A stretch of DNA of 64,000 nt, taken from positions 108,096-172,095 of the forward strand of contig JAGVWC010000008.1 in the NCBI GenBank assembly GCA_018304465.1. The letters run 5' to 3'. Below the pieces are notes generated by a model. The model saw nothing but the letters and a program-made list of their open reading frames with translations. It was not told where the DNA came from and did not search any database. Source of the DNA: Candidatus Iainarchaeum sp. Lineage in GTDB: Archaea > Iainarchaeota > Iainarchaeia > Iainarchaeales > JAGVWC01. A program made the translations under genes and the position numbers. Shown piece by piece: positions 1 through 64,000 of this stretch. How positions within the stretch are numbered: the stretch's first letter is position 1; each line of letters starts with the position of its first letter.

Positions 1-631
1 GGATCACCCATTCTCCGTCCTCCAAAAAAGCGCAATCGATCCAAATCCAATTCGAATCCTCTTTCGCCAATCGTTTGTAAATCTCGAACGTCCGGTTCAA
101 ATACGCTTCATCGGACTCGTGAACGTCTTTTGTTTTTCCCTTGCGATACTCTTGTTTTCGGTCCGCGCCTTCCAGCATCGAACGGCTGGCCTTGGGCGGA
201 AGATTCAAAAAAATCGTCTTGAACGGCTTTGGCAAACGCGACTCGACGCCTTTAACCCACTTGATAAAACCGTCTTGATCCGGCTTGGACAAATACTTTC
301 CGCCTTGATGCGCGAAATTGGAGGCCGAAAAACGATCGCACACGACGTTGATTCCCAGATTCAATCGGCGCTCCAATTCAATCTTGAAATCATACCGATC
401 CAGGGCATACAATAGCGCCACGAACTCGGGAGACAGCTCCTCTTTTGTCCCAAACTCGCCCGCCAGATACTGCCCCACCAGTCGACCAAAACGCTCGGTG
501 TACCGCGGAAACCCCGAATGCTCCGCCACAAACCCTTTGCGCTGCAACCGGTCCAACAACAATTTTGATTGCGTGGCTTTTCCAGACCCGTCCGTTCCCT
601 CAAAAACAATCAATCGACCCGTCAAATCCAT
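1..631 (-). CDS. tmk: Thymidylate kinase (dTMP kinase), 3' end runs off window
   Basis: Reverse-strand translation from ATG at 631: MDLTGRLIVFEGTDGSGKATQSKLL...DRFSASNFAHQGGKY. P-loop and DRY/F-like box typical of Tmk. Not in ORF track because no stop inside window. Confidence 0.85.
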   Translation of the reverse strand, partial: MDLTGRLIVFEGTDGSGKATQSKLLLDRLQRKGFVAEHSGFPRYTERFGRLVGQYLAGEFGTKEELSPEFVALLYALDRYDFKIELERRLNLGINVVCDRFSASNFAHQGGKYLSKPDQDGFIKWVKGVESRLPKPFKTIFLNLPPKASRSMLEGADRKQEYRKGKTKDVHESDEAYLNRTFEIYKRLAKEDSNWIWIDCAFLEDGEWVI

Positions 632-712
632 CACCGACTATAAAACCGAAGATACCATCAATAAAAAGTATTAAAATGATTCCCGAAACCAAGATGTATA
701 CCACTGTTTTTC

Positions 713-783
713 GCGTTCGTGGTCTAGCGGTATGATGAGAGCCTTCCAAGCTCTGGGTCCGGGTTCAACTCCCGGCGGACGCA
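713..783 (+). tRNA. tRNA-Gly (anticodon TCC)
   Basis: Cloverleaf by eye: acceptor GCGTTCG/CGGACGC with one G-U, anticodon stem AGAGC/GCTCT, loop CTTCCAA, T-arm GGGTTCAACTCCC. Confidence 0.8.
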
Positions 784-900
784 TTCTTTTACCAAAGAAA
801 AAAAATAACCCGATTTTGCTGCATAATATTACGCCACCCCTTTTGATGGTGCTTGTTTAAAAAGTTCTGGAAGTGGGTTTTTGTTTAAAAAAATAGGGCC

Positions 901-1530
901 CTAGTTTTTATCGGTTGCGCGTCGTCCCGGGCTTTTTCGGCGTTCTGCATATTTCAGAGGACCATAGCGCTTGCCGCCCTTATCCCGCTTTCGTCGTTCA
1001 GTTAAATACATTTTTCCTACCTGTACGCGGGGAACAGTGCGGCCCTTCCCCGAACCGATACCTTCGGGCACGTACAGTTTTCCTTTGTATTCTATCTTAT
1101 GAAATCGTCTTTTATTTTTTAAAGATTGGAAATCCTTTTTGTCCATTACAATAATCCGATTCTGTGAGCCGCGTCGTGTAAAAGATCTCCCTTGTTTTTC
1201 GTCTTGCTGGATTTGTTTCAAGAGTGCTTCCTTTGCCCCGTTTGGAATCTCCGCGTACCACTTAACAATCCCCCGTTGCGATTGTCGGCGTTCGTTTCCA
1301 GACCGCCGCGTAATGGTTTCTTTTCTTCTATCCACTTTTCCGGTTCGTCTTTCTCCTTGCCGTCGGTTGTTCGTCGCGCCTTCCTGTTGCCGCCAATAAA
1401 TCGGCACTATTCCACCTTCATTTGGGCGGGTAACTGTGCCTATGCTATTAATCTTGACTCTGCGTTCGACCATTCTTCTGTCGCCCACTTTTTTGGCAAT
1501 TGGTTTTGACATAATGCAAAATAAAGGCAC
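901..1530 (-). CDS. Hypothetical highly basic (R/K-rich) protein, possible RNA-binding; start uncertain
   Basis: 209-aa ORF, strongly basic composition, no family recognised. Confidence 0.4.
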   Translation of the reverse strand: MPLFCIMSKPIAKKVGDRRMVERRVKINSIGTVTRPNEGGIVPIYWRQQEGATNNRRQGERRTGKVDRRKETITRRSGNERRQSQRGIVKWYAEIPNGAKEALLKQIQQDEKQGRSFTRRGSQNRIIVMDKKDFQSLKNKRRFHKIEYKGKLYVPEGIGSGKGRTVPRVQVGKMYLTERRKRDKGGKRYGPLKYAERRKSPGRRATDKN

Positions 1531-1648
1531 TTGCTATTTTTAACGTTGCTGGCTTTTAAACAACCGCGCCTGGTTTTGCCTTCCAATATTACTCCCCAAC
1601 CCCTTTCGACCCATACGTCTAAAAATACCGAAATACACAATACAAAGC

Positions 1649-2437
1649 ATGCCAAAGCCACGAAAAGAAAGACCCGGTGGAAAAGAAAACAGAAAAAAAA
1701 AGGCCATTCAAGCATTTCGGGACGCACATGACCGATTCGTTAAATCACAACAACAGTACCGAATCGAACAAAAAAAATACCGCTTATTGCTTGAATCCGA
1801 AAAGTGGCTTTCCCCTTTGCGAATGGCCCGACACGGAAACCAACTGGCTTGGCGCGCGATTACTTCGCTTCAACACGAGCAAGAATTCCATAACGCGATG
1901 TTTCGCTTGGCGATCGATTATCCCGATACCATCCGGTTACCGGATTGGATCAATCGCCGCATGATCGAAGCCGCCGCGAACCTGGAAGAAATGGAAACAC
2001 TTCGCGACGAAAGCCAGCGAAACTTTAATTCGTTCCGAGAAATCTGGAAAGTCGCAGTCCCGCGTCTCGTCAAAGCCGTCAAAGCCACTCCCAGATACGA
2101 ACAACTGCGAATGCACCTGCGCGAAAAACGCAAGCTGGCGGTTCAAGCGGAAGAAAGCTTCGACCAGTTCGCGCAAAAAATCTGGGCGGACCCCAAAATT
2201 TCAGATCCGCAAAAAGTCCGGTCGCTTGCGGAAGCCGAAACCTTCGTTTCCAACGCCAAAATGGTCCAAGAAGAAACCGAAATTCATTTTATTCAATTCG
2301 CACGCGCCGTCGCGGTAAAAGTGAACGCCTCCCACGGACCCAAAATCTCGCAAAGCCTCATCGATGAACTCGCACGACAGATATACACCCACCGGCAACT
2401 GGCCAGAATTTACTCTACTCGCGGAAGGACCCGATGA
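1649..2437 (+). CDS. Hypothetical protein, basic N-terminus, helical
   Basis: 262-aa ORF with codon usage like neighbours; no recognisable motif. Confidence 0.45.
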   Translation: MPKPRKERPGGKENRKKKAIQAFRDAHDRFVKSQQQYRIEQKKYRLLLESEKWLSPLRMARHGNQLAWRAITSLQHEQEFHNAMFRLAIDYPDTIRLPDWINRRMIEAAANLEEMETLRDESQRNFNSFREIWKVAVPRLVKAVKATPRYEQLRMHLREKRKLAVQAEESFDQFAQKIWADPKISDPQKVRSLAEAETFVSNAKMVQEETEIHFIQFARAVAVKVNASHGPKISQSLIDELARQIYTHRQLARIYSTRGRTR

Positions 2438-2760
2438 ACAAACCCAAAACCAAAAACTTCGTCGAACAACTCGCCACCGAGCGAATCGAGCGATTGTTCC
2501 AGCTTGCCTCCGAAGAATTTTCCTACAATCCGCACTACAGCCACGAATGGACAAAACTCGCGCTACGCATCGGAACCCGAAACCGCGTGCGGATGCCCGA
2601 TCAACTCAAAACCGCGTACTGCAAAAAATGCCGCTCGTTTTTGGTCGAAGGAAAAAACAAGGCAACAACCGTCCAAAAAAACTGGATTATGATTGAATGC
2701 CAAGAATGCCACCAGCGGTTCAAGCGGAAAAAACCATTAAATACCACGCGACCGCAATAA
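2434..2760 (+). CDS. rnp4: RNase P protein component 4 (Rpp21/Rpr2 family, zinc ribbon)
   Basis: ERIERLFQLA N-terminal helix plus CKKC...CQEC zinc ribbon; size 108 aa; start overlaps upstream stop. Confidence 0.7.
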   Translation: MNKPKTKNFVEQLATERIERLFQLASEEFSYNPHYSHEWTKLALRIGTRNRVRMPDQLKTAYCKKCRSFLVEGKNKATTVQKNWIMIECQECHQRFKRKKPLNTTRPQ

Positions 2761-3090
2761 CAGCACGAACCCAACGCGATTCTTATGACAGACGAAACCA
2801 TTCCCATTTTCCCGAACAATACGGAACCGGAACCCAAAGAAAAAAAATGTTTAAACGAAAACATGAGCAGAACAGTACAAGAAACGAATCCAAAATATAA
2901 AAAACTTGGCCAAAAAACGCGTTTTGACCGCGATTTTGGACACCCGAATACGTTTAAAAACCTGTTTGAAGATTAAGTAGTAATACAAAAAACCGCTTTT
3001 TTGGTTTCCTTTTAAAGGTCAAGCCAAAGTGCCGAAAGGCGCAAAAAAAGCACTTGTAATTCAATCATTTTTCTAGCCGAGGAACCTATC

Positions 3091-3681
3091 ATGAAAAAAG
3101 TGACCGCATTCGACGTGCCCAGCGCACTGCTCATTGAAGACATTGCCGCCCAATTAACCCAAAGCCCGGGATTCAAACAACCCGCATTTATTGAATTCGT
3201 TAAAAGCGGCGCCCACCGAGAACGCGCGCCTAGCCGAGCCGATTGGTACTCGATCCGAATGGCATCTGTTTTGTACCGCGTCTACAAAGACGGTCCCCTT
3301 GGAACCGAATCCTTACGAACCTATTACGGCGGACGAAAAAACCGCGGTGTTCGACCCCACAAATTTACCAAAGCATCCGGAAAAGTCATCCGATTATGCC
3401 TTCAAACCCTTGAAAAAGAAGGATTCATCAAAAAAGCCAAAAAAGGACGCGAAGTCACTGGCAAAGGCCAAGCGCTTTTAACCAAAACCGCCAATGACCT
3501 TTACCCGAACATCGAAAACCGGGTCAAGCAAATGGTCGAAAATCGAAAAGCAAGACACGTCGAACGACTCAATCGCGAACGCGAAACCAAAGCCGCCGGA
3601 GCCATGACGAAGCGACCGGAAGACGACAGAAAAAAAGACGGTAAAAAGTCGGACCGACCCAAAAAAGAAGGCAAAGAATAA
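3091..3681 (+). CDS. rps19e: Ribosomal protein eS19 with charged C-terminal extension
   Basis: APSRADWYSIRMASVLYRVYKDGPLG...YGGRKNRGVRPHKFTKASGKVIR matches the eS19 core; about 50 extra K/R/E-rich residues at the C-terminus. Confidence 0.8.
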   Translation: MKKVTAFDVPSALLIEDIAAQLTQSPGFKQPAFIEFVKSGAHRERAPSRADWYSIRMASVLYRVYKDGPLGTESLRTYYGGRKNRGVRPHKFTKASGKVIRLCLQTLEKEGFIKKAKKGREVTGKGQALLTKTANDLYPNIENRVKQMVENRKARHVERLNRERETKAAGAMTKRPEDDRKKDGKKSDRPKKEGKE

Positions 3682-4005
3682 ATGAACGATGAAACCGACG
3701 AATCGTTTTCGAACACCAAAGAGGAGTACAAAAAAAGATTGATGGAAAAACAAGCGCAATCACAAGCCGAACAAGAAACCGCGCAAAAAATCGACGCCTT
3801 GTTGCGATCGATTCTTGAAACCGCGGCCAAAGAACGGTTATCCAACGTGCGCTTGGTCAACCCGGAACTGTATATGAAAGCAACGCAAGCCATATTGTTT
3901 CTTGCGCAAAACAAACAGTTCTCGGGAAAAATCAGCGGAGAACAACTCAAACAAATATTGCAACGATTAAGCCAAAAACGAGAAACCAGCATCAAACGAA
4001 AATAA
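3682..4005 (+). CDS. PDCD5/TFAR19-like dsDNA-binding protein
   Basis: ILETAAKERLSNVRLVNPE...GKISGEQLKQILQ matches the archaeal PDCD5 family; conserved position after rps19e. Confidence 0.65.
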   Translation: MNDETDESFSNTKEEYKKRLMEKQAQSQAEQETAQKIDALLRSILETAAKERLSNVRLVNPELYMKATQAILFLAQNKQFSGKISGEQLKQILQRLSQKRETSIKRK

Positions 4006-4020
4006 AAAAAGGGATGAACT

Positions 4021-4299
4021 ATGGGAAGCCGAAAAACACAGGAAGAAAAAGATTTCTTAATTACGATCCGCCGAAAAATCAGCGATCGCTTAAGCCCCGC
4101 GCCCGTCTGGGTCACCGTCAAAAGCGGCAAGCGGCATTACAATCAAAAACAACGCCGACACTGGCGAGAAACCCACCTGATGCTGGAATTCGCGGCGCAA
4201 AACAAGAAAACCGCGGGAATCAAAACCAAAACCCAACAACGCAAAAAAATCCGGTCGCAAATCAAGAAATACAACAAAAAAACCGGAGAACGACGATAA
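4021..4299 (+). CDS. rpl39e: Ribosomal protein L39e with C-terminal basic extension
   Basis: PAPVWVTVKSGKRHYNQKQRRHWRETHLML is the L39e signature; the ORF continues about 35 aa past the usual C-terminus. Confidence 0.7.
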   Translation: MGSRKTQEEKDFLITIRRKISDRLSPAPVWVTVKSGKRHYNQKQRRHWRETHLMLEFAAQNKKTAGIKTKTQQRKKIRSQIKKYNKKTGERR

Positions 4300-4311
4300 A
4301 TTTACGAGTGA

Positions 4312-4791
4312 TTGAAAATGGCTCCAAAAAAGAAAACAGAAACCCAAACCAGAACCCTGACGATTTCGCTTGCCCAAGCACGACGCGCCTCGGCAAAAAA
4401 ACGCGCGAACAAAGCGATCAGCGTGATCCGAAACGACATCAAAAAACACACGCGACAAAAAATCGCCAACATCCGTCTCTCCGATGGAATCAACCGGGAA
4501 ATCTGGAGCCAATCCACGTTTAACATTCCCGCGCGCATCACCGTTTCTCTTTTGGTCGAAAAAGAAACCGTCCGCGCGTTCCTTGAAAAAACCAAGGAAA
4601 TAGACGCCTATTTGAAAACCAAAGACGCCAAGGAAAAAGCAAAGAAAAAAGAAGAAGCCAATGCCAAAGAAGAAGAGAAAAAAGAACCCGCCGAAAAAAA
4701 AGAAGAAGCGGCCAAAGAAGAGGAAAAAGAGCAAAAACTGGCGGAAAAAAAGGCCAAGGAAGACAACGCCAGGGCCGCAGAACTGAAGTAA
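4312..4791 (+). CDS. rpl31e: Ribosomal protein L31e with long K/E/A-rich C-terminal tail
   Basis: L31e core (RTLTISLAQARRASAKKRANKAISVIRNDIKKHT...IPARITVSL) followed by about 60 aa of KEKAKKKEE low-complexity. Confidence 0.75.
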   Translation: MKMAPKKKTETQTRTLTISLAQARRASAKKRANKAISVIRNDIKKHTRQKIANIRLSDGINREIWSQSTFNIPARITVSLLVEKETVRAFLEKTKEIDAYLKTKDAKEKAKKKEEANAKEEEKKEPAEKKEEAAKEEEKEQKLAEKKAKEDNARAAELK

Positions 4792-4799
4792 GGAACCCC

Positions 4800-5456
4800 A
4801 TGCGCGTCCAAAAACTATCCATTCGAGGCAGCCCCTTTGTCGGAGTGTTTCTCAAAGCAACAGACAAATTCTGCCTGGTTCCCGACGGATTGATTCCCAA
4901 AGACAAAAAAACGATTCAAAACATCCTCGGCGTCGAACCGATCGAAACCCGCATCGCGAACGCGTCCATCATCGGCGTGCTCTGCATCGCCAACCAAAAC
5001 CGCGTCTGCTTACCCAGCATGGTGGAACAAAAAGAAATCGACGCGTTGGAAAAAACCGGAATCAAAACCAGCGTGATTCCAACGGTCGAAGCCATCGGAA
5101 ACATGGTGTCGATCAACGACCATATCGGGCTCTGCGGAAACGCGTTGCGCGAAGAAACCCGCAAAACCCTTGAACGCGAACTCAACATCCCCATTGAACG
5201 CGTGACGATCGCCGGATCCGATCTCGCCGGAAGCGCAAGCATTCTGACCAACAAAGGATTCGTTTGCCACCCCAAAACACGACCCGACGAATACAAAATC
5301 CTCGAAGAAAAAACCGGTCTCAAAGGAAACCCGTCAAGCGCCAATTACGGCGACTTGTTCGTCGGAAACAGCGTGACCGCCAACAGTTTCGGCGCGTTGG
5401 TCGGAGAACACACGACCGGATACGAAATGATTGCGATTGACGAAGCACTGTCATAA
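4800..5456 (+). CDS. eif6: Translation initiation factor 6 (aIF6)
   Basis: 218 aa, pentameric-repeat pattern (GSPFVGVF...TNKGFVCHP...GNSVTANSFGALVG); conserved position after rpl31e. Confidence 0.85.
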   Translation: MRVQKLSIRGSPFVGVFLKATDKFCLVPDGLIPKDKKTIQNILGVEPIETRIANASIIGVLCIANQNRVCLPSMVEQKEIDALEKTGIKTSVIPTVEAIGNMVSINDHIGLCGNALREETRKTLERELNIPIERVTIAGSDLAGSASILTNKGFVCHPKTRPDEYKILEEKTGLKGNPSSANYGDLFVGNSVTANSFGALVGEHTTGYEMIAIDEALS

Positions 5457-5471
5457 AAGAAAGGTGATTCC

Positions 5472-5669
5472 ATGAAAAAACAAACAACCAAAACATTCGA
5501 AATCAAAGGAACCGTACAATTCGGCGAAAAAAACGTGCCGTTTGTCAAAAAAGTCTCAGCCAACAACGCAAACCACGCAAGCGAAAAAGTCTTAACCCTT
5601 TTCGGTTCCAAGAATAAAGTCAAACGGCGATCCATCAACATCACCGAAAGCAAAGAGACCAAGGAATGA
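5472..5669 (+). CDS. rplX: Ribosomal protein LX (L20A/L18Ae family)
   Basis: 65-aa ORF FEIKGTVQFGEKNVPFVKKVSANNANHASEKVLTLFGSK in the canonical operon slot between aIF6 and prefoldin alpha. Confidence 0.65.
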   Translation: MKKQTTKTFEIKGTVQFGEKNVPFVKKVSANNANHASEKVLTLFGSKNKVKRRSINITESKETKE

Positions 5670-6106
5670 ACACGATGAGCGAACCAAGACCCATTCAAAT
5701 GAATTTTCAGCAAGCCATCCAAATGCTTCAGCAAGAACGCGCTTCGTTTGAAGCATTGCAAGAACGCATGGAAAAATACCGGTTAAACTTAGAAGAAACC
5801 CTGATCGTTCAAGAAGCATTAAACACCGTTCAAAAGCTCAAAGAAGACAAAAGCGTCAAAATATCGCTTGGAGCAGGAGTCTATATGGACGCCAACCTCG
5901 TGACCACCGACAAAGTACTCATTACATTGGGCGGCGCCATCCTAAAACCCGCCAGCATTCCCGAAGCCCTCAAAGGCCTTGAAAACCGACAAAAAGAAGC
6001 CGAAATGGAAATCGCCAAAATATCCGAAGAACAACGCAAACACATGGCCAACATCAACAGTTTAACGCAAGTCGCACGGAGCCTGGGAGACAAAAACCGG
6101 CAATGA
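5666..6106 (+). CDS. pfdA: Prefoldin alpha subunit
   Basis: Coiled coil - beta hairpin (KISLGAGVYMDANLV) - coiled coil architecture, 146 aa, operon context. Confidence 0.75.
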   Translation: MNTMSEPRPIQMNFQQAIQMLQQERASFEALQERMEKYRLNLEETLIVQEALNTVQKLKEDKSVKISLGAGVYMDANLVTTDKVLITLGGAILKPASIPEALKGLENRQKEAEMEIAKISEEQRKHMANINSLTQVARSLGDKNRQ

Positions 6107-6115
6107 CGGATTCCC

Positions 6116-7273
6116 ATGTTCGACTTACTCAAAAAAAAACTCAGCGAATTCTCAAACCAACTTAAACAAACCATTCAACAAAAAACCGGCGAAGAAAACG
6201 CCAAACCAGCCGATTCTTCCAAAGCAACGCTTTCGAACACACCAATCGAACCTATTTTCGAAGACAAACCGGTTCCAATCACACCCACAGAAAAACCCGT
6301 TTTGAAAACCCCCATGATTGGAAAAAAACCACCCAAAGAAAAACCATCCGTATCAAAGCCGATTGCAAAAGACAAACGCGAACTCAAAACCAAAATCGGA
6401 ATCCTCGAAAAAACAAAAGCGATTTTTTCCGGAGAAATCGAACTAGGCGAAAAAGAAATCGCGAATCTGTTGGACGAACTCGAATTCGCGTTGCTTGAAG
6501 CCGACGTCGAACAAGAAACCGCCATCAAAATCGTTGACGCCATGCGTCAACGCCTGGTCGGAAAAAAGATTTCCAGCCGACAAAACATCGACGAATTCAT
6601 CAAAACCGAAATCAAACACGCGCTCGTCACAAGCCTTGAAATTCCCGATTACCAACCGTTTCTTTTCCGCATTCAAACCAAAAAACCATTTGTGATTCTC
6701 TTGCTTGGACCCAACGGCGCGGGAAAAACCACGACACTCGCCAAAATCGTGCGGCTCCTGCAAAAAAACAACAAAACCGCAATCCTTGCCGCCGCGGACA
6801 CGTTTCGCGCGGCCAGCATCGAACAACTCGAACAACACGCCAAACGCTTAAACGTCCGCCTCGTCAAACACACGTATGGCGCGGACCCGGCTGCCGTCGG
6901 ATTCGACACGATTGCCGCGGCCAAAAGCCACGATATCGACGTAGTTCTCATTGATTCCGCGGGACGCCAAGAAACCAACCAAAACCTCATGAAAGAACTG
7001 GAAAAAATCATCCGCGTCTGCAAACCCGACTTGAAACTATTCATTCTGGAAGGATACGCCGGACAAGCGTCGCTTGCCCAAGTCAAAGAATTCGACAAAC
7101 ATCTTTCCATTGACGGCGTGGTACTCACCAAAATGGACACCGACCCCAAAGGGGGCAGCGCGCTCTCCGTGCTCCACGAACTCAAAAAACCCATTTTTTT
7201 CATCGGAACCGGACAAGGCTACGACGACCTGGAAGAATTCGAACTCGAAAACGTACTCGACAAAATCGTTTGA
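6116..7273 (+). CDS. ftsY: Signal recognition particle receptor FtsY
   Basis: NG domain: LLGPNGAGKTTTLAKI, AAADTFRAASIEQLE, DSAGRQ, TKMDTDPKGGSALS, FIGTGQGYDDLE. Confidence 0.9.
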   Translation: MFDLLKKKLSEFSNQLKQTIQQKTGEENAKPADSSKATLSNTPIEPIFEDKPVPITPTEKPVLKTPMIGKKPPKEKPSVSKPIAKDKRELKTKIGILEKTKAIFSGEIELGEKEIANLLDELEFALLEADVEQETAIKIVDAMRQRLVGKKISSRQNIDEFIKTEIKHALVTSLEIPDYQPFLFRIQTKKPFVILLLGPNGAGKTTTLAKIVRLLQKNNKTAILAAADTFRAASIEQLEQHAKRLNVRLVKHTYGADPAAVGFDTIAAAKSHDIDVVLIDSAGRQETNQNLMKELEKIIRVCKPDLKLFILEGYAGQASLAQVKEFDKHLSIDGVVLTKMDTDPKGGSALSVLHELKKPIFFIGTGQGYDDLEEFELENVLDKIV

Positions 7274-7290
7274 CTGTTTATCAACCAAGT

Positions 7291-8472
7291 TTAATTCAAA
7301 AAAACGAACGCGTATTCTTGACTCTTTAAACCACTCGAAGAAACAATCGAAATTTCTTCCGTCGAATTCGAAGCAACATCATACAACTGCGCGCTTTTGA
7401 GCAAATAATCGCTTCCGTATGAGACAATCAAAAGCTTTCCACTATCTTCGTCGATCGAAAGGCCTTTTTCATCCGAATCAAGCGCCACCTCAATAAGACT
7501 CTTGGCAGTGCCGTCAAGACCAAAGCGCTTGACCGTATACACGCTTCCATTTTTTACATATCCATACAACGCGTCACTACCGGAAAAAAACGTTCCGGAC
7601 GAAACATTTGAAAACAATTCTTCCGACACCTTGCCCGTGAACAGATCGTGCCTTCGAATTGACGCGGTTTCGGAATCATAATCCGTCACCACCGAAAGCA
7701 ACGCGTTTTGAGCCGTAAAAAAATCACCTTCATTATCTGCATCCCCATACGAAAGCAAGTCCGAGCCGCTCGCCGTCCCCAATGACTGAACCATCAAAGC
7801 GCCGCCGCCCGACCGACGGCCATAAAAATCATTCACGATTCGATCACGATAATACACCTTATCCCCCACCACCGTCAGATTCGTCGCGTCAAAAGTAGTC
7901 GAGGAAATCGCGGACGCGTTTTTTGGATCCACTTCGTTTAGCACTGTACTCGTGCTTCGCCGCGTCACCGTAAACAAACGTCCATTTTGCGTCATTGGAT
8001 AAATCGTACTTTCCGAATACGAAGTCGAAACCGTGGACGCCATCACGTCAAAACGATCAACCACCGGAATAAACCGCACCACGCCTTTATGACTCGTTTC
8101 CCAGCGAATGTTGGTTACATACCCGCTTCCATCGGCGGTGTTTTGCACCGAAACCGGCAAACGACTGGCCACATCCCCCAAATAAGCGCGATAAAACAAT
8201 GCGATGCTTCCGGACGGAACCGACGGCTGTGAAGGGGTATCATCCGGCCGCACCGGAATGCGATCATTGTTTGTATCGGAAAATTTTTTCAACGCATTAT
8301 CCTGATTGCGCACGGGTAGGCCACGGTTATCGTTTGAATTTCCCGAAAAATCCGAAAGCACATACACGACCACCGAAAGCAAGGCGATGGCCAAAATCAC
8401 CACTAAAAACCAAGGAAGCTTCGTCGAAGAATTATCCGTTGACGCCATGTCAACATAAGGAATTCGATACAT
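7291..8472 (-). CDS. Secreted/membrane-anchored hypothetical protein (N-terminal TM, S/T/D-rich, repeated aromatic-containing beta segments)
   Basis: 393-aa ORF; hydrophobic segment LPWFLVVILAIALLSVVVYVL near N-terminus; no enzymatic motif. Confidence 0.55.
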   Translation of the reverse strand: MYRIPYVDMASTDNSSTKLPWFLVVILAIALLSVVVYVLSDFSGNSNDNRGLPVRNQDNALKKFSDTNNDRIPVRPDDTPSQPSVPSGSIALFYRAYLGDVASRLPVSVQNTADGSGYVTNIRWETSHKGVVRFIPVVDRFDVMASTVSTSYSESTIYPMTQNGRLFTVTRRSTSTVLNEVDPKNASAISSTTFDATNLTVVGDKVYYRDRIVNDFYGRRSGGGALMVQSLGTASGSDLLSYGDADNEGDFFTAQNALLSVVTDYDSETASIRRHDLFTGKVSEELFSNVSSGTFFSGSDALYGYVKNGSVYTVKRFGLDGTAKSLIEVALDSDEKGLSIDEDSGKLLIVSYGSDYLLKSAQLYDVASNSTEEISIVSSSGLKSQEYAFVFLN

Positions 8473-8501
8473 TTAAAAGTAACGGTTTTGATATCAGTAA
8501 A

Positions 8502-9584
8502 ATGAGAAAACTTGCCATCGTGTTGTTACTCCTCCTGCTCGCAGCCTCGACGATCGCATTCACAATCCGAGCCCCGGGATTAACCCAGCGACGACTCACC
8601 AGTCCCAACAGCACGCCTCAATGCGTCACAAGCGCGGATTGTCCCAACGGAGAAAAATGCGTTGGACGCAGATGCGTGGAGGACACACAAGATAGAACGC
8701 CGCTTGGACCCAAACCGTATGAACCCGAACCAATTGAACAACCAAGCCAACCGTTCTCCGCAGCCCTTAACCGTACCTGCACCGAAGACACCGACTGCCC
8801 CACCGGACAATTATGCGATGACGGTCTCTGCTCTTCCGAACGCCAAAACGTGGTCAGGCTCATCCTCAAATACATTGCCAAAATCCAGAGCCCTCCGGCT
8901 CCGGACGACGGTTCCTGCACCACCAATGCGGACTGTCCCATCGGCCAGTTCTGTCGCTCGAATATTTGCAAGACAATGGCCGAAATCATTGATGAAGGCG
9001 GAGACGGCTCGCCGGACCCCGAACCAGACGAACCGGAACCCGACACTCCCGGCGCTGCCCTGTGCCAAATCTTTGAAGGTGAATTATACCCGATCAAAAC
9101 CGACATTGCGTGTACTCCAACGCCTGCCAGCGGCCGAATCCTTGAAATCATAAACGATTTGGAAGTGTATTGGGACGCGTTGGATAACCGGCATGAAAAC
9201 CGGGTTGTTCGCATCCTTTACCAGAACGGCCCTCTGGGTGCGGTCCAACCGCTCATTGGATTTCTTGACGGGCGGTATTGTGGCGCAGGATTGCCCCCCG
9301 GCATACTGCCCGAAGGCGATTTCCAAGTATTTACGCGTTCCCCAGACGAAACTACGTTTGACGACCAATATGATATCCGGCCGGAAATTGGTTGGTGGGA
9401 CGAACCCAGCTACGAATTTCCCTGTTACCATCATCACTTCGACCAAATGATTCTCTGTGACGGCCGCCTCACCGAAAAAAGCCGCTCGATTCGAATCAAC
9501 CACCCGGACAACACCAAAATCACGGTCCGCATGAGCGGATTCTATCCCGACTTCGCCTACATCACTGAAGGATACTGCGAATAA
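8502..9584 (+). CDS. Secreted cysteine-rich protein with three C-x3-DCP-x-G-x2-C-x4-C repeats
   Basis: Signal peptide MRKLAIVLLLLLLAASTIA; repeats CVTSADCPNGEKCVGRRC, CTEDTDCPTGQLCDDGLC, CTTNADCPIGQFCRSNIC; P/E-rich linkers. Start chosen at 8502 rather than 8199 to avoid overlap with the divergent gene. Confidence 0.6.
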   Translation: MRKLAIVLLLLLLAASTIAFTIRAPGLTQRRLTSPNSTPQCVTSADCPNGEKCVGRRCVEDTQDRTPLGPKPYEPEPIEQPSQPFSAALNRTCTEDTDCPTGQLCDDGLCSSERQNVVRLILKYIAKIQSPPAPDDGSCTTNADCPIGQFCRSNICKTMAEIIDEGGDGSPDPEPDEPEPDTPGAALCQIFEGELYPIKTDIACTPTPASGRILEIINDLEVYWDALDNRHENRVVRILYQNGPLGAVQPLIGFLDGRYCGAGLPPGILPEGDFQVFTRSPDETTFDDQYDIRPEIGWWDEPSYEFPCYHHHFDQMILCDGRLTEKSRSIRINHPDNTKITVRMSGFYPDFAYITEGYCE

Positions 9585-9660
9585 CAATCCAGACAATCGT
9601 TCAAATCCTTTTCCCGTCATAGAAAACCATTAATAAATCCAAATTGTTAAAGTACTTCAT

Positions 9661-11379
9661 ATGCGGGGAAAAATCCTATTGATTTTACTTTGCCTGTTGC
9701 TTCTAGCGTCTCCCCTGCTGGCCAAATCGTATTCCATCACCAACGCCAGCATCAAAATGCAAATCCACGACGACGCCAGCATCGACGCGGATGAAACACT
9801 CACGTTTCTTTTTTCCGGGCAATACACGTTTGCATACCGCGATATTCCCAATGGCTCCTGGCACATATCCGAGATTTCCGTGACCGAAAACGAAACACCC
9901 GTTCCATTCACCGTCACCCCAATCAACAACCAAACCCGCATTCGCTGGACCTACACCGCAAACTCGGAAATCCGCACGTTCACGATCCATTACCGATTGG
10001 AAAACGCGATCAAAGCGTATTCCGACGTCGCCGAACTCAACTGGAAAGTATGGGGCGACAACTGGGAAGTTCCCGTCACCAACCTGTACGGAGAAATCAT
10101 TCTTCCAAAACCCGTTTCGGACGCCAAACAAGTGTACTCCTGGGGGCACCCCAAAATCGAAGGAAAAATGGGGCTTGAAAACAACCAAAAACTCATCTTC
10201 CAAACACTGTACGCTCCCGCCAACCAATGGGTCGAAATCCGAATGGCGTTTCCACGCGAACTCTTGACCACCGTCACCTACGCGCAAACCGAAAATTCGC
10301 CCGGACTCCAAAAAATCGAAAGCGAGGAAAAACAATTCGCGCTTTACGACAGCTTATCCATTTTTCTCATTCCGCTCTTGATTCTTGCATTCATCGGGTT
10401 CCTCATCTGGACGTATTTATCGTTCGGAAAAGATCCCGAAGTTTCGTATCACGCGATTTATGAACGCGAACCACCGTACGAATACGGTCCCGCCATCGTG
10501 CAAGCGCTCAGCCGCGATTTTAGTCACACGCCGGATTCCAAAAGCTTTGTCGCCGAAATGTTTTACCTCGCGTGGCTTGGATACCTGCAATTCGAAAAAA
10601 TACCCAAAGAAAAAATCCTCGGCGTGTTCGGACGCGACTACGATTACAACGTCCGATACGCGAATCCCAAAAAACCCGTTTCCCTATCCGACAGCCAAAA
10701 TCACTTGCTGTCACTCCTCAAAAAATACACCGACAACCAAAACCCCTTCGCGTTCTCCAAATTCGAAGAAAAAACACGCCAACAAACAGGGGAATTCCAA
10801 AAAGACTTCAAAGCCTGGCAAAAACTCGTTGAAACCGAAGCCAAAAAAATGGATTTTTTCGAAAAAAAATCCGGACTCAAACGACTCATCGTCGGAACCC
10901 TGGCGTTCATTATTGCGCTGGCAATACTCGTCCCCGCCGGAGCCATTTTCTTAATCTGGATTTCGTTTCTGGCGTTCCCGGTATTTGCGCACATCATTTC
11001 CAAACGCACGGAAAAAGGAACGCTTCATCACAAACAATGGGAAAACTTCAAAAAATTCCTAAACGATTTTTCGCAAATCAAACAATACCCCCCTGAATCC
11101 CTCGTGCTGTGGGAAAAATACCTCGTGTACGCCATCGGGTTCGGAATCGCGGACAAAGTCGCCCAATACATGAAACTGTTGGTGTCTGAACGCGAACTCA
11201 CCAACAGCGCCATTTTCGTCGGCGGATACCACGGCGGATGGAACGACGTCAACGCCTTTGCCCAAAGCGCGGTCGCCTACGCTCCGTCCTTTGCAACGGC
11301 CAGCGGAACCAGCGGCAGCGGCGGATTCGGCGGAGGAGGCGGCGGAGGAGGCGGCGGGGGCGGCGGAGGCGCCGGATAA
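9661..11379 (+). CDS. DUF2207-family membrane protein with C-terminal poly-glycine tail
   Basis: Signal peptide, large extracellular domain, TM helices, and SGSGGFGGGGGGGGGGGGGGAG terminus typical of DUF2207/COG4907. Confidence 0.6.
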   Translation: MRGKILLILLCLLLLASPLLAKSYSITNASIKMQIHDDASIDADETLTFLFSGQYTFAYRDIPNGSWHISEISVTENETPVPFTVTPINNQTRIRWTYTANSEIRTFTIHYRLENAIKAYSDVAELNWKVWGDNWEVPVTNLYGEIILPKPVSDAKQVYSWGHPKIEGKMGLENNQKLIFQTLYAPANQWVEIRMAFPRELLTTVTYAQTENSPGLQKIESEEKQFALYDSLSIFLIPLLILAFIGFLIWTYLSFGKDPEVSYHAIYEREPPYEYGPAIVQALSRDFSHTPDSKSFVAEMFYLAWLGYLQFEKIPKEKILGVFGRDYDYNVRYANPKKPVSLSDSQNHLLSLLKKYTDNQNPFAFSKFEEKTRQQTGEFQKDFKAWQKLVETEAKKMDFFEKKSGLKRLIVGTLAFIIALAILVPAGAIFLIWISFLAFPVFAHIISKRTEKGTLHHKQWENFKKFLNDFSQIKQYPPESLVLWEKYLVYAIGFGIADKVAQYMKLLVSERELTNSAIFVGGYHGGWNDVNAFAQSAVAYAPSFATASGTSGSGGFGGGGGGGGGGGGGGAG

Positions 11380-11418
11380 AACCAAACCCTAAAAAACACA
11401 CAGCACCTAAAAGAATAC

Positions 11419-12282
11419 ATGCCCGGCAAGCCTCGAAAAACAATCCCTGGTTTTCTCTCGCTACACGAGCTTGCGATCCGCGCCAAACAAAAAGGAAACC
11501 CGATCAGTGTCACGGGATTCAAACGCGCGCTCCGCGAAGGAAAACTGGTGGCCGACGCCTACGAAAACCGACGCTACAAGCCAGGCCCCTTGTTTTTTAC
11601 CCGACGCGAAAACGAATGGATTTTAAAAGCCCCCAAACCCAATCAAGAAATTTCTAACGGGTATACCACGACCCACCACTTGCTGGCGGAAGCAAACAAA
11701 ATCCGCGGAAACATTTACCTTCCCCACATCCAACAATTTCTAAAAGAACTGCAATCAACACAACCCGAACTCGCTGCCCAAATGCGGGTTGAAACCAACG
11801 GAAAACGAAAACGCCTTATCATCCCCCAAGCCATTGCCGACCAGTTCCTCGAACGCGTCAGAACCAACCAGTTATCCGGACTCTTCCGACAATACGGAAG
11901 CCTCCATCGCGGACAACGCAACCCGAAAAAACCGCCTTCCCCTGACGCCCCAACGCCAAAACCCGCACCCAGTCCAACACCCGTTCCACCGACACCCGAA
12001 CCCAATACTCCGATTCCCCATCCGTCGGCTCCAACACCCAAAATTCACGGCCCACTTACCACCGCGGAATTTCTACAACTCGAATCGCGTTTCAATCGCC
12101 CCGTGGTACAAATGCGCATCGCGCAGGATGTGCAGCAACTCGGATCCTCACGCACCATTGAGGAAACCGCGCGACTATTAGGCACGACGGTCGGAACCGT
12201 TCACCAATTGGTGGAAACCGGAAAACTCGAAAAAAAACCAAACAGCAAAATACCGATTCAAAGCATCCAGCGACTGCTTTAA
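11419..12282 (+). CDS. Hypothetical proline-rich protein with C-terminal HTH-like segment
   Basis: PSPDAPTPKPAPSPTPVPPTPEPNTPIPHPSAPTP linker, then TIEETARLLGTTVGTVHQLVETGKL resembling excisionase/MerR-type HTH. Confidence 0.45.
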   Translation: MPGKPRKTIPGFLSLHELAIRAKQKGNPISVTGFKRALREGKLVADAYENRRYKPGPLFFTRRENEWILKAPKPNQEISNGYTTTHHLLAEANKIRGNIYLPHIQQFLKELQSTQPELAAQMRVETNGKRKRLIIPQAIADQFLERVRTNQLSGLFRQYGSLHRGQRNPKKPPSPDAPTPKPAPSPTPVPPTPEPNTPIPHPSAPTPKIHGPLTTAEFLQLESRFNRPVVQMRIAQDVQQLGSSRTIEETARLLGTTVGTVHQLVETGKLEKKPNSKIPIQSIQRLL

Positions 12283-12346
12283 GCGACCGACCAAGACCCT
12301 TTTTTTAATGCCTTCGGAGGCCAAAATCAGTACAAAAAGGATCTTT

Positions 12347-15300
12347 ATGGGCTTAGGCGACCAATTACGCGACGCAATGGAAAAACTGCGAAAAAGCACG
12401 TTTTCCGACCGCGACGAAATCAAAAGCATCGTCAAATCCATGCAACGCGCACTGATTTCAGCCGACGTACCCGTCAAACTCGTGCTCGAAGTATCCAAAA
12501 AAATCGAAGACGCCGCGTTCTCCGAACTTGCACCCGGACTCAACCGCCGCGAACACGTATTGAAAAACGCGTACGACAACCTCGCCGAAATACTCGGAGG
12601 ACAAACCAAACCCCCCCAAAACCCCAAACGCATTCTCATGGTCGGATTGTTCGGCTCCGGAAAATGCGTTCATCCTTTGACGATTGTGCCGACTGCGAAC
12701 GGGTGCGTTGAAACAATCCAAAAAATATACGAGAAAAACCCGGAAACGGAATTGACGCTCGAAGACGGATTTGTGAAAGAGTTGTCGAATCCGATCGAAG
12801 TTTTCTCGCTTAATCCACTCAACTTGAAAATGACAAGGGGAACAGTTTCACACATCTGGAAATTAAAAAAAGACAAATCCCTATACAAAGTCGCACTAGA
12901 CAACGGAAACAATCACGCAGTAATTGTCACACCGGAGCACCCGTTTTTTGTACTTGAAAACGCCCATATTAAAAAAACCAAAGCCGAGGAACTCACCGCG
13001 GGCGCATTTGTTGCGACACCAAGACAACTTCCTCTGCCAGAAAAACAAATCCCAATTAAGTACCTAGAGCAAAATCTTCCGCAGTCCTTTCAAGTGGTCT
13101 GCCCGGAACTGATAAATGAAGCCAAACAGTTTATGATCGCAAAATTTCATTCACTCACGAACGCATTTAACATTCTCGGAGAAGACTATGCGTATTGTAC
13201 ATTCACTGCAAACCTGAAGCGCGGGATATTGCGATTCTCAACTTTAAAAAAACTGAGGAATCAAGGGTTTGAGCCAAATGGAACACAGGAGATAAAGTTG
13301 AAAGAATTTGGCACGGGAGCGCGAACAATCCAGGTACCTAACCAACTAACGACCGAAATGGCGGAATTCATGGGGTATTTTTTTGCAGACGGCCATATGA
13401 GAAAGGAATATGTTGAAATTACCAACGAATCGAATGAAATACTCGATCGGATAGAAAAAATTGGAATGCGACTATTCCAGAAAAAACCGTGTCGAAAACA
13501 AGACAAGAGAAACGCTAACGTAAAACAAATCCTGTTCTGCTCAGGAGTCTTGACCAAGGCGCTTAACACGGTTTTTGGATTTCCATATTTTAAAAAAAGT
13601 GACATCATTCGCATACCCCCCATGATTTTGCAGGCGACAAAGGAAAATAAGTATGCCTTTTTGCAGGCATACTTTGACTGCGACGGCTACGTGTCAAAAA
13701 ACACTCGTCAGATAGAATTTTGCACTGCGAGTCCCCTCTTTGCTGAAGACCTGCGAATACTGCTCACAAGCCTTGAGATGCAGCCAAATTATAGCAAAAA
13801 GAAAATCAAGGACAAATATTACTACCGCGTCTGTATCAAATGCAAGGACGTGGAAACCTTCTTTCAGCGAGTAGGATCCCGAATTCCTTTCAAGCAAAAA
13901 CGCCTTGCGGGAATGTCTGAAATCGGAGTCGGCCAAACACTTGGAAAAAATGAATTGCTCCATGTCGGCCAATCCATCCGAGACGTTCGAAACCAACAGG
14001 GTGCAACCATTGGAGACATACAGCACCATGTTGGTTCCTACGGAATATACGAACAAGAAGGATTGATATCCCGCAATTCTCTTAAAAAATTCATTGAAGC
14101 GATCACGACTAAAACAAAAAACAAGAACAATCAGATACTCCAAAACACAATTCAACCGAAAAAACTGAATGAGTTAAGCACTGCGTTTCAAGAACCGCTT
14201 GGCTGGGTCAACGCCAATGTTTTTCGCCTGAAAGAACTTGGATTTGTCACATATTCCAACGGGGAAGTACAAACAACCGAACTCGGAAAGCAACTGCTTG
14301 AAAAAAACCAAAAAGACGAAGGGCTAGAACTTAAAAAACTAGAGTTGCTTGCCCATTCAGACATCACATGGATGAAAGTCAAGAAGATCGAGCTCGTTGA
14401 CAACACGGAATACGTGTACGACCTCACAGTTGATGAATACCATAACTTTGTTGCTAACCAGTTTATTGTACACAATACCACCACTTCCGGAAAACTCTGT
14501 CACTATTACCAAAAACGCGGAAAAAAAGTCGGACTGATCGCCGCGGACACGTTTCGACCCGCGGCCATGGAACAACTTGAACAAATCGCCAAAAAAATCA
14601 ACGCCACCGTCATCCTTGACAAAAACGAAACCAAACCCGAAAAAATAATCCAACAAGGATTACAACGCGAAAAAGAATTCGATTTGCTTATCTGCGATTC
14701 CGCCGGACGCAACGCGCTTGATTCCGAATTAGAACAAGAAATCAAAACCATCAACCAAACCTTCAAGCCCGACCAAGCCTGGCTCGTGCTCGGCGCGGAC
14801 CTCGGACAAATCGCCGGAACCCAAGCCAAAGCGTTTCACGACGCGGTCGGCGTCAACGGCGTGATCGTCACGCGCATGGACGGAAGCGCCAAAGGCGGCG
14901 GAACACTCGCGGCCTGCCGCCAAACCAACAGCCCCGTGTACTTTATCGGAACCGGCGAAAAAACATCCGACCTCGAAGAATTCGACGCGGTGCGATTCCT
15001 GTCCCGCATCATGGGATACGGAGACCTCCAATCGCTTTTGGAAAAAGCCCAAGAAGCCGCACAAGACACCGACATGGGACTCGAAGAACTGCTCGAACAC
15101 GACTACACCCTGGAAACGTTTTACAAACAACTCGAAGCCACCAACAAAATCGGCACCATGGACAAAATCATGGAAATGGTCGGAATGAAACAACAACTCC
15201 CAAAAGAAGCGGCGGAACAAGGACAAAAAAAACTCGAACAATTCCGGTTCATGATGCAAAGCATGACCAAAAAAGAAAAACAAAACCCCGATCTGATCAA

Positions 15301-15505
15301 TTCCAGCCGAATTCGCCGCATCGCCCGCGGAAGCGGCAACACCCAGGAAAACGTGCGCGAATTGCTCAAACAATACAAGCGAATGAAAAACGCGTTCAAA
15401 CAACTCAAAGGACTCGACGAAAAAAAACTACAACAAGGAATGGACATGAAAAAACTGCAGGAAATGTTTTCCCCGAAAAAAAAGAAAAAACTCCGTTTCC
15501 GCTAA
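12347..15505 (+). CDS. srp54: Signal recognition particle protein SRP54 interrupted by an intein (start could also be 12308)
   Basis: N domain, then G-domain P-loop split as GLFGSGK|C...VHN|TTTSGKL; downstream AADTFRPAAMEQLE, DSAGR, TRMDGSAKGG, M domain rich in Met. Extein reading frame preserved. Confidence 0.9.
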   Translation: MGLGDQLRDAMEKLRKSTFSDRDEIKSIVKSMQRALISADVPVKLVLEVSKKIEDAAFSELAPGLNRREHVLKNAYDNLAEILGGQTKPPQNPKRILMVGLFGSGKCVHPLTIVPTANGCVETIQKIYEKNPETELTLEDGFVKELSNPIEVFSLNPLNLKMTRGTVSHIWKLKKDKSLYKVALDNGNNHAVIVTPEHPFFVLENAHIKKTKAEELTAGAFVATPRQLPLPEKQIPIKYLEQNLPQSFQVVCPELINEAKQFMIAKFHSLTNAFNILGEDYAYCTFTANLKRGILRFSTLKKLRNQGFEPNGTQEIKLKEFGTGARTIQVPNQLTTEMAEFMGYFFADGHMRKEYVEITNESNEILDRIEKIGMRLFQKKPCRKQDKRNANVKQILFCSGVLTKALNTVFGFPYFKKSDIIRIPPMILQATKENKYAFLQAYFDCDGYVSKNTRQIEFCTASPLFAEDLRILLTSLEMQPNYSKKKIKDKYYYRVCIKCKDVETFFQRVGSRIPFKQKRLAGMSEIGVGQTLGKNELLHVGQSIRDVRNQQGATIGDIQHHVGSYGIYEQEGLISRNSLKKFIEAITTKTKNKNNQILQNTIQPKKLNELSTAFQEPLGWVNANVFRLKELGFVTYSNGEVQTTELGKQLLEKNQKDEGLELKKLELLAHSDITWMKVKKIELVDNTEYVYDLTVDEYHNFVANQFIVHNTTTSGKLCHYYQKRGKKVGLIAADTFRPAAMEQLEQIAKKINATVILDKNETKPEKIIQQGLQREKEFDLLICDSAGRNALDSELEQEIKTINQTFKPDQAWLVLGADLGQIAGTQAKAFHDAVGVNGVIVTRMDGSAKGGGTLAACRQTNSPVYFIGTGEKTSDLEEFDAVRFLSRIMGYGDLQSLLEKAQEAAQDTDMGLEELLEHDYTLETFYKQLEATNKIGTMDKIMEMVGMKQQLPKEAAEQGQKKLEQFRFMMQSMTKKEKQNPDLINSSRIRRIARGSGNTQENVRELLKQYKRMKNAFKQLKGLDEKKLQQGMDMKKLQEMFSPKKKKKLRFR
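12665..14476 (+). mobile_element. Intein in SRP54 P-loop (604 aa) with LAGLIDADG homing endonuclease domain
   Basis: Starts with Cys after GSGK, ends VHN before Thr+1; internal dodecapeptide motifs MGYFFADGHM and LQAYFDCDGYV. Confidence 0.85.
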
Positions 15506-15981
15506 GTCTTAATCAGACGCGCCACGACATACGTCCAAACCAAAAAAATGGCCAGGGACTCGACCGCCCATTCCAAAATCAACAACAACGGCAGATTGAT
15601 TAACAGCAACAACGACGCCGTATACGGAACAATGCTTAGTCCGAACACCAGCGACGAAAAACTAATCGTGGCTCGCGACGGATTCTTGGTGTCGATCACC
15701 GGCCGCACCCAGGAAAACAACGCGAAAAACATGGCGCCCAACCCAAAATTAACCACAAAACTCAGCACAAAAAACGATACCGGTGGCGCCGCGTTAGAGG
15801 GCATCATCAGCGGACTCCACACCCCAAAAAAAGCAGGATCCAAATAATACGACATGGTCAACAACGCGCCGATCATGCGCACGACCTGGCCGATGACGGC
15901 AAACGCGATTCCCGCCCAAAACGCGGAACTCCAGTTAAACCCTTTGAAAGCGATTTTGATTTCACCGGTTTTTGGCGCCAT
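15502..15981 (-). CDS. Hypothetical integral membrane protein (4 predicted TM helices)
   Basis: 159-aa hydrophobic ORF; no motif recognised. Confidence 0.45.
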   Translation of the reverse strand: MAPKTGEIKIAFKGFNWSSAFWAGIAFAVIGQVVRMIGALLTMSYYLDPAFFGVWSPLMMPSNAAPPVSFFVLSFVVNFGLGAMFFALFSWVRPVIDTKNPSRATISFSSLVFGLSIVPYTASLLLLINLPLLLILEWAVESLAIFLVWTYVVARLIKT

Positions 15982-16100
15982 ATTTTCCAGTACTAAAATC
16001 CAAAATATAAAGGTATCGAAACCATCGCTTCAAGGTTTTCAACAGCCAGCCAGTACGCTAAAATAAAAGCCTTTTTGCCTTCAATCCCAGCGAACCCCAC

Positions 16101-16925
16101 ATGGATTTGCTCATCATCGAAAAAGCGATCGTTGGAATCGCCACCGCCATCGCCGCATACACCGATTACAAAACCGGCTACATTTACGACTGGATCACGA
16201 TTCCACTCGTCGTCATCGGCGCGATTCTACGCATCTGGCAACAAGACTGGATCGGACTCGGCCTTGGCATCGGCGTGTTCGTTTTCCTGTACGCCTTGTA
16301 CTACACCGGAAAACTCGGCGGCGGCGACGTCAAACTATTCTCCGGAATCACGCTCGTCATCCCGACACTCGAAGGACAATTCTTTTTGTTTAACGTATTG
16401 TTTTTTGCGGCCGCAAGCGCGCTTGGATTCTATTCTCTGTATTACTTGTTTCGCATCTGGAAAGAAAAAATAAAAATCGACTGGAAAGAAAACCACGACC
16501 AGGTCCGCATGGCGTTTCTGTTGGGCGTATTCTCGGTTACGTTTCTTGGACTCATGATTTTCACCCACGCCTTGTCGCTTTACGTCGGAATCGCGATACT
16601 CGCATTGTTTTTACTCGCATGTATCTACATCGGCGTCGAACACACCGTCAAGAAAAACTTTTTTCTCGAACACGTCGGCCTGGAAAAACTCGAAGAAGAC
16701 GAAATCATCGCAACAGAGTTTTTAACCAAAGAACAACTTGAAAAAAGCGGACTCAACCTCAAAAAAATCGTTGGAGAAACCGAAAAACAAAAACTCGAAA
16801 AACTCGGAATCACGAAAGTGCCGGTGTACCGAAACGCGCCCCGCTTTGGACCGTTCATTTTCGTCGGAACCCTGATCGCGCTCGCGGTACCAGAGTTTTT
16901 CTCGATCCTGTTTTTTTCATTCTGA
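16101..16925 (+). CDS. Type IV prepilin / preflagellin peptidase (A24 family, FlaK/PibD-like)
   Basis: Two catalytic Asp boxes AYTDYKTGYIYD and GGGDVKLFSG within polytopic membrane protein. Confidence 0.7.
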   Translation: MDLLIIEKAIVGIATAIAAYTDYKTGYIYDWITIPLVVIGAILRIWQQDWIGLGLGIGVFVFLYALYYTGKLGGGDVKLFSGITLVIPTLEGQFFLFNVLFFAAASALGFYSLYYLFRIWKEKIKIDWKENHDQVRMAFLLGVFSVTFLGLMIFTHALSLYVGIAILALFLLACIYIGVEHTVKKNFFLEHVGLEKLEEDEIIATEFLTKEQLEKSGLNLKKIVGETEKQKLEKLGITKVPVYRNAPRFGPFIFVGTLIALAVPEFFSILFFSF

Positions 16926-16926
16926 A

Positions 16927-18000
16927 TCAAAAAATGGTTTCTTCCGGAACAAACGTCGCGCCTTGACAAAAAATCTCGCCGGGTTCGTTGACTTTTCCCG
17001 TGACCTCAAAACGGCAATCCAACAGTTTTTCGCAAACATCAATGTTGGAAAACACGTGCTCGTCCAGTTGGGTAACTGACAATTTCGATTTTCCCTTGGC
17101 CAATGCCATGAAAGGAACCAACTGATCCGCCAAAAACATATCCACGGGCCGATGAAGATCCAATTGGTTTAATAATTTTTTAGCCGCTTCCAGCCCCACG
17201 GCCTCCGCGGTTTTTCCTGTCAAACCCAACGCACTTGCGGACAACACCGCACCCGAAGAAAAACGCGCAAACAACGACAAACCCGACCCTTTCGAATACC
17301 CGTTTTCTTTTGCCGAAACTTCTTCCACAAAATCCACGTTCAAAGCAGAAAGCGCTTTTTTGGCCGAAAGCACTTGACGATTCGCCACCGTCGATGGAAG
17401 AGAAGAACAATGCGAAACCAAGGAAACCGACTGCAACGAACCCGCTTCTTGCAAGGAAACGGGCTTTAAGGGAAACACGGCGGGTCGCGTTGAAAAAATC
17501 ACCGCGCCGCGTCCTTTGGGATAATACCCTCTGGCCGACAACTCCGCTTCACATTTGACGCCCATTCGTTTTAGCACCGGAAACAACACCCACTCCAAAA
17601 ACTCGATCGGAGGCGACCACGGAACGTTTGTTCCACCGGTTAATCGCAATTTATTCTTCACCAAAAGAGAAGGAATCAGGACCGATTCCAGCAACAGCGA
17701 AACGCTTCCCGCGGTTCCGGTATTGGCCACGAGTTGTGACGCCACCAGCTTTTGGGGTTCAAACAAAACCGTCTGCGAATTCAACACCGCGCCCTGCACT
17801 TTGCCGGCACACAATTGAGAAAGCAACTGCACCGCCGTCAAATGCTGCGGCTGCAACCCCGGTTTTTCGCGAAGCAAACGAATTTTTTCAATTTTAACCG
17901 GCTTTTGAGTCAAGGCACTTAACCCGATGGCGGAGCGAAGCACTTGGCCGCCTTTCGAGCCATCGATCAAAATTGGTTCCATCGTTCTTCCCCGTTCCAA
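16927..18000 (-). CDS. rtcA: RNA 3'-terminal phosphate cyclase
   Basis: ILIDGSKGGQVLRSAIGLSALTQKPVKIEKIR N-terminal signature of RtcA; 357 aa. Confidence 0.75.
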   Translation of the reverse strand: MERGRTMEPILIDGSKGGQVLRSAIGLSALTQKPVKIEKIRLLREKPGLQPQHLTAVQLLSQLCAGKVQGAVLNSQTVLFEPQKLVASQLVANTGTAGSVSLLLESVLIPSLLVKNKLRLTGGTNVPWSPPIEFLEWVLFPVLKRMGVKCEAELSARGYYPKGRGAVIFSTRPAVFPLKPVSLQEAGSLQSVSLVSHCSSLPSTVANRQVLSAKKALSALNVDFVEEVSAKENGYSKGSGLSLFARFSSGAVLSASALGLTGKTAEAVGLEAAKKLLNQLDLHRPVDMFLADQLVPFMALAKGKSKLSVTQLDEHVFSNIDVCEKLLDCRFEVTGKVNEPGEIFCQGATFVPEETIF

Positions 18001-18243
18001 CCAGTACTATTTTAGGCACTGAAAAGTAATATATGCACTACCGGTGCCAACGAACATGCAACGCGAACAACAACGCAGTGGATGGGTTATTCTCGTGGTA
18101 ATCCTCGCGATTGCCGGACAAACCCTGATCACCGACCTTGACGAATGGACCCCCAAAGCGAGTCATCTCAAGAAAAACCCTTAAAACACCAAAACAACCA
18201 TTAAATACTTAATTTCCCAAATCCAATTAAAACAGGTGAAAAA

Positions 18244-19161
18244 TTGAAAATACTCGTAACCGGAAGCAACGGACTCGTCGGAAGCGAAGTCGCCAAACTA
18301 TTACGACAAAAAAACATCGAAGTCATCGAATACGCAATTCAAAACAAAGACGACATTTCCGACGAAGAAAAACTCAAGAAAAAAACAAGCCGCTGCGACG
18401 CCGTGATTCACCTCGCCGCGATTCTGGACGAAAACGCATCGCACGAAACCCTTTGGAAAACCAACGTCGACGGAACCAAAAACGTTCTTGAAGCCTGCGC
18501 CGCCAACCGCGTGCCGCGATTACTGTTCGCAAGCACAGTGGGCGTCTACGGATCCCAAAGCGGATCCAAAACCGAAGAAACGCCCGTCCAACCCGAAACC
18601 GAATACGAAAAAAGCAAAACCGAAGCCGAAAAACTCGTGGTCTCCTACCAAGAACTGGTTCCGTACACGATTCTTCGCAGCGCCCTTGTGATCGGCCCCA
18701 ACACGTACTGGCAACAAATCGTTTCCATCGTGAAAAAAAACATTCCATTAATTGGGACCGGCGCCAACACCTGGCAAACGATTTACTACAAAGACCTTGC
18801 CAACGCGATTGTGTTCTTTTTATTTTTGGACACGGCCGAAAACGAAACCATTCTTGTTGCCAGCGAAGAAAAACCCCGCTTGATTGAAATCGTCGAAACC
18901 CTGCGAAGCCAACTCGGACTCCAAAACCCCGCCCCCACCGTCTCCGAATTCGTCGGAAAAATCATGGCCACGTTGCTTGGAATCTGGTTCGCGATTCAGG
19001 GCAAACCCAACATTCTATCCGAAAGCCACATCAAACGACTGCTGCGCGAACGAAATTACGATTTAACCAAAGCCCACGCATACGGATGGAAAGCCAAATA
19101 TACCTACCAAAAAGCCCTCAAAGAAAGCATTCAAGCCATACAAACCGATGCCAAAGAATAA
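18244..19161 (+). CDS. NAD-dependent epimerase/dehydratase family protein
   Basis: MKILVTGSNGLVGSEVAKLL Rossmann motif; YxxxK region present. Confidence 0.7.
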   Translation: MKILVTGSNGLVGSEVAKLLRQKNIEVIEYAIQNKDDISDEEKLKKKTSRCDAVIHLAAILDENASHETLWKTNVDGTKNVLEACAANRVPRLLFASTVGVYGSQSGSKTEETPVQPETEYEKSKTEAEKLVVSYQELVPYTILRSALVIGPNTYWQQIVSIVKKNIPLIGTGANTWQTIYYKDLANAIVFFLFLDTAENETILVASEEKPRLIEIVETLRSQLGLQNPAPTVSEFVGKIMATLLGIWFAIQGKPNILSESHIKRLLRERNYDLTKAHAYGWKAKYTYQKALKESIQAIQTDAKE

Positions 19162-19202
19162 AGAATTAAAACAATCCCCGCATAAAAGGATAGAAAAAAA
19201 CT

Positions 19203-20240
19203 ATGCCCGCACGCAAAATCCCCCAGCAAAAAGCCAATGCCCGGCTACGCAAAAAAATCCCAAAAAACTGGGACAGCCTGGATCCAAAGCATATTCCGGA
19301 CAAACGGCAAAGAGACAAACTCAAACGAATACTGCCCATTCCCGGCAAACTAAAGAAATTTCTGGCCAAGCGAAAAATACGGCCCTTTGCCCCCAAAGAA
19401 CGCGGATTCCGCTTACCCAACCAGGAAATCGGCCCCATCAAACGCGCGACCAACCGAATGCGTTTCATTTACGACCACTACTGGTCCACTTCAGCCGCCG
19501 AAATCGCACAACGCCAACGACTTCAAAAACAGATCCACCAAGGACACAGCCAATTCACGAACCTGACACGATGGGAAAAAAGACGCTTGAACGAATTACT
19601 CCAACAACAAATCGCGGCAATCGGAAGAGAACGCGGACGCTTTCAAAACAAATACAAAGTCGTTGACGATCGGATCGATGACGAAGCCCTGCGACGACTG
19701 GACATCCACCCGGATTATCCCGCGGTTCACTCCCGACGCGCGTACATGGAAAACCTTCGAGACGCGCTTCGAAAACCAGGACAACACGCCGTCGGACTCG
19801 TGGACGTCGACAACTTGTCCCGTGTAAGCACTGAAATCGATCACGCCAAAGCCGGAAAAATCGTCGATATTTTGGCCGAAAGCCTCTCCGAAGTCCTAAA
19901 ACCGCGCCGCGGATTTGCATGCGTGTACGGCGGGGACGAACTCTATATTTATCTTCCGCGAAACCTCCGAGAATCCGAACTGATCATGGACGTACGGTTT
20001 CGCGAAGCATTTGAGCGGAGAATAGAAAAATTCCCCGAACTAAAACGACTCGTCAAAAGAAACAACATTGATTTCACCGGCGTCGTCCAAGACTTTTCAT
20101 CGGACACACCGCGCATCGGATTCCAACCGGACAGCGTTGTGGAAGGACTCAGCCGGCAAGTCAATCGCATCAAGAAAAAGAAAAAACGCAAAGGAATCGT
20201 CGTAAGCCTCAGCAGAAGCGGCCGCGAAGTCAATGTTTAA
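19203..20240 (+). CDS. GGDEF-like nucleotide cyclase palm-domain protein with basic coiled-coil N-terminal region
   Basis: C-terminal half reads RRAYMENLRDAL...HAVGLVDVDNLSRVSTEIDHAKAGKIVDILAESL...RRGFACVYGGDELYIYLP, collinear with the GGDEF fold (NRRxF - LxMxDxDxFKxxND - GHxxGDxVL - RYGGEEF). Confidence 0.55.
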   Translation: MPARKIPQQKANARLRKKIPKNWDSLDPKHIPDKRQRDKLKRILPIPGKLKKFLAKRKIRPFAPKERGFRLPNQEIGPIKRATNRMRFIYDHYWSTSAAEIAQRQRLQKQIHQGHSQFTNLTRWEKRRLNELLQQQIAAIGRERGRFQNKYKVVDDRIDDEALRRLDIHPDYPAVHSRRAYMENLRDALRKPGQHAVGLVDVDNLSRVSTEIDHAKAGKIVDILAESLSEVLKPRRGFACVYGGDELYIYLPRNLRESELIMDVRFREAFERRIEKFPELKRLVKRNNIDFTGVVQDFSSDTPRIGFQPDSVVEGLSRQVNRIKKKKKRKGIVVSLSRSGREVNV

Positions 20241-21028
20241 GACCGGCTTTTTTCTTTTGCACCTTGCTTCACGCCGCGCATGATCGATTGCATCATTTCT
20301 TTGGCTTTTGCCAAATCCCCATTCGCTTTTTCGACCATCGAACCGACATGCACGATATCCGCACCCGCTGTGATGGTTTCAAACGCGAATTGCTCCGAGC
20401 GAACGCCGCCCGCAACCAACAGCGGAATGTCGATCATTTTTTTCACGTACGAAATCATTTCAGGCGGAGCCGGACTCGGTGCGCCGCCGCCAGATTCCAA
20501 AATCACGAGTTGACTTCCCATCATCTGGCCCGCTAACGCCGTTGCCGCCGCCAAATAAGGCAATTCCCGCGGAATCAAACGCGCTCTTCCGACCCAACCC
20601 ACCGCGCGACCGGGTTCGACGATCACGTAACTCGTCGGAATCGTTTCAAGCCCCATGCGCTTGATCGGCATGGACGCCACGGTCTGGGCGCCGGACAAAT
20701 AATACGGATCATCCGAATTCAACAAGCTCATAAAATACATCGCGTCGGCTTTCGGAGACAACGAAGCGATGTTACCCGGAAACAGCACGACTGGCAACGA
20801 AGAAACCTCTTTGATCGACGAAATCGTCTGATCCAAAATCTCGCCTTGCGCGCCAACGCTTCCGCCAACCGCGATCGCCGAAAAACCGGTTTCTTCCGCA
20901 AGACGCGCGATTTTTCCCGCTTTTTCCGGAGACTGGTTCGGCGGATCGATCACCAAAAACGCCAAGCCGCGCTTTGAATCAAGCTCGGACAAAATCTTGG
21001 ACCAGGTTTTTTTTGAAACAGGTTTCAA
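20237..21028 (-). CDS. Geranylgeranylglyceryl phosphate synthase (PcrB/GGGPS family)
   Basis: TIM-barrel motifs AIAVGGS, LVILESGGGAPSP, PLLVAGGVRS; 263 aa. Confidence 0.8.
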   Translation of the reverse strand: MKPVSKKTWSKILSELDSKRGLAFLVIDPPNQSPEKAGKIARLAEETGFSAIAVGGSVGAQGEILDQTISSIKEVSSLPVVLFPGNIASLSPKADAMYFMSLLNSDDPYYLSGAQTVASMPIKRMGLETIPTSYVIVEPGRAVGWVGRARLIPRELPYLAAATALAGQMMGSQLVILESGGGAPSPAPPEMISYVKKMIDIPLLVAGGVRSEQFAFETITAGADIVHVGSMVEKANGDLAKAKEMMQSIMRGVKQGAKEKSRS

Positions 21029-21054
21029 TCCATCACCGAATAGATACGGCCACG

Positions 21055-21546
21055 CTACTTCTTTTTCGAGGCCGCTTGTTTTTTTTTAAGAATCTCAATT
21101 ACTTTTTCGATCGCTACCTGACCGGCATGAATGTATAACGCGGGAGCATTTTCGTCCGCTTGAGGATTGCTGTGTCTTGCTTCGATTAACGCATCTTCAT
21201 ATGCCGATTCAAACAACACCCGCGCACGCGGAGCCTTCAAAGCGCGCGCCACGACCAGTCGCGGGTCCGCCTTACACGAAACGCAATAAGACAAAAGCAC
21301 GGGACTTCTTAACGCGCCGCGCATAAACATTCCGTTAATCTTAGCGGCAGTGGGTTCAACAGGGCCCCTCGGAACGGGTGTTGGCGCTTTCACTTCGGGT
21401 GCTACCGCCTTTTTTTTTGGTGAAATCAGGCTTTTGAGGCGGTTCCAACCCGTTCGAATTCTTCCAGCCATGCACAAATCAAGCAGAGCAGAGTTTATAT
21501 TCTTTCTGTTCGTTGCCACGAGATTAAAAACAAAACACACGAACAA
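21055..21546 (-). CDS. Hypothetical protein (start uncertain; several internal Met)
   Basis: ORF with KKKAVAPEVKAPTPVP linker and conserved-looking C-terminal domain; no family assigned. Confidence 0.35.
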   Translation of the reverse strand: MFVCFVFNLVATNRKNINSALLDLCMAGRIRTGWNRLKSLISPKKKAVAPEVKAPTPVPRGPVEPTAAKINGMFMRGALRSPVLLSYCVSCKADPRLVVARALKAPRARVLFESAYEDALIEARHSNPQADENAPALYIHAGQVAIEKVIEILKKKQAASKKK

Positions 21547-21560
21547 ACATACGGAGCCCC

Positions 21561-22421
21561 ATGAACCCGATTCCGTCCGGATTACTGAACCAATACCTGG
21601 AAAAAACAGGCAAATCTCCCGAAGAAGCCGAAAAATTAATCAGGGAAAAAACCGCCAAATTCGCGGGACTATTAACGGAAGAAGCCGCGTTGTTTTTACT
21701 TGCCAAAGAAGCGGGAATCAATCCGGACCTTGCCACCAAAACCATCCAACCCGTTCCGATCCAGCAACTCGAACCCGGACAAACCAACATCGACGTTTTG
21801 TGCGTGGCCAAACACGTGTATCCCATCAAGGAATTTCCCAACAAAAACAAACCCGGCACGGGAAAACGCGGGTCTTTGCTGGTATGCGACGAAACCGGCG
21901 AAATTTATCTCACCTTATGGCACCAGCACACGGATTTGATCAAAACCGTTTCCATCGGAACGCCGATTCTTCTTTCGAACGTATCCGTTACCGAATACAA
22001 CGGACAAAAACAACTCAACTTCGGATTCAAAAGCGGATTCGACGCCAATCCCACCGCGGTTTCCACCCACACCTTGCCGAATTTTAAAACCGAAACCATG
22101 GCCATCGAAAAAATCGAAGGCGGACAATACAACCTCAACGTATCCGGAACCATCACCAAATTGTTTCCCGTCAAAAGCTTTGAAAACGACCGCGACAGCG
22201 GCGAGTACCGCGCGTTTGAAATCAAAGACGATTCCGCGATCATCCGATGCGTCGCCTGGAACGACGCCGCAACCCAAACCGAAAAGCTAAAAGAAGGCGA
22301 CGCCGTACTTATTGAAAACGCGTACTCGAAAACCAACCGAAACGACGAAACCGAACTGCACTTAGGAGACAAAAGCCGCGTCGTCAGTCAATCCCAAACC
22401 AGAGGAGAGTCCACGTCGTGA
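21561..22421 (+). CDS. ssb: Replication protein A / single-stranded DNA-binding protein with two OB folds
   Basis: Two OB-fold units (NIDVLCVAKHVYPIKEF...TGEIYLTLW and LNVSGTITKLFPVKSF...DDSAIIRCVAWN). Confidence 0.7.
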   Translation: MNPIPSGLLNQYLEKTGKSPEEAEKLIREKTAKFAGLLTEEAALFLLAKEAGINPDLATKTIQPVPIQQLEPGQTNIDVLCVAKHVYPIKEFPNKNKPGTGKRGSLLVCDETGEIYLTLWHQHTDLIKTVSIGTPILLSNVSVTEYNGQKQLNFGFKSGFDANPTAVSTHTLPNFKTETMAIEKIEGGQYNLNVSGTITKLFPVKSFENDRDSGEYRAFEIKDDSAIIRCVAWNDAATQTEKLKEGDAVLIENAYSKTNRNDETELHLGDKSRVVSQSQTRGESTS

Positions 22422-23137
22422 AACCCGCCCGAATCCCAAAATCGCGTCCCAAAGGATTTCAAACGCGATGGGAAAAAAAACGAATTTTGCGAGACAAAAA
22501 ACGAATCAATCAAGGAAAAAAAACGCTTGCCGAACCATTGGTACTGGCAAGCCCGAGCGAAAGACGCGCGGCACTTGCGAAAGGACAAATGCTTTCTTAC
22601 AACGGTCCGCAAAAAATCGAACTTCCTCTTGTCATCACTTTGAACCACGAAAGCCTAGTTCTCCAAGGTGCCTACCGAACCCCCGACAGTCGAATACTCA
22701 CCCTGCGCTTTTCGCCCAGCCATGACCTGCTGTCCTTATACGAATTCGAAATGGGACCGGAACCAACGGAACGCGCAATACAACCCGCATGGATCACCGC
22801 CGAACCTAGTTTGGGACACATGGAAATTTCGCGAAATCTGCGGGGCCGGGGCATCGGATTAAAAGCCGCTTCAAAAGCCGAACGCACCAACCGAGCCATT
22901 CAACAAGGCCACCATCAATTCCGAGCATTGAACCGGTTTACGCCTGTTTTTTCAAAGTTACACTATGCTTTGATTGAAGAAGGCGAATTTGCGTCTGTTT
23001 TTTTTTTTAAAAAAGGAAAACATCAGCCCCGTGATAACCTATCGGCTTTCCATCGAATCGAAGCTATTGATCCAAAAACAGGCAAAGCCAGAATTTTTAC
23101 TTTTCCAATTTCAATAAAAGAGGAATCAAAAGTATGA
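22418..23137 (+). CDS. GNAT-like acetyltransferase-fold protein with basic N-terminal tail (paralog 1)
   Basis: LRGRGIGLKAASKAER...KLHYALIEEGEF resembles GNAT motif A/B; K/R-rich first 40 aa; start overlaps ssb stop. Confidence 0.4.
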   Translation: MKPARIPKSRPKGFQTRWEKKRILRDKKRINQGKKTLAEPLVLASPSERRAALAKGQMLSYNGPQKIELPLVITLNHESLVLQGAYRTPDSRILTLRFSPSHDLLSLYEFEMGPEPTERAIQPAWITAEPSLGHMEISRNLRGRGIGLKAASKAERTNRAIQQGHHQFRALNRFTPVFSKLHYALIEEGEFASVFFFKKGKHQPRDNLSAFHRIEAIDPKTGKARIFTFPISIKEESKV

Positions 23138-23916
23138 AACCGCGCCACAGCGTCCGAACCCGTACTCTCGGACAAAAAACAAAATGGGAACGCAAACGCG
23201 AAAGACGAACCGAAAAACGGATAACCGCCAAAAAAAAACCATTCGTCCAACCGCTCGCGCTGGCATCCACCAAAGAATTTCAAGAAGGACTTCAACACGG
23301 GCAACTCGTCGTCTACGACGGTGCGGAAAGAATTCCGTTGGATCTCGTGGGTTCCCCGGTTCATCTGCAGGGAGGCGTTTTAAAGGAATACCTGCAAGGC
23401 GTCTACAAATTATTCGACGGCACGCGCATCACGGTCCGATTTGCCCCCATGCACCAACGAGGCCAGGGAATGCTGGTGGTGCGCCAGTTAAAAAAAATCC
23501 GAAACGAGTACGTGGAAATACCCGTTCGAAACGCGTTTTATGAAAGCGCGTTCGCATTCGCTTTCGACGACCTGAGCCACATGTATCTTCCGCCCCAGTG
23601 GCGAGGCGAAAAACTCGGAACAAAACTCGCGTCAAAAGCCGAACGACACATGCGAAGCATCGGAAACGGAACCCATTCGTTTATTCCTAGCCCCGGATTT
23701 CGAAGACTCTTCCTGCAGGAAAGACCAGTTCCCGGACAAAAAAAACCCAAAAAAATTCTCGGATACACGACCAGCCCCAACGGAGGCGCGGACATCACAA
23801 AAACCGGAAAATCGTATCCAAGCGAAAATCTTGGGCAATATCACAACATCGAAGTGATCGATCCTGGCACCGGCCGAAAAGTCAACCTCGTGATTCCGGT
23901 TCAAAACAATCCCTGA
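23134..23916 (+). CDS. GNAT-like acetyltransferase-fold protein with basic N-terminal tail (paralog 2)
   Basis: Paralogous to the upstream ORF (KPxxxxRxRxxGQKTxWExKRxxRxxKRI; LASKAER box); start overlaps upstream stop. Confidence 0.4.
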   Translation: MKPRHSVRTRTLGQKTKWERKRERRTEKRITAKKKPFVQPLALASTKEFQEGLQHGQLVVYDGAERIPLDLVGSPVHLQGGVLKEYLQGVYKLFDGTRITVRFAPMHQRGQGMLVVRQLKKIRNEYVEIPVRNAFYESAFAFAFDDLSHMYLPPQWRGEKLGTKLASKAERHMRSIGNGTHSFIPSPGFRRLFLQERPVPGQKKPKKILGYTTSPNGGADITKTGKSYPSENLGQYHNIEVIDPGTGRKVNLVIPVQNNP

Positions 23917-23959
23917 TCCGCCCCACCGAAATCAACAAAAACCCCAAACAGGATGTTAG

Positions 23960-24838
23960 ATGTACATGGTTCTTGAAACCGCGAGCCTCATCGCGCTTGC
24001 TGCCGTCATCTGCTGGGGATTCGGAGACTACTTCATCCAGCAAACCGTCCGAAAAATCGGAAGCGTCCAATCGCTTTTCTTCATCGGACTCATCGGAAGC
24101 ATCCTGATGCTGCCGCTCGTGTGGACGGAGCTACCGCTTGCGTTCCAACCCGAAAACGCGTTGTTTCTCATCGGAATCGGAGTCTTAACGTTCATTGTCG
24201 CGCTCATCTTGTTCGAATCCTTAAAAGAAGGAAAACTATCCGTCGTCGACGTGATATTCGAATTCGAATTGCCCATCACGGTTTTGCTGGCATTGTTTTT
24301 TTTCGGAGAACAACTGACCCTGATCCAAGGGTTTCTCATCGGACTCATTTTCGTCGGAATCCTCCTCATCGCGCTCGAACACCTCCACATCAAAAAAATC
24401 GTTCACTCGCTCGAAAAAGGCGTACTACTCGCGTTGATCGGATCCGTCGGAATGGGATTCCTTAATTTTTACACCGCGAGCGCCTCGCGCACCATCACCC
24501 CGGGACTTGCGATTTTCGTTCCGTGGGTCATCTACGGAACCCTTTCTTTGGCCGTGATCATGATGCGAAAAGAAACCCACTCCCTTTGGTCAAATTTTCG
24601 AAAATACCCGCACATTATTTTGGGTCAATCGATTCTGGACAGCCTCGCATGGATGTTTTTCGCGGTGGCGCTTTCCCAACACAGCGCCGCCATCGTCACC
24701 GCGATCACGGAAAGCTACCCGGCCTTGGCCTTGTTTTTGGGCGTGTGGTTCAACAAAGAAAAAATCGCGTCCCACCAAATGATTGGCGCTGCGGTCGCGC
24801 TAGGTGCCTGCGTGATCCTCGCATTCTACGCGGGATAA
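23960..24838 (+). CDS. EamA/DMT-superfamily transporter
   Basis: 10-TM duplicated EamA pattern, 292 aa. Confidence 0.65.
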   Translation: MYMVLETASLIALAAVICWGFGDYFIQQTVRKIGSVQSLFFIGLIGSILMLPLVWTELPLAFQPENALFLIGIGVLTFIVALILFESLKEGKLSVVDVIFEFELPITVLLALFFFGEQLTLIQGFLIGLIFVGILLIALEHLHIKKIVHSLEKGVLLALIGSVGMGFLNFYTASASRTITPGLAIFVPWVIYGTLSLAVIMMRKETHSLWSNFRKYPHIILGQSILDSLAWMFFAVALSQHSAAIVTAITESYPALALFLGVWFNKEKIASHQMIGAAVALGACVILAFYAG

Positions 24839-24849
24839 CACTCACCAAC

Positions 24850-25690
24850 GCATTTTACGGCGGCTGAAGGTTCGTCAAAAATCAGAATTGCTGTCGCGGT
24901 CTTGGCCGGTGAAGCATGGCCACATTTGCGCTTGGAATCGTTGTTTCTCCGGTTCAGGCTTTTCAAAAAAGTCGGTGCCCATAAAACTCTCGGTCCAACT
25001 GTTCCATCAACCAGGTTAATTTTCTTCCCGCCACCGACTCCCATTTCTTGTATACGGCAAGAACGGGATTTTTTTGGGTTTGCCGTCGACGCTTTTATGG
25101 AACCGGTCCACCACTGCGGTATCGGGCCGAAAATCCTTTCGGCGTGCATCGTCCCGACATTACTTGTGTGAGACAGTTTTTTTCCGGCGCGACACACGCA
25201 ACCGCGCCGCCACGTTTCGAATGCCGCTACGAATTGCACGACCCGTAGCCCGAACGGGCGCCTTCTGAAAACGATGCACCCACTGTTCCTTTCGGCGAAG
25301 CGACACCAGTTTCGCCCGCAACGCAAGAATATTCTTGTCTGCAAGCGCTATTCTCGTACGATGTGCACGCCCCAAACCCGCCGGACCCAATAAACGCGCA
25401 AATTCTGCAAGATCCCCACTGAGCGTTCTTTTCAAGCTTCGTTCCGCGGTTAGGCGTCGCCGTGCTTTGATGCGCCCAGCCGCCAGCCTGCGCCGCGTAC
25501 GTTCCAACAACCGTTGAGCGATTCGACCCATACTAATCGATCGAACAACTACCAAAAGGTTTAAAACCGTCACAGAAACGCCGTTCACCGGCAAACCACC
25601 CTCCCGATGTTTAAAAGCACCCAAACCGAAATAGAATATATTGGCGGACAAGACCGATTCCCTGCTCGGGGAAATTGGCCGTACAGCCGC
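24850..25690. ncRNA. Candidate structured non-coding RNA region (GC-rich, ORF-poor); weak RNase P RNA-like boxes
   Basis: About 850 bp without convincing ORFs; only R/W/C-rich spurious reverse ORFs. GC clearly above window average. AAAAGUCGGUGCCCAUA at 24967 resembles RNase P CR-I (GAAAGUCCGGGCUCCAUA) and CACAGAAACGCCG at 25571 resembles CR-V, but their spacing is too long for a single RNase P RNA. Confidence 0.25.
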
Positions 25691-25707
25691 CCACAGGAGG
25701 AAACAAC

Positions 25708-26778
25708 ATGAGCGAACGAACCGTCACGGTAAAACCGTCCAAACCAACCAAAGAAAAGGAAGAAAAAACCATTGAAGAACAAACTCTTTCTATGGACGAA
25801 ACCAAAACCGCCACTTCCGGAAAAAAAGAAGAAAGTGGAAAAGTCAAATCGATTACGGAACTACCCGGAATCGGACCCCAAACCGCTGAAAAACTCTTGC
25901 AAGCCGGATACAAAACCCTTGAATCCATCGCCGTCGCGTCCCCGATGGAATTAATGGAAGCCGCCGGCATCGGCGAAATCACCGCGGGAAAAGCCATTGG
26001 CGCCGCCCGCGAAAGCCTCGAAATGGGATACGAAACCGCCGACAAAATCCTTGCGCGACGCGAAACCCTTGAACGCATCTCCACCGGAAGCAAAGAACTC
26101 GACAGTTTAATCGGAGGCGGCGTCGAAACCCAAAGCATCACCGAAGTCTACGGACAATACGCCAGCGGAAAAACCCAGTGGGCATTCCAGCTATGCGTCA
26201 TGACGCAGCTTCCCACCGAACAAGGCGGACTATCCGGAAACATCCTTTACATCGACTCCGAAAACTCGTTTCGACCCGAACGCGTGGTTTCGATTGCCAA
26301 AGCCAAAGGACTTGATCCCGAAAAAACCCTCAAAAACATTTTCGTGGCCCGCGCCTATAACGCCGACCACCAGATGTTACTCGCCGAAAAAGCGGTCGAA
26401 ATGATCGCACCCAAAAACATCAAACTCATCATCGTGGACTCGCTCACCAGCCTGTTTAGAAGCGAATTCATCGGACGCGGACAACTCTCCGACCGGCAGC
26501 AACGCCTCAACCGCCACATGCACACCTTGCAAAAAGTCGCGGAAATGCACAACGTCGCCGTGCTGGTCACCAACCAAGTCATGAGCCGACCCGACGTTTT
26601 GTTCGGAGACCCAACCAGTCCGATCGGCGGACACATCGTAGGACACAACTCGAAAACGCGAATCTATCTGCGAAAAGCAAAAGAAAACAAACGCGTCGCC
26701 AAGTTAGTGGACTCGCCATCCCTTCCAGACGGAGAAGCCATTTACTCGCTTACCGACGCCGGAATCGAAGACGCCTAA
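25708..26778 (+). CDS. radA: DNA repair and recombination protein RadA
   Basis: GGAGG RBS before ATG at 25708; N-terminal HhH (ITELPGIGPQTAEKLLQAGY), Walker A GQYASGKTQ, Walker B LIIVDS; no intein. Confidence 0.9.
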   Translation: MSERTVTVKPSKPTKEKEEKTIEEQTLSMDETKTATSGKKEESGKVKSITELPGIGPQTAEKLLQAGYKTLESIAVASPMELMEAAGIGEITAGKAIGAARESLEMGYETADKILARRETLERISTGSKELDSLIGGGVETQSITEVYGQYASGKTQWAFQLCVMTQLPTEQGGLSGNILYIDSENSFRPERVVSIAKAKGLDPEKTLKNIFVARAYNADHQMLLAEKAVEMIAPKNIKLIIVDSLTSLFRSEFIGRGQLSDRQQRLNRHMHTLQKVAEMHNVAVLVTNQVMSRPDVLFGDPTSPIGGHIVGHNSKTRIYLRKAKENKRVAKLVDSPSLPDGEAIYSLTDAGIEDA

Positions 26779-26889
26779 CGGCCTTTTACAAAGCCCGGGA
26801 AAACAAAGGGGTTTCGAAACGAAACCCCGTAATCTTTTTTTCGCCAGGTTAAAAAAACAATCCACACTCACACCATCTACCGCCGTACA

Positions 26890-27306
26890 ATGACGAGAGT
26901 ATCCCCTATGAGCAAGCCCAGCCAACCCAAATCCGCACATGGCGCGTTTCTTCGCCGAGGACACGTTCACTCTCGACGCCTGCGAGGCGTTTCCCCCACA
27001 CGCAAATCCGATTACGTGATTCCCATTCCATTCAACGGAAGAAAAAACAACCGCAAAAAAAAAGTAATTCCGCCTGAAATCCGCCAGCGCATCATCGAAC
27101 TCGCACGCGAAAAAACAAACCCCAAAAGCACGCTCACGGGGCTTGTGCGGCAAATTTTGTGGGACCTGCAAAGCCAAATAATAAAACCCCGACTCGGACC
27201 GGACAGCGTGCGAAGAGTCCTTGAAGAACACGCCCAAACAACCGACTACAAGCTTCCTGCAAAAACAGCGTTCGGAGGAAAAAGAACGTTCAACGGAAAA
27301 TCATGA
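26890..27306 (+). CDS. Hypothetical basic protein; central helix-turn-helix-like segment
   Basis: 138-aa ORF; EIRQRIIELAREKTNPKSTLTGLVRQIL resembles a transposase-type HTH but nothing else supports it. Confidence 0.3.
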   Translation: MTRVSPMSKPSQPKSAHGAFLRRGHVHSRRLRGVSPTRKSDYVIPIPFNGRKNNRKKKVIPPEIRQRIIELAREKTNPKSTLTGLVRQILWDLQSQIIKPRLGPDSVRRVLEEHAQTTDYKLPAKTAFGGKRTFNGKS

Positions 27307-28293
27307 CACCGTCAACCGCTTTGACGCCGCTTTTTTCAAACGATTCATCACGGAAAACCCAATCCCTCGTTCCGGCACGCCTTGCACGACCGCACGCTTG
27401 ATCTTGGCGTCGTCTAATGCGTGAAAAAACGCGAACAACCGCTTGCCCAGATCCGACGCGGAAGAAAACGAAAACACGACCCGGCCCGAAACGTTTTTCG
27501 CGACATTGCTCGAACAAATCACCGGAACGGACCGCGGAAGACCGTTAAAAAAAGAAGCCAATTTTTTTCCGAAACCAGTCACCACCGTAATCTTGCACGC
27601 AGGAGAATAATGTTTGTAACGCATTCCCGGGGACGCCACTTTTTTCGGACGCGCATCCGATACCAACGACGCATGAAAACGCACATCGGGCAACCAAGGC
27701 TTCAATTCCGAAATCCCGACCGGACCCGGACGCAAAACTACCTGATTTTCAAGGTCCAGCACCGTGGATTCGATGCCAAATACCGACGGACCGCCGTCCA
27801 GAATCGCGGAAACCCCCTTCATTTTTTTCACATGCCTTGACAACGTCGGGGACGGCTTGCTGGACGGATTCGCGCTTGGCGCCGCCACGGGAACATTCGC
27901 CATCGAGATCAGTTGTCGCGCAATCCGATTCGACGGCCACCGCACCGCGACCGTCGGCAAACCCGCGGTTACGATATCCGGAATCCGCGGCGAACGCAAA
28001 AACAAAACCGTCAACGGACCCGGCCAAAACCGCGACAAAAAACGCTTTTCTTTTTTGGACACCGACCGACCGATCACCAACGAAAGCATTTTCCAAGACG
28101 ACACGTGCACAATCGTCGGATTTTTCTTCGGACGACGCTTTGCAACAAAAATTTTTTCAACTGAATCCGGCAAAAACGCGTTAGCGCCAAGACCATACAC
28201 GGTCTCCGTTGGAAACACCACCAGCTTTCCCGAACGAATCAAATCCGCGCACAAACTGATGTTCTTTTTGGACGGAGAAAGCACGGATACCAT
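27301..28293 (-). CDS. sua5: L-threonylcarbamoyladenylate synthase (Sua5/YrdC family)
   Basis: VVFPTETVYGLGANAF YrdC motif plus Sua5 C-terminal domain; start taken at internal Met (MVSVLSPS). Confidence 0.75.
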   Translation of the reverse strand: MVSVLSPSKKNISLCADLIRSGKLVVFPTETVYGLGANAFLPDSVEKIFVAKRRPKKNPTIVHVSSWKMLSLVIGRSVSKKEKRFLSRFWPGPLTVLFLRSPRIPDIVTAGLPTVAVRWPSNRIARQLISMANVPVAAPSANPSSKPSPTLSRHVKKMKGVSAILDGGPSVFGIESTVLDLENQVVLRPGPVGISELKPWLPDVRFHASLVSDARPKKVASPGMRYKHYSPACKITVVTGFGKKLASFFNGLPRSVPVICSSNVAKNVSGRVVFSFSSASDLGKRLFAFFHALDDAKIKRAVVQGVPERGIGFSVMNRLKKAASKRLTVS

Positions 28294-28393
28294 ATATACA
28301 CCCAAAGACGATAGAATAAAAAAAACCCCATAAAAACGAAAATAGGACAAATTATACCGAATAAAAACAGTTTGTTCCAAAAATATCCCTATT

Positions 28394-29392
28394 ATGAGGA
28401 CAAAAATTCAAATCGGGATCGCGTTATCCCGACGCGAAAGCGCGAAATCCGCATTCAAGGAAAGCCAAAAAATTTTCAAAAATCCGCGCTTTGAACTCGT
28501 CGTCGAAAAAAACCTCGAACTGAATCACCTCCAACACCGAAAAGAATTCCTAAAAAGCGACGTCTTTTTCGTTTTCGGCGGCGACGGAAGTTTTCTCAAG
28601 GTATGCCAGGCCATTTCAAGCAAAACCCCCGTGTATGGCATCGGTTGCGGCGAACGAAACTACCTTTCCCAAATCCCATGCCACCAAGCCGCCAAAGGAA
28701 TCCAGGAAATACTCGGCCAACCCCTGCAAAGCGAATCAAAAACCCGCCTCGAAATCGAAGGAATTCCAATTCCCATCCTAAACGAACTCGTCATCTGCCC
28801 CGAACACTCCGCCACGGTGATGCACTACGAAATCTTCGTCAACCAAAAACGACTCTGGCACGACTATTCGGATGGCGTACTCATTTCAACGCCCACGGGA
28901 TCAAGCGCGTACAACGCCGCCGCCGGCGGACCCTATCTTTTGGACCACACCAAAGCAGTGGTGATTACGTCGCTTCATTCCATTGAAAAACGCCGGCCCG
29001 TGGTCGTGAGCGAAGACGCCGTGATTCACATCAAAAAAATCCATTGTTTAGACCAGCACATTCAATTGGTGCTCGACGGACAACAACGCACACCCCTTAC
29101 AACCAGCGAAATTATCCTCACAAAAAGCAACTCCCCCGTTTTTTTGGGAACCGCAAAACCCCCTCACACAAGCCCCGATTCCCAAACCATGGACCAATGG
29201 AGTCCCAGCAGCCGCTTTGTTTTTGCCCTTATTCGCCAACACGGCGCCATGACCCAGGGCGAACTTCAAAAAGCCACCGGATTAAACCTGCGCACCATCC
29301 GCAGAGCGGTTAAACAGCTCTTAAACGCCCAAGCCGTCACCAAGCGGCCGTTTGGACGCGACCAACGGCAAGATTTGTACCACCTGCTTTAG
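28394..29392 (+). CDS. nadK: NAD kinase fused to C-terminal winged-helix domain
   Basis: GGDGSFL and DGVLISTPTGSSAYNAAAGGP motifs; extra 70 aa FVFALIRQHGAMTQGELQKATGLNLRTIRRAVKQL wHTH. Confidence 0.75.
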   Translation: MRTKIQIGIALSRRESAKSAFKESQKIFKNPRFELVVEKNLELNHLQHRKEFLKSDVFFVFGGDGSFLKVCQAISSKTPVYGIGCGERNYLSQIPCHQAAKGIQEILGQPLQSESKTRLEIEGIPIPILNELVICPEHSATVMHYEIFVNQKRLWHDYSDGVLISTPTGSSAYNAAAGGPYLLDHTKAVVITSLHSIEKRRPVVVSEDAVIHIKKIHCLDQHIQLVLDGQQRTPLTTSEIILTKSNSPVFLGTAKPPHTSPDSQTMDQWSPSSRFVFALIRQHGAMTQGELQKATGLNLRTIRRAVKQLLNAQAVTKRPFGRDQRQDLYHLL

Positions 29393-29452
29393 ACACGAAA
29401 AGCGGCAACCAACAAAAAAAAATCAATCTATCGTCGAGTGAACTCGTGAGCG

Positions 29453-29468
29453 TAAAAAAGTATAAATA
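29453..29468 (+). promoter_or_regulatory. Archaeal BRE/TATA promoter upstream of the RNR gene
   Basis: AAAAAG TATAAATA about 80 bp upstream of the ATG at 29547. Confidence 0.4.
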
Positions 29469-29546
29469 CCCAATGTCACTTTATACTTCCACCGCGAAAA
29501 AAAAGCAAAAAAATATTTTTTACGGTTAAAACAGGGGGAATGTGGG

Positions 29547-32500
29547 ATGACAATTAAGTTCGTGAAAAAGCGAGACGGCCGCGTAGTCGCCTTTAATCAA
29601 GACACCATTACCAACGCGGTCTGGAAAGCCGCCAAAGCGGTTGGCGGAAAAGACAAATCACTGGCGGTCGAATTATCCAGAAAAGTCGTTCACGAACTCG
29701 AAAAAAAATTCCCCGAAAAACACGTTCCCACCGTGGAAGAAGTCCAGGACGCCGTTGAAAAAGTACTGATTGAACAAGGCCACGCGCGAACCGCGAAAGC
29801 CTACATCATTTACCGCCAGCAACACGCCGAAATCCGGCGCGAAAAAGCCCTGGTGCTTGACAAACAAGAAACCGACGAAGTCGACAAACGATTCGACTTA
29901 AACGCGTTACGCGTCTTAAAAGCGCGTTACCTGCGCAAAGACGCCGCGGGAAAAACCATCGAAACCCCAAAAGAACTCTTCACCCGCGTCGCGGTACACG
30001 TACTGATCCCCGAATTGCTCTACGATCCCCGCGTCTTTGACAAAGAAGCGACCCAAAAAACCCACCCCGTGGAGCCGTTTGACAACGTCGAAAACGAATA
30101 CAAATTATCCATTGGAAAATACCAACTCAACCAATACCATCTTGAAGCCCTAAAACGCGTGTACGATAAGTTTTCCCGCCAAGGCAAAATGAAAATGCCG
30201 TGGGGACGATTCTTAGAAATGCTCAAAAACGGAGAATTCGACCAACACGAAACCAGCGGAGACGAATTCTACAGCCTCATGGTGTACAAAAAATTCATGC
30301 CCAATACCCCTGCGATCGCCAATTTCGGAGCGGTCCTTGGAATGGGCAGCGCCTGTTTTGTTATGGATGTCCGCGACAATATCGAAGGCATCATGGACAC
30401 CCTCAAAAACGCCACCATCGTATTCAAATCCGGCGGCGGCGTCGGATACAATTTCTCGAAACTCCGACCCGAAGGCGATTTCGTTTCCACCACCACCGGC
30501 GCGGCCAGCGGCCCCATCTCGTTTATGGGACTGTTCGACAAAATGACCGAAGTCATCAAACAAGGCGGAATCCGCCGCGGCGCCAACATGGGAATTCTCA
30601 ACTGCCTTGCAGGAGATACCGAGATTTCAACCATTGAAGGACGCAAAAAAATCAAAGAACTGGTTGGAACACAACCCCACCTGTACTGCCTAAATGATAC
30701 CAATGAAGTGCGGATCCGGCAAGCGAACCGTGTCATCCACTCCGGCCAAAAAAAACTGGTTCGAATCACCTTCGACGACGATACCCGCATTGATTGCACG
30801 CCCGATCATCGCATCATGCGCTCGAACGGCCAGTATACACACGCCCAAGACCTCCAGCCCCTTGACAGCGTCATGGCGTTCCATAAGAAAATACTCAACG
30901 ACCGCTACTTTATCGGTTCCACTATGAGCCCACTTTCCCCCGAGCACGTCATCGCCACCGAAACCAACAGCAAAGTACTGATCGAGCAGACCGGCCAAAC
31001 ACGATTGTCCAACGACCTGTGCGTCCACCACAAGGACAACAACCCCCTCAATAACCACCCGAATAACCTGCAAGTGCTTACCATTTCAGAACATGCCAAA
31101 ATACACTCCGATGTCCTGATCGAAAACCAAAAAAGAATCGCGATTTCACGGAAAGGAAAAACGATCGAACAGGTTTATGGCAGCGAAAAAGCGGATGCAT
31201 GGAAACAAAAAATGAGCCAAGCACGACGAAACAAAAAACCTTGGAACGCCGGCTCCGACACAGAAGTCTACAAAGCCCATTACAAAAACGGATTCAAGAA
31301 CCAATACGAATACGCCAACGCCAACCACAAAGTGGTCAAAGTCGAACCACTGGAGGGCATTCACGACATCTACGACATTATCATGGACGATTACCACAAC
31401 TTCGTCGCGAACGGCGTCTTTGTCCACAACTCAAACCACCCGGACATCGAAAAATTCATCACCGCCAAAGAAGGCAACAAACAACTCACCAACTTCAATA
31501 TCTCCGTGCTCATGATGCCGGACTTCTGGGAATACTACAACAAAAACGAACCCTACCCCCTGATCAATCCCCGCGACGGAGAAGTCGTCCGAACCGTGAA
31601 CCCCCGCATGCTCTTTGACATGATTGTCTACCAAGCATGGGAAAGCGCGGAACCCGGCGTGATCTTCTACGACAAAGTCAACGAATACAACCCGTTCTAC
31701 GAACACCTCGGACCCATTGTGACCACGAATCCCTGCGTGACTGGAGACACGCGCGTATCCACCGCAAAAGGATTGGAACGCATCGACCAACTTGCACCCG
31801 GCCTAATTACTGTGGATTCGCGTGTAAACGCGCTTTCAAACAAAAGCGGCTCGAAATCGCTCCAACTTGGAACCCAGCAAGGAACCGCAATTCAGGTCAT
31901 TAAAACTGGAACCAAACCCGTGTTCCGAGTGGAAACCACCAGTGGATTTGAAATCAAAGCAACAGCAGATCACAAGATACTGACCCCCCACGGATGGAAA
32001 GCAGTTGAGCAACTGACCGCTGGAAACGAAATACTGATCCAAAGCGGGGCAGGAAAATTCAATTCAGATTCCGCATTACCTTTTATTGTGGAAAATACCC
32101 CCGTCGGAAAAAACGGAAAAAAGTACCGGAATAACCTTCCCGCAAAATGGAGCTACGATCTCGGCCTCGTTATGGGCTGGATGCTCGGCGACGGATGGCT
32201 CAATGATCAAGCGAACCAAGTGGGGCTCGTATTTTCAAAACCGGACTATGAAGCAAAAGAACAGCTCAAACCTATTTTTGAGCATTATTGTAACCGATCC
32301 ATAAAGCTCACCAACAGAGATCAAAGTGCAGTTCAGATCCGAAGCAACAGCAAGTATGTTACAGAGTACTTCTTCAAACTCGGACTCACTTCCGTCGATA
32401 AGGAAAAAGAAGTTCCAAGCACGATTTACACCGCAACCGAAGAGGCAGTCAGAGGATTCCTCAAAGGATTATTTTCTTCGGATGGAACTATTGCGCACCA

Positions 32501-34148
32501 AAAAGAGAGCAGAAACTATGTACGACTAAATTCCAGTTCACTTACATTACTCAAAGGAGCGCAACGATTGCTTCTCAATCTTGGAATCAAAAGTACGATT
32601 TATGATCGCTCAACCGAACCAAAAACATTCAAATACATCACGGCAAAAAACCAAACTAAGCAATATCAAACCAGTGGCGAAAATTATGAGCTAAATATCA
32701 GCAAAGAAAATTTGCCACGCTTTTTAGACAAAATCGGTTTCATTCAAAGCCGACACACCCAGACGGCAGCAAAAATACAACAACACGAATTTTACACTGA
32801 ATATTTTGTTGAAAAAATAAAAACCATCGAGGCTGCCGGCATCGAAGATGTCTACGATCTTACGGAACCGACCACCCATTCATTTATCGGAAACGGAATA
32901 CTGCTACATAATTGCGGCGAAGTATTGTTGTATCCGAACGAAAGCTGTAACCTTGGAAGCGTCAATGTCTGGACGTTTTTCAAAGAAGACGAAGACGGAA
33001 CCCAATACTTTGACTGGGATGACCTCAAAAAAACCGTGCAAACCGCAAGCAAGTTTCTCGACAACGTCATTGACGTGAACAAGTTTCCATTAAAAGCCAT
33101 CGAAGACATGACCGACGCCACGCGCAAAATCGGACTCGGAGTCATGGGCGTCGCCGACTTGTTTTACGAACTCAAACTCCCCTACAATTCCCCCGAAGCG
33201 CGCGATGCCGCCGAAAAACTCATGGAATTCATCAACTACCACAGCAAAGCCGTTTCCATTGACCTGGCCAAAACCCGCGGACCCATGCCCTACAACGACA
33301 AAAGCTTTTACCTCGAAGGCCGGCTCGCGATTTCAGGACCCGAAACCAAAGAAAAACTCCACTTCAACTGGGACGACATCCGCGAAGGATACAAAAAATT
33401 CGGTTCCCGCAACGGCTACAACACCGTCATCGCGCCCACCGGAAGCATCTCCATGATCGCGGGCTGCAGCTCCGGAATCGAACCCGTGTACTCACTCGTA
33501 TTCGAAAAAAACGTCAAAGTCGGAAGCTTCTACTACGTCGACCCCGTCTTTGAACGCATCATGAAACAAGAAGGACTCCACGACAGCAAACTCATGGAAG
33601 ACGTATCCGAAAACGGCGGAAGCATCCAACACATCCCGTATTTGACCAACGAACAAAAACACGTTTTCGTCACTGCCATGGACATCACCCCTGAAGACCA
33701 CATCCGAATGCTCGCCGCGTTCCAACGCTGGTGCGACTCCAGCATTTCGAAAACCAACAACTTTCCGGCCGACGCGACCGTCGAAGACATGCGCGCCAGT
33801 TACCTGCTCGCATACCAATTGGGATGCAAAGACGTTACGGTTTTCCGCGACAGCTCCATCAAAGCCCAAGTGCTGAACGCACCCAAGAAAAAAACCGTGG
33901 ACACGAGCTCGCTCAAACTCGAGGCCAGCAAAGCCCAAACCATGCAAGCGATTTCGCCTTCACCTGCCCCCATAACCCAAACCGCCAAACCCGCGGAAAC
34001 AAAACAAGTCACGGGCCGAAGCACTTCGACAGTCCAGCAACCCAAAAGCAAATACGAAATCACGAACTGCCCCAACTGCAACTCCGTGACCCAAATCAAA
34101 GAAGGCTGCGTCAACTGCCCCGAATGCGGCTGGGGAATGTGCAACTAA
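29547..34148 (+). CDS. nrdJ: Ribonucleoside-diphosphate/triphosphate reductase, class II (adenosylcobalamin-dependent), with ATP cone, two inteins and C-terminal zinc ribbon
   Basis: ATP cone KFVKKRDGRVVAFNQDTI; catalytic exteins ...GANMGILN|SNHPDIEKF... and ...TTNP|CGEVLLYPNESCNLGS; C-terminal CPNCNS...CVNCPECG. Confidence 0.85.
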   Translation: MTIKFVKKRDGRVVAFNQDTITNAVWKAAKAVGGKDKSLAVELSRKVVHELEKKFPEKHVPTVEEVQDAVEKVLIEQGHARTAKAYIIYRQQHAEIRREKALVLDKQETDEVDKRFDLNALRVLKARYLRKDAAGKTIETPKELFTRVAVHVLIPELLYDPRVFDKEATQKTHPVEPFDNVENEYKLSIGKYQLNQYHLEALKRVYDKFSRQGKMKMPWGRFLEMLKNGEFDQHETSGDEFYSLMVYKKFMPNTPAIANFGAVLGMGSACFVMDVRDNIEGIMDTLKNATIVFKSGGGVGYNFSKLRPEGDFVSTTTGAASGPISFMGLFDKMTEVIKQGGIRRGANMGILNCLAGDTEISTIEGRKKIKELVGTQPHLYCLNDTNEVRIRQANRVIHSGQKKLVRITFDDDTRIDCTPDHRIMRSNGQYTHAQDLQPLDSVMAFHKKILNDRYFIGSTMSPLSPEHVIATETNSKVLIEQTGQTRLSNDLCVHHKDNNPLNNHPNNLQVLTISEHAKIHSDVLIENQKRIAISRKGKTIEQVYGSEKADAWKQKMSQARRNKKPWNAGSDTEVYKAHYKNGFKNQYEYANANHKVVKVEPLEGIHDIYDIIMDDYHNFVANGVFVHNSNHPDIEKFITAKEGNKQLTNFNISVLMMPDFWEYYNKNEPYPLINPRDGEVVRTVNPRMLFDMIVYQAWESAEPGVIFYDKVNEYNPFYEHLGPIVTTNPCVTGDTRVSTAKGLERIDQLAPGLITVDSRVNALSNKSGSKSLQLGTQQGTAIQVIKTGTKPVFRVETTSGFEIKATADHKILTPHGWKAVEQLTAGNEILIQSGAGKFNSDSALPFIVENTPVGKNGKKYRNNLPAKWSYDLGLVMGWMLGDGWLNDQANQVGLVFSKPDYEAKEQLKPIFEHYCNRSIKLTNRDQSAVQIRSNSKYVTEYFFKLGLTSVDKEKEVPSTIYTATEEAVRGFLKGLFSSDGTIAHQKESRNYVRLNSSSLTLLKGAQRLLLNLGIKSTIYDRSTEPKTFKYITAKNQTKQYQTSGENYELNISKENLPRFLDKIGFIQSRHTQTAAKIQQHEFYTEYFVEKIKTIEAAGIEDVYDLTEPTTHSFIGNGILLHNCGEVLLYPNESCNLGSVNVWTFFKEDEDGTQYFDWDDLKKTVQTASKFLDNVIDVNKFPLKAIEDMTDATRKIGLGVMGVADLFYELKLPYNSPEARDAAEKLMEFINYHSKAVSIDLAKTRGPMPYNDKSFYLEGRLAISGPETKEKLHFNWDDIREGYKKFGSRNGYNTVIAPTGSISMIAGCSSGIEPVYSLVFEKNVKVGSFYYVDPVFERIMKQEGLHDSKLMEDVSENGGSIQHIPYLTNEQKHVFVTAMDITPEDHIRMLAAFQRWCDSSISKTNNFPADATVEDMRASYLLAYQLGCKDVTVFRDSSIKAQVLNAPKKKTVDTSSLKLEASKAQTMQAISPSPAPITQTAKPAETKQVTGRSTSTVQQPKSKYEITNCPNCNSVTQIKEGCVNCPECGWGMCN
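30603..31430 (+). mobile_element. Intein 1 in RNR (276 aa) carrying HNH endonuclease motif
   Basis: Begins CLAGDTEI, ends VFVHN before Ser+1; internal HHKDNNPLNNHPNNLQVLTISEHAKIH HNH box. Confidence 0.8.
31734..32912 (+). mobile_element. Intein 2 in RNR (393 aa) with LAGLIDADG homing endonuclease domain
   Basis: Begins CVTGDTRV, ends ILLHN before Cys+1 (CGEV); motifs MGWMLGDGWL and LKGLFSSDGTI. Confidence 0.85.
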
Positions 34149-34189
34149 GCCTTTTATCTGCGGATAAAAGCCTTGGGAAAAACCGCTCA

Positions 34190-34792
34190 TTAGCCCAAAT
34201 GCTTCGTGCAATTGAGCACCGAAAAATGCGGTTTTTTTCCCTCTTCGATTTCGAGCACTGAAACGGCGGTGTTCTTCGGGTGGATTTTATGAAATTCCTC
34301 TAATGTGGGTTCAAGCTCGAAAAAAAACGCAATTAATGTGGACATCCAGACACCGTGACCAACCAAAAGAACAGTTTGATTTGAATGCTTTTTTTTAAGT
34401 TCTTCAATTAAGTCTAATGCTCTTTTCTGGGCATCCAGAAAAGATTCGCCGTTTTTGGTACGATGCTTCGCATATGGAACACCGGATTCCTGACGCTCTT
34501 TTCGGATAACGCTTAATGGAAGACCCACAGCGTCTCCAAGAGAACGCTCGCGCAGCAGGGGCGAGTAAACCGGTTTGAGCTCGAAATGAAATTTCAAGAT
34601 TTCCTTTGCGGTTTCGACCGCGCGTGGATAATCGCTCACGTACACCGCATCGATTTTCTCGTCCTTGAGACGCAACGCGAGTTTTTTTGCTTGGTTAATT
34701 CCAAGAATAGTCAAGGGATCATCGGCGTCTTTTCCAATGTCCTTGACATTACACTCGGTTTCGCCGTGCCGGACCAAAATGAGTCGCAACAT
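34190..34792 (-). CDS. Histidine phosphatase (phosphoglycerate mutase family)
   Basis: LVRHGETECN RHG catalytic motif; 200 aa. Confidence 0.75.
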   Translation of the reverse strand: MLRLILVRHGETECNVKDIGKDADDPLTILGINQAKKLALRLKDEKIDAVYVSDYPRAVETAKEILKFHFELKPVYSPLLRERSLGDAVGLPLSVIRKERQESGVPYAKHRTKNGESFLDAQKRALDLIEELKKKHSNQTVLLVGHGVWMSTLIAFFFELEPTLEEFHKIHPKNTAVSVLEIEEGKKPHFSVLNCTKHLG

Positions 34793-34842
34793 GAAGAAAT
34801 CTGAATCCCATTCTTTTTAAGAATTCCCCCGCAAAATTATTT

Positions 34843-35112
34843 GGGCCAGGTGAGGGGGCTAGCGGTCCCCTGTACCCGAAATCCGCTTCATGCGGGAACC
34901 CACGCTGTCAAAACGTGAATTGGGCTTGTACCAAAGCCATTGTTTGGACGACGACCCTTTGTCCTAAAAGGTCGATGGCAATTGCCAACCCGCCAGGTTC
35001 GGAAGAAAGCAACGGTACCAATCGTCTTCGATGCTTTTAGACCGCAGAGGCGAGGAAAAACAATGGACTAAACTTTGGGACAAAACCAGTGCGCTATTTG
35101 GCAGCGGCCCAC
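34843..35112 (+). ncRNA. ffs: Signal recognition particle RNA (7S/SRP RNA)
   Basis: Helix 8 signature GCCAGGUUCGGAAGAAAGCAACGGUACC at 34990-35018; 5' GGGCC and 3' GGCCC ends can pair; GC-rich, ORF-free; located between two protein genes. Confidence 0.7.
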
Positions 35113-35119
35113 TTGAAAA

Positions 35120-35881
35120 TTAATCCGAAGACAACGAAAACGCGGAATCAAACGCGTCCAGCAGCACCCGATTTTTCCGCAACACGTTCCGCGTGGCCGT
35201 CAAAAGCAATCGAAGCTCCCGCGAAGACGTAGCCAAGCGCCGCACGTTTCGAACCAATAGCGACGCGCGTTCTTTTGGAGACACGGGAATAATCGTTCCA
35301 TCCGAAGTCAAATTCACGATTTCGTCCAAATTCAACGGAATCACTCGGCTTTTTTCGCGGACAAAACGCGAGATAAAACTCGGACTTGGAATAAAACCCG
35401 CGGCCGCCACTTTTGCCAATTCAACTGCCGCGTCTTTTCGCGCAGCCGCAGACGGAAGGTCCTCAAGCCGAGTCTGAATCACTTTGGTTCTTTTTTCGGT
35501 GGAACCAAACAACTGCGAAACCAACACCCATTGATCTTTTTTGGAACCCGCGGAAAGCCGTGTCATCCCCATTTTTGGAATCCGGACCTTTGCATCCATT
35601 AAACGGTTGATCACGTTTTGATACGAACGCGCATGAGCATGTGAAAGCGGAGTCGAAAACACCTGGATCGCGACCCGTTTCATCACACGTTTTCGATCAG
35701 GATGTTTTGGCGTAGCGGCAGGCGAATGCGGCGCTCCCTCGAACATGGCACGCCCCGCATACACGCGTCCGCGAAGCCCGGATCCGAGCAAAGCCGGCGA
35801 ACCCGAAGAAGCGGAGGTAATCCACACCCGGTTGGCATGCTTAAAAAAAAACTTTCGAGGCATACGACCGTAGGTTTTCAA
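35120..35881 (-). CDS. Hypothetical protein
   Basis: 253-aa ORF; no motif recognised. Confidence 0.4.
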   Translation of the reverse strand: MKTYGRMPRKFFFKHANRVWITSASSGSPALLGSGLRGRVYAGRAMFEGAPHSPAATPKHPDRKRVMKRVAIQVFSTPLSHAHARSYQNVINRLMDAKVRIPKMGMTRLSAGSKKDQWVLVSQLFGSTEKRTKVIQTRLEDLPSAAARKDAAVELAKVAAAGFIPSPSFISRFVREKSRVIPLNLDEIVNLTSDGTIIPVSPKERASLLVRNVRRLATSSRELRLLLTATRNVLRKNRVLLDAFDSAFSLSSD

Positions 35882-35920
35882 GACAGTACAAATTTAAATA
35901 AACGTGCGTTATCTTGTTGC

Positions 35921-36340
35921 ATGCCACGACCCGGAAGCCTTCGAAAACCCATCGAGCTCCTCAAAAAACAAGCCAAGAAAAAAGAAGCCGAGTGGAACAA
36001 AGCCAAAACCGATCGGACAAACGCCCAGCAACAGGTGCGAAAAACCGAATCGCATATTCGCTACGCATTCAACTACGAACCTGTTCCGATCCTGAATCCC
36101 GACCGACGCGACGAAAGCGTGCTCGACTTTCAAGCCGCGCGAAAAAAAGAACAAAAAACAATCCGCGCGGAACAATCCACCGAAACCAAAGCGCGTCACG
36201 CCGAATATATGGTGTTAGACGCCCAAAAACTTCGAAGCAGCGTCGTCGGAAAAGCTGTCCGGATCATCACCGGCGGAGAAAAACTCTGGAGCCGAACGCG
36301 AAAAATTAAAACGAAAAGGAAAAAAAACACCCGTTCGTAA
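35921..36340 (+). CDS. Hypothetical basic coiled-coil protein
   Basis: 139 aa from ATG at 35921 (the longer 35702 start would overlap the convergent gene). Confidence 0.4.
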   Translation: MPRPGSLRKPIELLKKQAKKKEAEWNKAKTDRTNAQQQVRKTESHIRYAFNYEPVPILNPDRRDESVLDFQAARKKEQKTIRAEQSTETKARHAEYMVLDAQKLRSSVVGKAVRIITGGEKLWSRTRKIKTKRKKNTRS

Positions 36341-36341
36341 C

Positions 36342-37061
36342 TTAGCGTTTTGTACCCACCGTAAAACCATTGGCCAATTCTAACATTACCGTTTTAGGAT
36401 CTGCCACGGGCACAACAGCAGCTGCCAAAAAAACCCCTTTTGTTCCGAGTGCAAGCGATGCACGGGTATCTTCCGAAGAAGCAACTCCCGCACCCATAAT
36501 CGGGATCACCGAGTCATTCACAGAAAAAATCGCTTTAACGGACCTAGCCACTAAATCCGGATCCACACGCGAAATCGATTTTAATGTTCCGATCAGTTCC
36601 GGAAGTTCAATTGCTAAAAAATCAGGCGAAAATTCCGCAATTGAACGCGCACGCGAATCGTTTTCTGCGCACGCCAAAACCTCAAGACCGATGCCGTGCG
36701 ATCGTTCAATCACCGCACGAACCACTTCATCTGAAACCGGATCCTCCGCGTGATTAACCACCACTCCCGCAGCACCGGCTTCTTTTAGCGCTTCAGGCAA
36801 AATTTTTCCGTTTCCTTTTCCAAATGAAACCGGATCCACGTGCTGAGAAAAAACCGGGACCGAAACCGAAGACGCCACCAACCGCACGTCCACCGGAGAA
36901 ACCACCGGAACAATTGACACCCCGGTCTTTTTGGCCACTTCCTGGCACAATTTCGCCAATGTTAGCGCATTTTTTCCAAACCCTTGCTGATAAACCTTAA
37001 AATTCACAAACAAAACCGGCAATTCCACCACGATCTCACCCCAAAAAATAGGGAAAAACAC
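36342..37061 (-). CDS. tpiA: Triosephosphate isomerase (archaeal type)
   Basis: VLFVNFKVY, VVNHAE, PIMGAGVASSEDTRASLALGTKGVFLAAAVV signatures. Confidence 0.75.
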   Translation of the reverse strand: MFFPIFWGEIVVELPVLFVNFKVYQQGFGKNALTLAKLCQEVAKKTGVSIVPVVSPVDVRLVASSVSVPVFSQHVDPVSFGKGNGKILPEALKEAGAAGVVVNHAEDPVSDEVVRAVIERSHGIGLEVLACAENDSRARSIAEFSPDFLAIELPELIGTLKSISRVDPDLVARSVKAIFSVNDSVIPIMGAGVASSEDTRASLALGTKGVFLAAAVVPVADPKTVMLELANGFTVGTKR

Positions 37062-37096
37062 TATTTAAGGGTTTTTGGAACCACTACATTAATACC

Positions 37097-38944
37097 ATGC
37101 AATACGCCCACCAAACCGGGGAAGACCTCTTAGAAAAAGTCCGCAACAGCCATTTTTCGTCGGAAATACCGCTGATTCGAAAAGCGCTTGAAAAAAACAA
37201 ACCTCTTCCCGAACACACCCGAACGCTTGCCATCGACACGGCAAGCACGTTGACCCAATTTGGATTCGGAAAAACGGCCGTCTGCGCGGCACTGCTTCAA
37301 TTCCACGATCTTGAAACCCTCAAAGGCGAATTCGAATCCGAAATACTGGAACTGGCCCACGGACTGCAAAAAATCGAGCGCGTGAAAGCCAAGAACCGGG
37401 GAAAACTATCCCCGGAATCACTGCAAAAAATCATTCTGGCCTTGTCACCGGATCCCCAAATCATCATCATCTGGATCTGCAAAAAACTCGTGGAACTGAG
37501 GTTTTTGTCCGAACAACCCAAAGACGAACAACTTCCGCTGGCCGAAGACGTGCTCAATCAATGGGTCCCCGTTATTCACAAACTCGGGCTGCACAAAATC
37601 CGGTGGGAAATCGAAGATCTGGCCATGAAAAAAATCCTGCCCAAAGAATACAAAGCCATCAAAGAATACCTCAACGACAAGCGAAACACGCGACAAGAAA
37701 AAATGCGCGAACTCGTCGAAAAACTCCGATCCGCGCTACAAAAAGCCCAACTTGAAGCTGTGGTATTCGGACGCGTCAAAAACTTTTACCGCATTTACAA
37801 AAAAATGAACGAACAAAAACGAAACCTGAAAGACATCCACGATTTGATCGGCGCGCGCGTCATCTGCAACAGCGTAAACGAGTGCTACGAAACACTTGCC
37901 GTGATCCAGAACTCCTTCAAACTCGAAACCCAAGGATTCGATGATTACATCCAAAAACCCAAAAAAACAAAGTACCAATCCATTCACGTCGACCTGGACT
38001 GGAAAGGAATACCATCCGAAATACAGATTCGAACCTGGGAGATGCACAAAGAAGCCGAAGAAGGCGTCGCCGCGCACTGGGAATACAAACAATACAAAAA
38101 AGACCCGACGTTTGACCGGCACTTAACGATTGCCAAACAACTGGCGGAATGGTTCGACCAAGTACACCACAAAAGCATCATGGACTCGCTGAACCTAAAA
38201 TTCGAAAAAAACAAAATCTTCGTTTTAACCCCAAAAAGCGAACTCGTGGAGCTGCCCGAAAAAGCCACCCCCGTCGATTTTGCGTTTGCCGTGCACACAG
38301 AACTCGGATACAAATGCGAAAAAGCCCGCGTGAACGGAAAAATCGTCCCGCTCGATTACCAACTCCAAAACGCGGACAGCGTCGAAATCATCACCAGCGA
38401 AAAGCAAATTCCAAAACAACACTGGTTAACGTTTGTTCAAACCGAAAAAGCGAAACAAAAAATCCGAACCAAACTGAACATCGTTCCGACAAAACCCGAA
38501 AAAGAAAAAAAAACCGGAATCGTAAAAGCGACGTTCCGGAAAAACGCGCAGTTCCTTCCCGCCAAATGCTGCTCGCCGATTCCGGGCGATGAAATCGTCG
38601 GGCACAAAACCACGAAACGAAAAATAAAAATCCACCGGATCGACTGCCCCAATGCCCAGCGGATACCCGAAGACGAGCGACTGACACTATCCAACGCATC
38701 GTTCACTCAAAAAGAATTCGAAACCACGCTGCGAATCAACGTGCACAACCAGCCGGGAGTACTCTCCGAAATACTGGACGCCATCGGCAAACACGATACC
38801 AAAATCATTTCCACCGAAGCCGTTACGCACGCGCACTCAATCACATGCCGATTCCGCATCAAAACAAAAAACAGGAAAACCTTCGAGCAAACCGCCGAAC
38901 GCGTACAGAAAATCAAAGGGATTATCGACGTACAACGCGGATGA
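37097..38944 (+). CDS. Long RelA/SpoT homolog (partly degenerate HD, synthetase, TGS, ACT)
   Basis: AALLQFHDLE HD remnant; synthetase DLIGARVICNS...YQSIHVDL...EIQIRTWEMHKEAEEGVAAHWEYK; TGS IFVLTPKSELVELPEKATPVDFAFAVHTELG; C-terminal ACT-like. Confidence 0.75.
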   Translation: MQYAHQTGEDLLEKVRNSHFSSEIPLIRKALEKNKPLPEHTRTLAIDTASTLTQFGFGKTAVCAALLQFHDLETLKGEFESEILELAHGLQKIERVKAKNRGKLSPESLQKIILALSPDPQIIIIWICKKLVELRFLSEQPKDEQLPLAEDVLNQWVPVIHKLGLHKIRWEIEDLAMKKILPKEYKAIKEYLNDKRNTRQEKMRELVEKLRSALQKAQLEAVVFGRVKNFYRIYKKMNEQKRNLKDIHDLIGARVICNSVNECYETLAVIQNSFKLETQGFDDYIQKPKKTKYQSIHVDLDWKGIPSEIQIRTWEMHKEAEEGVAAHWEYKQYKKDPTFDRHLTIAKQLAEWFDQVHHKSIMDSLNLKFEKNKIFVLTPKSELVELPEKATPVDFAFAVHTELGYKCEKARVNGKIVPLDYQLQNADSVEIITSEKQIPKQHWLTFVQTEKAKQKIRTKLNIVPTKPEKEKKTGIVKATFRKNAQFLPAKCCSPIPGDEIVGHKTTKRKIKIHRIDCPNAQRIPEDERLTLSNASFTQKEFETTLRINVHNQPGVLSEILDAIGKHDTKIISTEAVTHAHSITCRFRIKTKNRKTFEQTAERVQKIKGIIDVQRG

Positions 38945-39515
38945 CTCGCGGCGACGAAACCAATCGAAGAACCTCGTTGACGCTTTGTTCCACCGTCTGG
39001 TTCGAAGTGTCGATTTCGACGTCGCACAATTCCCGAAAATCCGAAACCATCGAATCGAAAAAACGCCGGTTCACGAGCAAACGTTTTTCGTCCCGAGTCA
39101 AATGAGAACGCATCTTGAGGCGTTTTTTAACGGTTTTGTAATCCGCATACAAATGAATCGAAAGCGTCGGTTTTTCGAGGGAAATGTTCTCCAGAATCCG
39201 CAAAACACCCGGCATTTTCCGCTCGTACGCATCCACGACCAAAGTCGGGAAAAACCGGTCGCAAATAATGTTTTTCTTTCCGCGTTTTTTCACGCGGGCG
39301 GACGTATCCACCACCGCTTCCAGATAAAAAACCAGGTTCAAAAACCCGTTGTCATCCCGAAGCGACATCGAACGACGCTGCTTCAATTCCGCGGACGGAG
39401 TAGACACATAAGACCAGCCTTTGAGCGCGGAAATCTTTCGCGCAACGGTTGTTTTTCCGACGCCATCGACGCCTTCCAAAACAAAAAAAGAGCTTTTGCG
39501 CATATACAAGTACAA
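38922..39515 (-). CDS. Thymidylate kinase-like P-loop nucleotide kinase (second Tmk-family gene in window)
   Basis: FFVLEGVDGVGKTTVARKI P-loop and CDRFFPTLVVDAYE DRY-like box. Confidence 0.55.
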   Translation of the reverse strand: MYLYMRKSSFFVLEGVDGVGKTTVARKISALKGWSYVSTPSAELKQRRSMSLRDDNGFLNLVFYLEAVVDTSARVKKRGKKNIICDRFFPTLVVDAYERKMPGVLRILENISLEKPTLSIHLYADYKTVKKRLKMRSHLTRDEKRLLVNRRFFDSMVSDFRELCDVEIDTSNQTVEQSVNEVLRLVSSPRVIRVVRR

Positions 39516-39547
39516 TCATATTCCAATAAAATCATTTCTGTTGGCCA

Positions 39548-40342
39548 ATGGAAAAGGTTAATAAAACAATAAACAATAAACCTACGATGATTCCGCTTGA
39601 AATAAAACGCATCAAAACAGGCATCACCGGTCTTGACGACTTGATGGAAGGCGGATTTCCGCAAGGACGCAGCGTACTCGTATCCGGCGCATGCGGAACC
39701 GGAAAAACCATTTTTTGCCTGCAGTTCCTATACAGCGGCGCCAGAAAATTCAACGAACCAGGAATTTACGTTACGCTGGATGAACGACCCGATCTGATCC
39801 GCGAAGACATGCTGCGCTTCGGATGGGATCTCCACGAACTCGAAGAAAAAAACCTTTTACAGATCATCGACGGAAGCATCGCCAAAATCGGAATTCCTTC
39901 CGAAGAAATCTTTTCCCTGCCCGTCACCGGATTTGATTTGGACAAACTCCTGCTTGAAATCATGCGGGTATCCAAGCGCATCAACGCCAAACGCGTCGTT
40001 ATCGACTCCATTCCGGCACTTGGATTCAACTATGAAAATGAAAACGAAATCCGAAAAGCGATTCTCAAACTATCCTACATGCTCACCCGCGCCGGCGTCA
40101 CAAGCCTCATGACCAGCGAAATCGACGAAGCAAGCAACCGGTTCGGGAAATACGGCGTCGAAGAATACGTCGTTGACGGCGTACTGGTGCTTCATTACAT
40201 GGGCGTCGGAACACAAGCCAACCGAACGCTTCACATCCGAAAAATGCGCGCGACCGCGCACAGCGAAGATCTTCACCCCATGGTTATCAGCAAAGAAGGC
40301 GTATCCGTTCACTCGATCGACGACGAATACAAACAAACCTGA
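39548..40342 (+). CDS. KaiC-like RecA-superfamily ATPase
   Basis: TGITGLDDLMEGGFPQGRSVLVSGACGTGKTIFCLQFL and later KaiC-domain features; 264 aa. Confidence 0.7.
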   Translation: MEKVNKTINNKPTMIPLEIKRIKTGITGLDDLMEGGFPQGRSVLVSGACGTGKTIFCLQFLYSGARKFNEPGIYVTLDERPDLIREDMLRFGWDLHELEEKNLLQIIDGSIAKIGIPSEEIFSLPVTGFDLDKLLLEIMRVSKRINAKRVVIDSIPALGFNYENENEIRKAILKLSYMLTRAGVTSLMTSEIDEASNRFGKYGVEEYVVDGVLVLHYMGVGTQANRTLHIRKMRATAHSEDLHPMVISKEGVSVHSIDDEYKQT

Positions 40343-40564
40343 TTTTCGATTAATGAAAAAAAACCAACTGCCGCGCACCCAAAAATTCGACGTCATCGTA
40401 CGCGGCGAAGACCTGATTACACGCCTTAATCGCGGAGGATACTCGGTAAAAACCCAGTCTTACGGAGACTACCGAATGCTACCGACCGCCAAAAACAACG
40501 CATAAACCCTTAGTTGAGAGGCTGGGATTTAAAATCGTTCTTGCGCCCAATTTTAACGGTAAAA

Positions 40565-42058
40565 ATGCCCGAAAAAAACGATTTGGTTGAAAGCAAACTA
40601 GGTCATTTGAAAACGCTGCGGGAAAACGGAATCAACCCCTATCCGTATCACTTCGAAGCTAACGCCACGTCTCAACAGCTTCACCAGAAATACGAATCCT
40701 TGGCCGCAGCCGAAGAAACCCAAGAAACCACTTGCATCAGCGGCAGAATCAAAATCATCCGAAGCTTCGGAAAACTCGTTTTTCTTGACGTATGGGACCA
40801 CACCGGAAAAATACAAGTACAAGCCAAAGAAGACGAAACCGACAAAGAAAGCCTTTTTATCGTTGAAAACCTTGATCCCGGCGACTGGATCGGAATCGAA
40901 GGACGCATCATCAAAACCAAACGCGGAGAACTCACGGTGCTCGCCAAAAAATTCACGGTCTTATCCAAAAGCATCCAGCCGCTTCCCGAAAAATGGCACG
41001 GCCTCACCGACACCGAAACGCGCTATCGACAACGACACCTCGACCTGATCATGAACCCCGAAGTCAAACGCGTATTCGAAAAACGCAGCCAAATCATCAA
41101 AACCGTCCGCGAATACCTGGACCAACATGGATTCGTCGAAGTCGAAATCCCGTCGCTCCAACCGGTTTACGGAGGCGCGAACGCCAAACCATTCAAAACG
41201 CTTTCCAACGCCCTCAAACAAGAGTTATACCTCTCGATCTCGCCGGAACTCTACCTCAAACGCCTCATCGTCGGGGGATTCGACAAAGTGTATTTTTTGG
41301 GCAAGAGTTTTCGCAACGAAGACATCGACAAAACCCATAACCCCGAATTCACGATCATGGAATGTTACGCGGCCAATTGGGATTACAACGACATGATGAA
41401 ATTGTTCGAGGACATGTACAATTACGTGGCCAAAAAAGTGACGGGAACCACCCAAATCGAATACGACGGAACCATCGTCGATCTCAAAGCACCTTGGCGA
41501 CGACTTCCCGTGAAACAAGGCCTCAAAGAATACGCCAACATCGACGTTGACAAACTCAAAGACGCGGAACTGATCAAACTCGTCAAACACCATGCACCCG
41601 ATTACGACGGTCCCCAAATCAGAGGACTACTCATCGCCGAATTATTCGAAGCCCTCGTCGAAGAAAAACTTGGAAAACAACCCGTGTTCATCACGGACTA
41701 CCCTGCCGAAACTACGCCGCTATGCAAAGCCCATCGCGACAATCCCGAACTGATCGAACGATTCGAACCGCTTGTCAACGGATGGGAAGCGGGCAACGCA
41801 TACAGCGAACTCAACGACCCCGTGCTCCAGCGAAAACTGCTTGAACAACAAGCCTCGGAAGGACGCGCCGGCGGAACCGCCGAACCCGTCGACGAAGACT
41901 TCATCAACGCCATCGAATACGGAATGCCCCCAACCGGCGGACTCGGCGTCGGAATCGACCGCATGGTCATGCTGTTGACCGGACAATCCACCATCAAAGA
42001 CGTCGTGCTCTGGCCGCTGATGAAAAACAAGGAAGAAAAAAAGCCAGAAACGAAATAA
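40565..42058 (+). CDS. lysS: Lysyl-tRNA synthetase, class II
   Basis: Anticodon-binding OB (KLVFLDVWDHTGKIQV), motif 2 FRNEDIDKTHNPEFTIMECY, motif 3 GGLGVGIDRMVMLLTG. Confidence 0.8.
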   Translation: MPEKNDLVESKLGHLKTLRENGINPYPYHFEANATSQQLHQKYESLAAAEETQETTCISGRIKIIRSFGKLVFLDVWDHTGKIQVQAKEDETDKESLFIVENLDPGDWIGIEGRIIKTKRGELTVLAKKFTVLSKSIQPLPEKWHGLTDTETRYRQRHLDLIMNPEVKRVFEKRSQIIKTVREYLDQHGFVEVEIPSLQPVYGGANAKPFKTLSNALKQELYLSISPELYLKRLIVGGFDKVYFLGKSFRNEDIDKTHNPEFTIMECYAANWDYNDMMKLFEDMYNYVAKKVTGTTQIEYDGTIVDLKAPWRRLPVKQGLKEYANIDVDKLKDAELIKLVKHHAPDYDGPQIRGLLIAELFEALVEEKLGKQPVFITDYPAETTPLCKAHRDNPELIERFEPLVNGWEAGNAYSELNDPVLQRKLLEQQASEGRAGGTAEPVDEDFINAIEYGMPPTGGLGVGIDRMVMLLTGQSTIKDVVLWPLMKNKEEKKPETK

Positions 42059-42073
42059 CGGACAAAACGACCG

Positions 42074-42814
42074 CTAGTTCTTTGCAATCGTCCACAAAAA
42101 ATGAAAATACTGCGTAAACGAATCCGCCACCGCCTGGCTTTCGATCAAAATCGCGAACGGGTCCTCGTTCAACAGCAAAATCACGGTGACGTTACCCGAA
42201 ACATCCACCATCATCGGATTGCGGTACGCATCCGGCAAAAACCGAATCTCGCAGTTTTTCTTAAACCCGATGTCTTTTCTTCCCCGCGCAAACTCGTAAT
42301 AAATCATTTTTACGGGAATGTCATGCGATTCAACATGCTGTCGGATCCATTTGAAATCAGACCCCATGACTTCCCGCGTGCGACCCGAACTGCCCAACCC
42401 GAAAACCGGCAGGTTTAACGAAAACAATTTGTCCATCGCGGCTTTCACCCCGCGGCGACCCTTGAAAAAAAACACGCCTTGGTTTTGTTTCAGGTTCGAA
42501 AACAATTCGCTCAATTCCGGATACGCCTGCTGCAAGCGACGCTTTGAAAGCAGCAAGTCGGATTCGCGCCGGTCCATAATGTCGATTAATTCTTTTGGAG
42601 ACGCCGCTTCGAACACTTTCGTTTTCGCGCGTACTACGGAGCCCACTAAGCCTTTTTCCGAAAGACGGCCCAGCACGTCGTACACCAACACACGATGCAA
42701 ACCCGAATCCGACACGATCCGGCTTGCCTCCGAGGGCCCAAGCTTAAGCAGGGAAAAATATACCTTGGCCTCGTTTCGGGTCAAACCACAGGATTCCAAA
42801 ACCGCCAAATCCAT
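42074..42814 (-). CDS. TrmB-family transcriptional regulator
   Basis: N-terminal wHTH LTRNEAKVYFSLLKLGPSEASRIVSDSGLHRVLVYDVLGRLSEKGLV. Confidence 0.7.
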   Translation of the reverse strand: MDLAVLESCGLTRNEAKVYFSLLKLGPSEASRIVSDSGLHRVLVYDVLGRLSEKGLVGSVVRAKTKVFEAASPKELIDIMDRRESDLLLSKRRLQQAYPELSELFSNLKQNQGVFFFKGRRGVKAAMDKLFSLNLPVFGLGSSGRTREVMGSDFKWIRQHVESHDIPVKMIYYEFARGRKDIGFKKNCEIRFLPDAYRNPMMVDVSGNVTVILLLNEDPFAILIESQAVADSFTQYFHFLWTIAKN

Positions 42815-42886
42815 ATCAATCCGTAGTTAGGTAGGTTACTACAATAATATAAATATTGCATTTGAGAAGAATCTGTATAGACCCAT

Positions 42887-44455
42887 ATGAAATACACGAA
42901 AAACCTGTTTGAACAACACCCATCCCAATTGCTCAAAGAACCTTGGTATCACCAGCGATTCGACGGATGCCCGCTGCTCATCAGCTATATCGGAGAAGCC
43001 CAAGCCAGAAAAGAAACGCGTAAACGGGATAACCATTTCACGCTCCAGTTATCGTTTTTCGAAAACGAACGAACCGACTGGTACATGTACCAACCCGACA
43101 TCGATCGCGTCACAGGAAACTTTATCCGCTTAACCACCGAAAAACCGGATGACTGCACTCGCATCCTTTCCGACTGGCAAGAAGACGAAATTCGGTTCTA
43201 CGACAAATGCATCGAACTCAAAAAAACCGATTTGACCCAACGAACGGATCAGCAACTCAAACACTTTTTTCTGGACCTAAACGAAATTTACCTGAACCGG
43301 CTCACCTCCAGTTCCCTCATCGACGGATTCGCCTTGGGAAGCGACAGAATCGTCGCCGAAATGATCCAAAAAAAAGTCGGAGAACAAAAACTCGGCGGAT
43401 CATTCACCGAATACTTCTCCGCGCTCACGGCCCCCGTTCACTTGTCATTTATCAACGATGTCGAAATCGAAATACTGCAAGTCGCCCAAAAAGTCCAGAA
43501 AAAACCCGGTTTGAAAAGAGCTTTCCTGCGAGAAGACCCCGACGAAATCTCCCGTGAACTCAAAAAAAACCCTTCCATTCAACACGCGATTCAAAGCCTG
43601 CAGGACAAATTTTTCTGGAGCAAAAACAATTACGTCCACGACAACCGCCTCGATACCGCCCATTTTATCCGAGAAATCCAGGAAATCCTACGCCAACACA
43701 CCGACATTTTGGGTCACATCGAAAAAATCAAAAATACGCCGATTCAAAACCGAAAAGAAAAAGAAAAACTATTCAAAAAACTCGAAATTGACGGAACCCT
43801 CAAAGCCCTCATCAGACTAAACGAAGATTTCACGTACTGGCAAGACGAACGAAAAAAAGCAACGTACTGGGGCACGCACTACCTCGGCGTTCTGCTCGAA
43901 GAAATCGGAAAACGCACGGGCTACACCGTGGACGAAATCAAATATTTCACGCCAAGCGAAGTTCATCACGTATTCGAAAAAAAAGACTGGCACGCCGAAC
44001 TTGCCGCCCGAAAAAAAGGCTGTGTCATCCACTGGGACGAAACCCGATTCGAAGTACTGAGCGGGGCAAAATACCAGAAATTCAAAAAAGATTTCCGGGG
44101 ACATACAGATTACGCCCACCTGACCGAACTCAAAGGACTCACCGCCTGCCTTGGAAAAGTCCAAGGAACCGTCAAACGCGTGCTCAGCGCAACCGAAGTT
44201 GGAAAAGTCGAAAAAGGAGACATTCTTGTCGCCGTCATGACAAGACCGGACTACATTGTGGCCATGAAAAAAGCCGCCGCCATTGTCACCAACGAAGGCG
44301 GCATCACCAGCCACGCCGCGATCGTCAGCCGGGAACTCAAAATCCCCTGCGTCATCGGCACCAAAATCGCGACGAACGCCCTACACGACGGAGACCTCAT
44401 CGAAGTAGATGCCGACAACGGGATTATTCGAATACTCAAACGCGCGTCACAATGA
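42887..44455 (+). CDS. PEP-utilising-enzyme mobile (phosphohistidine) domain protein with uncharacterised N-terminal domain
   Basis: C-terminal GGITSHAAIVSRELKIPCVIG swivel-domain motif; N-terminal 400 aa not assigned. Confidence 0.55.
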   Translation: MKYTKNLFEQHPSQLLKEPWYHQRFDGCPLLISYIGEAQARKETRKRDNHFTLQLSFFENERTDWYMYQPDIDRVTGNFIRLTTEKPDDCTRILSDWQEDEIRFYDKCIELKKTDLTQRTDQQLKHFFLDLNEIYLNRLTSSSLIDGFALGSDRIVAEMIQKKVGEQKLGGSFTEYFSALTAPVHLSFINDVEIEILQVAQKVQKKPGLKRAFLREDPDEISRELKKNPSIQHAIQSLQDKFFWSKNNYVHDNRLDTAHFIREIQEILRQHTDILGHIEKIKNTPIQNRKEKEKLFKKLEIDGTLKALIRLNEDFTYWQDERKKATYWGTHYLGVLLEEIGKRTGYTVDEIKYFTPSEVHHVFEKKDWHAELAARKKGCVIHWDETRFEVLSGAKYQKFKKDFRGHTDYAHLTELKGLTACLGKVQGTVKRVLSATEVGKVEKGDILVAVMTRPDYIVAMKKAAAIVTNEGGITSHAAIVSRELKIPCVIGTKIATNALHDGDLIEVDADNGIIRILKRASQ

Positions 44456-44920
44456 AAACGACCCCAGACGCGGCTTTACCAACTCCACTAAATCCCCACT
44501 TTTCATTTCCACGGAACGCGTATGCAACCCAACGGAAAAATCCACCCGGTTGTTTTCAAGGATTTTTCGGTCAAAAAACGTCGGCAGATTCGAAAACAAA
44601 CCCGAAAACGGGGAAACCGACCCCACTTCACAACCCGTGATCCGGAGCACGTCTTCTTTGGATGCCAAAAACAACCGATCCGCGTTCGCCAAATCCGCGG
44701 CTTTCTTCAAATCAACTTTCCGGTCCGCTGGCAGACAAAACAAAAAAAAATTACCCGCGTTTGAACGCGTCACGATCGCCTTGACGCCGCGGTGAAGCCC
44801 CACTTTTCGCAAACCCGCGGCTTCTTGTGACGTAAACACGGGCGCGTGTTCCATCAACTCAAACGGCTTTCCGGAGTCCAACAGCAACAATCGGATTTCT
44901 TCAAATTGTTTTTCGCCCAA
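44447..44920 (-). CDS. YbaK/ProX-type aminoacyl-tRNA deacylase
   Basis: ITGCEVGSVSPFSGLF motif, 157 aa. Confidence 0.65.
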   Translation of the reverse strand: MGEKQFEEIRLLLLDSGKPFELMEHAPVFTSQEAAGLRKVGLHRGVKAIVTRSNAGNFFLFCLPADRKVDLKKAADLANADRLFLASKEDVLRITGCEVGSVSPFSGLFSNLPTFFDRKILENNRVDFSVGLHTRSVEMKSGDLVELVKPRLGSFSL

Positions 44921-44932
44921 ACGCGATCACCA

Positions 44933-45745
44933 TTACGGAGCGGAAGAACCGATCACCGCCAAATACGCCGACGGATTCACGACCGTGGTATACGTGACAA
45001 TAACGGCCAAAAAAAACCGAACGCCCCAAAACAACAACAATAGCGCCGGGTTTCCCACCAAAAACGCAAGCCCAAAATTAAGCAACGAAACCAAAAACGA
45101 CAACAACGCCGCGGGCGAAAACGACACCCAATTCTTTCTCGACAACGCAAATGAACGCGAAAGCGACTGCCAATACGAACCTTTCTCCAACACCGACACG
45201 CTCAACAACGGATACGTAAACACGTAAATCACCAACAACGCGATCAAGGAACCCACCAGCGTCACGCCAAACAACGCGGGAGACACCAACAACACCAACG
45301 TCGAAATAATCGCCAAAATAATGGAAACCACCAAATCAAACCCCGCAAGCAACGGCACCGACACCCAAAACCGCTTGGCCGAAGCCTGAATCGCTAACCG
45401 AAACGACACGCGCTTGGACAAATGAAACTGCGACACCAACGCCGGATACCAACTCGAAATCCACACATCCAATAACAACACGAAAATCGAACCCAACGAC
45501 AACAACAAAACCGGGCCCAGCAAGGCCAACGCTTCCGCTTGCGACAACGGATCCACCCCAAACGCGGACGGCGCCAACGCCACCGACAAACGCGCGGACT
45601 CCAGCATGACAAAACCATACAACAACGCGACCAAAAGCTTCGGAACCAACAGCTTCGGATGGCGCACCACCAGAGAAAACGCGTCGGAAAAAAACGACCA
45701 GGACACCATCAACGATTCCCCGGTTTGTACAGCTTCGAATCCCAA
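44933..45745 (-). CDS. Hypothetical polytopic membrane protein
   Basis: 270 aa, 6-7 hydrophobic helices. Confidence 0.45.
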   Translation of the reverse strand: MGFEAVQTGESLMVSWSFFSDAFSLVVRHPKLLVPKLLVALLYGFVMLESARLSVALAPSAFGVDPLSQAEALALLGPVLLLSLGSIFVLLLDVWISSWYPALVSQFHLSKRVSFRLAIQASAKRFWVSVPLLAGFDLVVSIILAIISTLVLLVSPALFGVTLVGSLIALLVIYVFTYPLLSVSVLEKGSYWQSLSRSFALSRKNWVSFSPAALLSFLVSLLNFGLAFLVGNPALLLLFWGVRFFLAVIVTYTTVVNPSAYLAVIGSSAP

Positions 45746-45987
45746 AGCGCCTTAAAGAAAGGCAACGTCAACGTGGACAACATAAATCCAACCGCTGGAA
45801 CAATCGCGTTTAACCACGGATTCGGAACCGAAATCACGGACAAATAAATACCGATCGCAAGATACGTAAACAACATCAACAACAATCGACGCAACCAACT
45901 CGTTTCCCAGGCTTTGTCCAACTCCACCCGGGCATTACGCGCCTTGATTTCTTCCACGTCCCGAAAAAGAGAATCAATATCCGCCAT
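45709..45987 (-). CDS. Small membrane protein
   Basis: 92 aa, two TM helices; overlaps start of the downstream membrane protein. Confidence 0.35.
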   Translation of the reverse strand: MADIDSLFRDVEEIKARNARVELDKAWETSWLRRLLLMLFTYLAIGIYLSVISVPNPWLNAIVPAVGFMLSTLTLPFFKALWDSKLYKPGNR

Positions 45988-46082
45988 ATATCAAAGCACA
46001 ACCACCAAAAACGATTTAAAGGAAAATAATCCAAAACAGACGCTAAGCCGGCCGACAACCCACACAAGTATAAAAAAAAGAA

Positions 46083-46200
46083 TGAGGCTGGGGAGATTTG
46101 AACTCCCGACACATCGGTCTTCAGCCGATTGCTCTCCTGAGTCTGCAACGAAAAACTGTATAACAGATTTCTCAATTACAACGGACTGAGCTACAGCCTC
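46083..46200 (-). tRNA. tRNA-Phe (GAA) with about 45-nt intron in the D-loop
   Basis: Reverse strand: GAGGCTG TA GCTC AGT[..45 nt..]CAGGA GAGC A ATCGG CTGAAGA CCGAT GTGTC GGGAG TTCAAAT CTCCC CAGCCTC A. All arms present except the D-loop is interrupted. Confidence 0.55.
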
Positions 46201-46232
46201 TCAATAAGTAAAGAAATTGCGTTAAAAAGGTT

Positions 46233-47015
46233 TTAAAAGCGTTGAGTCCTAAGACTCAGTTTTTCCGCAGTTTTGGCTAAACGCCACTGTTTGACAGGGT
46301 GCAAAAATAAGTGATTTTCCGCCAAAAAAACAATATCAGAAAAACGTTCCACTTGAATATACGCCGAAACGTTATTTGGATCCAAATAAGGACCGTTCAT
46401 TTTCAGTCCGAAAGCCGATTCGAAAAGACTTTTCACTTCACGAATAAACGGGATACATTTCATTCGAATTTTGACGCGAGGGGCAGATTTAAATCCACCT
46501 TCTACGGCACGTGTGTCTCCCTCCGCGTCAAATAAACCCCGCAAAAACCACCGTTGTAATTCCACTGGAGCGTTCCAGACCACAGCAGGGGCATGTAATG
46601 AATTCGTCTTTGAACCGCACGGAAGTTCAAAAAGAACAGTCAAAAATAAATACACCCGCTTACTTGTCGGGTTGATGTACAGCGTTCGTTCCCCTTTACT
46701 TAAACGCTCATAGCGAATAGGGGGACAATCGCCAAACAAATCAGAATACAACGATTGAATAAACATCATCTGAGACTCAAATTCGTCCGCGATGATCATC
46801 TTGTACTCCCGACGGCGGGAAACCAAATATGAACGCTCGACATTCTTTAATCCACCGTCACCGAAGAAATAACCAGCAAAATACGCGAGTTTTGGCGAAA
46901 GCTCCGTTGGGCAGTTTGCAAATTCATGACTTGGTAAAGAATCAATCGGACTTGCGGGACAGAAAGGATCAACCAATTCGGATTCCGAAATAAAGCCATA
47001 AGCTGTTCGAAGCAT
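46233..47015 (-). CDS. Free-standing LAGLIDADG homing endonuclease
   Basis: Two dodecapeptide motifs LAYFAGYFFGDGG and LRGLFDAEGD; no intein splice boxes at the termini. Confidence 0.75.
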   Translation of the reverse strand: MLRTAYGFISESELVDPFCPASPIDSLPSHEFANCPTELSPKLAYFAGYFFGDGGLKNVERSYLVSRRREYKMIIADEFESQMMFIQSLYSDLFGDCPPIRYERLSKGERTLYINPTSKRVYLFLTVLFELPCGSKTNSLHAPAVVWNAPVELQRWFLRGLFDAEGDTRAVEGGFKSAPRVKIRMKCIPFIREVKSLFESAFGLKMNGPYLDPNNVSAYIQVERFSDIVFLAENHLFLHPVKQWRLAKTAEKLSLRTQRF

Positions 47016-47082
47016 TTAGAAAAAAGCGAGAACAAAAAGAATAACCTTTCGAGGCGCCTGATTGCCGGTGAAAAAAAGAATG

Positions 47083-47168
47083 CGGGCTCAGTGGGGATCG
47101 AACCCACGATCACTCGGTTGCTCCAAGAACCTAAGAGCCGAGTGCTTTACCGGCTAAGCTATGAGCCC
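47083..47168 (-). tRNA. tRNA-Lys (CTT) with 13-nt anticodon-loop intron
   Basis: GGGCTCA TA GCTT AGCCGGTA AAGC A CTCGG CTCTTA[GGTTCTTGGAGCA]A CCGAG TGATC GTGGG TTCGATC CCCAC TGAGCCC G; anticodon assignment depends on exact intron boundaries. Confidence 0.55.
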
Positions 47169-47173
47169 AAATG

Positions 47174-47245
47174 CGAGACCGGTGGGACTCGAACCCACAG
47201 CCCACGGGTTAAAAGCCCGTTGCGCTACCATTGCGCCACGATCCC
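47174..47245 (-). tRNA. tRNA-Lys (TTT)
   Basis: GGGATCG TG GCGC AATGGTA GCGC A ACGGG CTTTTAA CCCGT GGGCT GTGGG TTCGAGT CCCAC CGGTCTC G; acceptor has two G-U pairs. Confidence 0.75.
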
Positions 47246-47336
47246 ATAGTGCAGAAAAAACTGGCAAAAAAAACAGCCAATCTAACCTATTTCTCGTAAA
47301 AAAGGAATATAAAGATTCCTCTAAATAATCCAAAAT

Positions 47337-47980
47337 ATGCCTGTTTTTGGAAAAGGACGGTTAGGCCGGCAACCCCGCAAGTACCTCAATCAAAGCATCG
47401 AACGCATTCCAATAACTTTTGGAAAACGAAAATATCGCCCCGGAGCCAATAAAGTCTGGCCCAAAAAACTCAATTCCAGAAGCCTGGATCGCATCGAACA
47501 AAAAATGGGCCTTGATATCACCGGTTTTTTGACCAAAAAAGCAAAAGAACAAGACGAACCGCTTGCGGTTCTGGACTGGGGCTGCGGCGCCGGAACCGCA
47601 ATCGAACAATTGGGAAAAAAACTCGGCGAACGGGTCCACGCGTTCGGTTGCTCCAAAGACAGTTTTCCGTTTGGCGCAGAAAAAAACATTGCACGCTTTT
47701 CCTTGTCACCACAGAAGATTCCCTTCGGGCCGCGCGAAACGACTCATTCGATTTGATTTACAGCTATTTCGGGTTCTACTATCACCGCGACACCGTGTGT
47801 CTTGCCGCATGGATTTCGAAACTAAAAACCGGCGGAAAACTCGTGTTTAATCCCGGGATTGGGCCCTTGGCGTGGGCAACGGAAGAAGTAAAAAAAAGAC
47901 ACCCCAGTATTCGAATTGAACGCATCGCTAGCCCAAGCGGAGAAAAAACACTTGCGGTAGTAATCACCCGCACCCGATAA
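47337..47980 (+). pseudogene. Class I SAM-dependent methyltransferase disrupted by a frameshift at an A7 tract
   Basis: Motif I VLDWGCGAGTAIEQL in ORF 47337-47756; motifs II/III FDLIYSYF...LKTGGKLVF in ORF 47648-47980; frames switch near GCAGAAAAAAACATT at about 47690. Confidence 0.55.
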
Positions 47981-47982
47981 CT

Positions 47983-49338
47983 TCAGCGTTTGTGAATCGA
48001 TTTTTTTCCCGCGAAAGGCTTGGAAGCGCGAGAAACGGGTTTGACCGCTTTTGCCTTGGGGAGCGAGATTTCCTTTTTGTTGTTCATATATTTCCAAAGT
48101 ACTTTCGGAACCCGAATGGTTCCGTCTTTGGTCTGGCAGTTTTCAATCAAACAACGCAAAAACCGGGTGGTTGCGATCATCGTGTTATTGAGCGTATGAA
48201 CGAATTCTTTCTCGTTGGTTTTTGCGTTCAAAAACTTGGCGTTCAACCGATGCGCCTGATAGTCGCCGCAATTCGAACACGACATCAATTCGAAATATTT
48301 TCCTTCGCGCGGAGACCAGCCTTCAATATCAAATTTCTTTGACGCGATGACCCCCATGTCCCCCGTGCAAATTAAAACGGTCCGGTACGGGATTTCCAAG
48401 GCTTCCAGCAGTTCTTCGGAATTCTTTCGGATCGCTTCAAAAAAAACAGGCGAATCCGCGGGCTTGCAGAACACGAACTGTTCCACTTTGTTGAACTGGT
48501 GCACGCGAAAAAAACCGCGCTCGTCAAGCCCGTGTTTTCCGATTTCTTTTCGAAAACACGCCGAAACCCCCGCGAACTTTTGCGGCAAATCGTCTTCGGA
48601 AAACGTGTGATTCAAAAACCGCGCACCCAACGGATGCTCGGCGGTCGCGATCAAATACTGATCCGAACCCTCGATTTTGTACATGACTTCCTCGAAATCC
48701 GACAAAGACACCATAGTTTCATACGCTTCGCGTTTAAGCAAGTACGGGGGCTGGACCAAAACAAACCCTTTTTTGATTAACATGTCGATGGCCAGACGCT
48801 GCAGAGCCATATCCAATAACGCCAAGTCCCCGAGCAAGTAAAAAAAACCGCTTCCGGCAACCGACACCGCGTTTTCGAAATCCGCAACCCCAAGACGCTT
48901 GGCGAGCTCGCCGTGATGAATGACTTCAAAAGACGGCTTGGGCGGCTTGCCCCAGGTTTTAGCCGGGACGTTTTCGGAAGAATCTTTTCCATACGGAACA
49001 GCCGGGTCCAGCAAGTTCGGGATCCGAAGCAACAACCAGCGGTTACGCGTTTCCAGTTCCGCGATCCGAACATCGTTTTGTTTGATTTTTTCCGGAAGCG
49101 CTTTTGCTTCCTTAAGCAGATCATCGACCGGTTTTCCCTCTTTTTTTACCTGGTTGATCTGTTGTGAAATTGTATTACGCTTGCTTCGAAGAAAATCGTT
49201 TTCAGATTTAAGCTGGCGCCATTCCACGTCTTTTTGAATAAGCTCGTCAAACCATTCAAGAATCTGGTCGTCTTGCCGGCGCGACAGATTCGAGCGCACA
49301 ACGTCCGGTTTTTCCCGAATAAGATGGATATCCAGCAT
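47983..49338 (-). CDS. serS: Seryl-tRNA synthetase
   Basis: N-terminal coiled coil, class II motifs FRKEIGKHGLDERGFFRVHQFNKVEQFVF and GDMGVIASKKFDIEGWSPREG. Confidence 0.85.
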   Translation of the reverse strand: MLDIHLIREKPDVVRSNLSRRQDDQILEWFDELIQKDVEWRQLKSENDFLRSKRNTISQQINQVKKEGKPVDDLLKEAKALPEKIKQNDVRIAELETRNRWLLLRIPNLLDPAVPYGKDSSENVPAKTWGKPPKPSFEVIHHGELAKRLGVADFENAVSVAGSGFFYLLGDLALLDMALQRLAIDMLIKKGFVLVQPPYLLKREAYETMVSLSDFEEVMYKIEGSDQYLIATAEHPLGARFLNHTFSEDDLPQKFAGVSACFRKEIGKHGLDERGFFRVHQFNKVEQFVFCKPADSPVFFEAIRKNSEELLEALEIPYRTVLICTGDMGVIASKKFDIEGWSPREGKYFELMSCSNCGDYQAHRLNAKFLNAKTNEKEFVHTLNNTMIATTRFLRCLIENCQTKDGTIRVPKVLWKYMNNKKEISLPKAKAVKPVSRASKPFAGKKSIHKR

Positions 49339-49383
49339 GTCAAACAGTATGGTAATAAAATACGGGAGAATTAAAAAAACAGT

Positions 49384-49911
49384 ATGAAGCTAGCCGTAAT
49401 ACGACTTGGGCACCGGACCGAACGAGACAAACGCATCACCACGCATTGCGCCCTTGTCGCCCGGGCGCTCGGAGCGGAACAAATCGTCCTATGCGGGGAA
49501 AAAGACGACAAGATCGTCGAAGGCGTTGAAAAAGTCGCCCGCCAATGGGGCGGTAAATTCTACATAACTTATTCCCCGTCGTACCGGACCACGCTGCGCA
49601 AATTCAAAAAACAAAAATACCGACTCGTCCACGCCACGATGTACGGAGAACCGATTCAGCAAGTCGCGAAGAAAATCCGAAAAGAAAAGAAAATCGCGAT
49701 CGTGGTCGGAGCCGAAAAAGTTCCGCGGGAAGTCTACGACGAAAGCGATTACAACGTGAGTGTCACGAGTCAGCCGCACAGCGAAGTCGCGGCGCTTGCA
49801 ATCATTCTTCACGAACTGCAAGACGGACGCGAGCTTGACAAAAAATTTCCGAAGGCGAAAATCAAGATCACGCCGCAGACACGCGGAAAAAAAGTTTCGA
49901 AGCGGAACTAA
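49384..49911 (+). CDS. tRNA (cytidine56-2'-O)-methyltransferase aTrm56 (SPOUT)
   Basis: KLAVIRLGHRTERDKRITTHCALVARALGAE N-terminal signature; 175 aa. Confidence 0.65.
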   Translation: MKLAVIRLGHRTERDKRITTHCALVARALGAEQIVLCGEKDDKIVEGVEKVARQWGGKFYITYSPSYRTTLRKFKKQKYRLVHATMYGEPIQQVAKKIRKEKKIAIVVGAEKVPREVYDESDYNVSVTSQPHSEVAALAIILHELQDGRELDKKFPKAKIKITPQTRGKKVSKRN

Positions 49912-49952
49912 CACGCAAGTGATTTTTAAATCAATAGCTCCCAAGTATAAAT

Positions 49953-50489
49953 ATGCCCCGCAAGAAAGGATTTCTTCACCTCCCGATCACAGAAGATTTC
50001 CTGAAAACTATTGGCGGAGATTACGCACTCGAACTTGTGCAGATTTGGGAAAAGAAAAAAGGCAATGTTACCGACGAAGAGCTGGCCAAACAACTCAACG
50101 TAAAAATCACAGAAATTCGGACAGCGCTCAATCGCCTCCACTACCGCGGGATTGCGTGCTACCAAAAAACACGCAACACGAAAACCGGGTGGTACTCCTA
50201 CACCTGGTCCATTAAGACGAACCGCATCGCCGAACTCGTCATGGAAAGACAGGCGGAAGAAATCCAAAAAATCAAAAAACGAATGGATTTTGAAAAAAAT
50301 TATATTTACTTTAATTGCAAAAGCGGCTGCACGACCGTCCCATTTGAAGTCGCCACCGAATACCAATTCAAGTGTCCGGAATGCGGCAAGAACCTAGACG
50401 AAGAAAACAGCGTCAAAAAACTAAAAGTGCTCAATCAGCGAATCGATGACATTCGAATTGAGCTTGAAACCATGGAAAAAATGAACTAA
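49953..50489 (+). CDS. tfe: Transcription factor E (TFIIE alpha homolog)
   Basis: Winged helix then zinc ribbon CKSGC...CPECG. Confidence 0.75.
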   Translation: MPRKKGFLHLPITEDFLKTIGGDYALELVQIWEKKKGNVTDEELAKQLNVKITEIRTALNRLHYRGIACYQKTRNTKTGWYSYTWSIKTNRIAELVMERQAEEIQKIKKRMDFEKNYIYFNCKSGCTTVPFEVATEYQFKCPECGKNLDEENSVKKLKVLNQRIDDIRIELETMEKMN

Positions 50490-50605
50490 AAACACAAATA
50501 CTTGGACGCAGAGAGAAAACGAAAGCCTTTTGAAAACAACGCCCAATAGGCTATTTAATGCGTTTTACATCATGAAACGCATTCGAATTGAATCAATATA
50601 ACAAT

Positions 50606-50680
50606 AGCGGGGTAGGGCAGTCTGGAGTGCCCGTCGGGCTCATAACCCGAAGGTCGGAGGTTCAAATCCTTCCCCCGCTA
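50606..50680 (+). tRNA. Initiator tRNA-Met (CAT)
   Basis: AGCGGGG TA GGGC AGTCTGGAGT GCCC G TCGGG CTCATAA CCCGA AGGTC GGAGG TTCAAAT CCTTC CCCCGCT A; A1:U72 and three G-C pairs closing the anticodon loop. Confidence 0.8.
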
Positions 50681-50846
50681 TTAAGGCAAAAATGCAGTAT
50701 AATCTTGTTCTTTTGAGCCCGCCTCACTACCCGATACTTGAGTTCAATCGAATCAAAAAGGGCAGAAAACGCCGTTTTAAGTGAAATCACTTTCTCGTTT
50801 TGTGTGCTAACTGATGGAGCCTGAGATGGCACCCCCAAAAAATCGA

Positions 50847-51050
50847 CCTCACAAACCCTATACGGCAATCCCCACACCCCGGGGCGAACAAGAGCCTAAA
50901 GTAAGCGGCCTCACAAACGTAAACAGTTGACCACCCAATTAAAACCGATATTAAATAGCGTAAACGGCATTTTAACACCCCCTCACTTCCCCTAATCGCC
51001 CATCTCACGCCAATAAACTACCGAAAATCAAAAATACCCTGCCTCACAAA
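50847..51050 (+). repeat. Three dispersed copies of CCTCACAAA in non-coding spacer downstream of tRNAi-Met
   Basis: Copies at 50847-50855, 50909-50917 and 51042-51050 (plus related CTCAC elements) in a 570-bp ORF-free spacer. Confidence 0.4.
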
Positions 51051-51147
51051 TCAAAAAAGCCCTTTCGACGACAAAAAGTAGGTCGAAGTTGAAACAAAAA
51101 GCATATCACCACCTATGGAAAAGTCCAAAAAAGCCATTTTTTAGTAA

Positions 51148-51207
51148 TTACAGGTAATGATTATGATGATATATCATTACAGTAATTAAAATACGTAATT
51201 ACAGTAA
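51148..51207 (+). promoter_or_regulatory. Three palindromic TTAC-N-GTAA boxes in AT-rich promoter region upstream of PadR-like gene
   Basis: TTACAGGTAA 51148-51157, TTACAGTAA 51177-51185, TTACAGTAA 51199-51207; 22-bp spacing. Confidence 0.5.
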
Positions 51208-51250
51208 AGATTATTATTACCTATCATCATTATAGTAATGAGGGAAAACA

Positions 51251-51691
51251 GTGTTTGAAAAGATTAAAATCGCAATAATTAGGCTTCTTGGCGGAAAGTA
51301 TATCCCGCCAAAGCCAAAAGCACCCCAAACCCAAGAATCTATTGGTCCGCAAGAAATCCACACTCTATGGGATTACCTTACGTTCAGGGAAAATACCCAA
51401 GCCCACCATTTAAGCACCGTTATTGGATTTGAAGAACTGGTGGATATGGACGAAATCAGACGGCGTATTCAAGAAATATTCCATGTCGAATACAAAAACG
51501 AACGCAGTTTGTACCCATACCTAAAAACTTTAGTGGACATTGGACTGTTTGAAACAATGGACGTAGGCGGAAAACGAAAATGGCGAAAAAAACCGGTCTT
51601 GCTTCGAAAACGCCCCGTCACGGAAGAAGAGGACGCGATGGCGGCGGTTACAGCGCAACAAAGCCCAAATCGCACCCCTTTAGACCGTTAA
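51251..51691 (+). CDS. PadR-like winged-helix transcriptional regulator (GTG start)
   Basis: TLWDYL...SLYPYLKTLVDIGLFE resembles PadR recognition helix and wing. Confidence 0.45.
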   Translation: MFEKIKIAIIRLLGGKYIPPKPKAPQTQESIGPQEIHTLWDYLTFRENTQAHHLSTVIGFEELVDMDEIRRRIQEIFHVEYKNERSLYPYLKTLVDIGLFETMDVGGKRKWRKKPVLLRKRPVTEEEDAMAAVTAQQSPNRTPLDR

Positions 51692-51700
51692 GGATCCCCC

Positions 51701-52329
51701 ATGCCCCGCGTATCTATTGTCTGTTATTTAGACCCCAAGACTGAACGCCGAGTGCGTTCAATACAACAGAAAATCGCGTTGTCAACTGGAAGTCGTGCAA
51801 GCCTAACCGAATGGAAACCTCACCTTACAGTAGGCGATGGAATTATCATCCCCAAACAACAGCAAAAACAATTCTTTCTGAAGGTTAAGGCCGCGCTTGG
51901 GAACATGCAGACAATTCCTTTTGAAACCGCTGACTTTAGTGGAAAAACCAAAAGAAAACAGGAAAGGGAGAAGAGAGTACCCCCTACGCTTTTTTCCTAA
52001 ATGTAAAAATCTCGCGTCAAATAAAGCGGCTTGTTCGATCACTCAAACAAGTGACCAAAAGATATCCACGGTGGTATCAACAGTCGCAACCCTACGCCCC
52101 CCAGATTACACTGGCTTACAAAGATCTGGACTTGAACGGGCTCATGCAATGCCAGCACACATTCAAAAAACTAAAACTTTGTTTGAACGGCCGGATTGAT
52201 GGGGTGTCCTTTGCTGCACAAAAAAAGTGCCAATGGCAGCCAATCAAAACAATTTTGTTTAATCCAAAAGAAGACTCAAAGACCCGCCCCATTTACGGAG
52301 CAGGAGACACGCGACGCTCCAAAAGATAA
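51701..52329 (+). pseudogene. 2H phosphoesterase (LigT-like) disrupted by a frameshift and with its second HxT box mutated
   Basis: ORF 51701-52000 has RVSIVCYLDP...KPHLTVGDG (first HxT box); second box appears as PQITLAYK (H to Q) in a different frame, ORF 52051-52329. Confidence 0.45.
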
Positions 52330-52907
52330 AACAAATAAAACCAAGCGGAAGCTGGCTTATCCTGGGCGTCGGGGACGGACGTTACATTCCCGAAATCGGA
52401 ATGACCACACACGGCCTGGTGGCAACAGACATTGACAGCAACACGCTCCGAAAACTTCGAGCGACTGCTCGCGAACAAGTATCGCGGTTCACCTGTAAAC
52501 GGCTCGACGTAACCCGAAATTTTTCTTTTTCGGACCAATATTTTGATGGCGTGCTATGCACAGGAACGCTTCACTTGTTCAAACCCAAGAGACTCAGACA
52601 CGTAGTGAAGGAAACCAAACGCGTGCTAAAGCCCGGCGGCCAATTGCTGTTTGATTTTGCAACCAATGTCCGACGCCAACGAAACGGAGAAACGATAGAG
52701 CACAAAAAAGGCGCATCACAGTACCGCTTGACCGAAGCAAAAAAAATATGGAAAAAAACGCTCATTGGTTTCGAGTCGCGCATATCCAGTCACGATGTTC
52801 CCCTGCAAAAGATCGGAACCGGATCACGCGCATACTTTTTTTCAAGCAAATATCTCTTGATTCATGCGACGAAAAAAACGAATGAAAACAAGAGCTGTTT
52901 GGGTTAG
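52263..52907 (+). pseudogene. Class I SAM methyltransferase fragment lacking a start codon
   Basis: Motif I WLILGVGDGRYIPEIG lies in-frame upstream of the annotated Met (52401) with no start codon back to the stop at 52260; motifs FDGVLCTGTLHLF and LKPGGQLLFDF downstream. Confidence 0.4.
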
Positions 52908-52972
52908 CCCAAACAAGCAAAACACGCATAAAAAAATTCCAACGAAGTGTCGGAAAAAATAAATTGAAAGAA

Positions 52973-53572
52973 TTAGACTGTTTTCAGATCCGAAACTAAC
53001 GAACTAAACTTTTTCAGCTTGTTTGATTTCGGCGCACAGGATTGAAACCACTCGTGACTGGTGACGCGCTGCGCTTCACCAAGCAAAAACGCCTTGTGGG
53101 CCGCATCCACTTTTTGCCCCGCTTTGGCGGTTGCCAAAATCGCGGAGATCTCCGAATCCAATTTTTCATGTTCTTTTGAATTCGACAACACGAACCAGCG
53201 GTCCAACACGTTTTCAAACGCGCCCACCATTTCATCCGGAGACACGTCTTTTTCGTTCATGTAATACACCGCTTTCCAATCTCCTTTACCCACCCACTTG
53301 TGAGACGGATTCTTTCCGGTTTTGAAAAAATCGATCAGAGGAGACAGCATCGCTTGGGGAATGATAACACAGTTTTTTCCCGGACGCAAATACGGCACCG
53401 GAGAAAGAATTCCTTTGCGATGATACTTATAGGATTTGCCGTTGGACTTCGAAACGTTTTGGGTATAGCCATACAACGCCCGGAACAGCTTTTGATAGGT
53501 ATACGATGAATGACTGATATTTTCTGGTAGAATGAACTTATACTGAATGAAATACGCTTTCACAGACCCCAC
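52973..53572 (-). CDS. Hypothetical protein
   Basis: 199-aa ORF, Y/K-rich N-terminus; no motif recognised. Confidence 0.4.
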   Translation of the reverse strand: MGSVKAYFIQYKFILPENISHSSYTYQKLFRALYGYTQNVSKSNGKSYKYHRKGILSPVPYLRPGKNCVIIPQAMLSPLIDFFKTGKNPSHKWVGKGDWKAVYYMNEKDVSPDEMVGAFENVLDRWFVLSNSKEHEKLDSEISAILATAKAGQKVDAAHKAFLLGEAQRVTSHEWFQSCAPKSNKLKKFSSLVSDLKTV

Positions 53573-53666
53573 ACTTCCACTATTCTGTTATTATTATAGA
53601 TAAACCTTTATTATGTATATTTACAATAAGGTAAAAATTTATAAAAGAAAAGGAAAGAAAAAGGGT

Positions 53667-54002
53667 TTAGCGTCGTCGTGCAATCGGCGGGCGAGGTCTA
53701 AATCCAGTCGTAGGTTGAGGTTCTTCCTCTTCTTCCGGTTCCGGGTTAGTAGGCGCGTTGCCCACAAGGATAATGTCCTTGGTTGCTCGAACGTTTCTAA
53801 ATGGAATGCTCTTTTCGCTAATGACTTTTTTTGCTTCTTGCTTAGAGCGGAATTTAAGCGGTTCCGTGGTAATCGTTTCGATGCGTCCCTTTTCCAGGTT
53901 AATAACTAAGTCAAATACCTTTCCTTTGTACTCAGCAGTTGTGGAATAGATGTCCATTCCAAAAAGCTTTGAGATTCGTGATGTCATGTGAAAATCCTCC
54001 AA
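53667..54002 (-). CDS. PRC-barrel domain protein with acidic/proline-rich tail
   Basis: GMDIYSTTAEYKGKVFDLVINLEKGRIETI typical of archaeal PRC barrels; C-terminal EPEEEEEPQP. Confidence 0.5.
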   Translation of the reverse strand: MEDFHMTSRISKLFGMDIYSTTAEYKGKVFDLVINLEKGRIETITTEPLKFRSKQEAKKVISEKSIPFRNVRATKDIILVGNAPTNPEPEEEEEPQPTTGFRPRPPIARRR

Positions 54003-54222
54003 CTGTTATTATAAAAGCTAATTTACTATTTAAATCTTATGGCCTTTTCGAAGGAAAAAACCCCACAAAACGCCCAAGCAAACCACATATTATACATAAC
54101 TTGCTTTGGGCCGCACAACTAATTTTTCCAAAAGACTTCTAAAAAAACCAACGTTACATAATTAATCGGAATCAAAACCGTGTTTTTTCCCACCGACTCC
54201 GGATATTAGTGGAAGTAGCGGG

Positions 54223-56331
54223 TCATAGGCTATCAAAAGGACTCTTCACTTTTTTCAGTTCTTCCGTTCGCACCGTGGTGTAAATCTGGGTGGTGTTCAG
54301 ATTTGCATGACCCAACAATTCTTGGATCTTTCGAATACTTTCTCCCGCTTCCAGCAAATGCGTGGCGTATGAATTGTGTACTACAAAACCATCCGCAAAC
54401 AGATTTTCTGTTCCAGCCACGGTAAAATCATACACTGGGACGGTATCCCGCACTGGCAGGATCTTGGTTACTTCCATCCATTTGTAGTTCTCTCCCAATA
54501 ATGAACGAATCGCATTGCGTTCTTCCAAAAAATCCGGTTCTTTTTCGATTTCGTGCAAAATTTTCGCGACCGTCTCTCGGACCGGAATGATTTTTCCCGT
54601 GTAGCGCTTCAAATGCTTAATTCCTTGCCGGGTTTGCAAACGATAAATAAATCCCCGCTGTTGCAGCAGTTTTGGGTACATCTTTTTCAAAATCAAATGT
54701 GCCGGGATCCACTCTCCCACGGAATCGTTTTCAATTCGAAGTTTTTTTTGGGTTGGGATCAGCAACTCAAACAACACTTGGTCCGGACGGCGAAGAATGA
54801 ATAATTCAAAAATTGTGTGCGAAATAATTCGGCCTTGAGGCAACTTCACTTTTCGATCTCGCTGATGAAAATACGAATTGATTCCAAGTCGCAGCAAAAG
54901 AACCTGCACATCCTTTAGCAATTCTTTACTAGTAGAAAAAAAGCGCGGAACCCCCTCGTTCCCGTCTGCGTCATACAAACCTGCCAGAAATTCGCATACT
55001 TCTTCAGTGCTTGCCGAGAATAACTCCATTGGTATCCGCTTCGTAGGCGCCCGCCTGTCCATATCCAGTAACTGACAGGTGTGCACCAAATCAACAGAAT
55101 AATACGCCAACTCAAACGAGTTTCTTCCATGCGTCGGGTGAATAAACGGTCGCTTTCCAAACTGTTGCTCCAAAAGCGATTGGTAAAACTGCAAAAACGA
55201 AAGGTTCTTATCACAAATCACAACCCCACGCCGACTATCGCTTATGGTTCCGTCTCCTAACGCATATCCCACAAAACGCCACCAGGCCGGAGATGCACGC
55301 CGGGTTTCCGCAATCGTAACTTTTTTGGGGCCCAGCACAAAATCGCCGGGCTTTAAATCTTTGGCACATGCTTCCCCAAGGCCATACACAGTCGCTACAA
55401 AAAAACGATGCTCTGGCGTGCATGTTAACAAATAACCACCCGCATTGACTTCGAGAAGCCCTTCTGCATACTGCATGAACGCACCCACCAACGGGGCATT
55501 GATCACGTGTTGTGTGTTCCATTCAAAGCTTCGAACCAAGGTGCCTTTTCCGGAAAACAAAGCCTGCGCGGAAACAATTCCATTCGAAGTAAAAATCCGA
55601 GTATTCGCTTCTACACAGTGACGCATGCTGTGCGGCGTCACTTCTTTTTGAATTCCCGCCTTGGCCGCCGCTTTGCGAATAATACGCTGAATGGTATCCA
55701 CCGAAATGGATGTCCCGGTAGTTTTTTTGGAGAACACAAACTCGCTTGAAACTTTTTTTCGCTTCAAATAGCGCTTCAGATCCGACACCCAATTCTTGGA
55801 CAAGATAATGATACGGTCCTTGTTTCCTTTGCCGCCTTTCACTCGGCCGATAAACTCGCTTAACTCGAGGTCCGCGACCTTGAGTTTGACGGCTTCGCTT
55901 ACGCGCACGCCGGACGAATACAAAAATTCGACAATCAAACGATTACGCCCCTTCTTGGTCGCTTTGATCAACGCTTTTACTTCGGCCTTGGTGAGAACGG
56001 TCGGGAGCTTTTTGGCTTTTTTCATGGCGCGCACGTCTTCCATGATTTTTAATTTTAAAAAATTTCCAAAAAAGAATTTGAGCGCCGAGTGCGCCAATGC
56101 CAAACTCGAATTCGAAATATTTTCTTTCTCCTTGCGGTTCGCGATGTATCCCACGATATCCGCTTTTTCGGTTTCTTCCACGGGCTTTTGGAGCGACTTC
56201 AAAAAATCCGAAACCAAAAACAGATATGTTTTGATCGTCTGCTTCGAGTACCCCGTGACGACCAGTTCCTGGCGAAAACGCGTCAGCATTTCCTGGTTAT
56301 GCGGCAAAATTTCCGAATCCGTTTCGCTCAT
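54223..56331 (-). CDS. xerA: XerA/XerC-like tyrosine recombinase interrupted by an intein
   Basis: N-terminal core-binding domain; catalytic exteins ...TPHSMRH|SYATHLLEAGESIRKIQELLGHANLNTTQIYT (R-H-R-H-Y boxes) flank a 415-aa insertion. Confidence 0.8.
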   Translation of the reverse strand: MSETDSEILPHNQEMLTRFRQELVVTGYSKQTIKTYLFLVSDFLKSLQKPVEETEKADIVGYIANRKEKENISNSSLALAHSALKFFFGNFLKLKIMEDVRAMKKAKKLPTVLTKAEVKALIKATKKGRNRLIVEFLYSSGVRVSEAVKLKVADLELSEFIGRVKGGKGNKDRIIILSKNWVSDLKRYLKRKKVSSEFVFSKKTTGTSISVDTIQRIIRKAAAKAGIQKEVTPHSMRHCVEANTRIFTSNGIVSAQALFSGKGTLVRSFEWNTQHVINAPLVGAFMQYAEGLLEVNAGGYLLTCTPEHRFFVATVYGLGEACAKDLKPGDFVLGPKKVTIAETRRASPAWWRFVGYALGDGTISDSRRGVVICDKNLSFLQFYQSLLEQQFGKRPFIHPTHGRNSFELAYYSVDLVHTCQLLDMDRRAPTKRIPMELFSASTEEVCEFLAGLYDADGNEGVPRFFSTSKELLKDVQVLLLRLGINSYFHQRDRKVKLPQGRIISHTIFELFILRRPDQVLFELLIPTQKKLRIENDSVGEWIPAHLILKKMYPKLLQQRGFIYRLQTRQGIKHLKRYTGKIIPVRETVAKILHEIEKEPDFLEERNAIRSLLGENYKWMEVTKILPVRDTVPVYDFTVAGTENLFADGFVVHNSYATHLLEAGESIRKIQELLGHANLNTTQIYTTVRTEELKKVKSPFDSL
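54373..55617 (-). mobile_element. Intein in tyrosine recombinase (415 aa) with LAGLIDADG domain
   Basis: Starts CVEANTRI after MRH, ends VVHN before Ser+1; motifs FVGYALGDGTIS and LAGLYDADGNEG. Confidence 0.8.
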
Positions 56332-56397
56332 GATGTATACACTACGAAAAAGAGCCTAATAAATCCTGTGTCGCAAAAAGAAACGGCGTTCAAAAAG

Positions 56398-56613
56398 TTA
56401 TTTTTCCGTTTCTTCCGCGGGTTCGGATTCCGCGCTTTGCAATTCGCGCTTAACCTCGTCCATTTCTTCGAGGTCGTCCTCTCCAAGACCGAGTTTGGCC
56501 AAATAGCGCTTATGATCGTCTTTGGTCAGGGTTCCAAACCACTTACGCCATTCCGTATCTTCGGGTTTTTCGATCTTTCCGGATTTTGGGGTTTTTTCCC
56601 GTCGTGCAACCAT
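56398..56613 (-). CDS. Small acidic hypothetical protein
   Basis: 72 aa from internal Met; the longer ORF overlaps the convergent gene. Confidence 0.3.
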   Translation of the reverse strand: MVARREKTPKSGKIEKPEDTEWRKWFGTLTKDDHKRYLAKLGLGEDDLEEMDEVKRELQSAESEPAEETEK

Positions 56614-56647
56614 GAAAAAAAGTTTTCGAAGAACAGTTAATAATAAT

Positions 56648-57865
56648 ATGCCCGCAGGTCCTGTAGTGAACGGCTCTTTTTTGGTGGTTTTGGGACGCGA
56701 CGCTCCGCTTTCGCTTGCGGAACTCGTTATTCTAAACCGTGCCAATCGAACGCCATGGACCCTGCACGCCCACTGGAAAAACGCCTGCTTGCTTCTAGGT
56801 GCGCTTGACCCCTTCGAGTTGCAGGAACGCGTGGGAGGCACCGTCAAAATCGCGCACGTACTCGGTTCTCTCTCAACCCTTGATCAGGCCGCATTAGACC
56901 AACTTTTTTTACCGATCTTCTCGAATCTTGAACCCCGTTTTTACTACGGATTTTCGTTTTTTGGAAACGTTTCATCCAAAGAACAAAAATTTTTCCAAGC
57001 CTATTTCAAAACCGCCTTCAAAGAAAACCACGTCAAGGCCATGTACAAGGCCCCCAAAACCCATGGAGAACCCAACCAAAATTCGATTCACCCCAGCGAA
57101 ATCTTTTCGCGCGGGCTTCTCGACACCGGGTTTGATTTTTGTATCGCCAAAAAAAACAACACGATCTACGTGGGCCGCACCATTACCGCATCCAATGCCA
57201 AAGCCATTTCAAAACGCGACAAAGAACGCGTACTTCAAAACAAAGTCAGCGCCATATCCATCCGACTCGCGCGCATCCTCGTCAACCTCACCGGGCTTTC
57301 ACCCACCCAAACGCTTCTGGACCCGTTTTGCGGCGTTGGAACCATCCTGCAAGAAGCGCGACTGGTTGGTCTAAACGCCGTTGGCGTGGACCAAGATCCG
57401 GACGCCATCAAAGCGGCACGACAAAATCTGAAATACCTCAAAAACGGGCCCGGTCAAACCGAACTCGTGAATGCGGATGCCACTCATTTGTCGCGACACC
57501 CCCTTTCGTTTGACGGCGTGGCTACAGAGCCCACCCTCGGGCCGTACTTGACGCGGCTACCCTCCGTAAACACCGCGCGACAAACCTTGGCCGAGCTCGA
57601 AGAGATTTTTGACGGACTTTTTCGCGCGCTTTCCCACAAAATGAAAAAAGGACAACCCGTCGTCATTATTCTGCCGGAGTTTCCCACCATCGAAGGAAAG
57701 CTCCTCCGTTTTTCGGAAAAATTGTTTGAAAAACACGGGTTTGTGTCCACCAACCCGCTTTCCTTTCCCGAATACGCCCGCGTGTTTCCGTATTTGTACA
57801 CCAGTGACACCAACAAGATTCATCGTCTCATTTACCTGCTGGAAAAACGAAAGGGAATCCCCTAA
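56648..57865 (+). CDS. THUMP-domain tRNA (guanine-N2) methyltransferase (Trm11/Trm-G10-like)
   Basis: LLDPFCGVGTILQEA motif I, GVDQDPDAIKAARQN, NADATHL; N-terminal about 150 aa compatible with THUMP. Start may be 56612. Confidence 0.55.
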   Translation: MPAGPVVNGSFLVVLGRDAPLSLAELVILNRANRTPWTLHAHWKNACLLLGALDPFELQERVGGTVKIAHVLGSLSTLDQAALDQLFLPIFSNLEPRFYYGFSFFGNVSSKEQKFFQAYFKTAFKENHVKAMYKAPKTHGEPNQNSIHPSEIFSRGLLDTGFDFCIAKKNNTIYVGRTITASNAKAISKRDKERVLQNKVSAISIRLARILVNLTGLSPTQTLLDPFCGVGTILQEARLVGLNAVGVDQDPDAIKAARQNLKYLKNGPGQTELVNADATHLSRHPLSFDGVATEPTLGPYLTRLPSVNTARQTLAELEEIFDGLFRALSHKMKKGQPVVIILPEFPTIEGKLLRFSEKLFEKHGFVSTNPLSFPEYARVFPYLYTSDTNKIHRLIYLLEKRKGIP

Positions 57866-57916
57866 CCAAAACCAAAACCCTCAAAAACCCAATTCAACAC
57901 ATTCTAATGGACGACC

Positions 57917-58477
57917 ATGAAAGAAATTTCCCTGGATAAAGATACCTTCAAAGCGCTTGCCGGAGAAACCCGGGTTCAGATCCTCAAAGAACTAAACGAA
58001 CGTCGAAAAACCCAAAGCGAGCTGGCTCAAAAACTAGGCCTTAGTCCGCCGACCGTAAACGAACACATCGAACTACTCAAAAAAGCGGGGTTGGTTGAAT
58101 CCAAAGACGAAGGCCGCAAATGGAAATATTACGCTTTAACCGGAAAAGGTAAAGACCTCTTGAATCCCGGTGACAGCAAAATCATGCTCATGCTCGGGAT
58201 ATCCTCAATGGCATTGGTCGGTACTGGCATTTATCTCTTCTCCCGGTTCTTTAGTGAAAACACGTTTTCCGCCCCCCTACAAACAAATGCCACGGATGTT
58301 AGTGACAAAGTGATGGGCACCACCATGGTTCCGGTAATAGAACGCGCCACGACCGAGATTCCAGCGACGGTTTCTCGCTTGCCGGGGTTCGAATCCTATG
58401 AATTGGCCTTGTTAACAATTCTTGCGATTTGTGCAGGTTTGTTATTTGGCATCTATTGGGCACGTCGCACCAAATAA
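57917..58477 (+). CDS. ArsR-family HTH regulator with C-terminal transmembrane segments
   Basis: ALAGETRVQILKELNERRKTQSELAQKLGLSPPTVNEHIELLKKAGLV then two hydrophobic helices. Confidence 0.65.
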   Translation: MKEISLDKDTFKALAGETRVQILKELNERRKTQSELAQKLGLSPPTVNEHIELLKKAGLVESKDEGRKWKYYALTGKGKDLLNPGDSKIMLMLGISSMALVGTGIYLFSRFFSENTFSAPLQTNATDVSDKVMGTTMVPVIERATTEIPATVSRLPGFESYELALLTILAICAGLLFGIYWARRTK

Positions 58478-59090
58478 TCTTCACTTTTTAACGTTATTTT
58501 AATTTTGTGTCGACCTCCCCTAATTGGGCTTTAAACCGCGTTTACGCGAGGCTTTATTTTTTCCGTAAACATAACCGAATTTTATATATTTTATTTCTTT
58601 TTCTAATACTCTTTTTGTTTTGTAAAATCGGGTTCTTGGGCCTTTTTGAGGGTCTAACCCCTATATCTTGCGCATCTAAACATCCTAAAACGAGAAAACG
58701 GTTTGTTTTTTATCTTTTTATTTGAATTTTTGGTATTCTTTTCAAACAATTTTTGTAATATTTATTAGTTTTTCGTACCGGTGTTTTATCCCTCGTTTTA
58801 AGGGGGTTTTGGGTCGATCCGGGGCTGTTTTGTCATTGCGTTGCGTGAGTGGGTGCTTATCTGTGTTTTTTTTTCTAAAAAACTTTTAGAATATTTTTTA
58901 GTGGGGTTTTGGTTAACTGTCGCGGTATTTTTTCATTTCGGTTAAGTTATCTTCATGGCGTACCGGGTCATCGTGACCTATCGTCAATAAACGAAAAATA
59001 GCCATATACATAACTAATTTTGGCGTATTCAATGGTTTTTTCCTTCTTTGTTAACGAAAGCATTTTATCGCGGATGGAGTTAATCTCTAT

Positions 59091-60017
59091 ATGCCGACCT
59101 TGAAAATTGGTTCCCTTACTCTAGATAATCAGTTACTTCTGGCGCCGATGTTCAAAGTCACCGACCCGGCGTTTCGACTCTTATGTCGAGAACAAGGCGC
59201 CGCCCTGACGTTTACAGAAATGACTCATTCCGAGGCAATTCTTCGAAACCCTCGTGTGGCCGCCCAAGCAAGCCACACCACCCCCTCGGATCATCCGTTT
59301 GGAATTCAAGTTTCCTCCGCGCAACCCGACCGGTTAATTCAAACCATTCAACTGTTGGAAGAAAAAGCAGACCTTTTTGACATCAACTTAGGATGCCCCT
59401 CGGACCGAACCCGCGAAAGCGGAATTGGAAGCGCTTTGCTTGACCACCCCGATCGGGTTGAAGCCCTCATCCACGCCATGCGCAAAGCCACCCAAAAACC
59501 CATCACCGCCAAAATTCGCCTGCCCAGCCGTCCTCAAGACGCCCTCGATATTGCAAAACGGATCGAAAACGCCGGTGCGGATGGCCTTACCGTGCATGCC
59601 CGAACGGTTTTACAAGGCCACTCAGGCCCCGTGGATTTAGACCTCGTCGCCAAAGTCAAAGAAACGCTTTCCATTCCCGTCATTAATAATGGCGGCGTGT
59701 GGAACCAAGAAACCTATGAATACGTGCTGCACACTACCCATTGCGACGGGGTCATGCTTGCGCGCTCCGCCATTGGAAACCCGGGCATCTTTGCCCAAGT
59801 CCAAGGAAAACCCGGAATTTCACCCGTCGATGGCCTGGTCCGCTATCTTGACCATTGCGAGACCTACGGTTTTCTTCACGTGGGCCGCATCAAAACCAAC
59901 TGCCTGCATTTCCTGAGTGCAATCCCAAAAACGAAAAAGGCGGATTTTTCAAAAGCCAAAACCATCACGGAACTCAAAGCGTTGGCCGCGGAAGTAAAAG
60001 CCAACCAAACCAACTAA
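59091..60017 (+). CDS. dus: tRNA-dihydrouridine synthase
   Basis: LLLAPMFKVTDPAFRLLCREQGAALTFTEM and TIM-barrel FMN-binding pattern. Confidence 0.75.
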   Translation: MPTLKIGSLTLDNQLLLAPMFKVTDPAFRLLCREQGAALTFTEMTHSEAILRNPRVAAQASHTTPSDHPFGIQVSSAQPDRLIQTIQLLEEKADLFDINLGCPSDRTRESGIGSALLDHPDRVEALIHAMRKATQKPITAKIRLPSRPQDALDIAKRIENAGADGLTVHARTVLQGHSGPVDLDLVAKVKETLSIPVINNGGVWNQETYEYVLHTTHCDGVMLARSAIGNPGIFAQVQGKPGISPVDGLVRYLDHCETYGFLHVGRIKTNCLHFLSAIPKTKKADFSKAKTITELKALAAEVKANQTN

Positions 60018-60035
60018 TTCCTTTCGATTCATGGA

Positions 60036-62180
60036 TTGAAACATATGTGCGGAATCATCGGTGTCTTTAACGATCCCTTCGCCGGAAAAAAACTGGTGGT
60101 CGGAATGCAAACCATTCAACACCGCGGCACCGACCAGTACGGGCTGTACGCCGGAACCGTGACCTACCACGCCAAAAAACCCGTTTTTCCAGTCAAAAAA
60201 ACCCAAAACGCCATCGGGCACTGTCTACACTCCATCGTATCCTATCAAGAACAACCTTTGGTTGGAAAAGGCGCCTTGGTGGCCAACTGCGAGCTCTACA
60301 ACTGGAAAGAACTCGCCAAAAAACACAAAATTGACGCGCAAAACGACGCCGAGCTGTTGTTCAAACTCCTGGAAAAAACGCCTTCCAATCGCATGGAAAC
60401 CCTTTTGGCTGAACTAGACGGCGATTACGCCTTTGCCTATTGGAAAGAAAACAGGGTTTTTTTGTGCCGCGACCCCGTCGGCGTCAAACCCATCTGGTAT
60501 GCCCTTGAAAACAACCGCTTCGGTTTTGCCTCCGAAGCCAAAGCCCTCTACGCCATGGGATTTTCAAAACCCGTTGAACAAAACCCACGGCACCTGTTTT
60601 GCTACGACTTGATTCATCACCGGCTTGACAACCGTTCCTGGTTTGAGTTTACTTCCCCCGTTGCCTTCACGCCGGATACGGAACACACACTATTAGAATT
60701 TGAAAAAATATTTTTGAACGCAGTCAAAAAACGCATCCCAGCCAAGCCCTTCGGAATCCTATTCTCGGGCGGCATCGATTCTGTGATCATAGCCGCCGCC
60801 TGCAAACGCCTCGGCCACACCCCTGCCTTGTTTTTTGGGTGCATTTCCGACCTCGATCTTCCCGAACCCAGCGACCAAAAAGCCGCGGAAGACGCGGCCG
60901 CGGAACTCGGGTTGACGTTGGAAGTTCACTCCGTTTCGCTCTCCAAGGCCCCCGCCTTGTTTGCCCGTTTGGTTTCTCTGATTGAATCCACCGACCCCGT
61001 CAAAATCGCGGTCGCCACCGGCATCGATCTGGCCAGCCAAAAAGCGCATGAAAAAGGATGCAAAGTCGTATTTTCCGGGCTTGGCTCCGACGAACTCTTC
61101 GGCGGATACGCCCGCCAAGAAAAAAGCCCCCAAAACGCATACCTTGACAGCATTTCGTATCTACGCAAAGCATACGAAAAAGACCTTTATCGAGACGATG
61201 TCTTGACCATGCACCACCACGTCGAATTACGCGTTCCCTACTATGACCGCGAACTAATTCCGTTTGCCCTGCAACTTCCCGACACCCTCAAAATTTCCGC
61301 CCCCCATCGAAAAGTCATTCTTCGAAAACTGGCGCACCACTGGAAACTATCTCCCGCCATTGAAAACCGCCCTAAAAAAGCCGGACAATACGGAAGCAAC
61401 GCCGACAAAACCCTTGAAAAAATCGCCAAAAAAGAAAAATACCCAAGCAAATCCGCCTACCTTGCGTCGCTTGGACCCAAAACTAATATTCCGGTGGCCG
61501 CGCTCATCAGCGGCGGAAAAGATTCCTGGCTTGCCGCAACCATCCTCGCCGAACGCAACTATCCCTTGTCCTGTTTGGTAAGCCTTCAAAGCCAAAATCC
61601 CGATTCCTACATGTTTCACACGCCCAATATTTCCGCAGTCAAGCTCCAGGCTCGCGCAAGCCGCATTCCCTTAGTGGTACAGACGACTCCTGGAACCAAG
61701 GAAAAAGAACTCGACGACCTACGAGTTGCCTTGGTGAAAGCCAAAGAAAAATACGGCATCCAAGGCGTGGTCAACGGAGCCCTTTACTCTAATTATCAAC
61801 GAAGTCGTATTGAAAAAATCTGCGACGAACTTGGGCTTAAGAGCTTTTCCCCGCTTTGGCACGTCGACCAAACCCAAGAACTAGTGGAACTGTTATCTCG
61901 TTCGTTTTCCCTTGTTTTTTCCAGTATTGCCTGTCAAGGATTAACCCGTGATTGGCTTGGAAAACCCTTGGACCCCGCCAAAATAGCGGAACTTTCCAAC
62001 CTCCACAAAAAATTAGGGGTCAATGTCGCGGGAGAAGGCGGCGAATACGAAAGTCTGGTGCTGGACTGCCCTCTTTTTTCCAAAAAAATCCGGGTGGACC
62101 AGGCGACGATTACCATGCAAAACGAAAACACCGGACGATATGACATCCAAAAAGCGGTTCTTATTCCGAAAAAACATTAA
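60036..62180 (+). CDS. Three-domain fusion: class II glutamine amidotransferase + asparagine-synthetase-type PP-loop domain + Dph6/MJ0570-type diphthine-ammonia ligase domain
   Basis: MCGIIG nucleophile, CELYNW, DGDYAFAYW, RDPVGVKPIWY; FGILFSGGIDSVIIAAA and SGLGSDELFGGY; then ISGGKDS, SYMFHTPNIS, SPLWH, EGGEYESLVLDCPLF. Confidence 0.75.
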   Translation: MKHMCGIIGVFNDPFAGKKLVVGMQTIQHRGTDQYGLYAGTVTYHAKKPVFPVKKTQNAIGHCLHSIVSYQEQPLVGKGALVANCELYNWKELAKKHKIDAQNDAELLFKLLEKTPSNRMETLLAELDGDYAFAYWKENRVFLCRDPVGVKPIWYALENNRFGFASEAKALYAMGFSKPVEQNPRHLFCYDLIHHRLDNRSWFEFTSPVAFTPDTEHTLLEFEKIFLNAVKKRIPAKPFGILFSGGIDSVIIAAACKRLGHTPALFFGCISDLDLPEPSDQKAAEDAAAELGLTLEVHSVSLSKAPALFARLVSLIESTDPVKIAVATGIDLASQKAHEKGCKVVFSGLGSDELFGGYARQEKSPQNAYLDSISYLRKAYEKDLYRDDVLTMHHHVELRVPYYDRELIPFALQLPDTLKISAPHRKVILRKLAHHWKLSPAIENRPKKAGQYGSNADKTLEKIAKKEKYPSKSAYLASLGPKTNIPVAALISGGKDSWLAATILAERNYPLSCLVSLQSQNPDSYMFHTPNISAVKLQARASRIPLVVQTTPGTKEKELDDLRVALVKAKEKYGIQGVVNGALYSNYQRSRIEKICDELGLKSFSPLWHVDQTQELVELLSRSFSLVFSSIACQGLTRDWLGKPLDPAKIAELSNLHKKLGVNVAGEGGEYESLVLDCPLFSKKIRVDQATITMQNENTGRYDIQKAVLIPKKH

Positions 62181-62676
62181 TATCCGGAAACGACACCCGA
62201 TCACCGATTTTCAGCCCTCTTTCATCCGCCGCGAACGCATTGATTTCGAGTACGAACGACGCCGGTGCCGGCGAAGCAAAACTGGGGCAATGGATTTCTT
62301 CACACGGAGGAACATTTTTCGAAATTCCAACAATCTTTTTCTCGGAATTGATCCAAACGATATCCAACGGAAACCGCATGTTTTTCATCCAAAACAACCG
62401 GGCCTGATCTGGAACCGGAAACACAAACAACATCGAATGGTTGGGGGCCAAAGACGTTCGATCCATCAAACCGCGTTCCCTGGCCAAAGGGGATGCCGCT
62501 ACTTCCGCGTCAAAACAGCCTTTCGATTCAAAACACACGGGAAGTCCCTTGGGTGCGGGGGTATTTGAAACAGAAGTAACGCCAAAAGAAGTGATGGAAA
62601 CGTCAAAATAGAGGAATAAGCTCGCTACCACAATTCCGAGCACCAAGACCAAAACGGCCATCGCGGGGCGTTGCAT
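62161..62676 (-). CDS. DUF192/COG1430 family protein with signal peptide
   Basis: MKNMRFPLDIVWINSEKKIVGISKNVPPC signature. Confidence 0.6.
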   Translation of the reverse strand: MQRPAMAVLVLVLGIVVASLFLYFDVSITSFGVTSVSNTPAPKGLPVCFESKGCFDAEVAASPLARERGLMDRTSLAPNHSMLFVFPVPDQARLFWMKNMRFPLDIVWINSEKKIVGISKNVPPCEEIHCPSFASPAPASFVLEINAFAADERGLKIGDRVSFPDINVFSE

Positions 62677-62700
62677 GAAATAAGGAGAAACAAACTCGCA

Positions 62701-63015
62701 TTAAAGCTTTGACCCGGCGCGGGCCATTTCTTCAAGTGCTTTTTCAAACTGCAAGCCGCGATCCGTGATACGATATTCGATCTTGACCCGGGGACCCATG
62801 GAAATGTTTTTGGAGACCAAGCGCTTTGCTTCCAGTTCTTTTAACCGAAGCGAAAGCGTTCGTGGAGAAATGTCCGAAATCTCGCGTAAAAGATCGTTAA
62901 ACCCTTTTCCGGTGCGGGTAGACATCAAAATCGCAAGAATCTGAAAACCGAACTTTTGGCCACAGGTCTTCAAAGTAGCTTCCAAGCCCTGTAATTCGAG
63001 TTTTCCAAACGCCAT
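62701..63015 (-). CDS. HxlR-family transcriptional regulator
   Basis: CGQKFGFQILAILMSTRTGKGFNDLLREISDISPRTLSLRLKELEAKRLV. Confidence 0.7.
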   Translation of the reverse strand: MAFGKLELQGLEATLKTCGQKFGFQILAILMSTRTGKGFNDLLREISDISPRTLSLRLKELEAKRLVSKNISMGPRVKIEYRITDRGLQFEKALEEMARAGSKL

Positions 63016-63421
63016 GCAATCACTATACAAAATAACTCTAGTATACAAAGTATATTTAAACTGATGCCACTAACAAAAAAATAGCTGATGCACTTTCGAT
63101 AGTTAGTATATTTAAACAACGTGGGTTGTAGTCTATTGGGCAAAAGGAGCCCGGGTTAAGGGGAAGTAATGGATTGGATTGCGTTCGTTCGAAAAACGCC
63201 GGAAAAAGTAAGCGTTCCTCGATTCAAAGGGGTTATCGGGGGAATCTTCGGGTTTCGACAGCGTATGAACAATCAGTCAACCACGCTCGTGCAGATCGTC
63301 CGAAGATAGGTCCTCGGATACTGCCTGGTTTTAAGGGTTTTTGGGTCCGCTGCCTCAAAATGGGCCCAAAACCCAACCTTTTAAAGCCTGTCGTGAGTAC
63401 AGCCTATAAAGGACCTTACAG

Positions 63422-63631
63422 GTGAGATTTTTGCCAGAAGTACGATGCGCTTATTGCGGAACAGTCAAAGAATTCCGGGACGCGATTCACCGCGAAGAAT
63501 CCCGCGGCGATTTTCGAAAATACTACCATTTTTGCGATGCCAAGCACTTGGCGAAGTGGCAAGAAGAATTGAAACGAAAATCCGAGGAGCCGAGCCCGGA
63601 CGCCGAAAAAGAGAATACGGAAATCTTTTAG
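63422..63631 (+). CDS. Small hypothetical Cys/His-containing protein
   Basis: 69-aa ORF with CAYCG...HFC spacing; weak. Confidence 0.25.
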   Translation: MRFLPEVRCAYCGTVKEFRDAIHREESRGDFRKYYHFCDAKHLAKWQEELKRKSEEPSPDAEKENTEIF

Positions 63632-63677
63632 AAAACGAAACTATTTTTTTGAAAAATAAAAGGGATTTTTTTCCCTT

Positions 63678-63992
63678 TTACACTTTTTCAATTTTTCCAT
63701 TGCGACCCGTTGACACCTGCAACTGACCATTGTACTCCGTACACCAGCCATCGGTAATCTTGACGACGTCTCCTTCATTGAACTGGTCGCATTGTTCGTT
63801 CCACAAACTAAGCGATACTTCACCGGCTTCGTCTTTTCCGGCGCACGAGCAAACTTTTCCACTGCCTTTGTCCGTGGCAAACTTGCGCGGCTCCGCCTTG
63901 GAAACGATTTCTAACACGATCTCCGGAATCGCGGTTCTTGGTTTAAGTTCAGACGAATTCAAAACGACCCTCCAAATAACAAATCTATACAA
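63678..63992 (-). CDS. Single OB-fold nucleic-acid-binding protein (RPA/SSB-like)
   Basis: GEVSLSLWNEQCDQFNEGDVVKITDGWCTEYNGQLQVSTGRNGKIEKV typical archaeal ssDNA-binding OB fold. Confidence 0.55.
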   Translation of the reverse strand: MYRFVIWRVVLNSSELKPRTAIPEIVLEIVSKAEPRKFATDKGSGKVCSCAGKDEAGEVSLSLWNEQCDQFNEGDVVKITDGWCTEYNGQLQVSTGRNGKIEKV

Positions 63993-64000
63993 AACCGGTC

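Follow-up and report, generated by a model that had tools for sequence, protein, structure and literature searches.

The closest described relatives of the intein considered here are the VMA inteins of Thermococcus litoralis and Pyrococcus horikoshii, which occupy the VMA-b site (PDB 7qss, 7qsu, 7qst; PMC8966425). These are archaeal class 1 elements inserted into the P-loop of the A-ATPase A subunit, and they combine a Hint splicing domain and a LAGLIDADG endonuclease with an accessory domain (ACD) that follows the endonuclease and precedes the Hint C-lobe. Large archaeal LAGLIDADG inteins with extra DNA-binding modules are also represented by PI-PfuI (1dq3; RNR) and PI-PkoII/PI-TkoII (2cw7; DNA polymerase), which reside in other host genes at insertion sites outside Walker A. 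A eukaryotic precedent for an SRP-pathway GTPase as host is provided by the SRP-receptor intein of Rhizophagus, and in Anaeramoeba related inteins have spread from one Walker A motif to another, among NTPases that are paralogous or unrelated (PMC10710043). Those that sit in the P-loops of Anaeramoeba belong to class 3 and, like that of Rhizophagus, are eukaryotic; they parallel the archaeal class 1 intein described below in the pattern of hosts and spread. In the survey by Novikova et al. 2016, SRP54 does not appear among the top archaeal intein hosts (PMC4760082).

In the 64-kb stretch of DNA analysed here as a whole (hereafter the window), which comes from a DPANN-type archaeon, we identify with high confidence an intein of class 1 that has a double-motif LAGLIDADG homing endonuclease nested in it and that separates the Walker A lysine of srp54 from the threonine. 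The kind of element is textbook, and it leaves the understanding of how inteins work unchanged. Its SRP54 host is another matter: no account of an intein in SRP54 turned up in searches of the searchable literature that combined intein or LAGLIDADG with SRP, Ffh, FtsY and DPANN, the supplements of Novikova et al. 2016 lying outside their scope. SRP54 is hereby added to the P-loop NTPases known to host inteins.

The interrupted srp54 gene

SRP54 is an essential protein-targeting GTPase, and its gene in the window is organised as follows:

12308-15505, forward strand: srp54 precursor open reading frame, 1065 aa plus stop (Pfam)
12308-12664, forward strand: N-extein, with the SRP54 N domain and the beginning of the G domain, ending at the Walker A lysine (LFGSGK) (Pfam SRP54_N; alignment to 2v3c)
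12665-14476, forward strand: class 1 intein of 604 aa (Cys1 ... His-Asn, +1 Thr) (motifs, Pfam, AF2, Foldseek)
14477-15505, forward strand: C-extein, with TTTSGK, the remaining G domain and the M domain (Pfam SRP54 724-902 and SRP_SPB 933-1029; 2v3c alignment)

The true start codon is probably the ATG at 12347 (Met14) rather than position 12308, because homologues begin at the equivalent of Met14 (MGLGDQL; MGLG/MSLG). The original prediction of a 604-aa insert splitting the SRP54 Walker A box is confirmed to the base: the insert runs in frame from Cys120 to Asn723, its flanks read ...LFGSGK / CVHPLT...QFIVHN / TTTSGKL, and one unbroken reading frame crosses both junctions. The first residue of the C-extein is the Walker A threonine of TTTSGK, which doubles as the +1 splice nucleophile. 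On the complete reading frame Pfam recovers SRP54_N (PF02881), the SRP54 GTPase (PF00448; 4.5e-59) and SRP_SPB (PF02978; 2.1e-26), and the N, G (SRP-type GTPase) and M domains of SRP54 are all present once the protein is spliced. Excision in silico, which the prediction had offered as a check, yields a product of 461 aa that is continuous with SRP54—its residues 16-429 align to M. jannaschii SRP54 (2v3c) with an E-value of 5.4e-113, gapless through GSGKTTT, and the G motifs GSGKTT, DTFRPAA, DSAGR, TRMDG and GTGE are intact. The GC content is 42.2% in the intein (GC3 46%) and 49.8% in the extein (GC3 58.8%), a difference that counts as evidence of mobility.

The chance that this arrangement is an artefact, arising from a chimeric assembly or from a pseudogenised srp54 into which an unrelated endonuclease gene had been inserted, is negligible. 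The 1065-aa precursor has no exact match in the contig collection, and the only sequence at 100% identity is a 530-aa ENA protein (P0027), which comprises the last 187 residues of the intein, the C-junction and the whole C-extein. We rejected both versions of the artefact on the strength of the single open frame, of the complete identity of P0027 over the C-junction and of a search of the 64-kb window that found no second srp54 gene; the recurrence of the same architecture in more than 150 independent assemblies also speaks against them. The appropriate annotation of the gene is SRP54 with an intein, whereas many of the public copies go by 'LAGLIDADG family homing endonuclease'. The intein must be removed before SRP54 enters marker-gene or phylogenomic pipelines.

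The splicing domain

The two lobes of the Hint domain enclose the rest of the intein and carry its splicing blocks:

12665-13024, forward strand: Hint N-lobe, intein aa 1-120 (AF2 beta-strand lobe)
12665-12667, forward strand: block A, Cys1, the nucleophile (conserved in 84/84)
12929-12940, forward strand: block B, TPEH (T89-P-E-H92; H92 in 84/84, T89 in 83/84)
14360-14476, forward strand: Hint C-lobe, intein aa 566-604 (conserved residues; phmmer)
14411-14458, forward strand: block F, YVYDLTVDEYHNFVAN (D586 in 84/84, H593 in 83/84)
14459-14476, forward strand: block G, QFIVHN (H603 and N604 in 84/84)

Conservation was assessed in an alignment of 84 sequences, namely that of the window and 83 public full-length proteins; 83 of the 84 are SRP54 and one (P0046) is FtsY. 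All share the junction G-x-G-K / C...H-N / T-T, and C1, H92, D586, H603, N604 and T+1 are invariant throughout. Blocks A, B, F and G, on which the intein reading had been made to depend, are hence all present and conserved in 83-84 of the 84 sequences. Profile and fold searches point the same way, identifying the Hint domain as well as the LAGLIDADG domain treated below. Pfam Intein_splicing (PF14890) matches residues 130-723 of the reading frame (1.4e-30), and the Hint C-lobe retrieves with phmmer the C-termini of the RadA, TFIIB and DnaB mini-inteins. The AF2 model of the intein (pLDDT 91.3, pTM 0.88) superimposes in Foldseek on mini-inteins (RadA, CDC21, TFIIB) with an rmsd of ~2 A over ~125 columns.

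The conserved residues and the predicted fold suggest a standard splicing route. The 1065-aa precursor would be unable to bind GTP because 604 residues split its P-loop. An N-S acyl shift at Cys1 would be followed by transfer of the acyl group to the hydroxyl of Thr+1, which is the Mg2+-coordinating Walker A residue; cyclisation of Asn604 would free the intein, and an O-N shift would remake GSGK-TTTSGK to give active SRP54 of 461 aa (~448 aa if the start is at Met14).

The P-loop position ties host activity strictly to splicing, raising the possibility that the intein has been domesticated as a post-translational switch, with conditional splicing (in response to redox state, temperature or substrate) gating the SRP54 GTPase to the benefit of the host. 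The 10 cysteines of the intein, among them Cys1 and Cys14, and the persistence of the family across several DPANN phyla speak for such a role, and Novikova et al. (PMC4760082) make the case that selection may retain P-loop inteins. We nevertheless consider a switch very unlikely: the closest relatives manage without the intein, and the strong conservation of the nuclease and accessory modules suggests selection for mobility, not regulation. The reading that we favour is that of a genuine mobile intein that is probably active.

The endonuclease and accessory modules

Between the two Hint lobes lie three further modules:

13028-13312, forward strand: helical insert separating the Hint N-lobe from the endonuclease, intein aa 122-216 (AF2 helices 132-199)
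13328-13864, forward strand: double-motif LAGLIDADG homing endonuclease domain, intein aa 222-400 (Pfam, phmmer, Foldseek)
13358-13396, forward strand: LAGLIDADG motif 1, MAEFMGYFFADGH, intein aa 232-244, with Asp242
13652-13690, forward strand: LAGLIDADG motif 2, YAFLQAYFDCDGY, intein aa 330-342, with Asp340
13877-14359, forward strand: accessory domain region, intein aa 405-565 (AF2 models, Foldseek)
14000-14083, forward strand: conserved motif GATIGEIQ..SYG.YE..G.ISR of the helical module with which the accessory region begins
14198-14254, forward strand: helix-helix-helix-hairpin unit of the accessory region, resembling a winged helix (AF2)

Both dodecapeptide motifs that the insert had been said to carry are found in it. 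Pfam LAGLIDADG_3 (PF14528) matches the endonuclease in two stretches (8.9e-20), and phmmer aligns this part of the intein with the TliVMA endonuclease (6e-20). AF2 predicts the LAGLIDADG helices at residues 230-242 and 326-340, each with a strand after it, and Foldseek recovers the pseudo-dimeric alpha-beta-beta-alpha-beta-beta-alpha core through I-DmoI and I-Tsp061I (target-normalised TM 0.65-0.76). Of the two catalytic acidic residues, D340 is retained in all 84 aligned homologues and D242 in 82, the other two having one E and one N. The mean pairwise identity of the endonuclease domain (0.45) is comparable to that of the host N (0.46) and M (0.41) domains and falls within the range of the host domains (0.41-0.52). 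Conservation as strong as that of the host protein is evidence, at the level of sequence, for selection acting on the endonuclease.

The helical insert is the least conserved module (mean pairwise identity 0.28) and may contact DNA. In the accessory region the Foldseek matches are weak (E 0.01-0.1), the top ones being mostly to MarR/Sso10a/CggR winged-helix DNA-binding domains, and we predict from the modelled structure that this region binds DNA. A Pfam scan of intein residues ~122-218 and 396-567 with E-values up to 10 gave nothing usable; the fold assignment of both extra modules accordingly comes from AF2 and weak Foldseek matches only.

Structurally, the best match of the whole intein is TliVMA (Foldseek E 1e-28; target-normalised TM 0.84), and PI-PkoII (3e-26), PI-PfuI (3e-21) and PhoVMA are also retrieved. 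The T. litoralis and P. horikoshii VMA inteins are likewise the best matches in sequence (phmmer E 3e-21), and the phmmer matches to PI-PfuI and PI-PkoII cover Hint-N, the nuclease and Hint-C. The accessory region of the window intein takes the place that the ACD has in the VMA inteins (PMC8966425). However, the identity to the VMA inteins in the structural alignment is only ~15-18%, and the window intein is 170-230 residues longer: its winged-helix-like accessory region is much larger than theirs, and it has the extra helical insert where they have a loop of 28-32 residues. The hosts also differ, being an ATPase in the VMA inteins and the SRP54 GTPase in the window. With its accessory modules, this 604-aa enzyme could yield meganucleases of new specificity as well as a splicing domain that uses Thr+1.

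Probable homing and distribution in SRP54

Once freed, and assisted by its accessory modules, the intein would recognise the P-loop DNA of an intein-less srp54, for which the reconstituted 60-bp site reads CTCATGGTCGGATTGTTCGGCTCCGGAAAA / ACCACCACTTCCGGAAAACTCTGTCACTAT, and cleave it; recombinational repair would then copy the intein in. Such cleavage draws indirect support from the conservation of the endonuclease domain and from the patchy distribution described below. The target codes for an invariant catalytic motif in an essential gene; the site varies little and tolerates only precise loss of the intein, which accounts for the persistence and recurrence of the element across DPANN archaea.

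A homologous intein occurs at the same site of SRP54 in more than 150 public protein clusters (90% identity), mostly from DPANN (P0001-P0093 and P0224-P0293), with database matches reaching 100% coverage of the query and E-values down to 4e-223. The MAGs concerned are labelled Micrarchaeota and Woese-, Pace-, Nano- and Aenigmatarchaeota. The window intein has in common with this family the insertion site, the four-module architecture and the length, full-length inteins of ~570-610 aa being the predominant form. The nearest intein-bearing allele (P0001/L003) shares with the window only 57% of its intein residues, a divergence at which synonymous sites are saturated and dN/dS is of no use, and 64% of its extein residues; it groups with the window intein in 59 of 60 bootstraps.

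In contrast to the public family, the clade of the window (labelled Diapherotrites/Iainarchaeum) is otherwise intein-free at the SRP54 site among the matches listed. None of the 119 other closest full-length SRP54 relatives in that list (53-81% identity) has an intein, one of them being encoded in a syntenic genome (L001) with an SRP54 81% identical to that of the window; the remaining listed match, P0027, is a fragment of the window's own intein-bearing gene. Hence, the distribution of the intein is sporadic, and the nearest intein-bearing allele is joined to a more distant extein (64%), both of which speak for mobility. The suggestion that the allele may be uncommon therefore stands for the window's clade (0/119 listed relatives), and no paper describing it was found, but it does not stand for the public databases with their more than 150 clusters.

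Extein and intein pairwise identities are correlated (Spearman 0.64), so that vertical descent and losses, and not frequent homing, could account for much of the family's history. A co-conversion test, by sliding nucleotide identity of the window extein against L001 (intein-free) and L003 (intein-bearing), finds only 30 codons just downstream of the junction to be nearer to L003 (0.83 vs 0.78 for L001), and this stretch is 90% protein-conserved in both comparisons. The same covariation would suit an intein that still splices while its endonuclease no longer homes, i.e. a fixed vertical passenger that is slowly being lost at a late stage of the homing cycle, and a Bathyarchaeota-labelled MAG (L068) has at this site of SRP54 a 211-aa mini-intein lacking the endonuclease, which shows that endonuclease loss does occur there. 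We nonetheless judge this unlikely, given that the endonuclease matches the essential host domains in conservation and that 82-84 of 84 sequences retain its catalytic acidic residues. The predominance of full-length inteins, the patchy presence among close relatives in the matches listed and the transfer into the paralogous FtsY, to which we now turn, also favour an intein that is still mobile.

FtsY and other Walker A hosts

Two other components of the SRP pathway are encoded in the window:

6116-7273, forward strand: ftsY, the SRP receptor paralogue, intein-free (P-loop GPNGAGKTTT)
34839-35114, forward strand: archaeal SRP RNA, partner of the spliced SRP54 (Rfam RF01857, 118.4 bits; gathering score 96.5)

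That ftsY in the window lacks an intein, as first noted from the DNA, is borne out by its uninterrupted P-loop. In other DPANN lineages, the corresponding P-loop position of FtsY is occupied by a homologous intein.

These FtsY inteins (L016/P0220, P0046, L009/P0230, L023 and P0288) share 52-61% identity with the SRP54 inteins of their own subclade, from which they differ in their host, the paralogous SRP receptor. They nest within the tree of SRP54 inteins at at least two places. In L009, FtsY holds the intein and the adjoining SRP54 is empty, reading GKS instead of GKT. The JGI record of P0288, a related FtsY protein, bears the name 'signal recognition particle GTPase/intein/homing endonuclease'. 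The nearest relatives outside the SRP GTPases all sit after the Walker A GK of other proteins, namely a T4P/T2SS ATPase, an IF2-like GTPase, an ABC ATPase and SMC. There is about an even chance, in our estimate, that these elements constitute an undescribed lineage of large Walker-A-specialised DPANN inteins with an active endonuclease and winged-helix-like modules, which moved at least twice between SRP54 and FtsY and shares ancestry with the P-loop inteins of T4P/T2SS, IF2-like, ABC and SMC proteins. If so, archaea would have an equivalent of the transfers between paralogues and from P-loop to P-loop that were reported in 2023 for the eukaryote Anaeramoeba alone.

As two paralogues in one genome, one occupied and the other empty, SRP54 and FtsY offer a natural test of how an endonuclease discriminates, or now and then fails to, between near-identical Walker-A-coding DNA. 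In the window, the P-loop DNA of ftsY and the reconstituted srp54 site agree at 35 of 60 nucleotides, and GGAAAAACCAC at the centre is identical. The cognate SRP RNA and the receptor of the spliced SRP54 are both present alongside the interrupted gene.

Boundaries and splicing residues of the SRP54 intein

The whole region is enclosed by a single ORF of 1065 codons at 12308..15505 (+), whose translation reads ...RILMVGLFGSGK followed by CVHPLT... at the N-junction and, 604 residues downstream, ...ANQFIVHN followed by TTTSGKLCHY. The insert, precursor residues 120-723, occupies nt 12665-14476, exactly the limits of the original prediction. As homologues begin at the position of Met14 of this ORF, the real start codon of srp54 is probably at 12347. 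Pfam searches of the precursor recover SRP54_N, the SRP54 GTPase domain (4.5e-59) and SRP_SPB (2.1e-26), together with both anticipated intein components, Intein_splicing (1.4e-30; aa 130-723) and LAGLIDADG_3 (8.9e-20, in two stretches). In-silico excision yields a 461-aa protein, residues 16-429 of which align with M. jannaschii SRP54 (2v3c; E 5.4e-113), unbroken through LVGIQGSGKTTT/MVGLFGSGKTTT, so that the predicted continuity across the P-loop is borne out. This product keeps the G motifs DTFRPAA, DSAGR, TRMDG and GTGE and the RNA-binding segment of the M domain.

We aligned 84 full-length sequences, namely that of the window and 83 public proteins (intein numbering is used below). The junction G-x-G-K/C...H-N/T-T (slashes mark splice junctions) is invariant; the expected splicing-block residues C1, H92 (block B, TPEH), D586 (block F), H603, N604 and T+1 are conserved in all 84, and T89 and H593 in 83. 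Judged by these residues, the insert is a canonical class 1 intein. By established intein chemistry, splicing would proceed in four steps via Cys1, Thr+1 and Asn604, the +1 nucleophile position being the Walker A threonine of SRP54 itself. Since Walker A is split in the precursor, SRP54 cannot work as a GTPase until it is spliced. The protein is essential, and the window encodes both the SRP RNA that it partners with (34839-35114) and its receptor, which argues that splicing must be efficient.

Domain architecture and the endonuclease

An AlphaFold2 model of the intein, computed from an alignment of 20 sequences, has high confidence (pLDDT 91.3, pTM 0.88) and comprises five parts:

Parts of the modelled intein (intein residues)
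1-120: Hint N-lobe
122-216: helical insert
222-400: LAGLIDADG core, motifs at 232-244 and 330-342
405-565: helical region with a terminal helix-helix-helix-hairpin unit
566-604: Hint C-lobe

The best Foldseek match in the PDB is the Thermococcus litoralis VMA intein (7qss; E 1e-28, TM 0.84 normalised to the target), with which the sequence search concurs (E 3e-21); other leading matches are PI-PkoII (2cw7), PI-PfuI (1dq3) and the P. horikoshii VMA intein (7qst), and the nuclease core resembles I-DmoI (TM about 0.7). The accessory domain (ACD), modelled separately (pLDDT 88.7), gives weak matches (E 0.01-0.1), the best being mostly winged-helix DNA-binding domains of MarR, Sso10a and CggR, and a Pfam scan of it found no domain; DNA binding by residues 405-565 and 122-216 is accordingly putative.

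The VMA inteins are P-loop inteins of the VMA-b site with a Hint, endonuclease and ACD layout, the ACD modulating DNA recognition (PMC8966425). The window's intein shares this layout and way of working, but its ACD is much larger, and it falls outside the VMA-b allele because its host gene differs. As in the LAGLIDADG family generally, homing would involve double-strand cleavage of an empty srp54 allele, followed by recombinational repair that copies the intein into the cut allele.

Both catalytic acidic positions are kept across the family, D242 in 82 of the 84 sequences (Glu in one more) and D340 in every one. Averaged over all sequence pairs, identity is 0.45 in the nuclease domain, 0.49 and 0.56 in the Hint lobes, and 0.46, 0.52 and 0.41 in the N, G and M domains of the host protein. 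Conserved like an essential host protein, the nuclease is under purifying selection, which is good indirect evidence, though not proof, of an active endonuclease.

Distribution and history of the SRP54 allele

In kind, the element is an ordinary archaeal homing-endonuclease intein, and a member of an SRP54 P-loop allele family present in public data. A search of 5.8 billion clustered proteins, with the intein as query, recovered 93 clusters with a full-length homologue flanked by SRP54-family domains (best 57% identical), with labels including Micrarchaeota, Nanoarchaeota and Woesearchaeota; a later search added about 70, including Pacearchaeota and Aenigmatarchaeota, for a total above 150. 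For many of them the sole name given is 'LAGLIDADG family homing endonuclease', and a related FtsY protein (P0288) bears the JGI name 'signal recognition particle GTPase/intein/homing endonuclease'. We found no description of the family in a searchable literature of 8 million papers. In keeping with the prediction that SRP54 is not a commonly listed host, it is missing from the leading hosts in the tabulation of Novikova et al. (PMC4760082). Precedents are an SRP-receptor intein in Rhizophagus and P-loop and interparalogue intein transfers in Anaeramoeba (PMC10710043).

Among genomes scanned at one per species, 23 loci have an SRP54 intein at the same site (three labelled Thermoplasmatota): 22 with a full-length intein or fragment, and a Bathyarchaeota-labelled MAG (DAOVAG010000003.1, 3001-3633) with a 211-aa mini-intein that lacks the endonuclease and ends in Gln-Asn, not His-Asn. 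The latter appears to be a degenerate relative from outside DPANN, going by the MAG label. The intein is absent from all 119 best full-length SRP54 matches to the spliced extein (each about 448 aa; 53-81% identity; labels Diapherotrites, Iainarchaeum and Micrarchaeota). The suggestion that the allele may be uncommon hence holds among these closest exteins, but not across the more than 150 clusters that carry it.

The closest relative (P0101/L001; 81% amino-acid and 79% nucleotide identity) has an empty site, and its genes srp54, peptidase A24, RTC, epimerase, PcrB, RPA and RadA stand in the same order as in the window. The closest intein-bearing relative (P0001/L003) is syntenic too, yet its extein matches at only 64% identity. 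GC content is lower in the intein than in the host gene (42.2% vs 49.8%), and so is GC3 (46% vs 59%). Extein and intein distances are correlated (Spearman 0.64), suggesting a history that mixes descent, loss and transfer.

Relatives at other Walker A motifs and in FtsY

In the first non-SRP matches, every insertion follows the Walker A GK of another NTPase:

Junctions in other NTPases
T4P/T2SS-type ATPases: GSRGAGK/C and GSRGSGK/C
IF2-like GTPase: GHVDHGK/C
ABC ATPase: GPSGSGK/C
SMC: GPNGCGK/C

The FtsY P-loop also hosts homologous inteins, in other DPANN genomes:

FtsY inteins
L016/P0220 and P0046: GINGSGK/C...HN/TT, exteins 52-54% identical to the window's FtsY
L009/P0230: P-loop intein
L023: P-loop intein, more distant
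P0221-P0223, P0288 and P0290: assigned from Pfam domain content alone

In a simple neighbour-joining tree with 60 bootstraps, FtsY inteins are monophyletic in none, the L009 FtsY intein pairs with the SRP54 intein of P0044 (61% identity) in 49, and the window's intein pairs with P0001 in 59. The non-monophyly and the L009/P0044 pairing indicate, within the reach of such a tree, that inteins moved between the paralogues at least twice. Whether the window's intein itself belongs to a Walker-A-hopping lineage we consider evenly balanced. The window's own ftsY is unoccupied, as predicted; at the P-loop its DNA has the central GGAAAAACCAC in common with the srp54 site and agrees overall at only 35/60 positions, a low match that may explain the empty site.

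The L009 contig (Nanoarchaeota MAG JBBSXH010000034.1) carries an intein-bearing FtsY ORF (42-2747) and an intein-free SRP54 (from 5025) whose target reads GAGK-STT, not GK-TTT; the two sites have 35/60 nt in common. The Ser variant recurs in 8 of the 119 SRP54 proteins that lack the intein and may reflect a change of the target site affecting susceptibility.

Other inteins and genes of the window

With two inteins in the ribonucleotide reductase gene and one in a Xer-type tyrosine recombinase gene, the window is intein-rich, which fits an organism with active homing elements. These genes are listed here together with a free-standing ORF:

29547-34148 (+): ribonucleotide reductase large subunit, 1533 aa; ATP-cone, RNR_lgN, RNR_lgC; two inteins
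30603-31430 (+): its first intein, 276 aa, sub-threshold HNH-type nuclease match; GILN/CLAGDT...FVHN/S
31734-32912 (+): its second intein, 393 aa, LAGLIDADG domain; TTNP/CVTGDT...LLHN/C
54223-56331 (-): Xer-type tyrosine recombinase; Phage_integrase and N-terminal SAM-like domain
54373-55617 (-): its intein, 415 aa, LAGLIDADG
46233-47015 (-): free-standing 260-aa ORF with LAGLIDADG-like motifs FAGYFFGDGG and FLRGLFDAEGD

The reductase of the syntenic L003 has 925 aa, so at least one of the two inteins is missing there. The recombinase, not known as a usual intein host, is split in its conserved active-site box HxxRH/SxATH (PHSMRH/CVEANT...FVVHN/SYATHLL). The free-standing ORF directly adjoins tRNAs at 47083-47168 (-) and 47174-47245 (-); the former, of 86 nt, may contain an intron, since Rfam calls it and ARAGORN does not.

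Elsewhere, a 615-aa RelA/SpoT homologue at 37097-38944 (+) combines HD_4, RelA_SpoT, TGS and ACT in a host that looks DPANN; as RSH proteins of such length are unusual for archaea, it may be a horizontal acquisition. At 60036-62180 (+), a 714-aa protein fuses a glutamine amidotransferase/asparagine synthase to a Diphthami_syn_2 (diphthine-ammonia ligase-like) domain. Upstream of srp54, a 572-aa ORF (9661-11379, +) has an N-terminal hydrophobic stretch resembling a signal peptide and a C-terminal run of 14 glycines, and the GC-rich segment 11000-11600 gives overlapping spurious ORFs on both strands.

Follow-up and report, generated by a model that had tools for sequence, protein, structure and literature searches.

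Tandem proteins encoded behind rpa in a Candidatus Iainarchaeum genome belong to a DPANN-restricted family with a probable, remote and partial relationship to GNATs

ORF2 and ORF3, two tandem genes located directly downstream of rpa in Candidatus Iainarchaeum sp., encode members of a small and previously unannotated protein family that is confined to DPANN-type archaea. Judging by sequence profiles and a predicted structure, residues 113-193 of this family are probably related, remotely and in part, to the acetyl-CoA-binding core (motifs A and B) of the GNAT superfamily. With moderate confidence we interpret the two proteins as divergent, probably acyl-CoA-dependent transferases with a basic nucleic-acid-tethering arm, which occur here as tandem paralogs and adjoin rpa incidentally; the mechanism is one that we infer.

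The genes lie within the window, i.e. the whole stretch of 64,000 nucleotides that was analysed, and the coordinates of their features are collected in the table below. The rpa product is an archaeal replication protein A without a zinc finger, in which a helical N-terminal region precedes two OB folds (aa 67-160 and 177-275 by Pfam; tRNA_anti-codon, 6e-13, and REPA_OB_2, 2e-9), ssDNA-binding domains homologous to those of RFA. It matches the NCBIfam replication factor A profiles over part of their length (E 4e-32 to 1e-18), with scores under the full-length RFA equivalog cut-offs because the protein is shorter. Both junctions downstream of it are 4-base stop/start overlaps. The preliminary description had called both of them ATGA-type, which holds for ORF2/ORF3 (ATG 23134-23136, TGA 23135-23137), whereas the rpa/ORF2 overlap reads GTGA (GTG 22418-22420, TGA 22419-22421) since the start codon of ORF2 is GTG. 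This start is backed by the homologs, the N-termini of which share an alignment column with a nearly invariant M1. Shine-Dalgarno-like GGAG/GAGGA sites precede the starts of ORF2 and ORF3 by 9-10 nt (22404-22407 and 23120-23124). Prokaryotic operons often contain overlaps of this kind, which alone are unremarkable. Two further assemblies of the species have the identical order rpa-ORF2-ORF3, and the GC content of the ORF2/ORF3 region resembles that of its surroundings. On the strength of its spacing, the EamA-type gene that starts 43 nt 3′ of ORF3 on the same strand is possibly the last member of the transcription unit, and the TTTATA within the 89-nt divergent intergenic region is a candidate promoter element.

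Table. Coordinates of the genes and sequence features discussed in the text (positions in the window)
Feature	Position	Strand	Description
TTTATA	21494..21499	+	candidate archaeal TATA box, ~62 nt 5′ of the rpa ATG; read from the sequence
rpa	21561-22421	+	286-aa archaeal replication protein A / SSB
ORF2	22418-23137	+	239 aa; GTG start; orthodox copy of the DPANN-restricted, putatively GNAT-related family
ORF2 basic N-terminal arm	22418..22537	+	aa 1-40, 15 K/R
ORF2 GNAT motif A/B-like core	22754..22996	+	aa 113-193; from family profile vs PDB, Pfam matches in relatives, Foldseek and conservation
T11A6 homopolymer tract	22998..23014	+	inside ORF2, codons F-F-F-K-K
ORF2 C-terminal beta-hairpin	23048..23110	+	aa 211-231, FHRIEAIDPKTGKARIFTFPI, near-invariant family signature
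ORF3	23134-23916	+	260 aa; diverged tandem paralog of ORF2
EamA-type membrane transporter gene	23960-24838	+	PF00892 annotation on the identical gene in L021

That ORF2 and ORF3 are paralogs with K/R-rich 40-aa N-terminal tails had been recognised before, and both observations were confirmed: the two proteins align over their full length with 34% identity (BLASTP, E 2e-28), and the 15 and 16 K/R among their first 40 residues are the two highest counts among the 60 non-overlapping ORFs of the window, for which the median is 6. Across the family the arm carries the motif TKWEKKR..R...R...GKKPLAEPL, and in ORF2 a helix is predicted for aa 17-31. In the AF2 model of ORF2 (pLDDT 91.4, pTM 0.87; ORF3 pLDDT 89.2) the arm reaches pLDDT 88-97 over aa 11-40, which together with its conservation suggests that it is an ordered element and more than low-complexity sequence. 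ORF3 is less similar to the family than ORF2. While a word-indexed homolog search with ORF2 reached 28 homologs of 40-48% identity, the same kind of search with ORF3 returned a 99%-identical copy of ORF3 as its sole match. In ORF3 the loop between beta4 and alpha3 reads RGEKLG (23602-23619), with the key P-loop glycine replaced by K, 13 residues are inserted immediately ahead of the motif B LGY, and the C-terminal hairpin is altered to HNIEVIDPGTGRKVNLVIPV. A neighbour-joining tree is compatible with both placements of ORF3, as a recent sister of ORF2 or as an older or faster-evolving copy.

An exhaustive HMMER search among 1.84 billion (1.84e9) proteins yielded 123 cluster representatives of the family, nearly all of them stand-alone proteins of about 230-265 aa from MAGs labelled Iainarchaeum/Iainarchaeota, Diapherotrites and Altiarchaeota. 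No Pfam domain was found in the 28 ORF2 homologs, and our literature searches, which did find the Haloferax RPAP work, yielded neither a description of the family nor one of an archaeal operon that joins RPA to an acetyltransferase. These ~240-aa proteins have a four-part architecture: the basic helix arm, an N-terminal half that is rich in beta structure (seven to eight consecutive strands) and has no recognisable relatives, a GNAT-like C-terminal half, and a C-terminal beta-hairpin (predicted strands at aa 211-217 and 224-230 of ORF2). The most conserved residues are S152, E155, R156, R159, R97 and the hairpin HRIEAIDPKTGK, with the invariant positions clustering on alpha3 (S-K-x-E-R-x-x-R) and on the hairpin. 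Across 99 members H134 is kept in 95, G145 in 82 and G/A147 in 84.

The motifs RGRGIG and ASKAER, previously singled out as GNAT-like, are both present in ORF2. The core of ORF2 follows the order beta4, P-loop RGRGIG (aa 142-147, nt 22841-22858; R142-G-R-G145-I-G147), alpha3 with SKAER..R, beta5, alpha4 and beta6, the last having 'KLHY' where the family motif reads F..LF.KLGY. ORF2 thus fits the GNAT pyrophosphate loop, Q/R-x-x-G-x-G/A between beta4 and alpha3; ORF3 does not, and is one of several members with a degenerate P-loop. Against Pfam, sub-threshold GNAT-clan matches were obtained for 9 of 30 members (FR47 in nine, Acetyltransf_10 in six, Acetyltransf_1 in five and Acetyltransf_7 in four; best E 6.5e-5), and in those members that were inspected the matches fall, colinearly, within a single region of ~75 residues. 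None of the members passes a curated GNAT threshold or a conventional significance limit, the best reaching 20.2 bits versus a cut-off of 20.7; ORF3 scores 13.6 bits against Acetyltransf_1 (cut-off 20.7) and ORF2 matches no Pfam GNAT model. When an 81-sequence family profile was compared with PDB sequences, GNATs made up 14 of the 15 matches at E <= 10, and positions 113-193 of the profile cover their motifs A and B. A 30-sequence profile had given a spurious pyruvate-phosphate-dikinase as its sole match, the GNATs appearing with the larger profile. Alignment of the family with a single GNAT by hhalign gave nothing, and with a 37-sequence profile of RimJ/RimL-type GNATs the correct motif region was aligned, weakly (P 0.009, probability 4.5%).

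Structure comparison gave a similar picture for ORF2, for which nearly all of the top Foldseek matches in the PDB, and most of those in BFVD, are GNATs. The E-values are 1.7e-3 or higher overall and 2.7e-3 or higher against the PDB, with TM-scores of 0.24-0.31 normalised to the query and at most 0.45 normalised to the target over ~100 aligned residues. For the ORF3 model Foldseek returned no GNAT signal and no significant or meaningful match. What can be recognised amounts to only about half of a GNAT domain; the N-terminal half is not GNAT-like. The earlier designation of both proteins as GNAT-like survives as a remote, partial link through residues 113-193, and the absence of a GNAT fold, which had been named as an outcome that would count against it, is not clearly borne out.

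The closest known counterparts are found in the GNAT superfamily, especially among minimal or short GNATs (FR47, Acetyltransf_CG; YjdJ 5i0c, 1r57, YpeA 2pdo and serotonin N-acetyltransferase 6k5m). The family shares with them the succession beta4 / R-x-x-G-x-G/A loop / alpha3 / beta5 / alpha4 / beta6, which aligns in sequence and for ORF2 in predicted structure too, as well as the GNAT-typical motif B 'F..LF.KLGY'. Unlike GNATs, it has the beta1-alpha1-alpha2-beta2-beta3 half replaced or obscured by the basic helix arm and the seven to eight strands, carries an additional near-invariant C-terminal hairpin and invariant charged residues on alpha3, passes no curated GNAT model, and is limited to DPANN-type archaea. 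Sulfolobus ssPat (PDB 3f8k), the archaeal protein acetyltransferase that has the chromatin protein Alba as its target, ranks 18th among the Foldseek matches of ORF2 (E 0.077). As in the role proposed here for ORF2, the target of this GNAT is a nucleic-acid-binding protein; however, Pat has a complete canonical GNAT fold, lacks a basic N-terminal arm and a C-terminal hairpin, and is related to ORF2 in sequence within the superfamily motifs alone. Two-copy GNAT arrangements with one degenerate copy are known from mycothiol synthase MshD, N-myristoyltransferase and FemX. ORF2 and ORF3 are similar in that paralogous GNAT-like units, one with a canonical and one with an altered loop, would be expressed together, but differ in being separate genes rather than fused domains and in having been duplicated in one species.

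The preliminary description had also proposed an SSB-linked module and had named a lack of conserved synteny as an outcome that would count against it; such a lack is what the homolog loci show, and the proposal is unsupported. At about 35 distinct homolog loci outside the species, each with a single family copy and unrelated neighbours, tblastn against the fetched flanks detected no RPA near the family members even at E <= 1, and no OB fold was found among the same-strand upstream neighbours scanned with Pfam. These neighbours include an OPT transporter, an M50 protease, Fic, an AP endonuclease and homoserine dehydrogenase, among others, and even the most recurrent neighbour family is seen at 4 of 34 loci at most. 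As a rule the family gene is monocistronic, with flanking genes that are convergent or divergent and unrelated. An unannotated 215-aa gene that is translationally coupled 5′ of the L004 ortholog is not RPA-like. The synteny comparison outside the species covers the longer evolutionary range, with homologs of up to 48% identity, as no closer relatives exist. Since the pairing with rpa is limited to one species, it does not constitute a conserved RPA module, and an adjacency and a duplication that are both confined to one species give no evidence for a dedicated RPA function. The best reading is that ORF2 and ORF3 adjoin rpa by chance and that the duplication arose in this lineage.

Whether ORF2 retains its conserved C-terminal end and stays coupled to ORF3 through the ATGA depends on the length of a homopolymer tract within the gene. 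In the two other assemblies of the species the tract is T10 instead of T11, an allele that frameshifts ORF2 to a 232-aa product without that end and disrupts the coupling.

Three alternatives tie the pair to rpa, or to an insertion behind it. In line with the preliminary description, ORF2 and ORF3 could be a dedicated RPA-associated pair that acetylates RPA or chromatin proteins or serves as RPA cofactors, with co-translation fixing the stoichiometry. The stop/start overlaps with Shine-Dalgarno-like sites at both junctions, the constant gene order within the species and the presence of RadA 1.8 kb downstream speak for it, and eukaryotic RPA1 is acetylated by GCN5/PCAF. We nevertheless consider it improbable, given that RPA is missing from the fetched flanks of every homolog locus outside the species, that the family gene usually stands alone among unrelated genes, that the duplication is likewise unique to this species, and that the T10 allele in two of three assemblies uncouples ORF3. 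A layout of rpa followed by further subunit genes is familiar from the Pyrococcus rpa41-rpa14-rpa32 heterotrimer operon, and rpa followed by two co-translated genes also resembles the Haloferax rpa-rpap layout, in which rpa operons carry RPA-associated proteins (RPAP, COG3390; PMC3376784). ORF2 and ORF3 share with RPAP their place directly downstream of rpa in one, here predicted, transcription unit. That they are small subunits of a heterotrimeric RPA, or OB-fold partners of the RPAP type, is nonetheless disfavoured and very improbable: RPAP is an OB-fold protein kept beside rpa across Euryarchaeota, while ORF2, ORF3 and all 30 members lack an OB-fold match (Pfam, NCBIfam), neither model has an RPA subunit among its top 50 Foldseek matches, and the family is unlinked to rpa elsewhere. 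Equally disfavoured, and barely credible, is the idea that a virus or mobile element brought the genes in as cargo behind rpa, or that they form an inserted GNAT toxin-type module of the TacT/AtaT kind. The species-specific arrangement and the lack of close relatives of ORF3 would suit such an origin, but no PHROG or PADLOC match and no small antitoxin partner was found (ORF2 and ORF3 are paralogous, so that the partner is not an antitoxin), a search of 2.9 million viral contigs gave no relative, the genes resemble their surroundings in GC content, and the orthologs are chromosomal single-copy genes beside housekeeping genes.

A different question is whether the family is catalytic at all. The invariant residues lie off the classical GNAT catalytic positions, which makes a non-enzymatic role possible: a GNAT-derived pseudoenzyme acting as a structural or chaperone factor, in which the arm, the charged face of alpha3 and the hairpin bind RNA, DNA or a ribonucleoprotein (such as the ribosome or chromatin). 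The variable P-loop of several members and ORF3, the recognisability of only about half of the GNAT domain and the occurrence of a pseudo-acetyltransferase among the matches (3zj0, the C-terminal domain of O-GlcNAcase) point the same way. Yet about 83-85% of members retain the loop glycines and 96% retain His134, more than expected after loss of cofactor binding, and motif B is intact, so we regard this as rather unlikely. We prefer the transferase reading, in which a member of the family would most likely transfer acyl groups from acyl-CoA as an N-acyltransferase. His134 on beta4, which is near-universal, is a candidate for the catalytic base, and the basic arm would anchor the enzyme on RNA or DNA, or on a protein substrate bound to nucleic acid. 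With its loop intact, ORF2 is the orthodox copy and ORF3 a diverged duplicate, which may be an altered-specificity or non-catalytic partner since its key loop glycine is replaced; through the 4-base overlaps, rpa, ORF2 and ORF3 would be co-expressed in this organism. A bolder and highly doubtful extension would have a DPANN-specific, nucleic-acid-tethered acetyltransferase dock through arm and hairpin on ssDNA-bound RPA or chromatin, recruited here into the rpa operon as a heterodimer of catalytic ORF2 and degenerate, regulatory ORF3 that acetylates RPA, with the T10/T11 tract as a slippage-prone on/off switch.

A new RPA module, had it held, would matter for archaeal replication and repair, and is unsupported. 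Pfam and NCBIfam both lack a model for the family, so that a definition of it would allow these MAGs to be annotated better. Should its members prove to be active transferases, genome-reduced DPANN archaea would possess a modifying enzyme that is specific to their lineage and unusual in architecture, in which a minimal GNAT core is joined to a basic arm and to a beta-rich half that is novel. Since such archaea keep few non-essential genes, the conservation of an orphan like this one points towards a hitherto unknown step, either in the processing of information or in the interaction with a host.

The replication protein A gene (rpa) and the two genes directly downstream, ORF2 and ORF3, are tightly packed, head-to-tail ORFs on the + strand. 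The preliminary description had read both of their junctions as ATGA-type overlaps; stop and start codons do overlap at both, the first as GTGA and only the second as ATGA, and a GGAG/GAGGA box lies 9–10 nt 5′ of both the ORF2 and ORF3 starts. The GTG start of ORF2 is backed by the N-termini of its homologs, which share one alignment column. The rpa product has two OB folds and matches replication factor A profiles (E down to 4e-32). Pairwise alignment bore out the proposed paralogy of ORF2 and ORF3 (34% identity over the full length, E 2e-28), and their N-termini are basic as described, with 15 and 16 K/R, respectively, in the first 40 residues, the top two counts among the 60 non-overlapping ORFs of the window (median 6). 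The quoted motifs were recovered as well, RGRGIG in ORF2 and ASKAER in both proteins.

Coordinates of the rpa–ORF2–ORF3 genes and of other features in the window
Feature	Position	Strand	Remarks
SRP54	12308–15505	+	about 1052–1065 aa
RtcA	16927–18000	-	
GGDEF-like protein	19203–20240	+	345 aa
GGGP-synthase-type PcrB gene	20237–21028	-	
TTTATA	21494–21499		candidate archaeal TATA box (inferred), in 89-nt divergent intergenic region
rpa	21561–22421	+	286 aa
ORF2	22418–23137	+	239 aa, GTG start
T11A6 tract	22998–23014		inside ORF2
ORF3	23134–23916	+	260 aa, ATG start
EamA transporter gene			43 nt downstream of ORF3
RadA	25675–26778		
Ribonucleotide reductase	29547–34148	+	1533 aa

Several other features of the window were recorded. 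The GGDEF-like protein is likewise very basic at its N-terminus, with 13 K/R among residues 1–40; its domain match passes the Pfam cut-off (27.4 versus 23.8 bits, E 3e-6), with the motifs VDVDNL...YGGDELYIY. A palm domain resembling that of diguanylate cyclases would not be expected in a DPANN archaeon, and the gene is also present in same-species assemblies. Precomputed Pfam matches on the identical genes of L021, another assembly of this species, place one intein with a LAGLIDADG domain in SRP54, and two intein-splicing matches plus LAGLIDADG in the ribonucleotide reductase. The + strand shows a strong and uniform asymmetry across almost the entire 64 kb, with an excess of A (AT skew mostly +0.1 to +0.44) and of C (GC skew −0.04 to −0.23), despite just 36/60 long ORFs lying on that strand.

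No Pfam, NCBIfam, PHROG or PADLOC model could be assigned to ORF2 or ORF3, the sole domain match being a weak Acetyltransf_1 in ORF3 (E 0.08). Searching 5.8 billion clustered proteins with ORF3 returned a single match, a 99%-identical copy of itself, while ORF2 as the query found 28 homologs (40–48% identity, 183–265 aa) that are labelled hypothetical and contain no Pfam domains. An exhaustive HMMER search of 1.84 billion representatives with the family profile yielded 123 proteins at E ≤ 1e-3, including 64 at E ≤ 1e-30; nearly all are stand-alone and about 230–265 aa long. No viral relatives were found in 2.9 million viral contigs, and the source MAGs of the homologs are labelled Candidatus Iainarchaeum/Diapherotrites, Altiarchaeota or plain ‘archaeon’. 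These labels place the organism among DPANN-type archaea, and the window, with its RadA, PcrB and RtcA genes, is archaeal. Since profile matches are few and there are neither domain models nor viral relatives, this is a rare and lineage-restricted orphan family. One typical member (L013, JAFCCG010000093.1) comes from a MAG labelled ‘Chloroflexi bacterium’, where its 4.5-kb contig is probably archaeal DNA misplaced in binning. The family domain also occupies residues 6006–6220 of P0047, a 7011-aa library protein that is probably a gene-calling artefact, and in P0078 (345 aa) it is preceded by an extra, very basic N-terminal extension of ~125 residues.

The basic N-terminus is a real conserved motif, more than low complexity: in family alignments it reads TKWEKKR..R...R...GKKPLAEPL.IA, followed by ER.AAL..G.MVFYDG..RIELPL. 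Also conserved are LQGVYK and an almost invariant Arg97 (ORF2 numbering), an LGHM motif whose His134 is the most conserved residue of the family (95/99), LRG.GLGLKAASKAER..RA, G.H.F ... F..LF.KLGY and then K.GK, and a near-invariant C-terminal FHRIEAIDPKTGKARIFTFPIK. AlphaFold2 models built from the family alignment (ORF2, pLDDT 91.4 and pTM 0.87; ORF3, pLDDT 89.2 and pTM 0.87) predict that the basic arm is ordered, with a helix at residues 17–31 (pLDDT 88–97). The remainder of the N-terminal half is predicted to form a second helix (46–54) and seven to eight beta strands (57–137), and the C-terminal half a helix (146–161), a strand (165–171), a helix (172–180), two strands (184–188 and 193–199) and a terminal hairpin (strands 211–217/224–230).

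The preliminary description had called both proteins GNAT-like, that is, related to GCN5-related N-acetyltransferases, and profile and structure searches sustain this in part. Four independent lines indicate the GNAT superfamily, all on one shared segment. Scanned singly, family members matched FR47 (9/30), Acetyltransf_10 (6/30), Acetyltransf_1 (5/30) and Acetyltransf_7 (4/30), with a best E of 6.5e-5; in the ten members inspected the matches are colinear, residues ~116–190 against the motif A–B part of the models. An 81-sequence family profile run against all PDB sequences gave 15 matches at E ≤ 10, of which 14 are GNATs, including serotonin N-acetyltransferase, PaiA, YpeA, YjdJ and Naa30 (best E 0.0076), and ‘lgHmelpeelrgrgLglkaaskaer...fekLfeklgY’ aligned to the classical strands and helices of motifs A and B, the acetyl-CoA-binding core. 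The other two lines are Foldseek searches with the ORF2 model, in which GNATs made up nearly all of the top PDB matches (best E 2.7e-3, probabilities 0.9–1.0) and most of the top BFVD matches (best E 1.7e-3). ORF2 has a canonical cofactor loop of the form R-x-x-G-x-G/A, and most family members keep these positions (G145 82/99, G/A147 84/99).

However, no family match reached a curated GNAT cut-off (best 20.2 versus 20.7 bits). Foldseek TM values for the ORF2 model were 0.24–0.31 query-normalised and ≤0.45 target-normalised over about 100 residues, and hhalign against a RimJ/RimL-type GNAT profile aligned the right region weakly (P 0.009, probability 4.5%). The ORF3 model had no significant Foldseek match, and helices of GNAT type in canonical order are missing from the N-terminal half. 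Because of the sub-threshold scores, the unmatched ORF3 model and the non-GNAT N-terminal half, profiles and models point to a remote, partial GNAT relative and not to a demonstrated member. In outline, the predicted architecture would join a novel basic-arm/beta-rich half to a ‘minimal GNAT core’ and a signature hairpin.

ORF2 is the orthodox copy, as its identity to orthologs indicates, and ORF3 diverges further (28–38% identity to family members). The ORF3 cofactor loop reads RGEKLG, with the central glycine replaced, a 13-residue insertion directly precedes the LGY of motif B, and the C-terminal hairpin is altered (HNIEVIDPGTGRKVNLVIPV); the invariant G, R, H, S, E, R, R and K positions are retained. 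In a distance tree ORF3 is not the nearest neighbour of ORF2; therefore, either the duplication is old or ORF3 is fast-evolving.

The T11A6 homopolymer tract of ORF2 is T10 in two other assemblies of the species (L021:10581–10596 and the equivalent position in L022). The T10 allele frameshifts ORF2, giving a 232-aa product that lacks the near-invariant C-terminal hairpin, and the ATGA junction with ORF3 is lost; a C-terminus of the kind seen across the family is encoded by the T11 version of the window only. Faulty assembly, variation within the population or slippage at the tract may account for the difference. Long oligo-T runs also typically signal termination in archaea.

The proposal of an SSB/RPA-linked module was not supported by gene neighbourhoods. 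These were compared in the assemblies holding individual homologs, in GTDB representative genomes (14 loci) and in JGI metagenomes (22 loci). Apart from the two same-species assemblies, the flanks of homolog loci contain no RPA-like sequence (tblastn, E ≤ 1), and each locus carries a single family gene, whose neighbours are mostly in convergent or divergent orientation. Same-strand upstream neighbours encode a membrane protein, an OPT transporter, an M50 protease, Fic, an AP endonuclease, homoserine dehydrogenase or unannotated ORFs, and in flank-ORF clustering no neighbour family occurred in more than 4/34 loci. With no RPA, single copies and unrelated neighbours, there is thus no conserved synteny with rpa in the relatives, the nearest of which are just 48% identical, so that the result bears on long-range conservation; the order rpa–ORF2–ORF3–EamA–RadA is found elsewhere in the two same-species assemblies only. 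At locus L004 the coupled, unannotated 215-aa neighbour was considered as an RPA and rejected, since it is not RPA-like.

In the lineage of loci L018, L019 and L036, the genes for SRP54 and an A24 prepilin-type peptidase are only a few kb away from the family gene (L018:1653–6726); the window has both as well (region 12308–23137), at a greater distance from ORF2. This loose regional synteny is the only context shared between the window and the homolog loci, and it suggests that the ancestral position of the family gene did not involve rpa. In the rpa–rpap operons of Haloferax, COG3390 RPA-associated proteins (RPAPs) are encoded downstream of rpa (PMC3376784). Reading ORF2 and ORF3 as RPAPs of this kind, or as RPA small subunits, fails because neither contains a detectable OB fold.

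Beyond the observed relationship in sequence and predicted structure, the pattern of conservation and the layout of the operon, the best-supported reading of the family is that of a putative acyl-CoA-dependent N-acyltransferase. The GNAT-type loop and alpha3 would bind the CoA pyrophosphate, with His134 on beta4 as the candidate base. Docking on a polyanionic partner, be it RNA, DNA or a protein bound to nucleic acid, could rely on the conserved basic arm, perhaps aided by the charged face of alpha3 and the invariant hairpin. A serious, if rather unlikely, rival is a role as a pseudoenzyme or structural protein, because the strongest family conservation falls outside the classical GNAT catalytic positions. 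Alongside a putative ORF2 acyltransferase, ORF3 may serve as a partner that is non-catalytic or of altered specificity. MshD and N-myristoyltransferase are GNAT enzymes with two copies, one of them degenerate, and a possible ORF2/ORF3 pairing would resemble them in this respect. What stands out is an uncharacterised, DPANN-restricted family whose fold is predicted with confidence but which no database model covers.

Follow-up and report, generated by a model that had tools for sequence, protein, structure and literature searches.

A compact long RelA/SpoT homologue with a degenerate hydrolase domain in a DPANN archaeon

Here, we describe a complete gene for a long RelA/SpoT homologue (RSH) in a 64-kb stretch of archaeal DNA (the window). 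Our analysis suggests that its product is a compact long RSH that descends from a bacterial bifunctional Rel, entered the DPANN archaea long ago and has been inherited vertically since, and that it is most likely a RelA-type ([hS]) enzyme with synthetase activity alone. We assign this reading a probability of roughly 0.7.

Results

The gene codes for a full-length long RSH

The gene and the domains of its product are the following:

37097..38944, + strand, complete long-RSH gene, 615 aa plus stop (ATG-to-stop ORF, Pfam, NCBIfam, PDB phmmer, AF2, Foldseek)
37097..37681, + strand, predicted pseudo-hydrolase (HD-like) domain, residues ~1-195 (HD_4 47 bits, AF2 fold, motif mapping)
37769..38098, + strand, (p)ppGpp synthetase (RelA_SpoT nucleotidyltransferase) domain, residues 225-334 (PF04607 124.5 bits)
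38216..38395, + strand, TGS domain, residues 374-433 (PF02824 67.8 bits)
38405..38554, + strand, alpha-helical (AH) stub: one helix (441-460), then a Lys/Pro-rich disordered linker (alignment gap, AF2)
38555..38701, + strand, zinc-finger/ribosome-intersubunit (ZFD/RIS) domain, residues 487-535 (invariant Cys/His, PF28438)
38708..38938, + strand, ACT (RRM-like) C-terminal domain, residues 538-614 (PF13291 ACT_4 50.5 bits)

The gene product is a genuine full-length long RelA/SpoT homologue that contains HD_4, RelA_SpoT, TGS, zinc-finger/RIS and ACT domains. In Pfam, RelA_SpoT (PF04607) matches over positions 1-112 of its 113 with 124.5 bits (cutoff 27, E=3e-36) and HD_4 scores 47.1 bits against 27.2 (residues 39-165); RelA_AH_RIS (PF19296) matches weakly, with its RIS part alone (residues 435-522), and RelA_RIS (PF28438) is precomputed on an identical protein and on every homologue. 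In phmmer searches of the PDB, the protein matched Rel (8fr8) with 6.7e-93 and E. coli RelA (5iqr) with 1.8e-82. The AF2 model has a pLDDT of 84.8 and a pTM of 0.74, and its best Foldseek matches are RelA, Rel and SpoT with RelA first at 7.6e-35. Thus, Pfam, PDB phmmer, AF2 and Foldseek agree on a long RSH with intact synthetase, TGS and ACT domains, as had been proposed from the sequence in the first-pass annotation, and the domain search placed the synthetase region in the RelA_SpoT family and not in a different nucleotidyltransferase family. With TIGR00691 (spoT_relA), the protein scores 442.7 bits (E=2e-132), i.e. below the NCBI cutoff of 499.2, because of a deletion in the AH domain and the degenerate HD domain, while homology itself is secure. 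Identical copies of the protein are present on eight ENA metagenome contigs, the longest of 164 kb. The sole match in a scan of GTDB genomes, using exact-peptide patterns that were too specific, was a Desulfovibrionaceae Rel with 36% identity.

The synthetase residues are invariant and the charge motif is acidic

The synthetase motifs GARVICNS, YQSIHVDL and EIQIRTWEMHKEAEEGVAAHWEYK, which had been picked out in the first reading of the sequence, are all present and canonical for RSH synthetases. An alignment of 81 homologues shows no variation at R226, K228, K236, D249, R254, D283, Y293, H297, E308 and Q310, and the same ten residues are present in 30 of the 30 sequences in an independent metagenome sample, giving about 110 relatives altogether. 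R226, K228, K236, D249, Y293, H297, E308 and Q310 align with a constant offset of 15 to R241, K243, K251, D264, Y308, H312, E323 and Q325 of RelSeq, which we take to be its catalytic and ATP/GDP-binding residues, and they do not vary across 81 + 29 sequences. The charge motif reads G280-F-D282-D283 as opposed to R-F-K-D (RxKD) in bacterial Rel. At this position, D predominates in archaeal sequences that have lost the HD motifs (see below) and K in those with intact HD motifs, and FDD is present in five of five HD-lost, AH-containing (RelA-like) sequences. Judged from these alignments, the change from RxKD to GFDD is a RelA-like charge switch.

The enzyme would make (p)ppGpp by moving pyrophosphate from ATP onto the 3'-OH of GDP/GTP. 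Alternatively, the synthetase may be active but make another product by (p)ppApp synthesis or tRNA 3'-end pyrophosphorylation, and not be part of a ppGpp alarmone system. Some small RSHs (FaRel2/CapRel/Tas1) carry out these chemistries on the same fold. Moreover, (p)ppGpp synthesis has been shown in no archaeon (PMC8646023), and there is no hydrolase nearby: an HD-domain HMM applied to all 707 window ORFs of at least 50 aa matched the RSH only, no partner alarmone hydrolase was found in the 64 kb, and Pfam scans of ~45 window genes found neither SAH nor Nudix. However, the protein nests among long RSHs, with Foldseek matches to small alarmone synthetase (SAS) structures at ~1e-6 compared to 1e-35 for RelA; the residues common to (p)ppGpp-making Rel/RelA are invariant, including the equivalent of the guanine-stacking Tyr (Y293); and the regulatory C-terminus typical of a housekeeping Rel is kept apart from most of the AH domain. 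On balance, we regard a product other than (p)ppGpp as unlikely.

The C-terminal sensor module is conserved but lacks most of the AH domain

The TGS domain is the most conserved domain of the clade (identity 0.60), and its H400, which aligns to H432 of E. coli RelA, is invariant in the homologue alignment and in the metagenome sample. The same is true for C491, C492, H513 and C517 of the ZFD, and in the AF2 model the ACT domain has a beta-alpha-beta-beta-alpha-beta fold. By contrast, ~80 residues of the AH domain, which lies between TGS and the zinc finger in bacterial Rel/RelA, are deleted. Accordingly, PDB alignments break at residues 458/487 as opposed to 545/662 in Rel, and residues 466-482 have a pLDDT <50 in the AF2 model. 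Over 262 sequences, the length of the linker from TGS to ZFD is bimodal with either 20-39 aa or 100-120 aa, and the protein described here belongs to the short mode. Counted by elements, four of five of the C-terminal regulatory region are present, and the AH domain is reduced. In bacteria, the AH domain helps to position RelA on the ribosome. Because this domain is deleted and the ribosome is archaeal, it is uncertain that activation by the ribosome follows the canonical route.

A KaiC-like ATPase gene is a frequent neighbour

Two genes next to the RSH gene were considered:

38922..39515, - strand, dTMP-kinase-like P-loop kinase gene, overlapping the 3' end of the RSH gene by 23 nt
39548..40342, + strand, single-domain KaiC-like ATPase, conserved neighbour of the RSH gene (PF06745 258 bits)

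Among the nine sampled loci with HD-degenerate RSH, the KaiC-like gene is directly downstream of the RSH gene in eight (L002, L005-L008 and L013-L015), and the ninth is the window, in which the antisense kinase-like gene lies between the two. This kinase-like gene separates them only here, is missing at L002 and L005-L008, and is not considered part of the RSH system. A His_Phos_1 phosphatase gene at 34190-34792 has a counterpart near RSH at L005 but none was seen at L002, these being the two closest orthologous loci.

One explanation for the adjacency is that RSH and the KaiC-like ATPase form a module in which the ATPase either gates the synthetase or is itself the target of the alarmone, and in which ribosome sensing is replaced or supplemented. 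In line with this, the KaiC-like gene is missing in all three HD-intact archaeal loci, and no more than ~4.5 kb separate the RSH gene from the KaiC-like orthologue in 51 of the 58 metagenome loci that are informative, despite four different arrangements. However, many loci have unrelated insertions (a CARDB-like surface protein, an ABC-transporter cassette or, in the window, the antisense kinase), and nine loci are convergent, arguing that co-transcription is not required. An obligate RSH-KaiC operon is ruled out by these insertions and convergent arrangements, leaving a looser association. Also, the region RadA...TIM...LysRS...SerRS-Trm56-TFE is collinear in the phylum, and the proximity may, therefore, be historical. 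Finally, the KaiC-like protein evolves far more slowly than RSH (61-86% compared to 35-66% identity between orthologues), as an independent housekeeping gene would. Overall, we find a dedicated RSH-KaiC module improbable, and whether the KaiC-like ATPase is part of the RSH system is uncertain.

The hydrolase active site is lost in a folded HD-like domain

The N-terminal HD domain is most likely a folded pseudo-enzyme that would have lost hydrolase activity. In the AF2 model, the HD-like region is all-helical with a pLDDT of ~90, and the N-terminal half of the model fits the NTD of T. thermophilus Rel (6s2u) with a TM of 0.80 and 2.9 A. When the hydrolase motifs of Rel are mapped onto the protein, the upstream His corresponds to L44 and HD to Q68 F69, ED is deleted, and ADRLHN corresponds to C128 K129 K130 L131 V132 E133 with loss of DxxHN; in the PDB, B. 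subtilis Rel and RelSeq align only past the HD...ED segment. In the metagenome sample, the hydrolase-motif positions vary freely inside the clade. Within-clade identity over residues 39-110 is 0.31 compared to 0.60 for the same segment in bacterial Rel, and constraint on this segment is relaxed. The suspicion that the hydrolase domain is defective was, therefore, well founded, and the loss is more thorough than originally claimed because the upstream His, HD, ED and DxxHN are all gone. On the other hand, the first-pass annotation held that an HD dyad (in LLQFHDLE) is kept. The letters are there, but H70-D71 sits two residues off the catalytic H-D column (i.e. Q68-F69) and is shared only with the closest homologue (P0002), while P0003 has SELPA and P0004 has YRTPF. 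With this offset and lack of conservation in close homologues, H70-D71 is a coincidence and is ruled out as a remnant active site.

These data also bear on the idea that the protein is a bifunctional Rel with synthetase and hydrolase activity, as suggested by the public names of several homologues ([quoted passage not shown]), the above-threshold HD_4 match and the well-folded HD-like domain. However, each class of HD active-site residue is substituted or deleted, the motif positions are free to vary within the clade, and the clade lacks precomputed PF01966 (HD) matches while the HD-intact archaeal relatives have them. For these reasons, we consider it very improbable that the protein is bifunctional.

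The gene belongs to a large archaeal clade and was acquired long ago

The AH deletion is a feature of a large archaeal clade that comprises 114 of the 262 sampled sequences. In a neighbor-joining (NJ) tree from which the AH region was left out, the AH-less sequences (n=114) and the HD-degenerate sequences (n=93) each form an exact clade with weak exact-match bootstrap values of 62/200 (31%) and 40%, respectively; the phylogeny is by NJ only and the bacterial sample consists of the best-scoring sequences. The point-estimate NJ tree (bootstrap 31-40%) together with the shared deletion suggests a single origin of the AH-less clade. The closest named homologues of the protein are from Diapherotrites and Micrarchaeota MAGs.

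The first-pass annotation considered long RSHs to be very rare in archaea. This is true only of cultured archaea; as of 2011, small alarmone synthetases and small hydrolases were the only known archaeal types (Atkinson 2011, PMC3153485). More recently, RelA/SpoT was reported to be widespread in DPANN, with a share of 69% in Diapherotrites, 41.7% in Woesearchaeota, 21.3% in Pacearchaeota and 19% in Nanoarchaeota, and was inferred to have been acquired from Bacteria (Li et al. 2021, mSystems, PMC8407392). Our searches found at least 114 distinct archaeal-type RSH sequences.

That the host is an archaeon, as had been assumed, is supported by an Archaea_SRP RNA at 34839-35114 (118 bits), ~2 kb upstream of the RSH gene, and by window genes of archaeal type (TIM, XerA, Dph6, S19e, aIF6, prefoldin, GGGP synthase, RadA and RPA). 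A candidate archaeal promoter element precedes the gene:

37054..37071, + strand, putative BRE/TATA-like promoter element AAAAACACTATTTAAGG (read from the sequence)

The TATA-like TATTTAAG is centred ~31 nt ahead of the RSH ATG and, therefore, a leaderless or very short-leader archaeal transcript seems likely. A near-identical element, AAAAACA(A)CTATTTAAGG, is present upstream of the RSH orthologues in L002 and L005. Alternatively, the element could serve the divergent TIM gene.

The synteny RNR-TIM-RSH-KaiC-LysRS is kept on contigs of up to 831 kb while RSH identity ranges from 35% to 66%, the GC content of the RSH gene is 0.478 compared to 0.483 for the window, and all 13 genomic contexts inspected (the window and 12 homologue loci) are archaeal. 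Gene order and GC content agree with those of orthologous contigs as long as 831 kb, and the gene is, therefore, an old acquisition that became fixed and was then inherited vertically, and not contamination. Thus, the suggested horizontal transfer holds in so far as the gene has a bacterial origin, but the transfer was not recent here, given synteny down to 35% protein identity and a GC content equal to that of the genome. Although the RSH family is overwhelmingly bacterial (3686 clusters), the notion that the gene is an artefact, i.e. bacterial contamination, a chimeric assembly or a very recent transfer without a role in the archaeon, is already refuted by the same archaeal neighbourhood in independent JGI, NCBI, ENA and Logan assemblies, by the nearby archaeal SRP RNA, by a GC content like that of the neighbours and by purifying conservation on the functional residues.

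Discussion

A model for a hydrolase-dead RSH in DPANN archaea

In the model that we favor, a bifunctional Rel from a bacterium would have entered the DPANN archaea long ago and then been passed on vertically in a Diapherotrites/Iainarchaeota-like lineage. The bacterial sensor module recognizes uncharged tRNA on the stalled ribosome by its 3' end. Because the TGS His, the zinc finger and the ACT domain are conserved, we suggest that the C-terminal sensor module still gates synthetase activity in the archaeal protein; starvation may, therefore, be sensed through tRNA and the ribosome, with the flexible basic linker standing in for the alpha-helical spacer. The alarmone would be degraded by another enzyme encoded elsewhere in the genome. 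Bacteria are poisoned by a synthetase that has no hydrolase to counter it, and the fact that no alarmone hydrolase gene was found in the window is a counterpoint to the reading of the protein as a hydrolase-dead synthetase. The pattern in the clade, with a decayed hydrolase site next to strict conservation of synthetase and sensor residues, is best explained by use as an alarmone synthetase. The earlier suggestion of a (p)ppGpp alarmone system operating in this lineage is plausible.

More tentatively, and with less than even odds in our estimation, DPANN archaea may run a genuine stringent-response-like system. In this scenario, the AH spacer would have been lost first in an archaea-adapted Rel, which then gave rise to hydrolase-competent and hydrolase-dead forms, convergent with the RelA/SpoT split in proteobacteria. 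On archaeal ribosomes, the dead form would sense uncharged tRNA, perhaps in concert with the KaiC-like ATPase. So far, (p)ppGpp signalling counts as a trait of bacteria and plastids, and ppGpp is not known from any archaeon (PMC8646023); if the scenario is correct, (p)ppGpp would act as a second messenger in the archaeal domain as well. The gene is a clonable candidate for testing archaeal (p)ppGpp synthesis, and also for testing whether starvation could be read by a Rel-type factor on an archaeal ribosome in the absence of the helical spacer, and the clade may represent a natural second example of RelA-like sub-functionalisation. The surprise is moderate in view of the published presence of RelA/SpoT in DPANN and the routine automatic annotation of homologues.

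Comparison with known RSH systems

Bacterial bifunctional Rel proteins (M. smegmatis/M. tuberculosis 8fr8/5xnx, B. subtilis 6yxa, RelSeq of S. equisimilis 1vj7 and T. thermophilus 6s2u) have the same domain order HD-SYNTH-TGS-ZFD-ACT, are the best sequence matches and the fit for the NTD of the model, and have all signature residues of the synthetase, TGS and ZFD in common with the archaeal protein. They are most likely the ancestor type. By comparison, the archaeal protein has lost the hydrolase motifs and ~80 AH residues, has GFDD in place of RxKD, has an N-terminus that is ~15-25 residues shorter and resides in an archaeal host.

Like the monofunctional ([hS]) E. coli RelA (5iqr, 5kpv), in which a pseudo-hydrolase N-domain is combined with an active synthetase, the archaeal protein combines a pseudo-hydrolase with a predicted synthetase. 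In both, RxKD is replaced by an acidic xxDD motif (EFDD in RelA), both have the conserved TGS His and a Cys/His zinc finger, and E. coli RelA is the first Foldseek match of the model. By analogy, the archaeal protein probably works in the same way; however, it has lost the AH domain, and no SpoT-like partner was found in the window. Orthology to RelA is ruled out (NF008124, 300.1 bits against a cutoff of 728; actinobacterial and firmicute Rel outscore RelA in the PDB) and, therefore, hydrolase loss would be convergent with that in proteobacterial RelA. Orthology to SpoT is also ruled out (NF008303, 313.8 bits against a cutoff of 947; hydrolase motifs missing).

The HD-intact AH-less archaeal Rel proteins (P0055 from Woesearchaeota, P0051 and P0061) are likewise compact (633-680 aa) with the AH deletion, are found in archaeal contexts and are sister to the HD-degenerate subclade in the NJ tree. 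Unlike the protein described here, they have kept H...HD..ED and DRLHN and, mostly, RxKD, and the KaiC-like gene is missing from their neighbourhood. Small alarmone synthetases (RelQ/RelP/YjbM) share the synthetase fold (NF053588, 1.8e-10) but are single-domain proteins without HD, TGS, ZFD and ACT. The DPANN RelA/SpoT proteins of Li et al. 2021 (PMC8407392) are of the same family and from the same organisms. While that work gives presence and absence only, the data reported here distinguish hydrolase-dead from hydrolase-intact subgroups and add the AH deletion, the charge switch and the conserved gene neighbourhood.

Domain architecture and host of the RSH gene

The gene studied here encodes a long RelA/SpoT homologue (RSH):
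37097-38944 (+), RSH, 615 aa
In the ORF listing, it is a single frame from ATG to stop, and its product carries five Pfam domains in the order of a canonical long RSH.

Pfam domains of the RSH protein
Residues 39-165, HD_4, 47.1 bits
Residues 225-334, RelA_SpoT, 124.5 bits
Residues 374-433, TGS, 67.8 bits
Residues 435-522, RelA_AH_RIS (RIS part), weak
Residues 538-614, ACT_4, 50.5 bits

The top NCBIfam model is TIGR00691 spoT_relA (442.7 bits, E=2e-132; under the curated cutoff of 499.2), and the protein scores far under the cutoffs of the RelA-specific (300 bits, cutoff 728) and SpoT-specific (314 bits, cutoff 947) equivalogs. Against PDB sequences, phmmer matched mycobacterial Rel (8fr8, 6.7e-93), Escherichia coli RelA (5iqr, 1.8e-82) and Bacillus subtilis Rel (6yxa, 7e-82). 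The AlphaFold2 model (input alignment n=81) is confident (pLDDT 84.8, pTM 0.74); its first Foldseek matches in PDB are ribosome-bound RelA (7.6e-35), B. subtilis Rel and full-length SpoT, and its N-terminal half superimposes on the Thermus thermophilus Rel NTD 6s2u with a TM of 0.80 at 2.9 A. Thus, ORF, domain order, phmmer and structure prediction agree on the full-length RSH proposed in the first-pass annotation, and its family assignment stands, the domain search having returned RelA_SpoT for the region. The database representative of the protein differs from it by W314C (codon 314, 38036-38038) within the synthetase motif EIQIRT(W/C)EMH, a site that varies across the family.

The contig is archaeal and RSH is a resident gene. 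An archaeal SRP RNA lies 2 kb upstream of RSH, and the window encodes an archaeal-type TIM, a TrmB regulator, XerA, Dph6, S19e, aIF6, prefoldin, GGGP synthase, RadA and RPA, with inteins in SRP54, RNR and XerA.
34839-35114, archaeal SRP RNA (Rfam, 118 bits)
The identical RSH protein is found on eight ENA metagenome contigs, the longest of 164 kb, and the closest named homologues are from Candidatus Diapherotrites and Micrarchaeota MAGs. In independent JGI, NCBI and Logan assemblies, with contigs of up to 831 kb, the order RadA ... NAD kinase - RNR - TIM(-) - RSH(+) - KaiC-like(+) - LysRS ... SerRS(-) - Trm56 - TFE-alpha recurs around RSH homologues of 35-66% identity. The GC content of the gene (0.478) equals that of the window (0.483), and a BRE/TATA-like element, AAAAACACTATTTAAGG, lies ~31 nt before the ATG and also upstream of two orthologues. 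Because the contig markers are archaeal and exact copies, conserved synteny, GC content and the promoter-like element all speak for residency, contamination and recent transfer are ruled out.

Intact synthetase and degenerate hydrolase domain

Both the synthetase and the sensor modules are intact. R226, K228, K236, D249, R254, D283, Y293, H297, E308 and Q310 are invariant among 81 homologues, and all ten recur in 30/30 members of an independent set recovered via the neighbouring gene (29 complete genes). Eight of them correspond, by a uniform shift of 15, to RelSeq R241, K243, K251, D264, Y308, H312, E323 and Q325 (1vj7 numbering). TGS residue H400, aligned to E. coli RelA H432, and zinc-finger residues C491, C492, H513 and C517 are likewise invariant in both sets. 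These residues and the Pfam scores bear out the synthetase, TGS and ACT regions noted in the first pass.

By contrast, the hydrolase domain is very probably a pseudo-enzyme, predicted to be hydrolase-dead. Where the bacterial Rel consensus (alignment n=120) reads H-(24)-LLHDxxEDT and ADRLHNMRT, the protein has LAIDTA, then LLQF(HD) with 4-6 residues missing after it, and CKKLVELRF. The upstream His is replaced by L44, HD by Q68-F69, D by K129 and HN by V132-E133, while ED is deleted. The lost His and the defective hydrolase suspected from the raw sequence are thereby supported by alignment, and the loss extends to the HD, ED and DxxHN-type residues. The HD dyad then thought to be retained is not the catalytic one: H70-D71 lies two residues out of register and is shared with the nearest homologue only, its place being taken by SELPA in P0003 (a homologue of 58% identity) and by YRTPF in P0004. 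With B. subtilis Rel and with RelSeq, the phmmer alignment sets in only past this segment (residue 72 matching residue 87). Even so, a good fold is predicted for the domain (pLDDT ~90), and the helices at its C-terminal end that pack against the synthetase domain remain conserved; conservation of residues 39-110 is about half that in bacteria (0.31 vs 0.60).

The charge motif reads G-F-D-D where bifunctional Rel has RxKD. Among 262 sequences, each of at least 560 aa, this position is mostly D in those that have lost the HD site and mostly K in those with an intact one, and FDD is present in 5/5 HD-lost bacterial-type (RelA-like) sequences; both are raw counts that ignore kinship.

An archaeal clade lacking the AH region

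Only ~25 Lys/Pro-rich residues separate the first AH helix from the zinc finger, and residues 466-482 have a pLDDT <50. In the same 262 sequences, linker lengths have two clearly separate modes (20-39 residues in 114, 100-120 in 129). An NJ tree built without the linker region recovers the 114 short-linker sequences as an exact clade, and likewise the 93 among them whose HD domain is degenerate. Because exact-clade bootstraps are just 62/200 and 80/200, respectively, a single origin is carried by the point tree together with the shared deletion. Archaeal contexts also surround short forms with an intact HD site (e.g. P0055, labelled Woesearchaeota) at three loci, with split RpoB/RpoA'/RpoH, TFB and aIF2-gamma, and aIF6 and LonB as the respective markers. 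The short-linker type makes up ~53 of the best 150 50%-identity clusters in an exhaustive representative search. Judged from these sequences, the missing AH region marks an archaeal clade, and the family is large.

The KaiC-like neighbour

Downstream of RSH, on the same strand, lies a gene for a single-domain KaiC-like ATPase at 9/9 HD-degenerate loci sampled, directly so at 8/9 (L002, L005-L008, L013-L015), and at 0/3 HD-intact archaeal loci. In the window, one antisense kinase gene intervenes, as it does in this genome only:
38922-39515 (-), dTMP-kinase-like P-loop kinase, overlapping the RSH 3' end by 23 nt
39548-40342 (+), KaiC-like ATPase
A metagenome search with the KaiC-like alignment gave 58 informative loci (L016-L095 range), and at 51 of these RSH adjoins the gene or lies within ~4.5 kb, in four arrangements.

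Position of RSH relative to the KaiC-like gene (58 loci)
Directly upstream, 23
One surface-protein gene between, 13
ABC-transporter cassette between, 6
Convergent, downstream, 9
No RSH nearby, 7

The inserted genes encode either a secreted protein of ~400 aa, anchored at its C terminus and carrying Ig/CARDB-like repeats, or a MacB-type ABC transporter cassette (L065 4677-5993; L076 4748-5956; L056 2319-3530; L054 6791-8083(-); L035/L049 1.7-6.0 kb). These insertions, the inversions and the much slower evolution of the KaiC-like protein (61-86% identity between genomes vs 35-66% for RSH) speak against an obligate operon. The proximity persists through rearrangements, which is notable; a functional link would be an improbable reading, and we regard it as a lead.

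Other features of the window

19203-20240 (+), 345-aa ORF, weak GGDEF match (27.4 bits vs cutoff 23.8), YGGDEL motif
34190-34792 (-), His_Phos_1 gene between RNR and TIM, 2.3 kb from RSH
40514-42058 (+), LysRS, class II
12308-15505 (+), 29547-34148 (+) and 54223-56331 (-), intein-bearing genes
46233-47015, free-standing LAGLIDADG ORFs
47083-47168 (-), 86-nt tRNA (Rfam, 61.6 bits; missed by ARAGORN)
47173-47245, tRNA-Lys(UUU)
60036-62180 (+), 714-aa fusion of asparagine synthase (AsnB-type glutamine amidotransferase) and archaeal diphthine-ammonia ligase Dph6

The GGDEF-type ORF could encode another nucleotide-messenger enzyme of bacterial type on this archaeal contig. His_Phos_1, conserved in L005 (7557-8159(-)) and not called between RNR and TIM in L002, is the only phosphatase-type enzyme near RSH, and no finding ties it to alarmone turnover. 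The LysRS beside the KaiC-like gene belongs to class II in the window, L002, L005 and L008. The same position holds a class I enzyme (PF01921) in L006 (11019-12635), L013 (8714-10321), L014 (8904-10502(-)) and L015 (8709-10331(-)), which looks like non-orthologous displacement in situ within one lineage. The intein load is unusual, with one in SRP54, two in RNR (one HNH, one LAGLIDADG) and one in the XerA recombinase; the L005 RNR orthologue (4933-7527, 864 aa) is intein-free, and L008 RadA (289-2871) contains an intein. By eye, the 86-nt tRNA resembles a tRNA-Lys(CUU) whose anticodon is followed directly on the 3' side by an intron, and it adjoins tRNA-Lys(UUU). Strand asymmetry is strong and uniform and goes with mostly + strand genes: on the + strand, A exceeds T in most 2-kb windows from 2 to 54 kb (AT skew up to ~+0.44, falling to around zero or slightly below it at either end), and C exceeds G everywhere (GC skew between about -0.04 and -0.23).

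Discussion

Archaea were described as being without long RSH (Atkinson et al. 2011, PMC3153485), and (p)ppGpp is not known from any archaeon (PMC8646023). [quoted passage not shown] 2021, PMC8407392). Because of this report and the automatic NCBI annotation of many homologues, the family in DPANN is already known; the 69% and the short-type clusters also speak against the first-pass view of such enzymes as very rare in archaea. In the searchable literature, we found no description of an architecture without AH, of separate hydrolase-intact and hydrolase-dead subclades, of a convergent switch to a RelA-like charge motif or of the conserved neighbourhood.

We suggest that the protein is most likely a RelA-like monofunctional alarmone synthetase, which would make (p)ppGpp from ATP and GDP/GTP; we put the probability that it is a (p)ppGpp synthetase at about 0.75. 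An alarmone-degrading enzyme, of which none was found within the 64 kb window, would have to be encoded elsewhere. The TGS-ZFD-ACT module would gate synthetase activity. In bacteria, the same module senses both the CCA terminus of an uncharged tRNA in the A site and the space between the ribosomal subunits. Because its ribosomal partners (A-site finger, uS19, uL16) are, to our knowledge, universal and the extended 25-residue linker could bridge the distance otherwise spanned by the AH domain, coupling to the ribosome is possible in an archaeon; activation by ribosome/tRNA is a tentative proposal, with the odds somewhat against it. In its linker the protein differs from bacterial Rel/RelA, in which this stretch spans ~105-115 residues; its charge motif resembles the E-x-D-D of monofunctional RelA.
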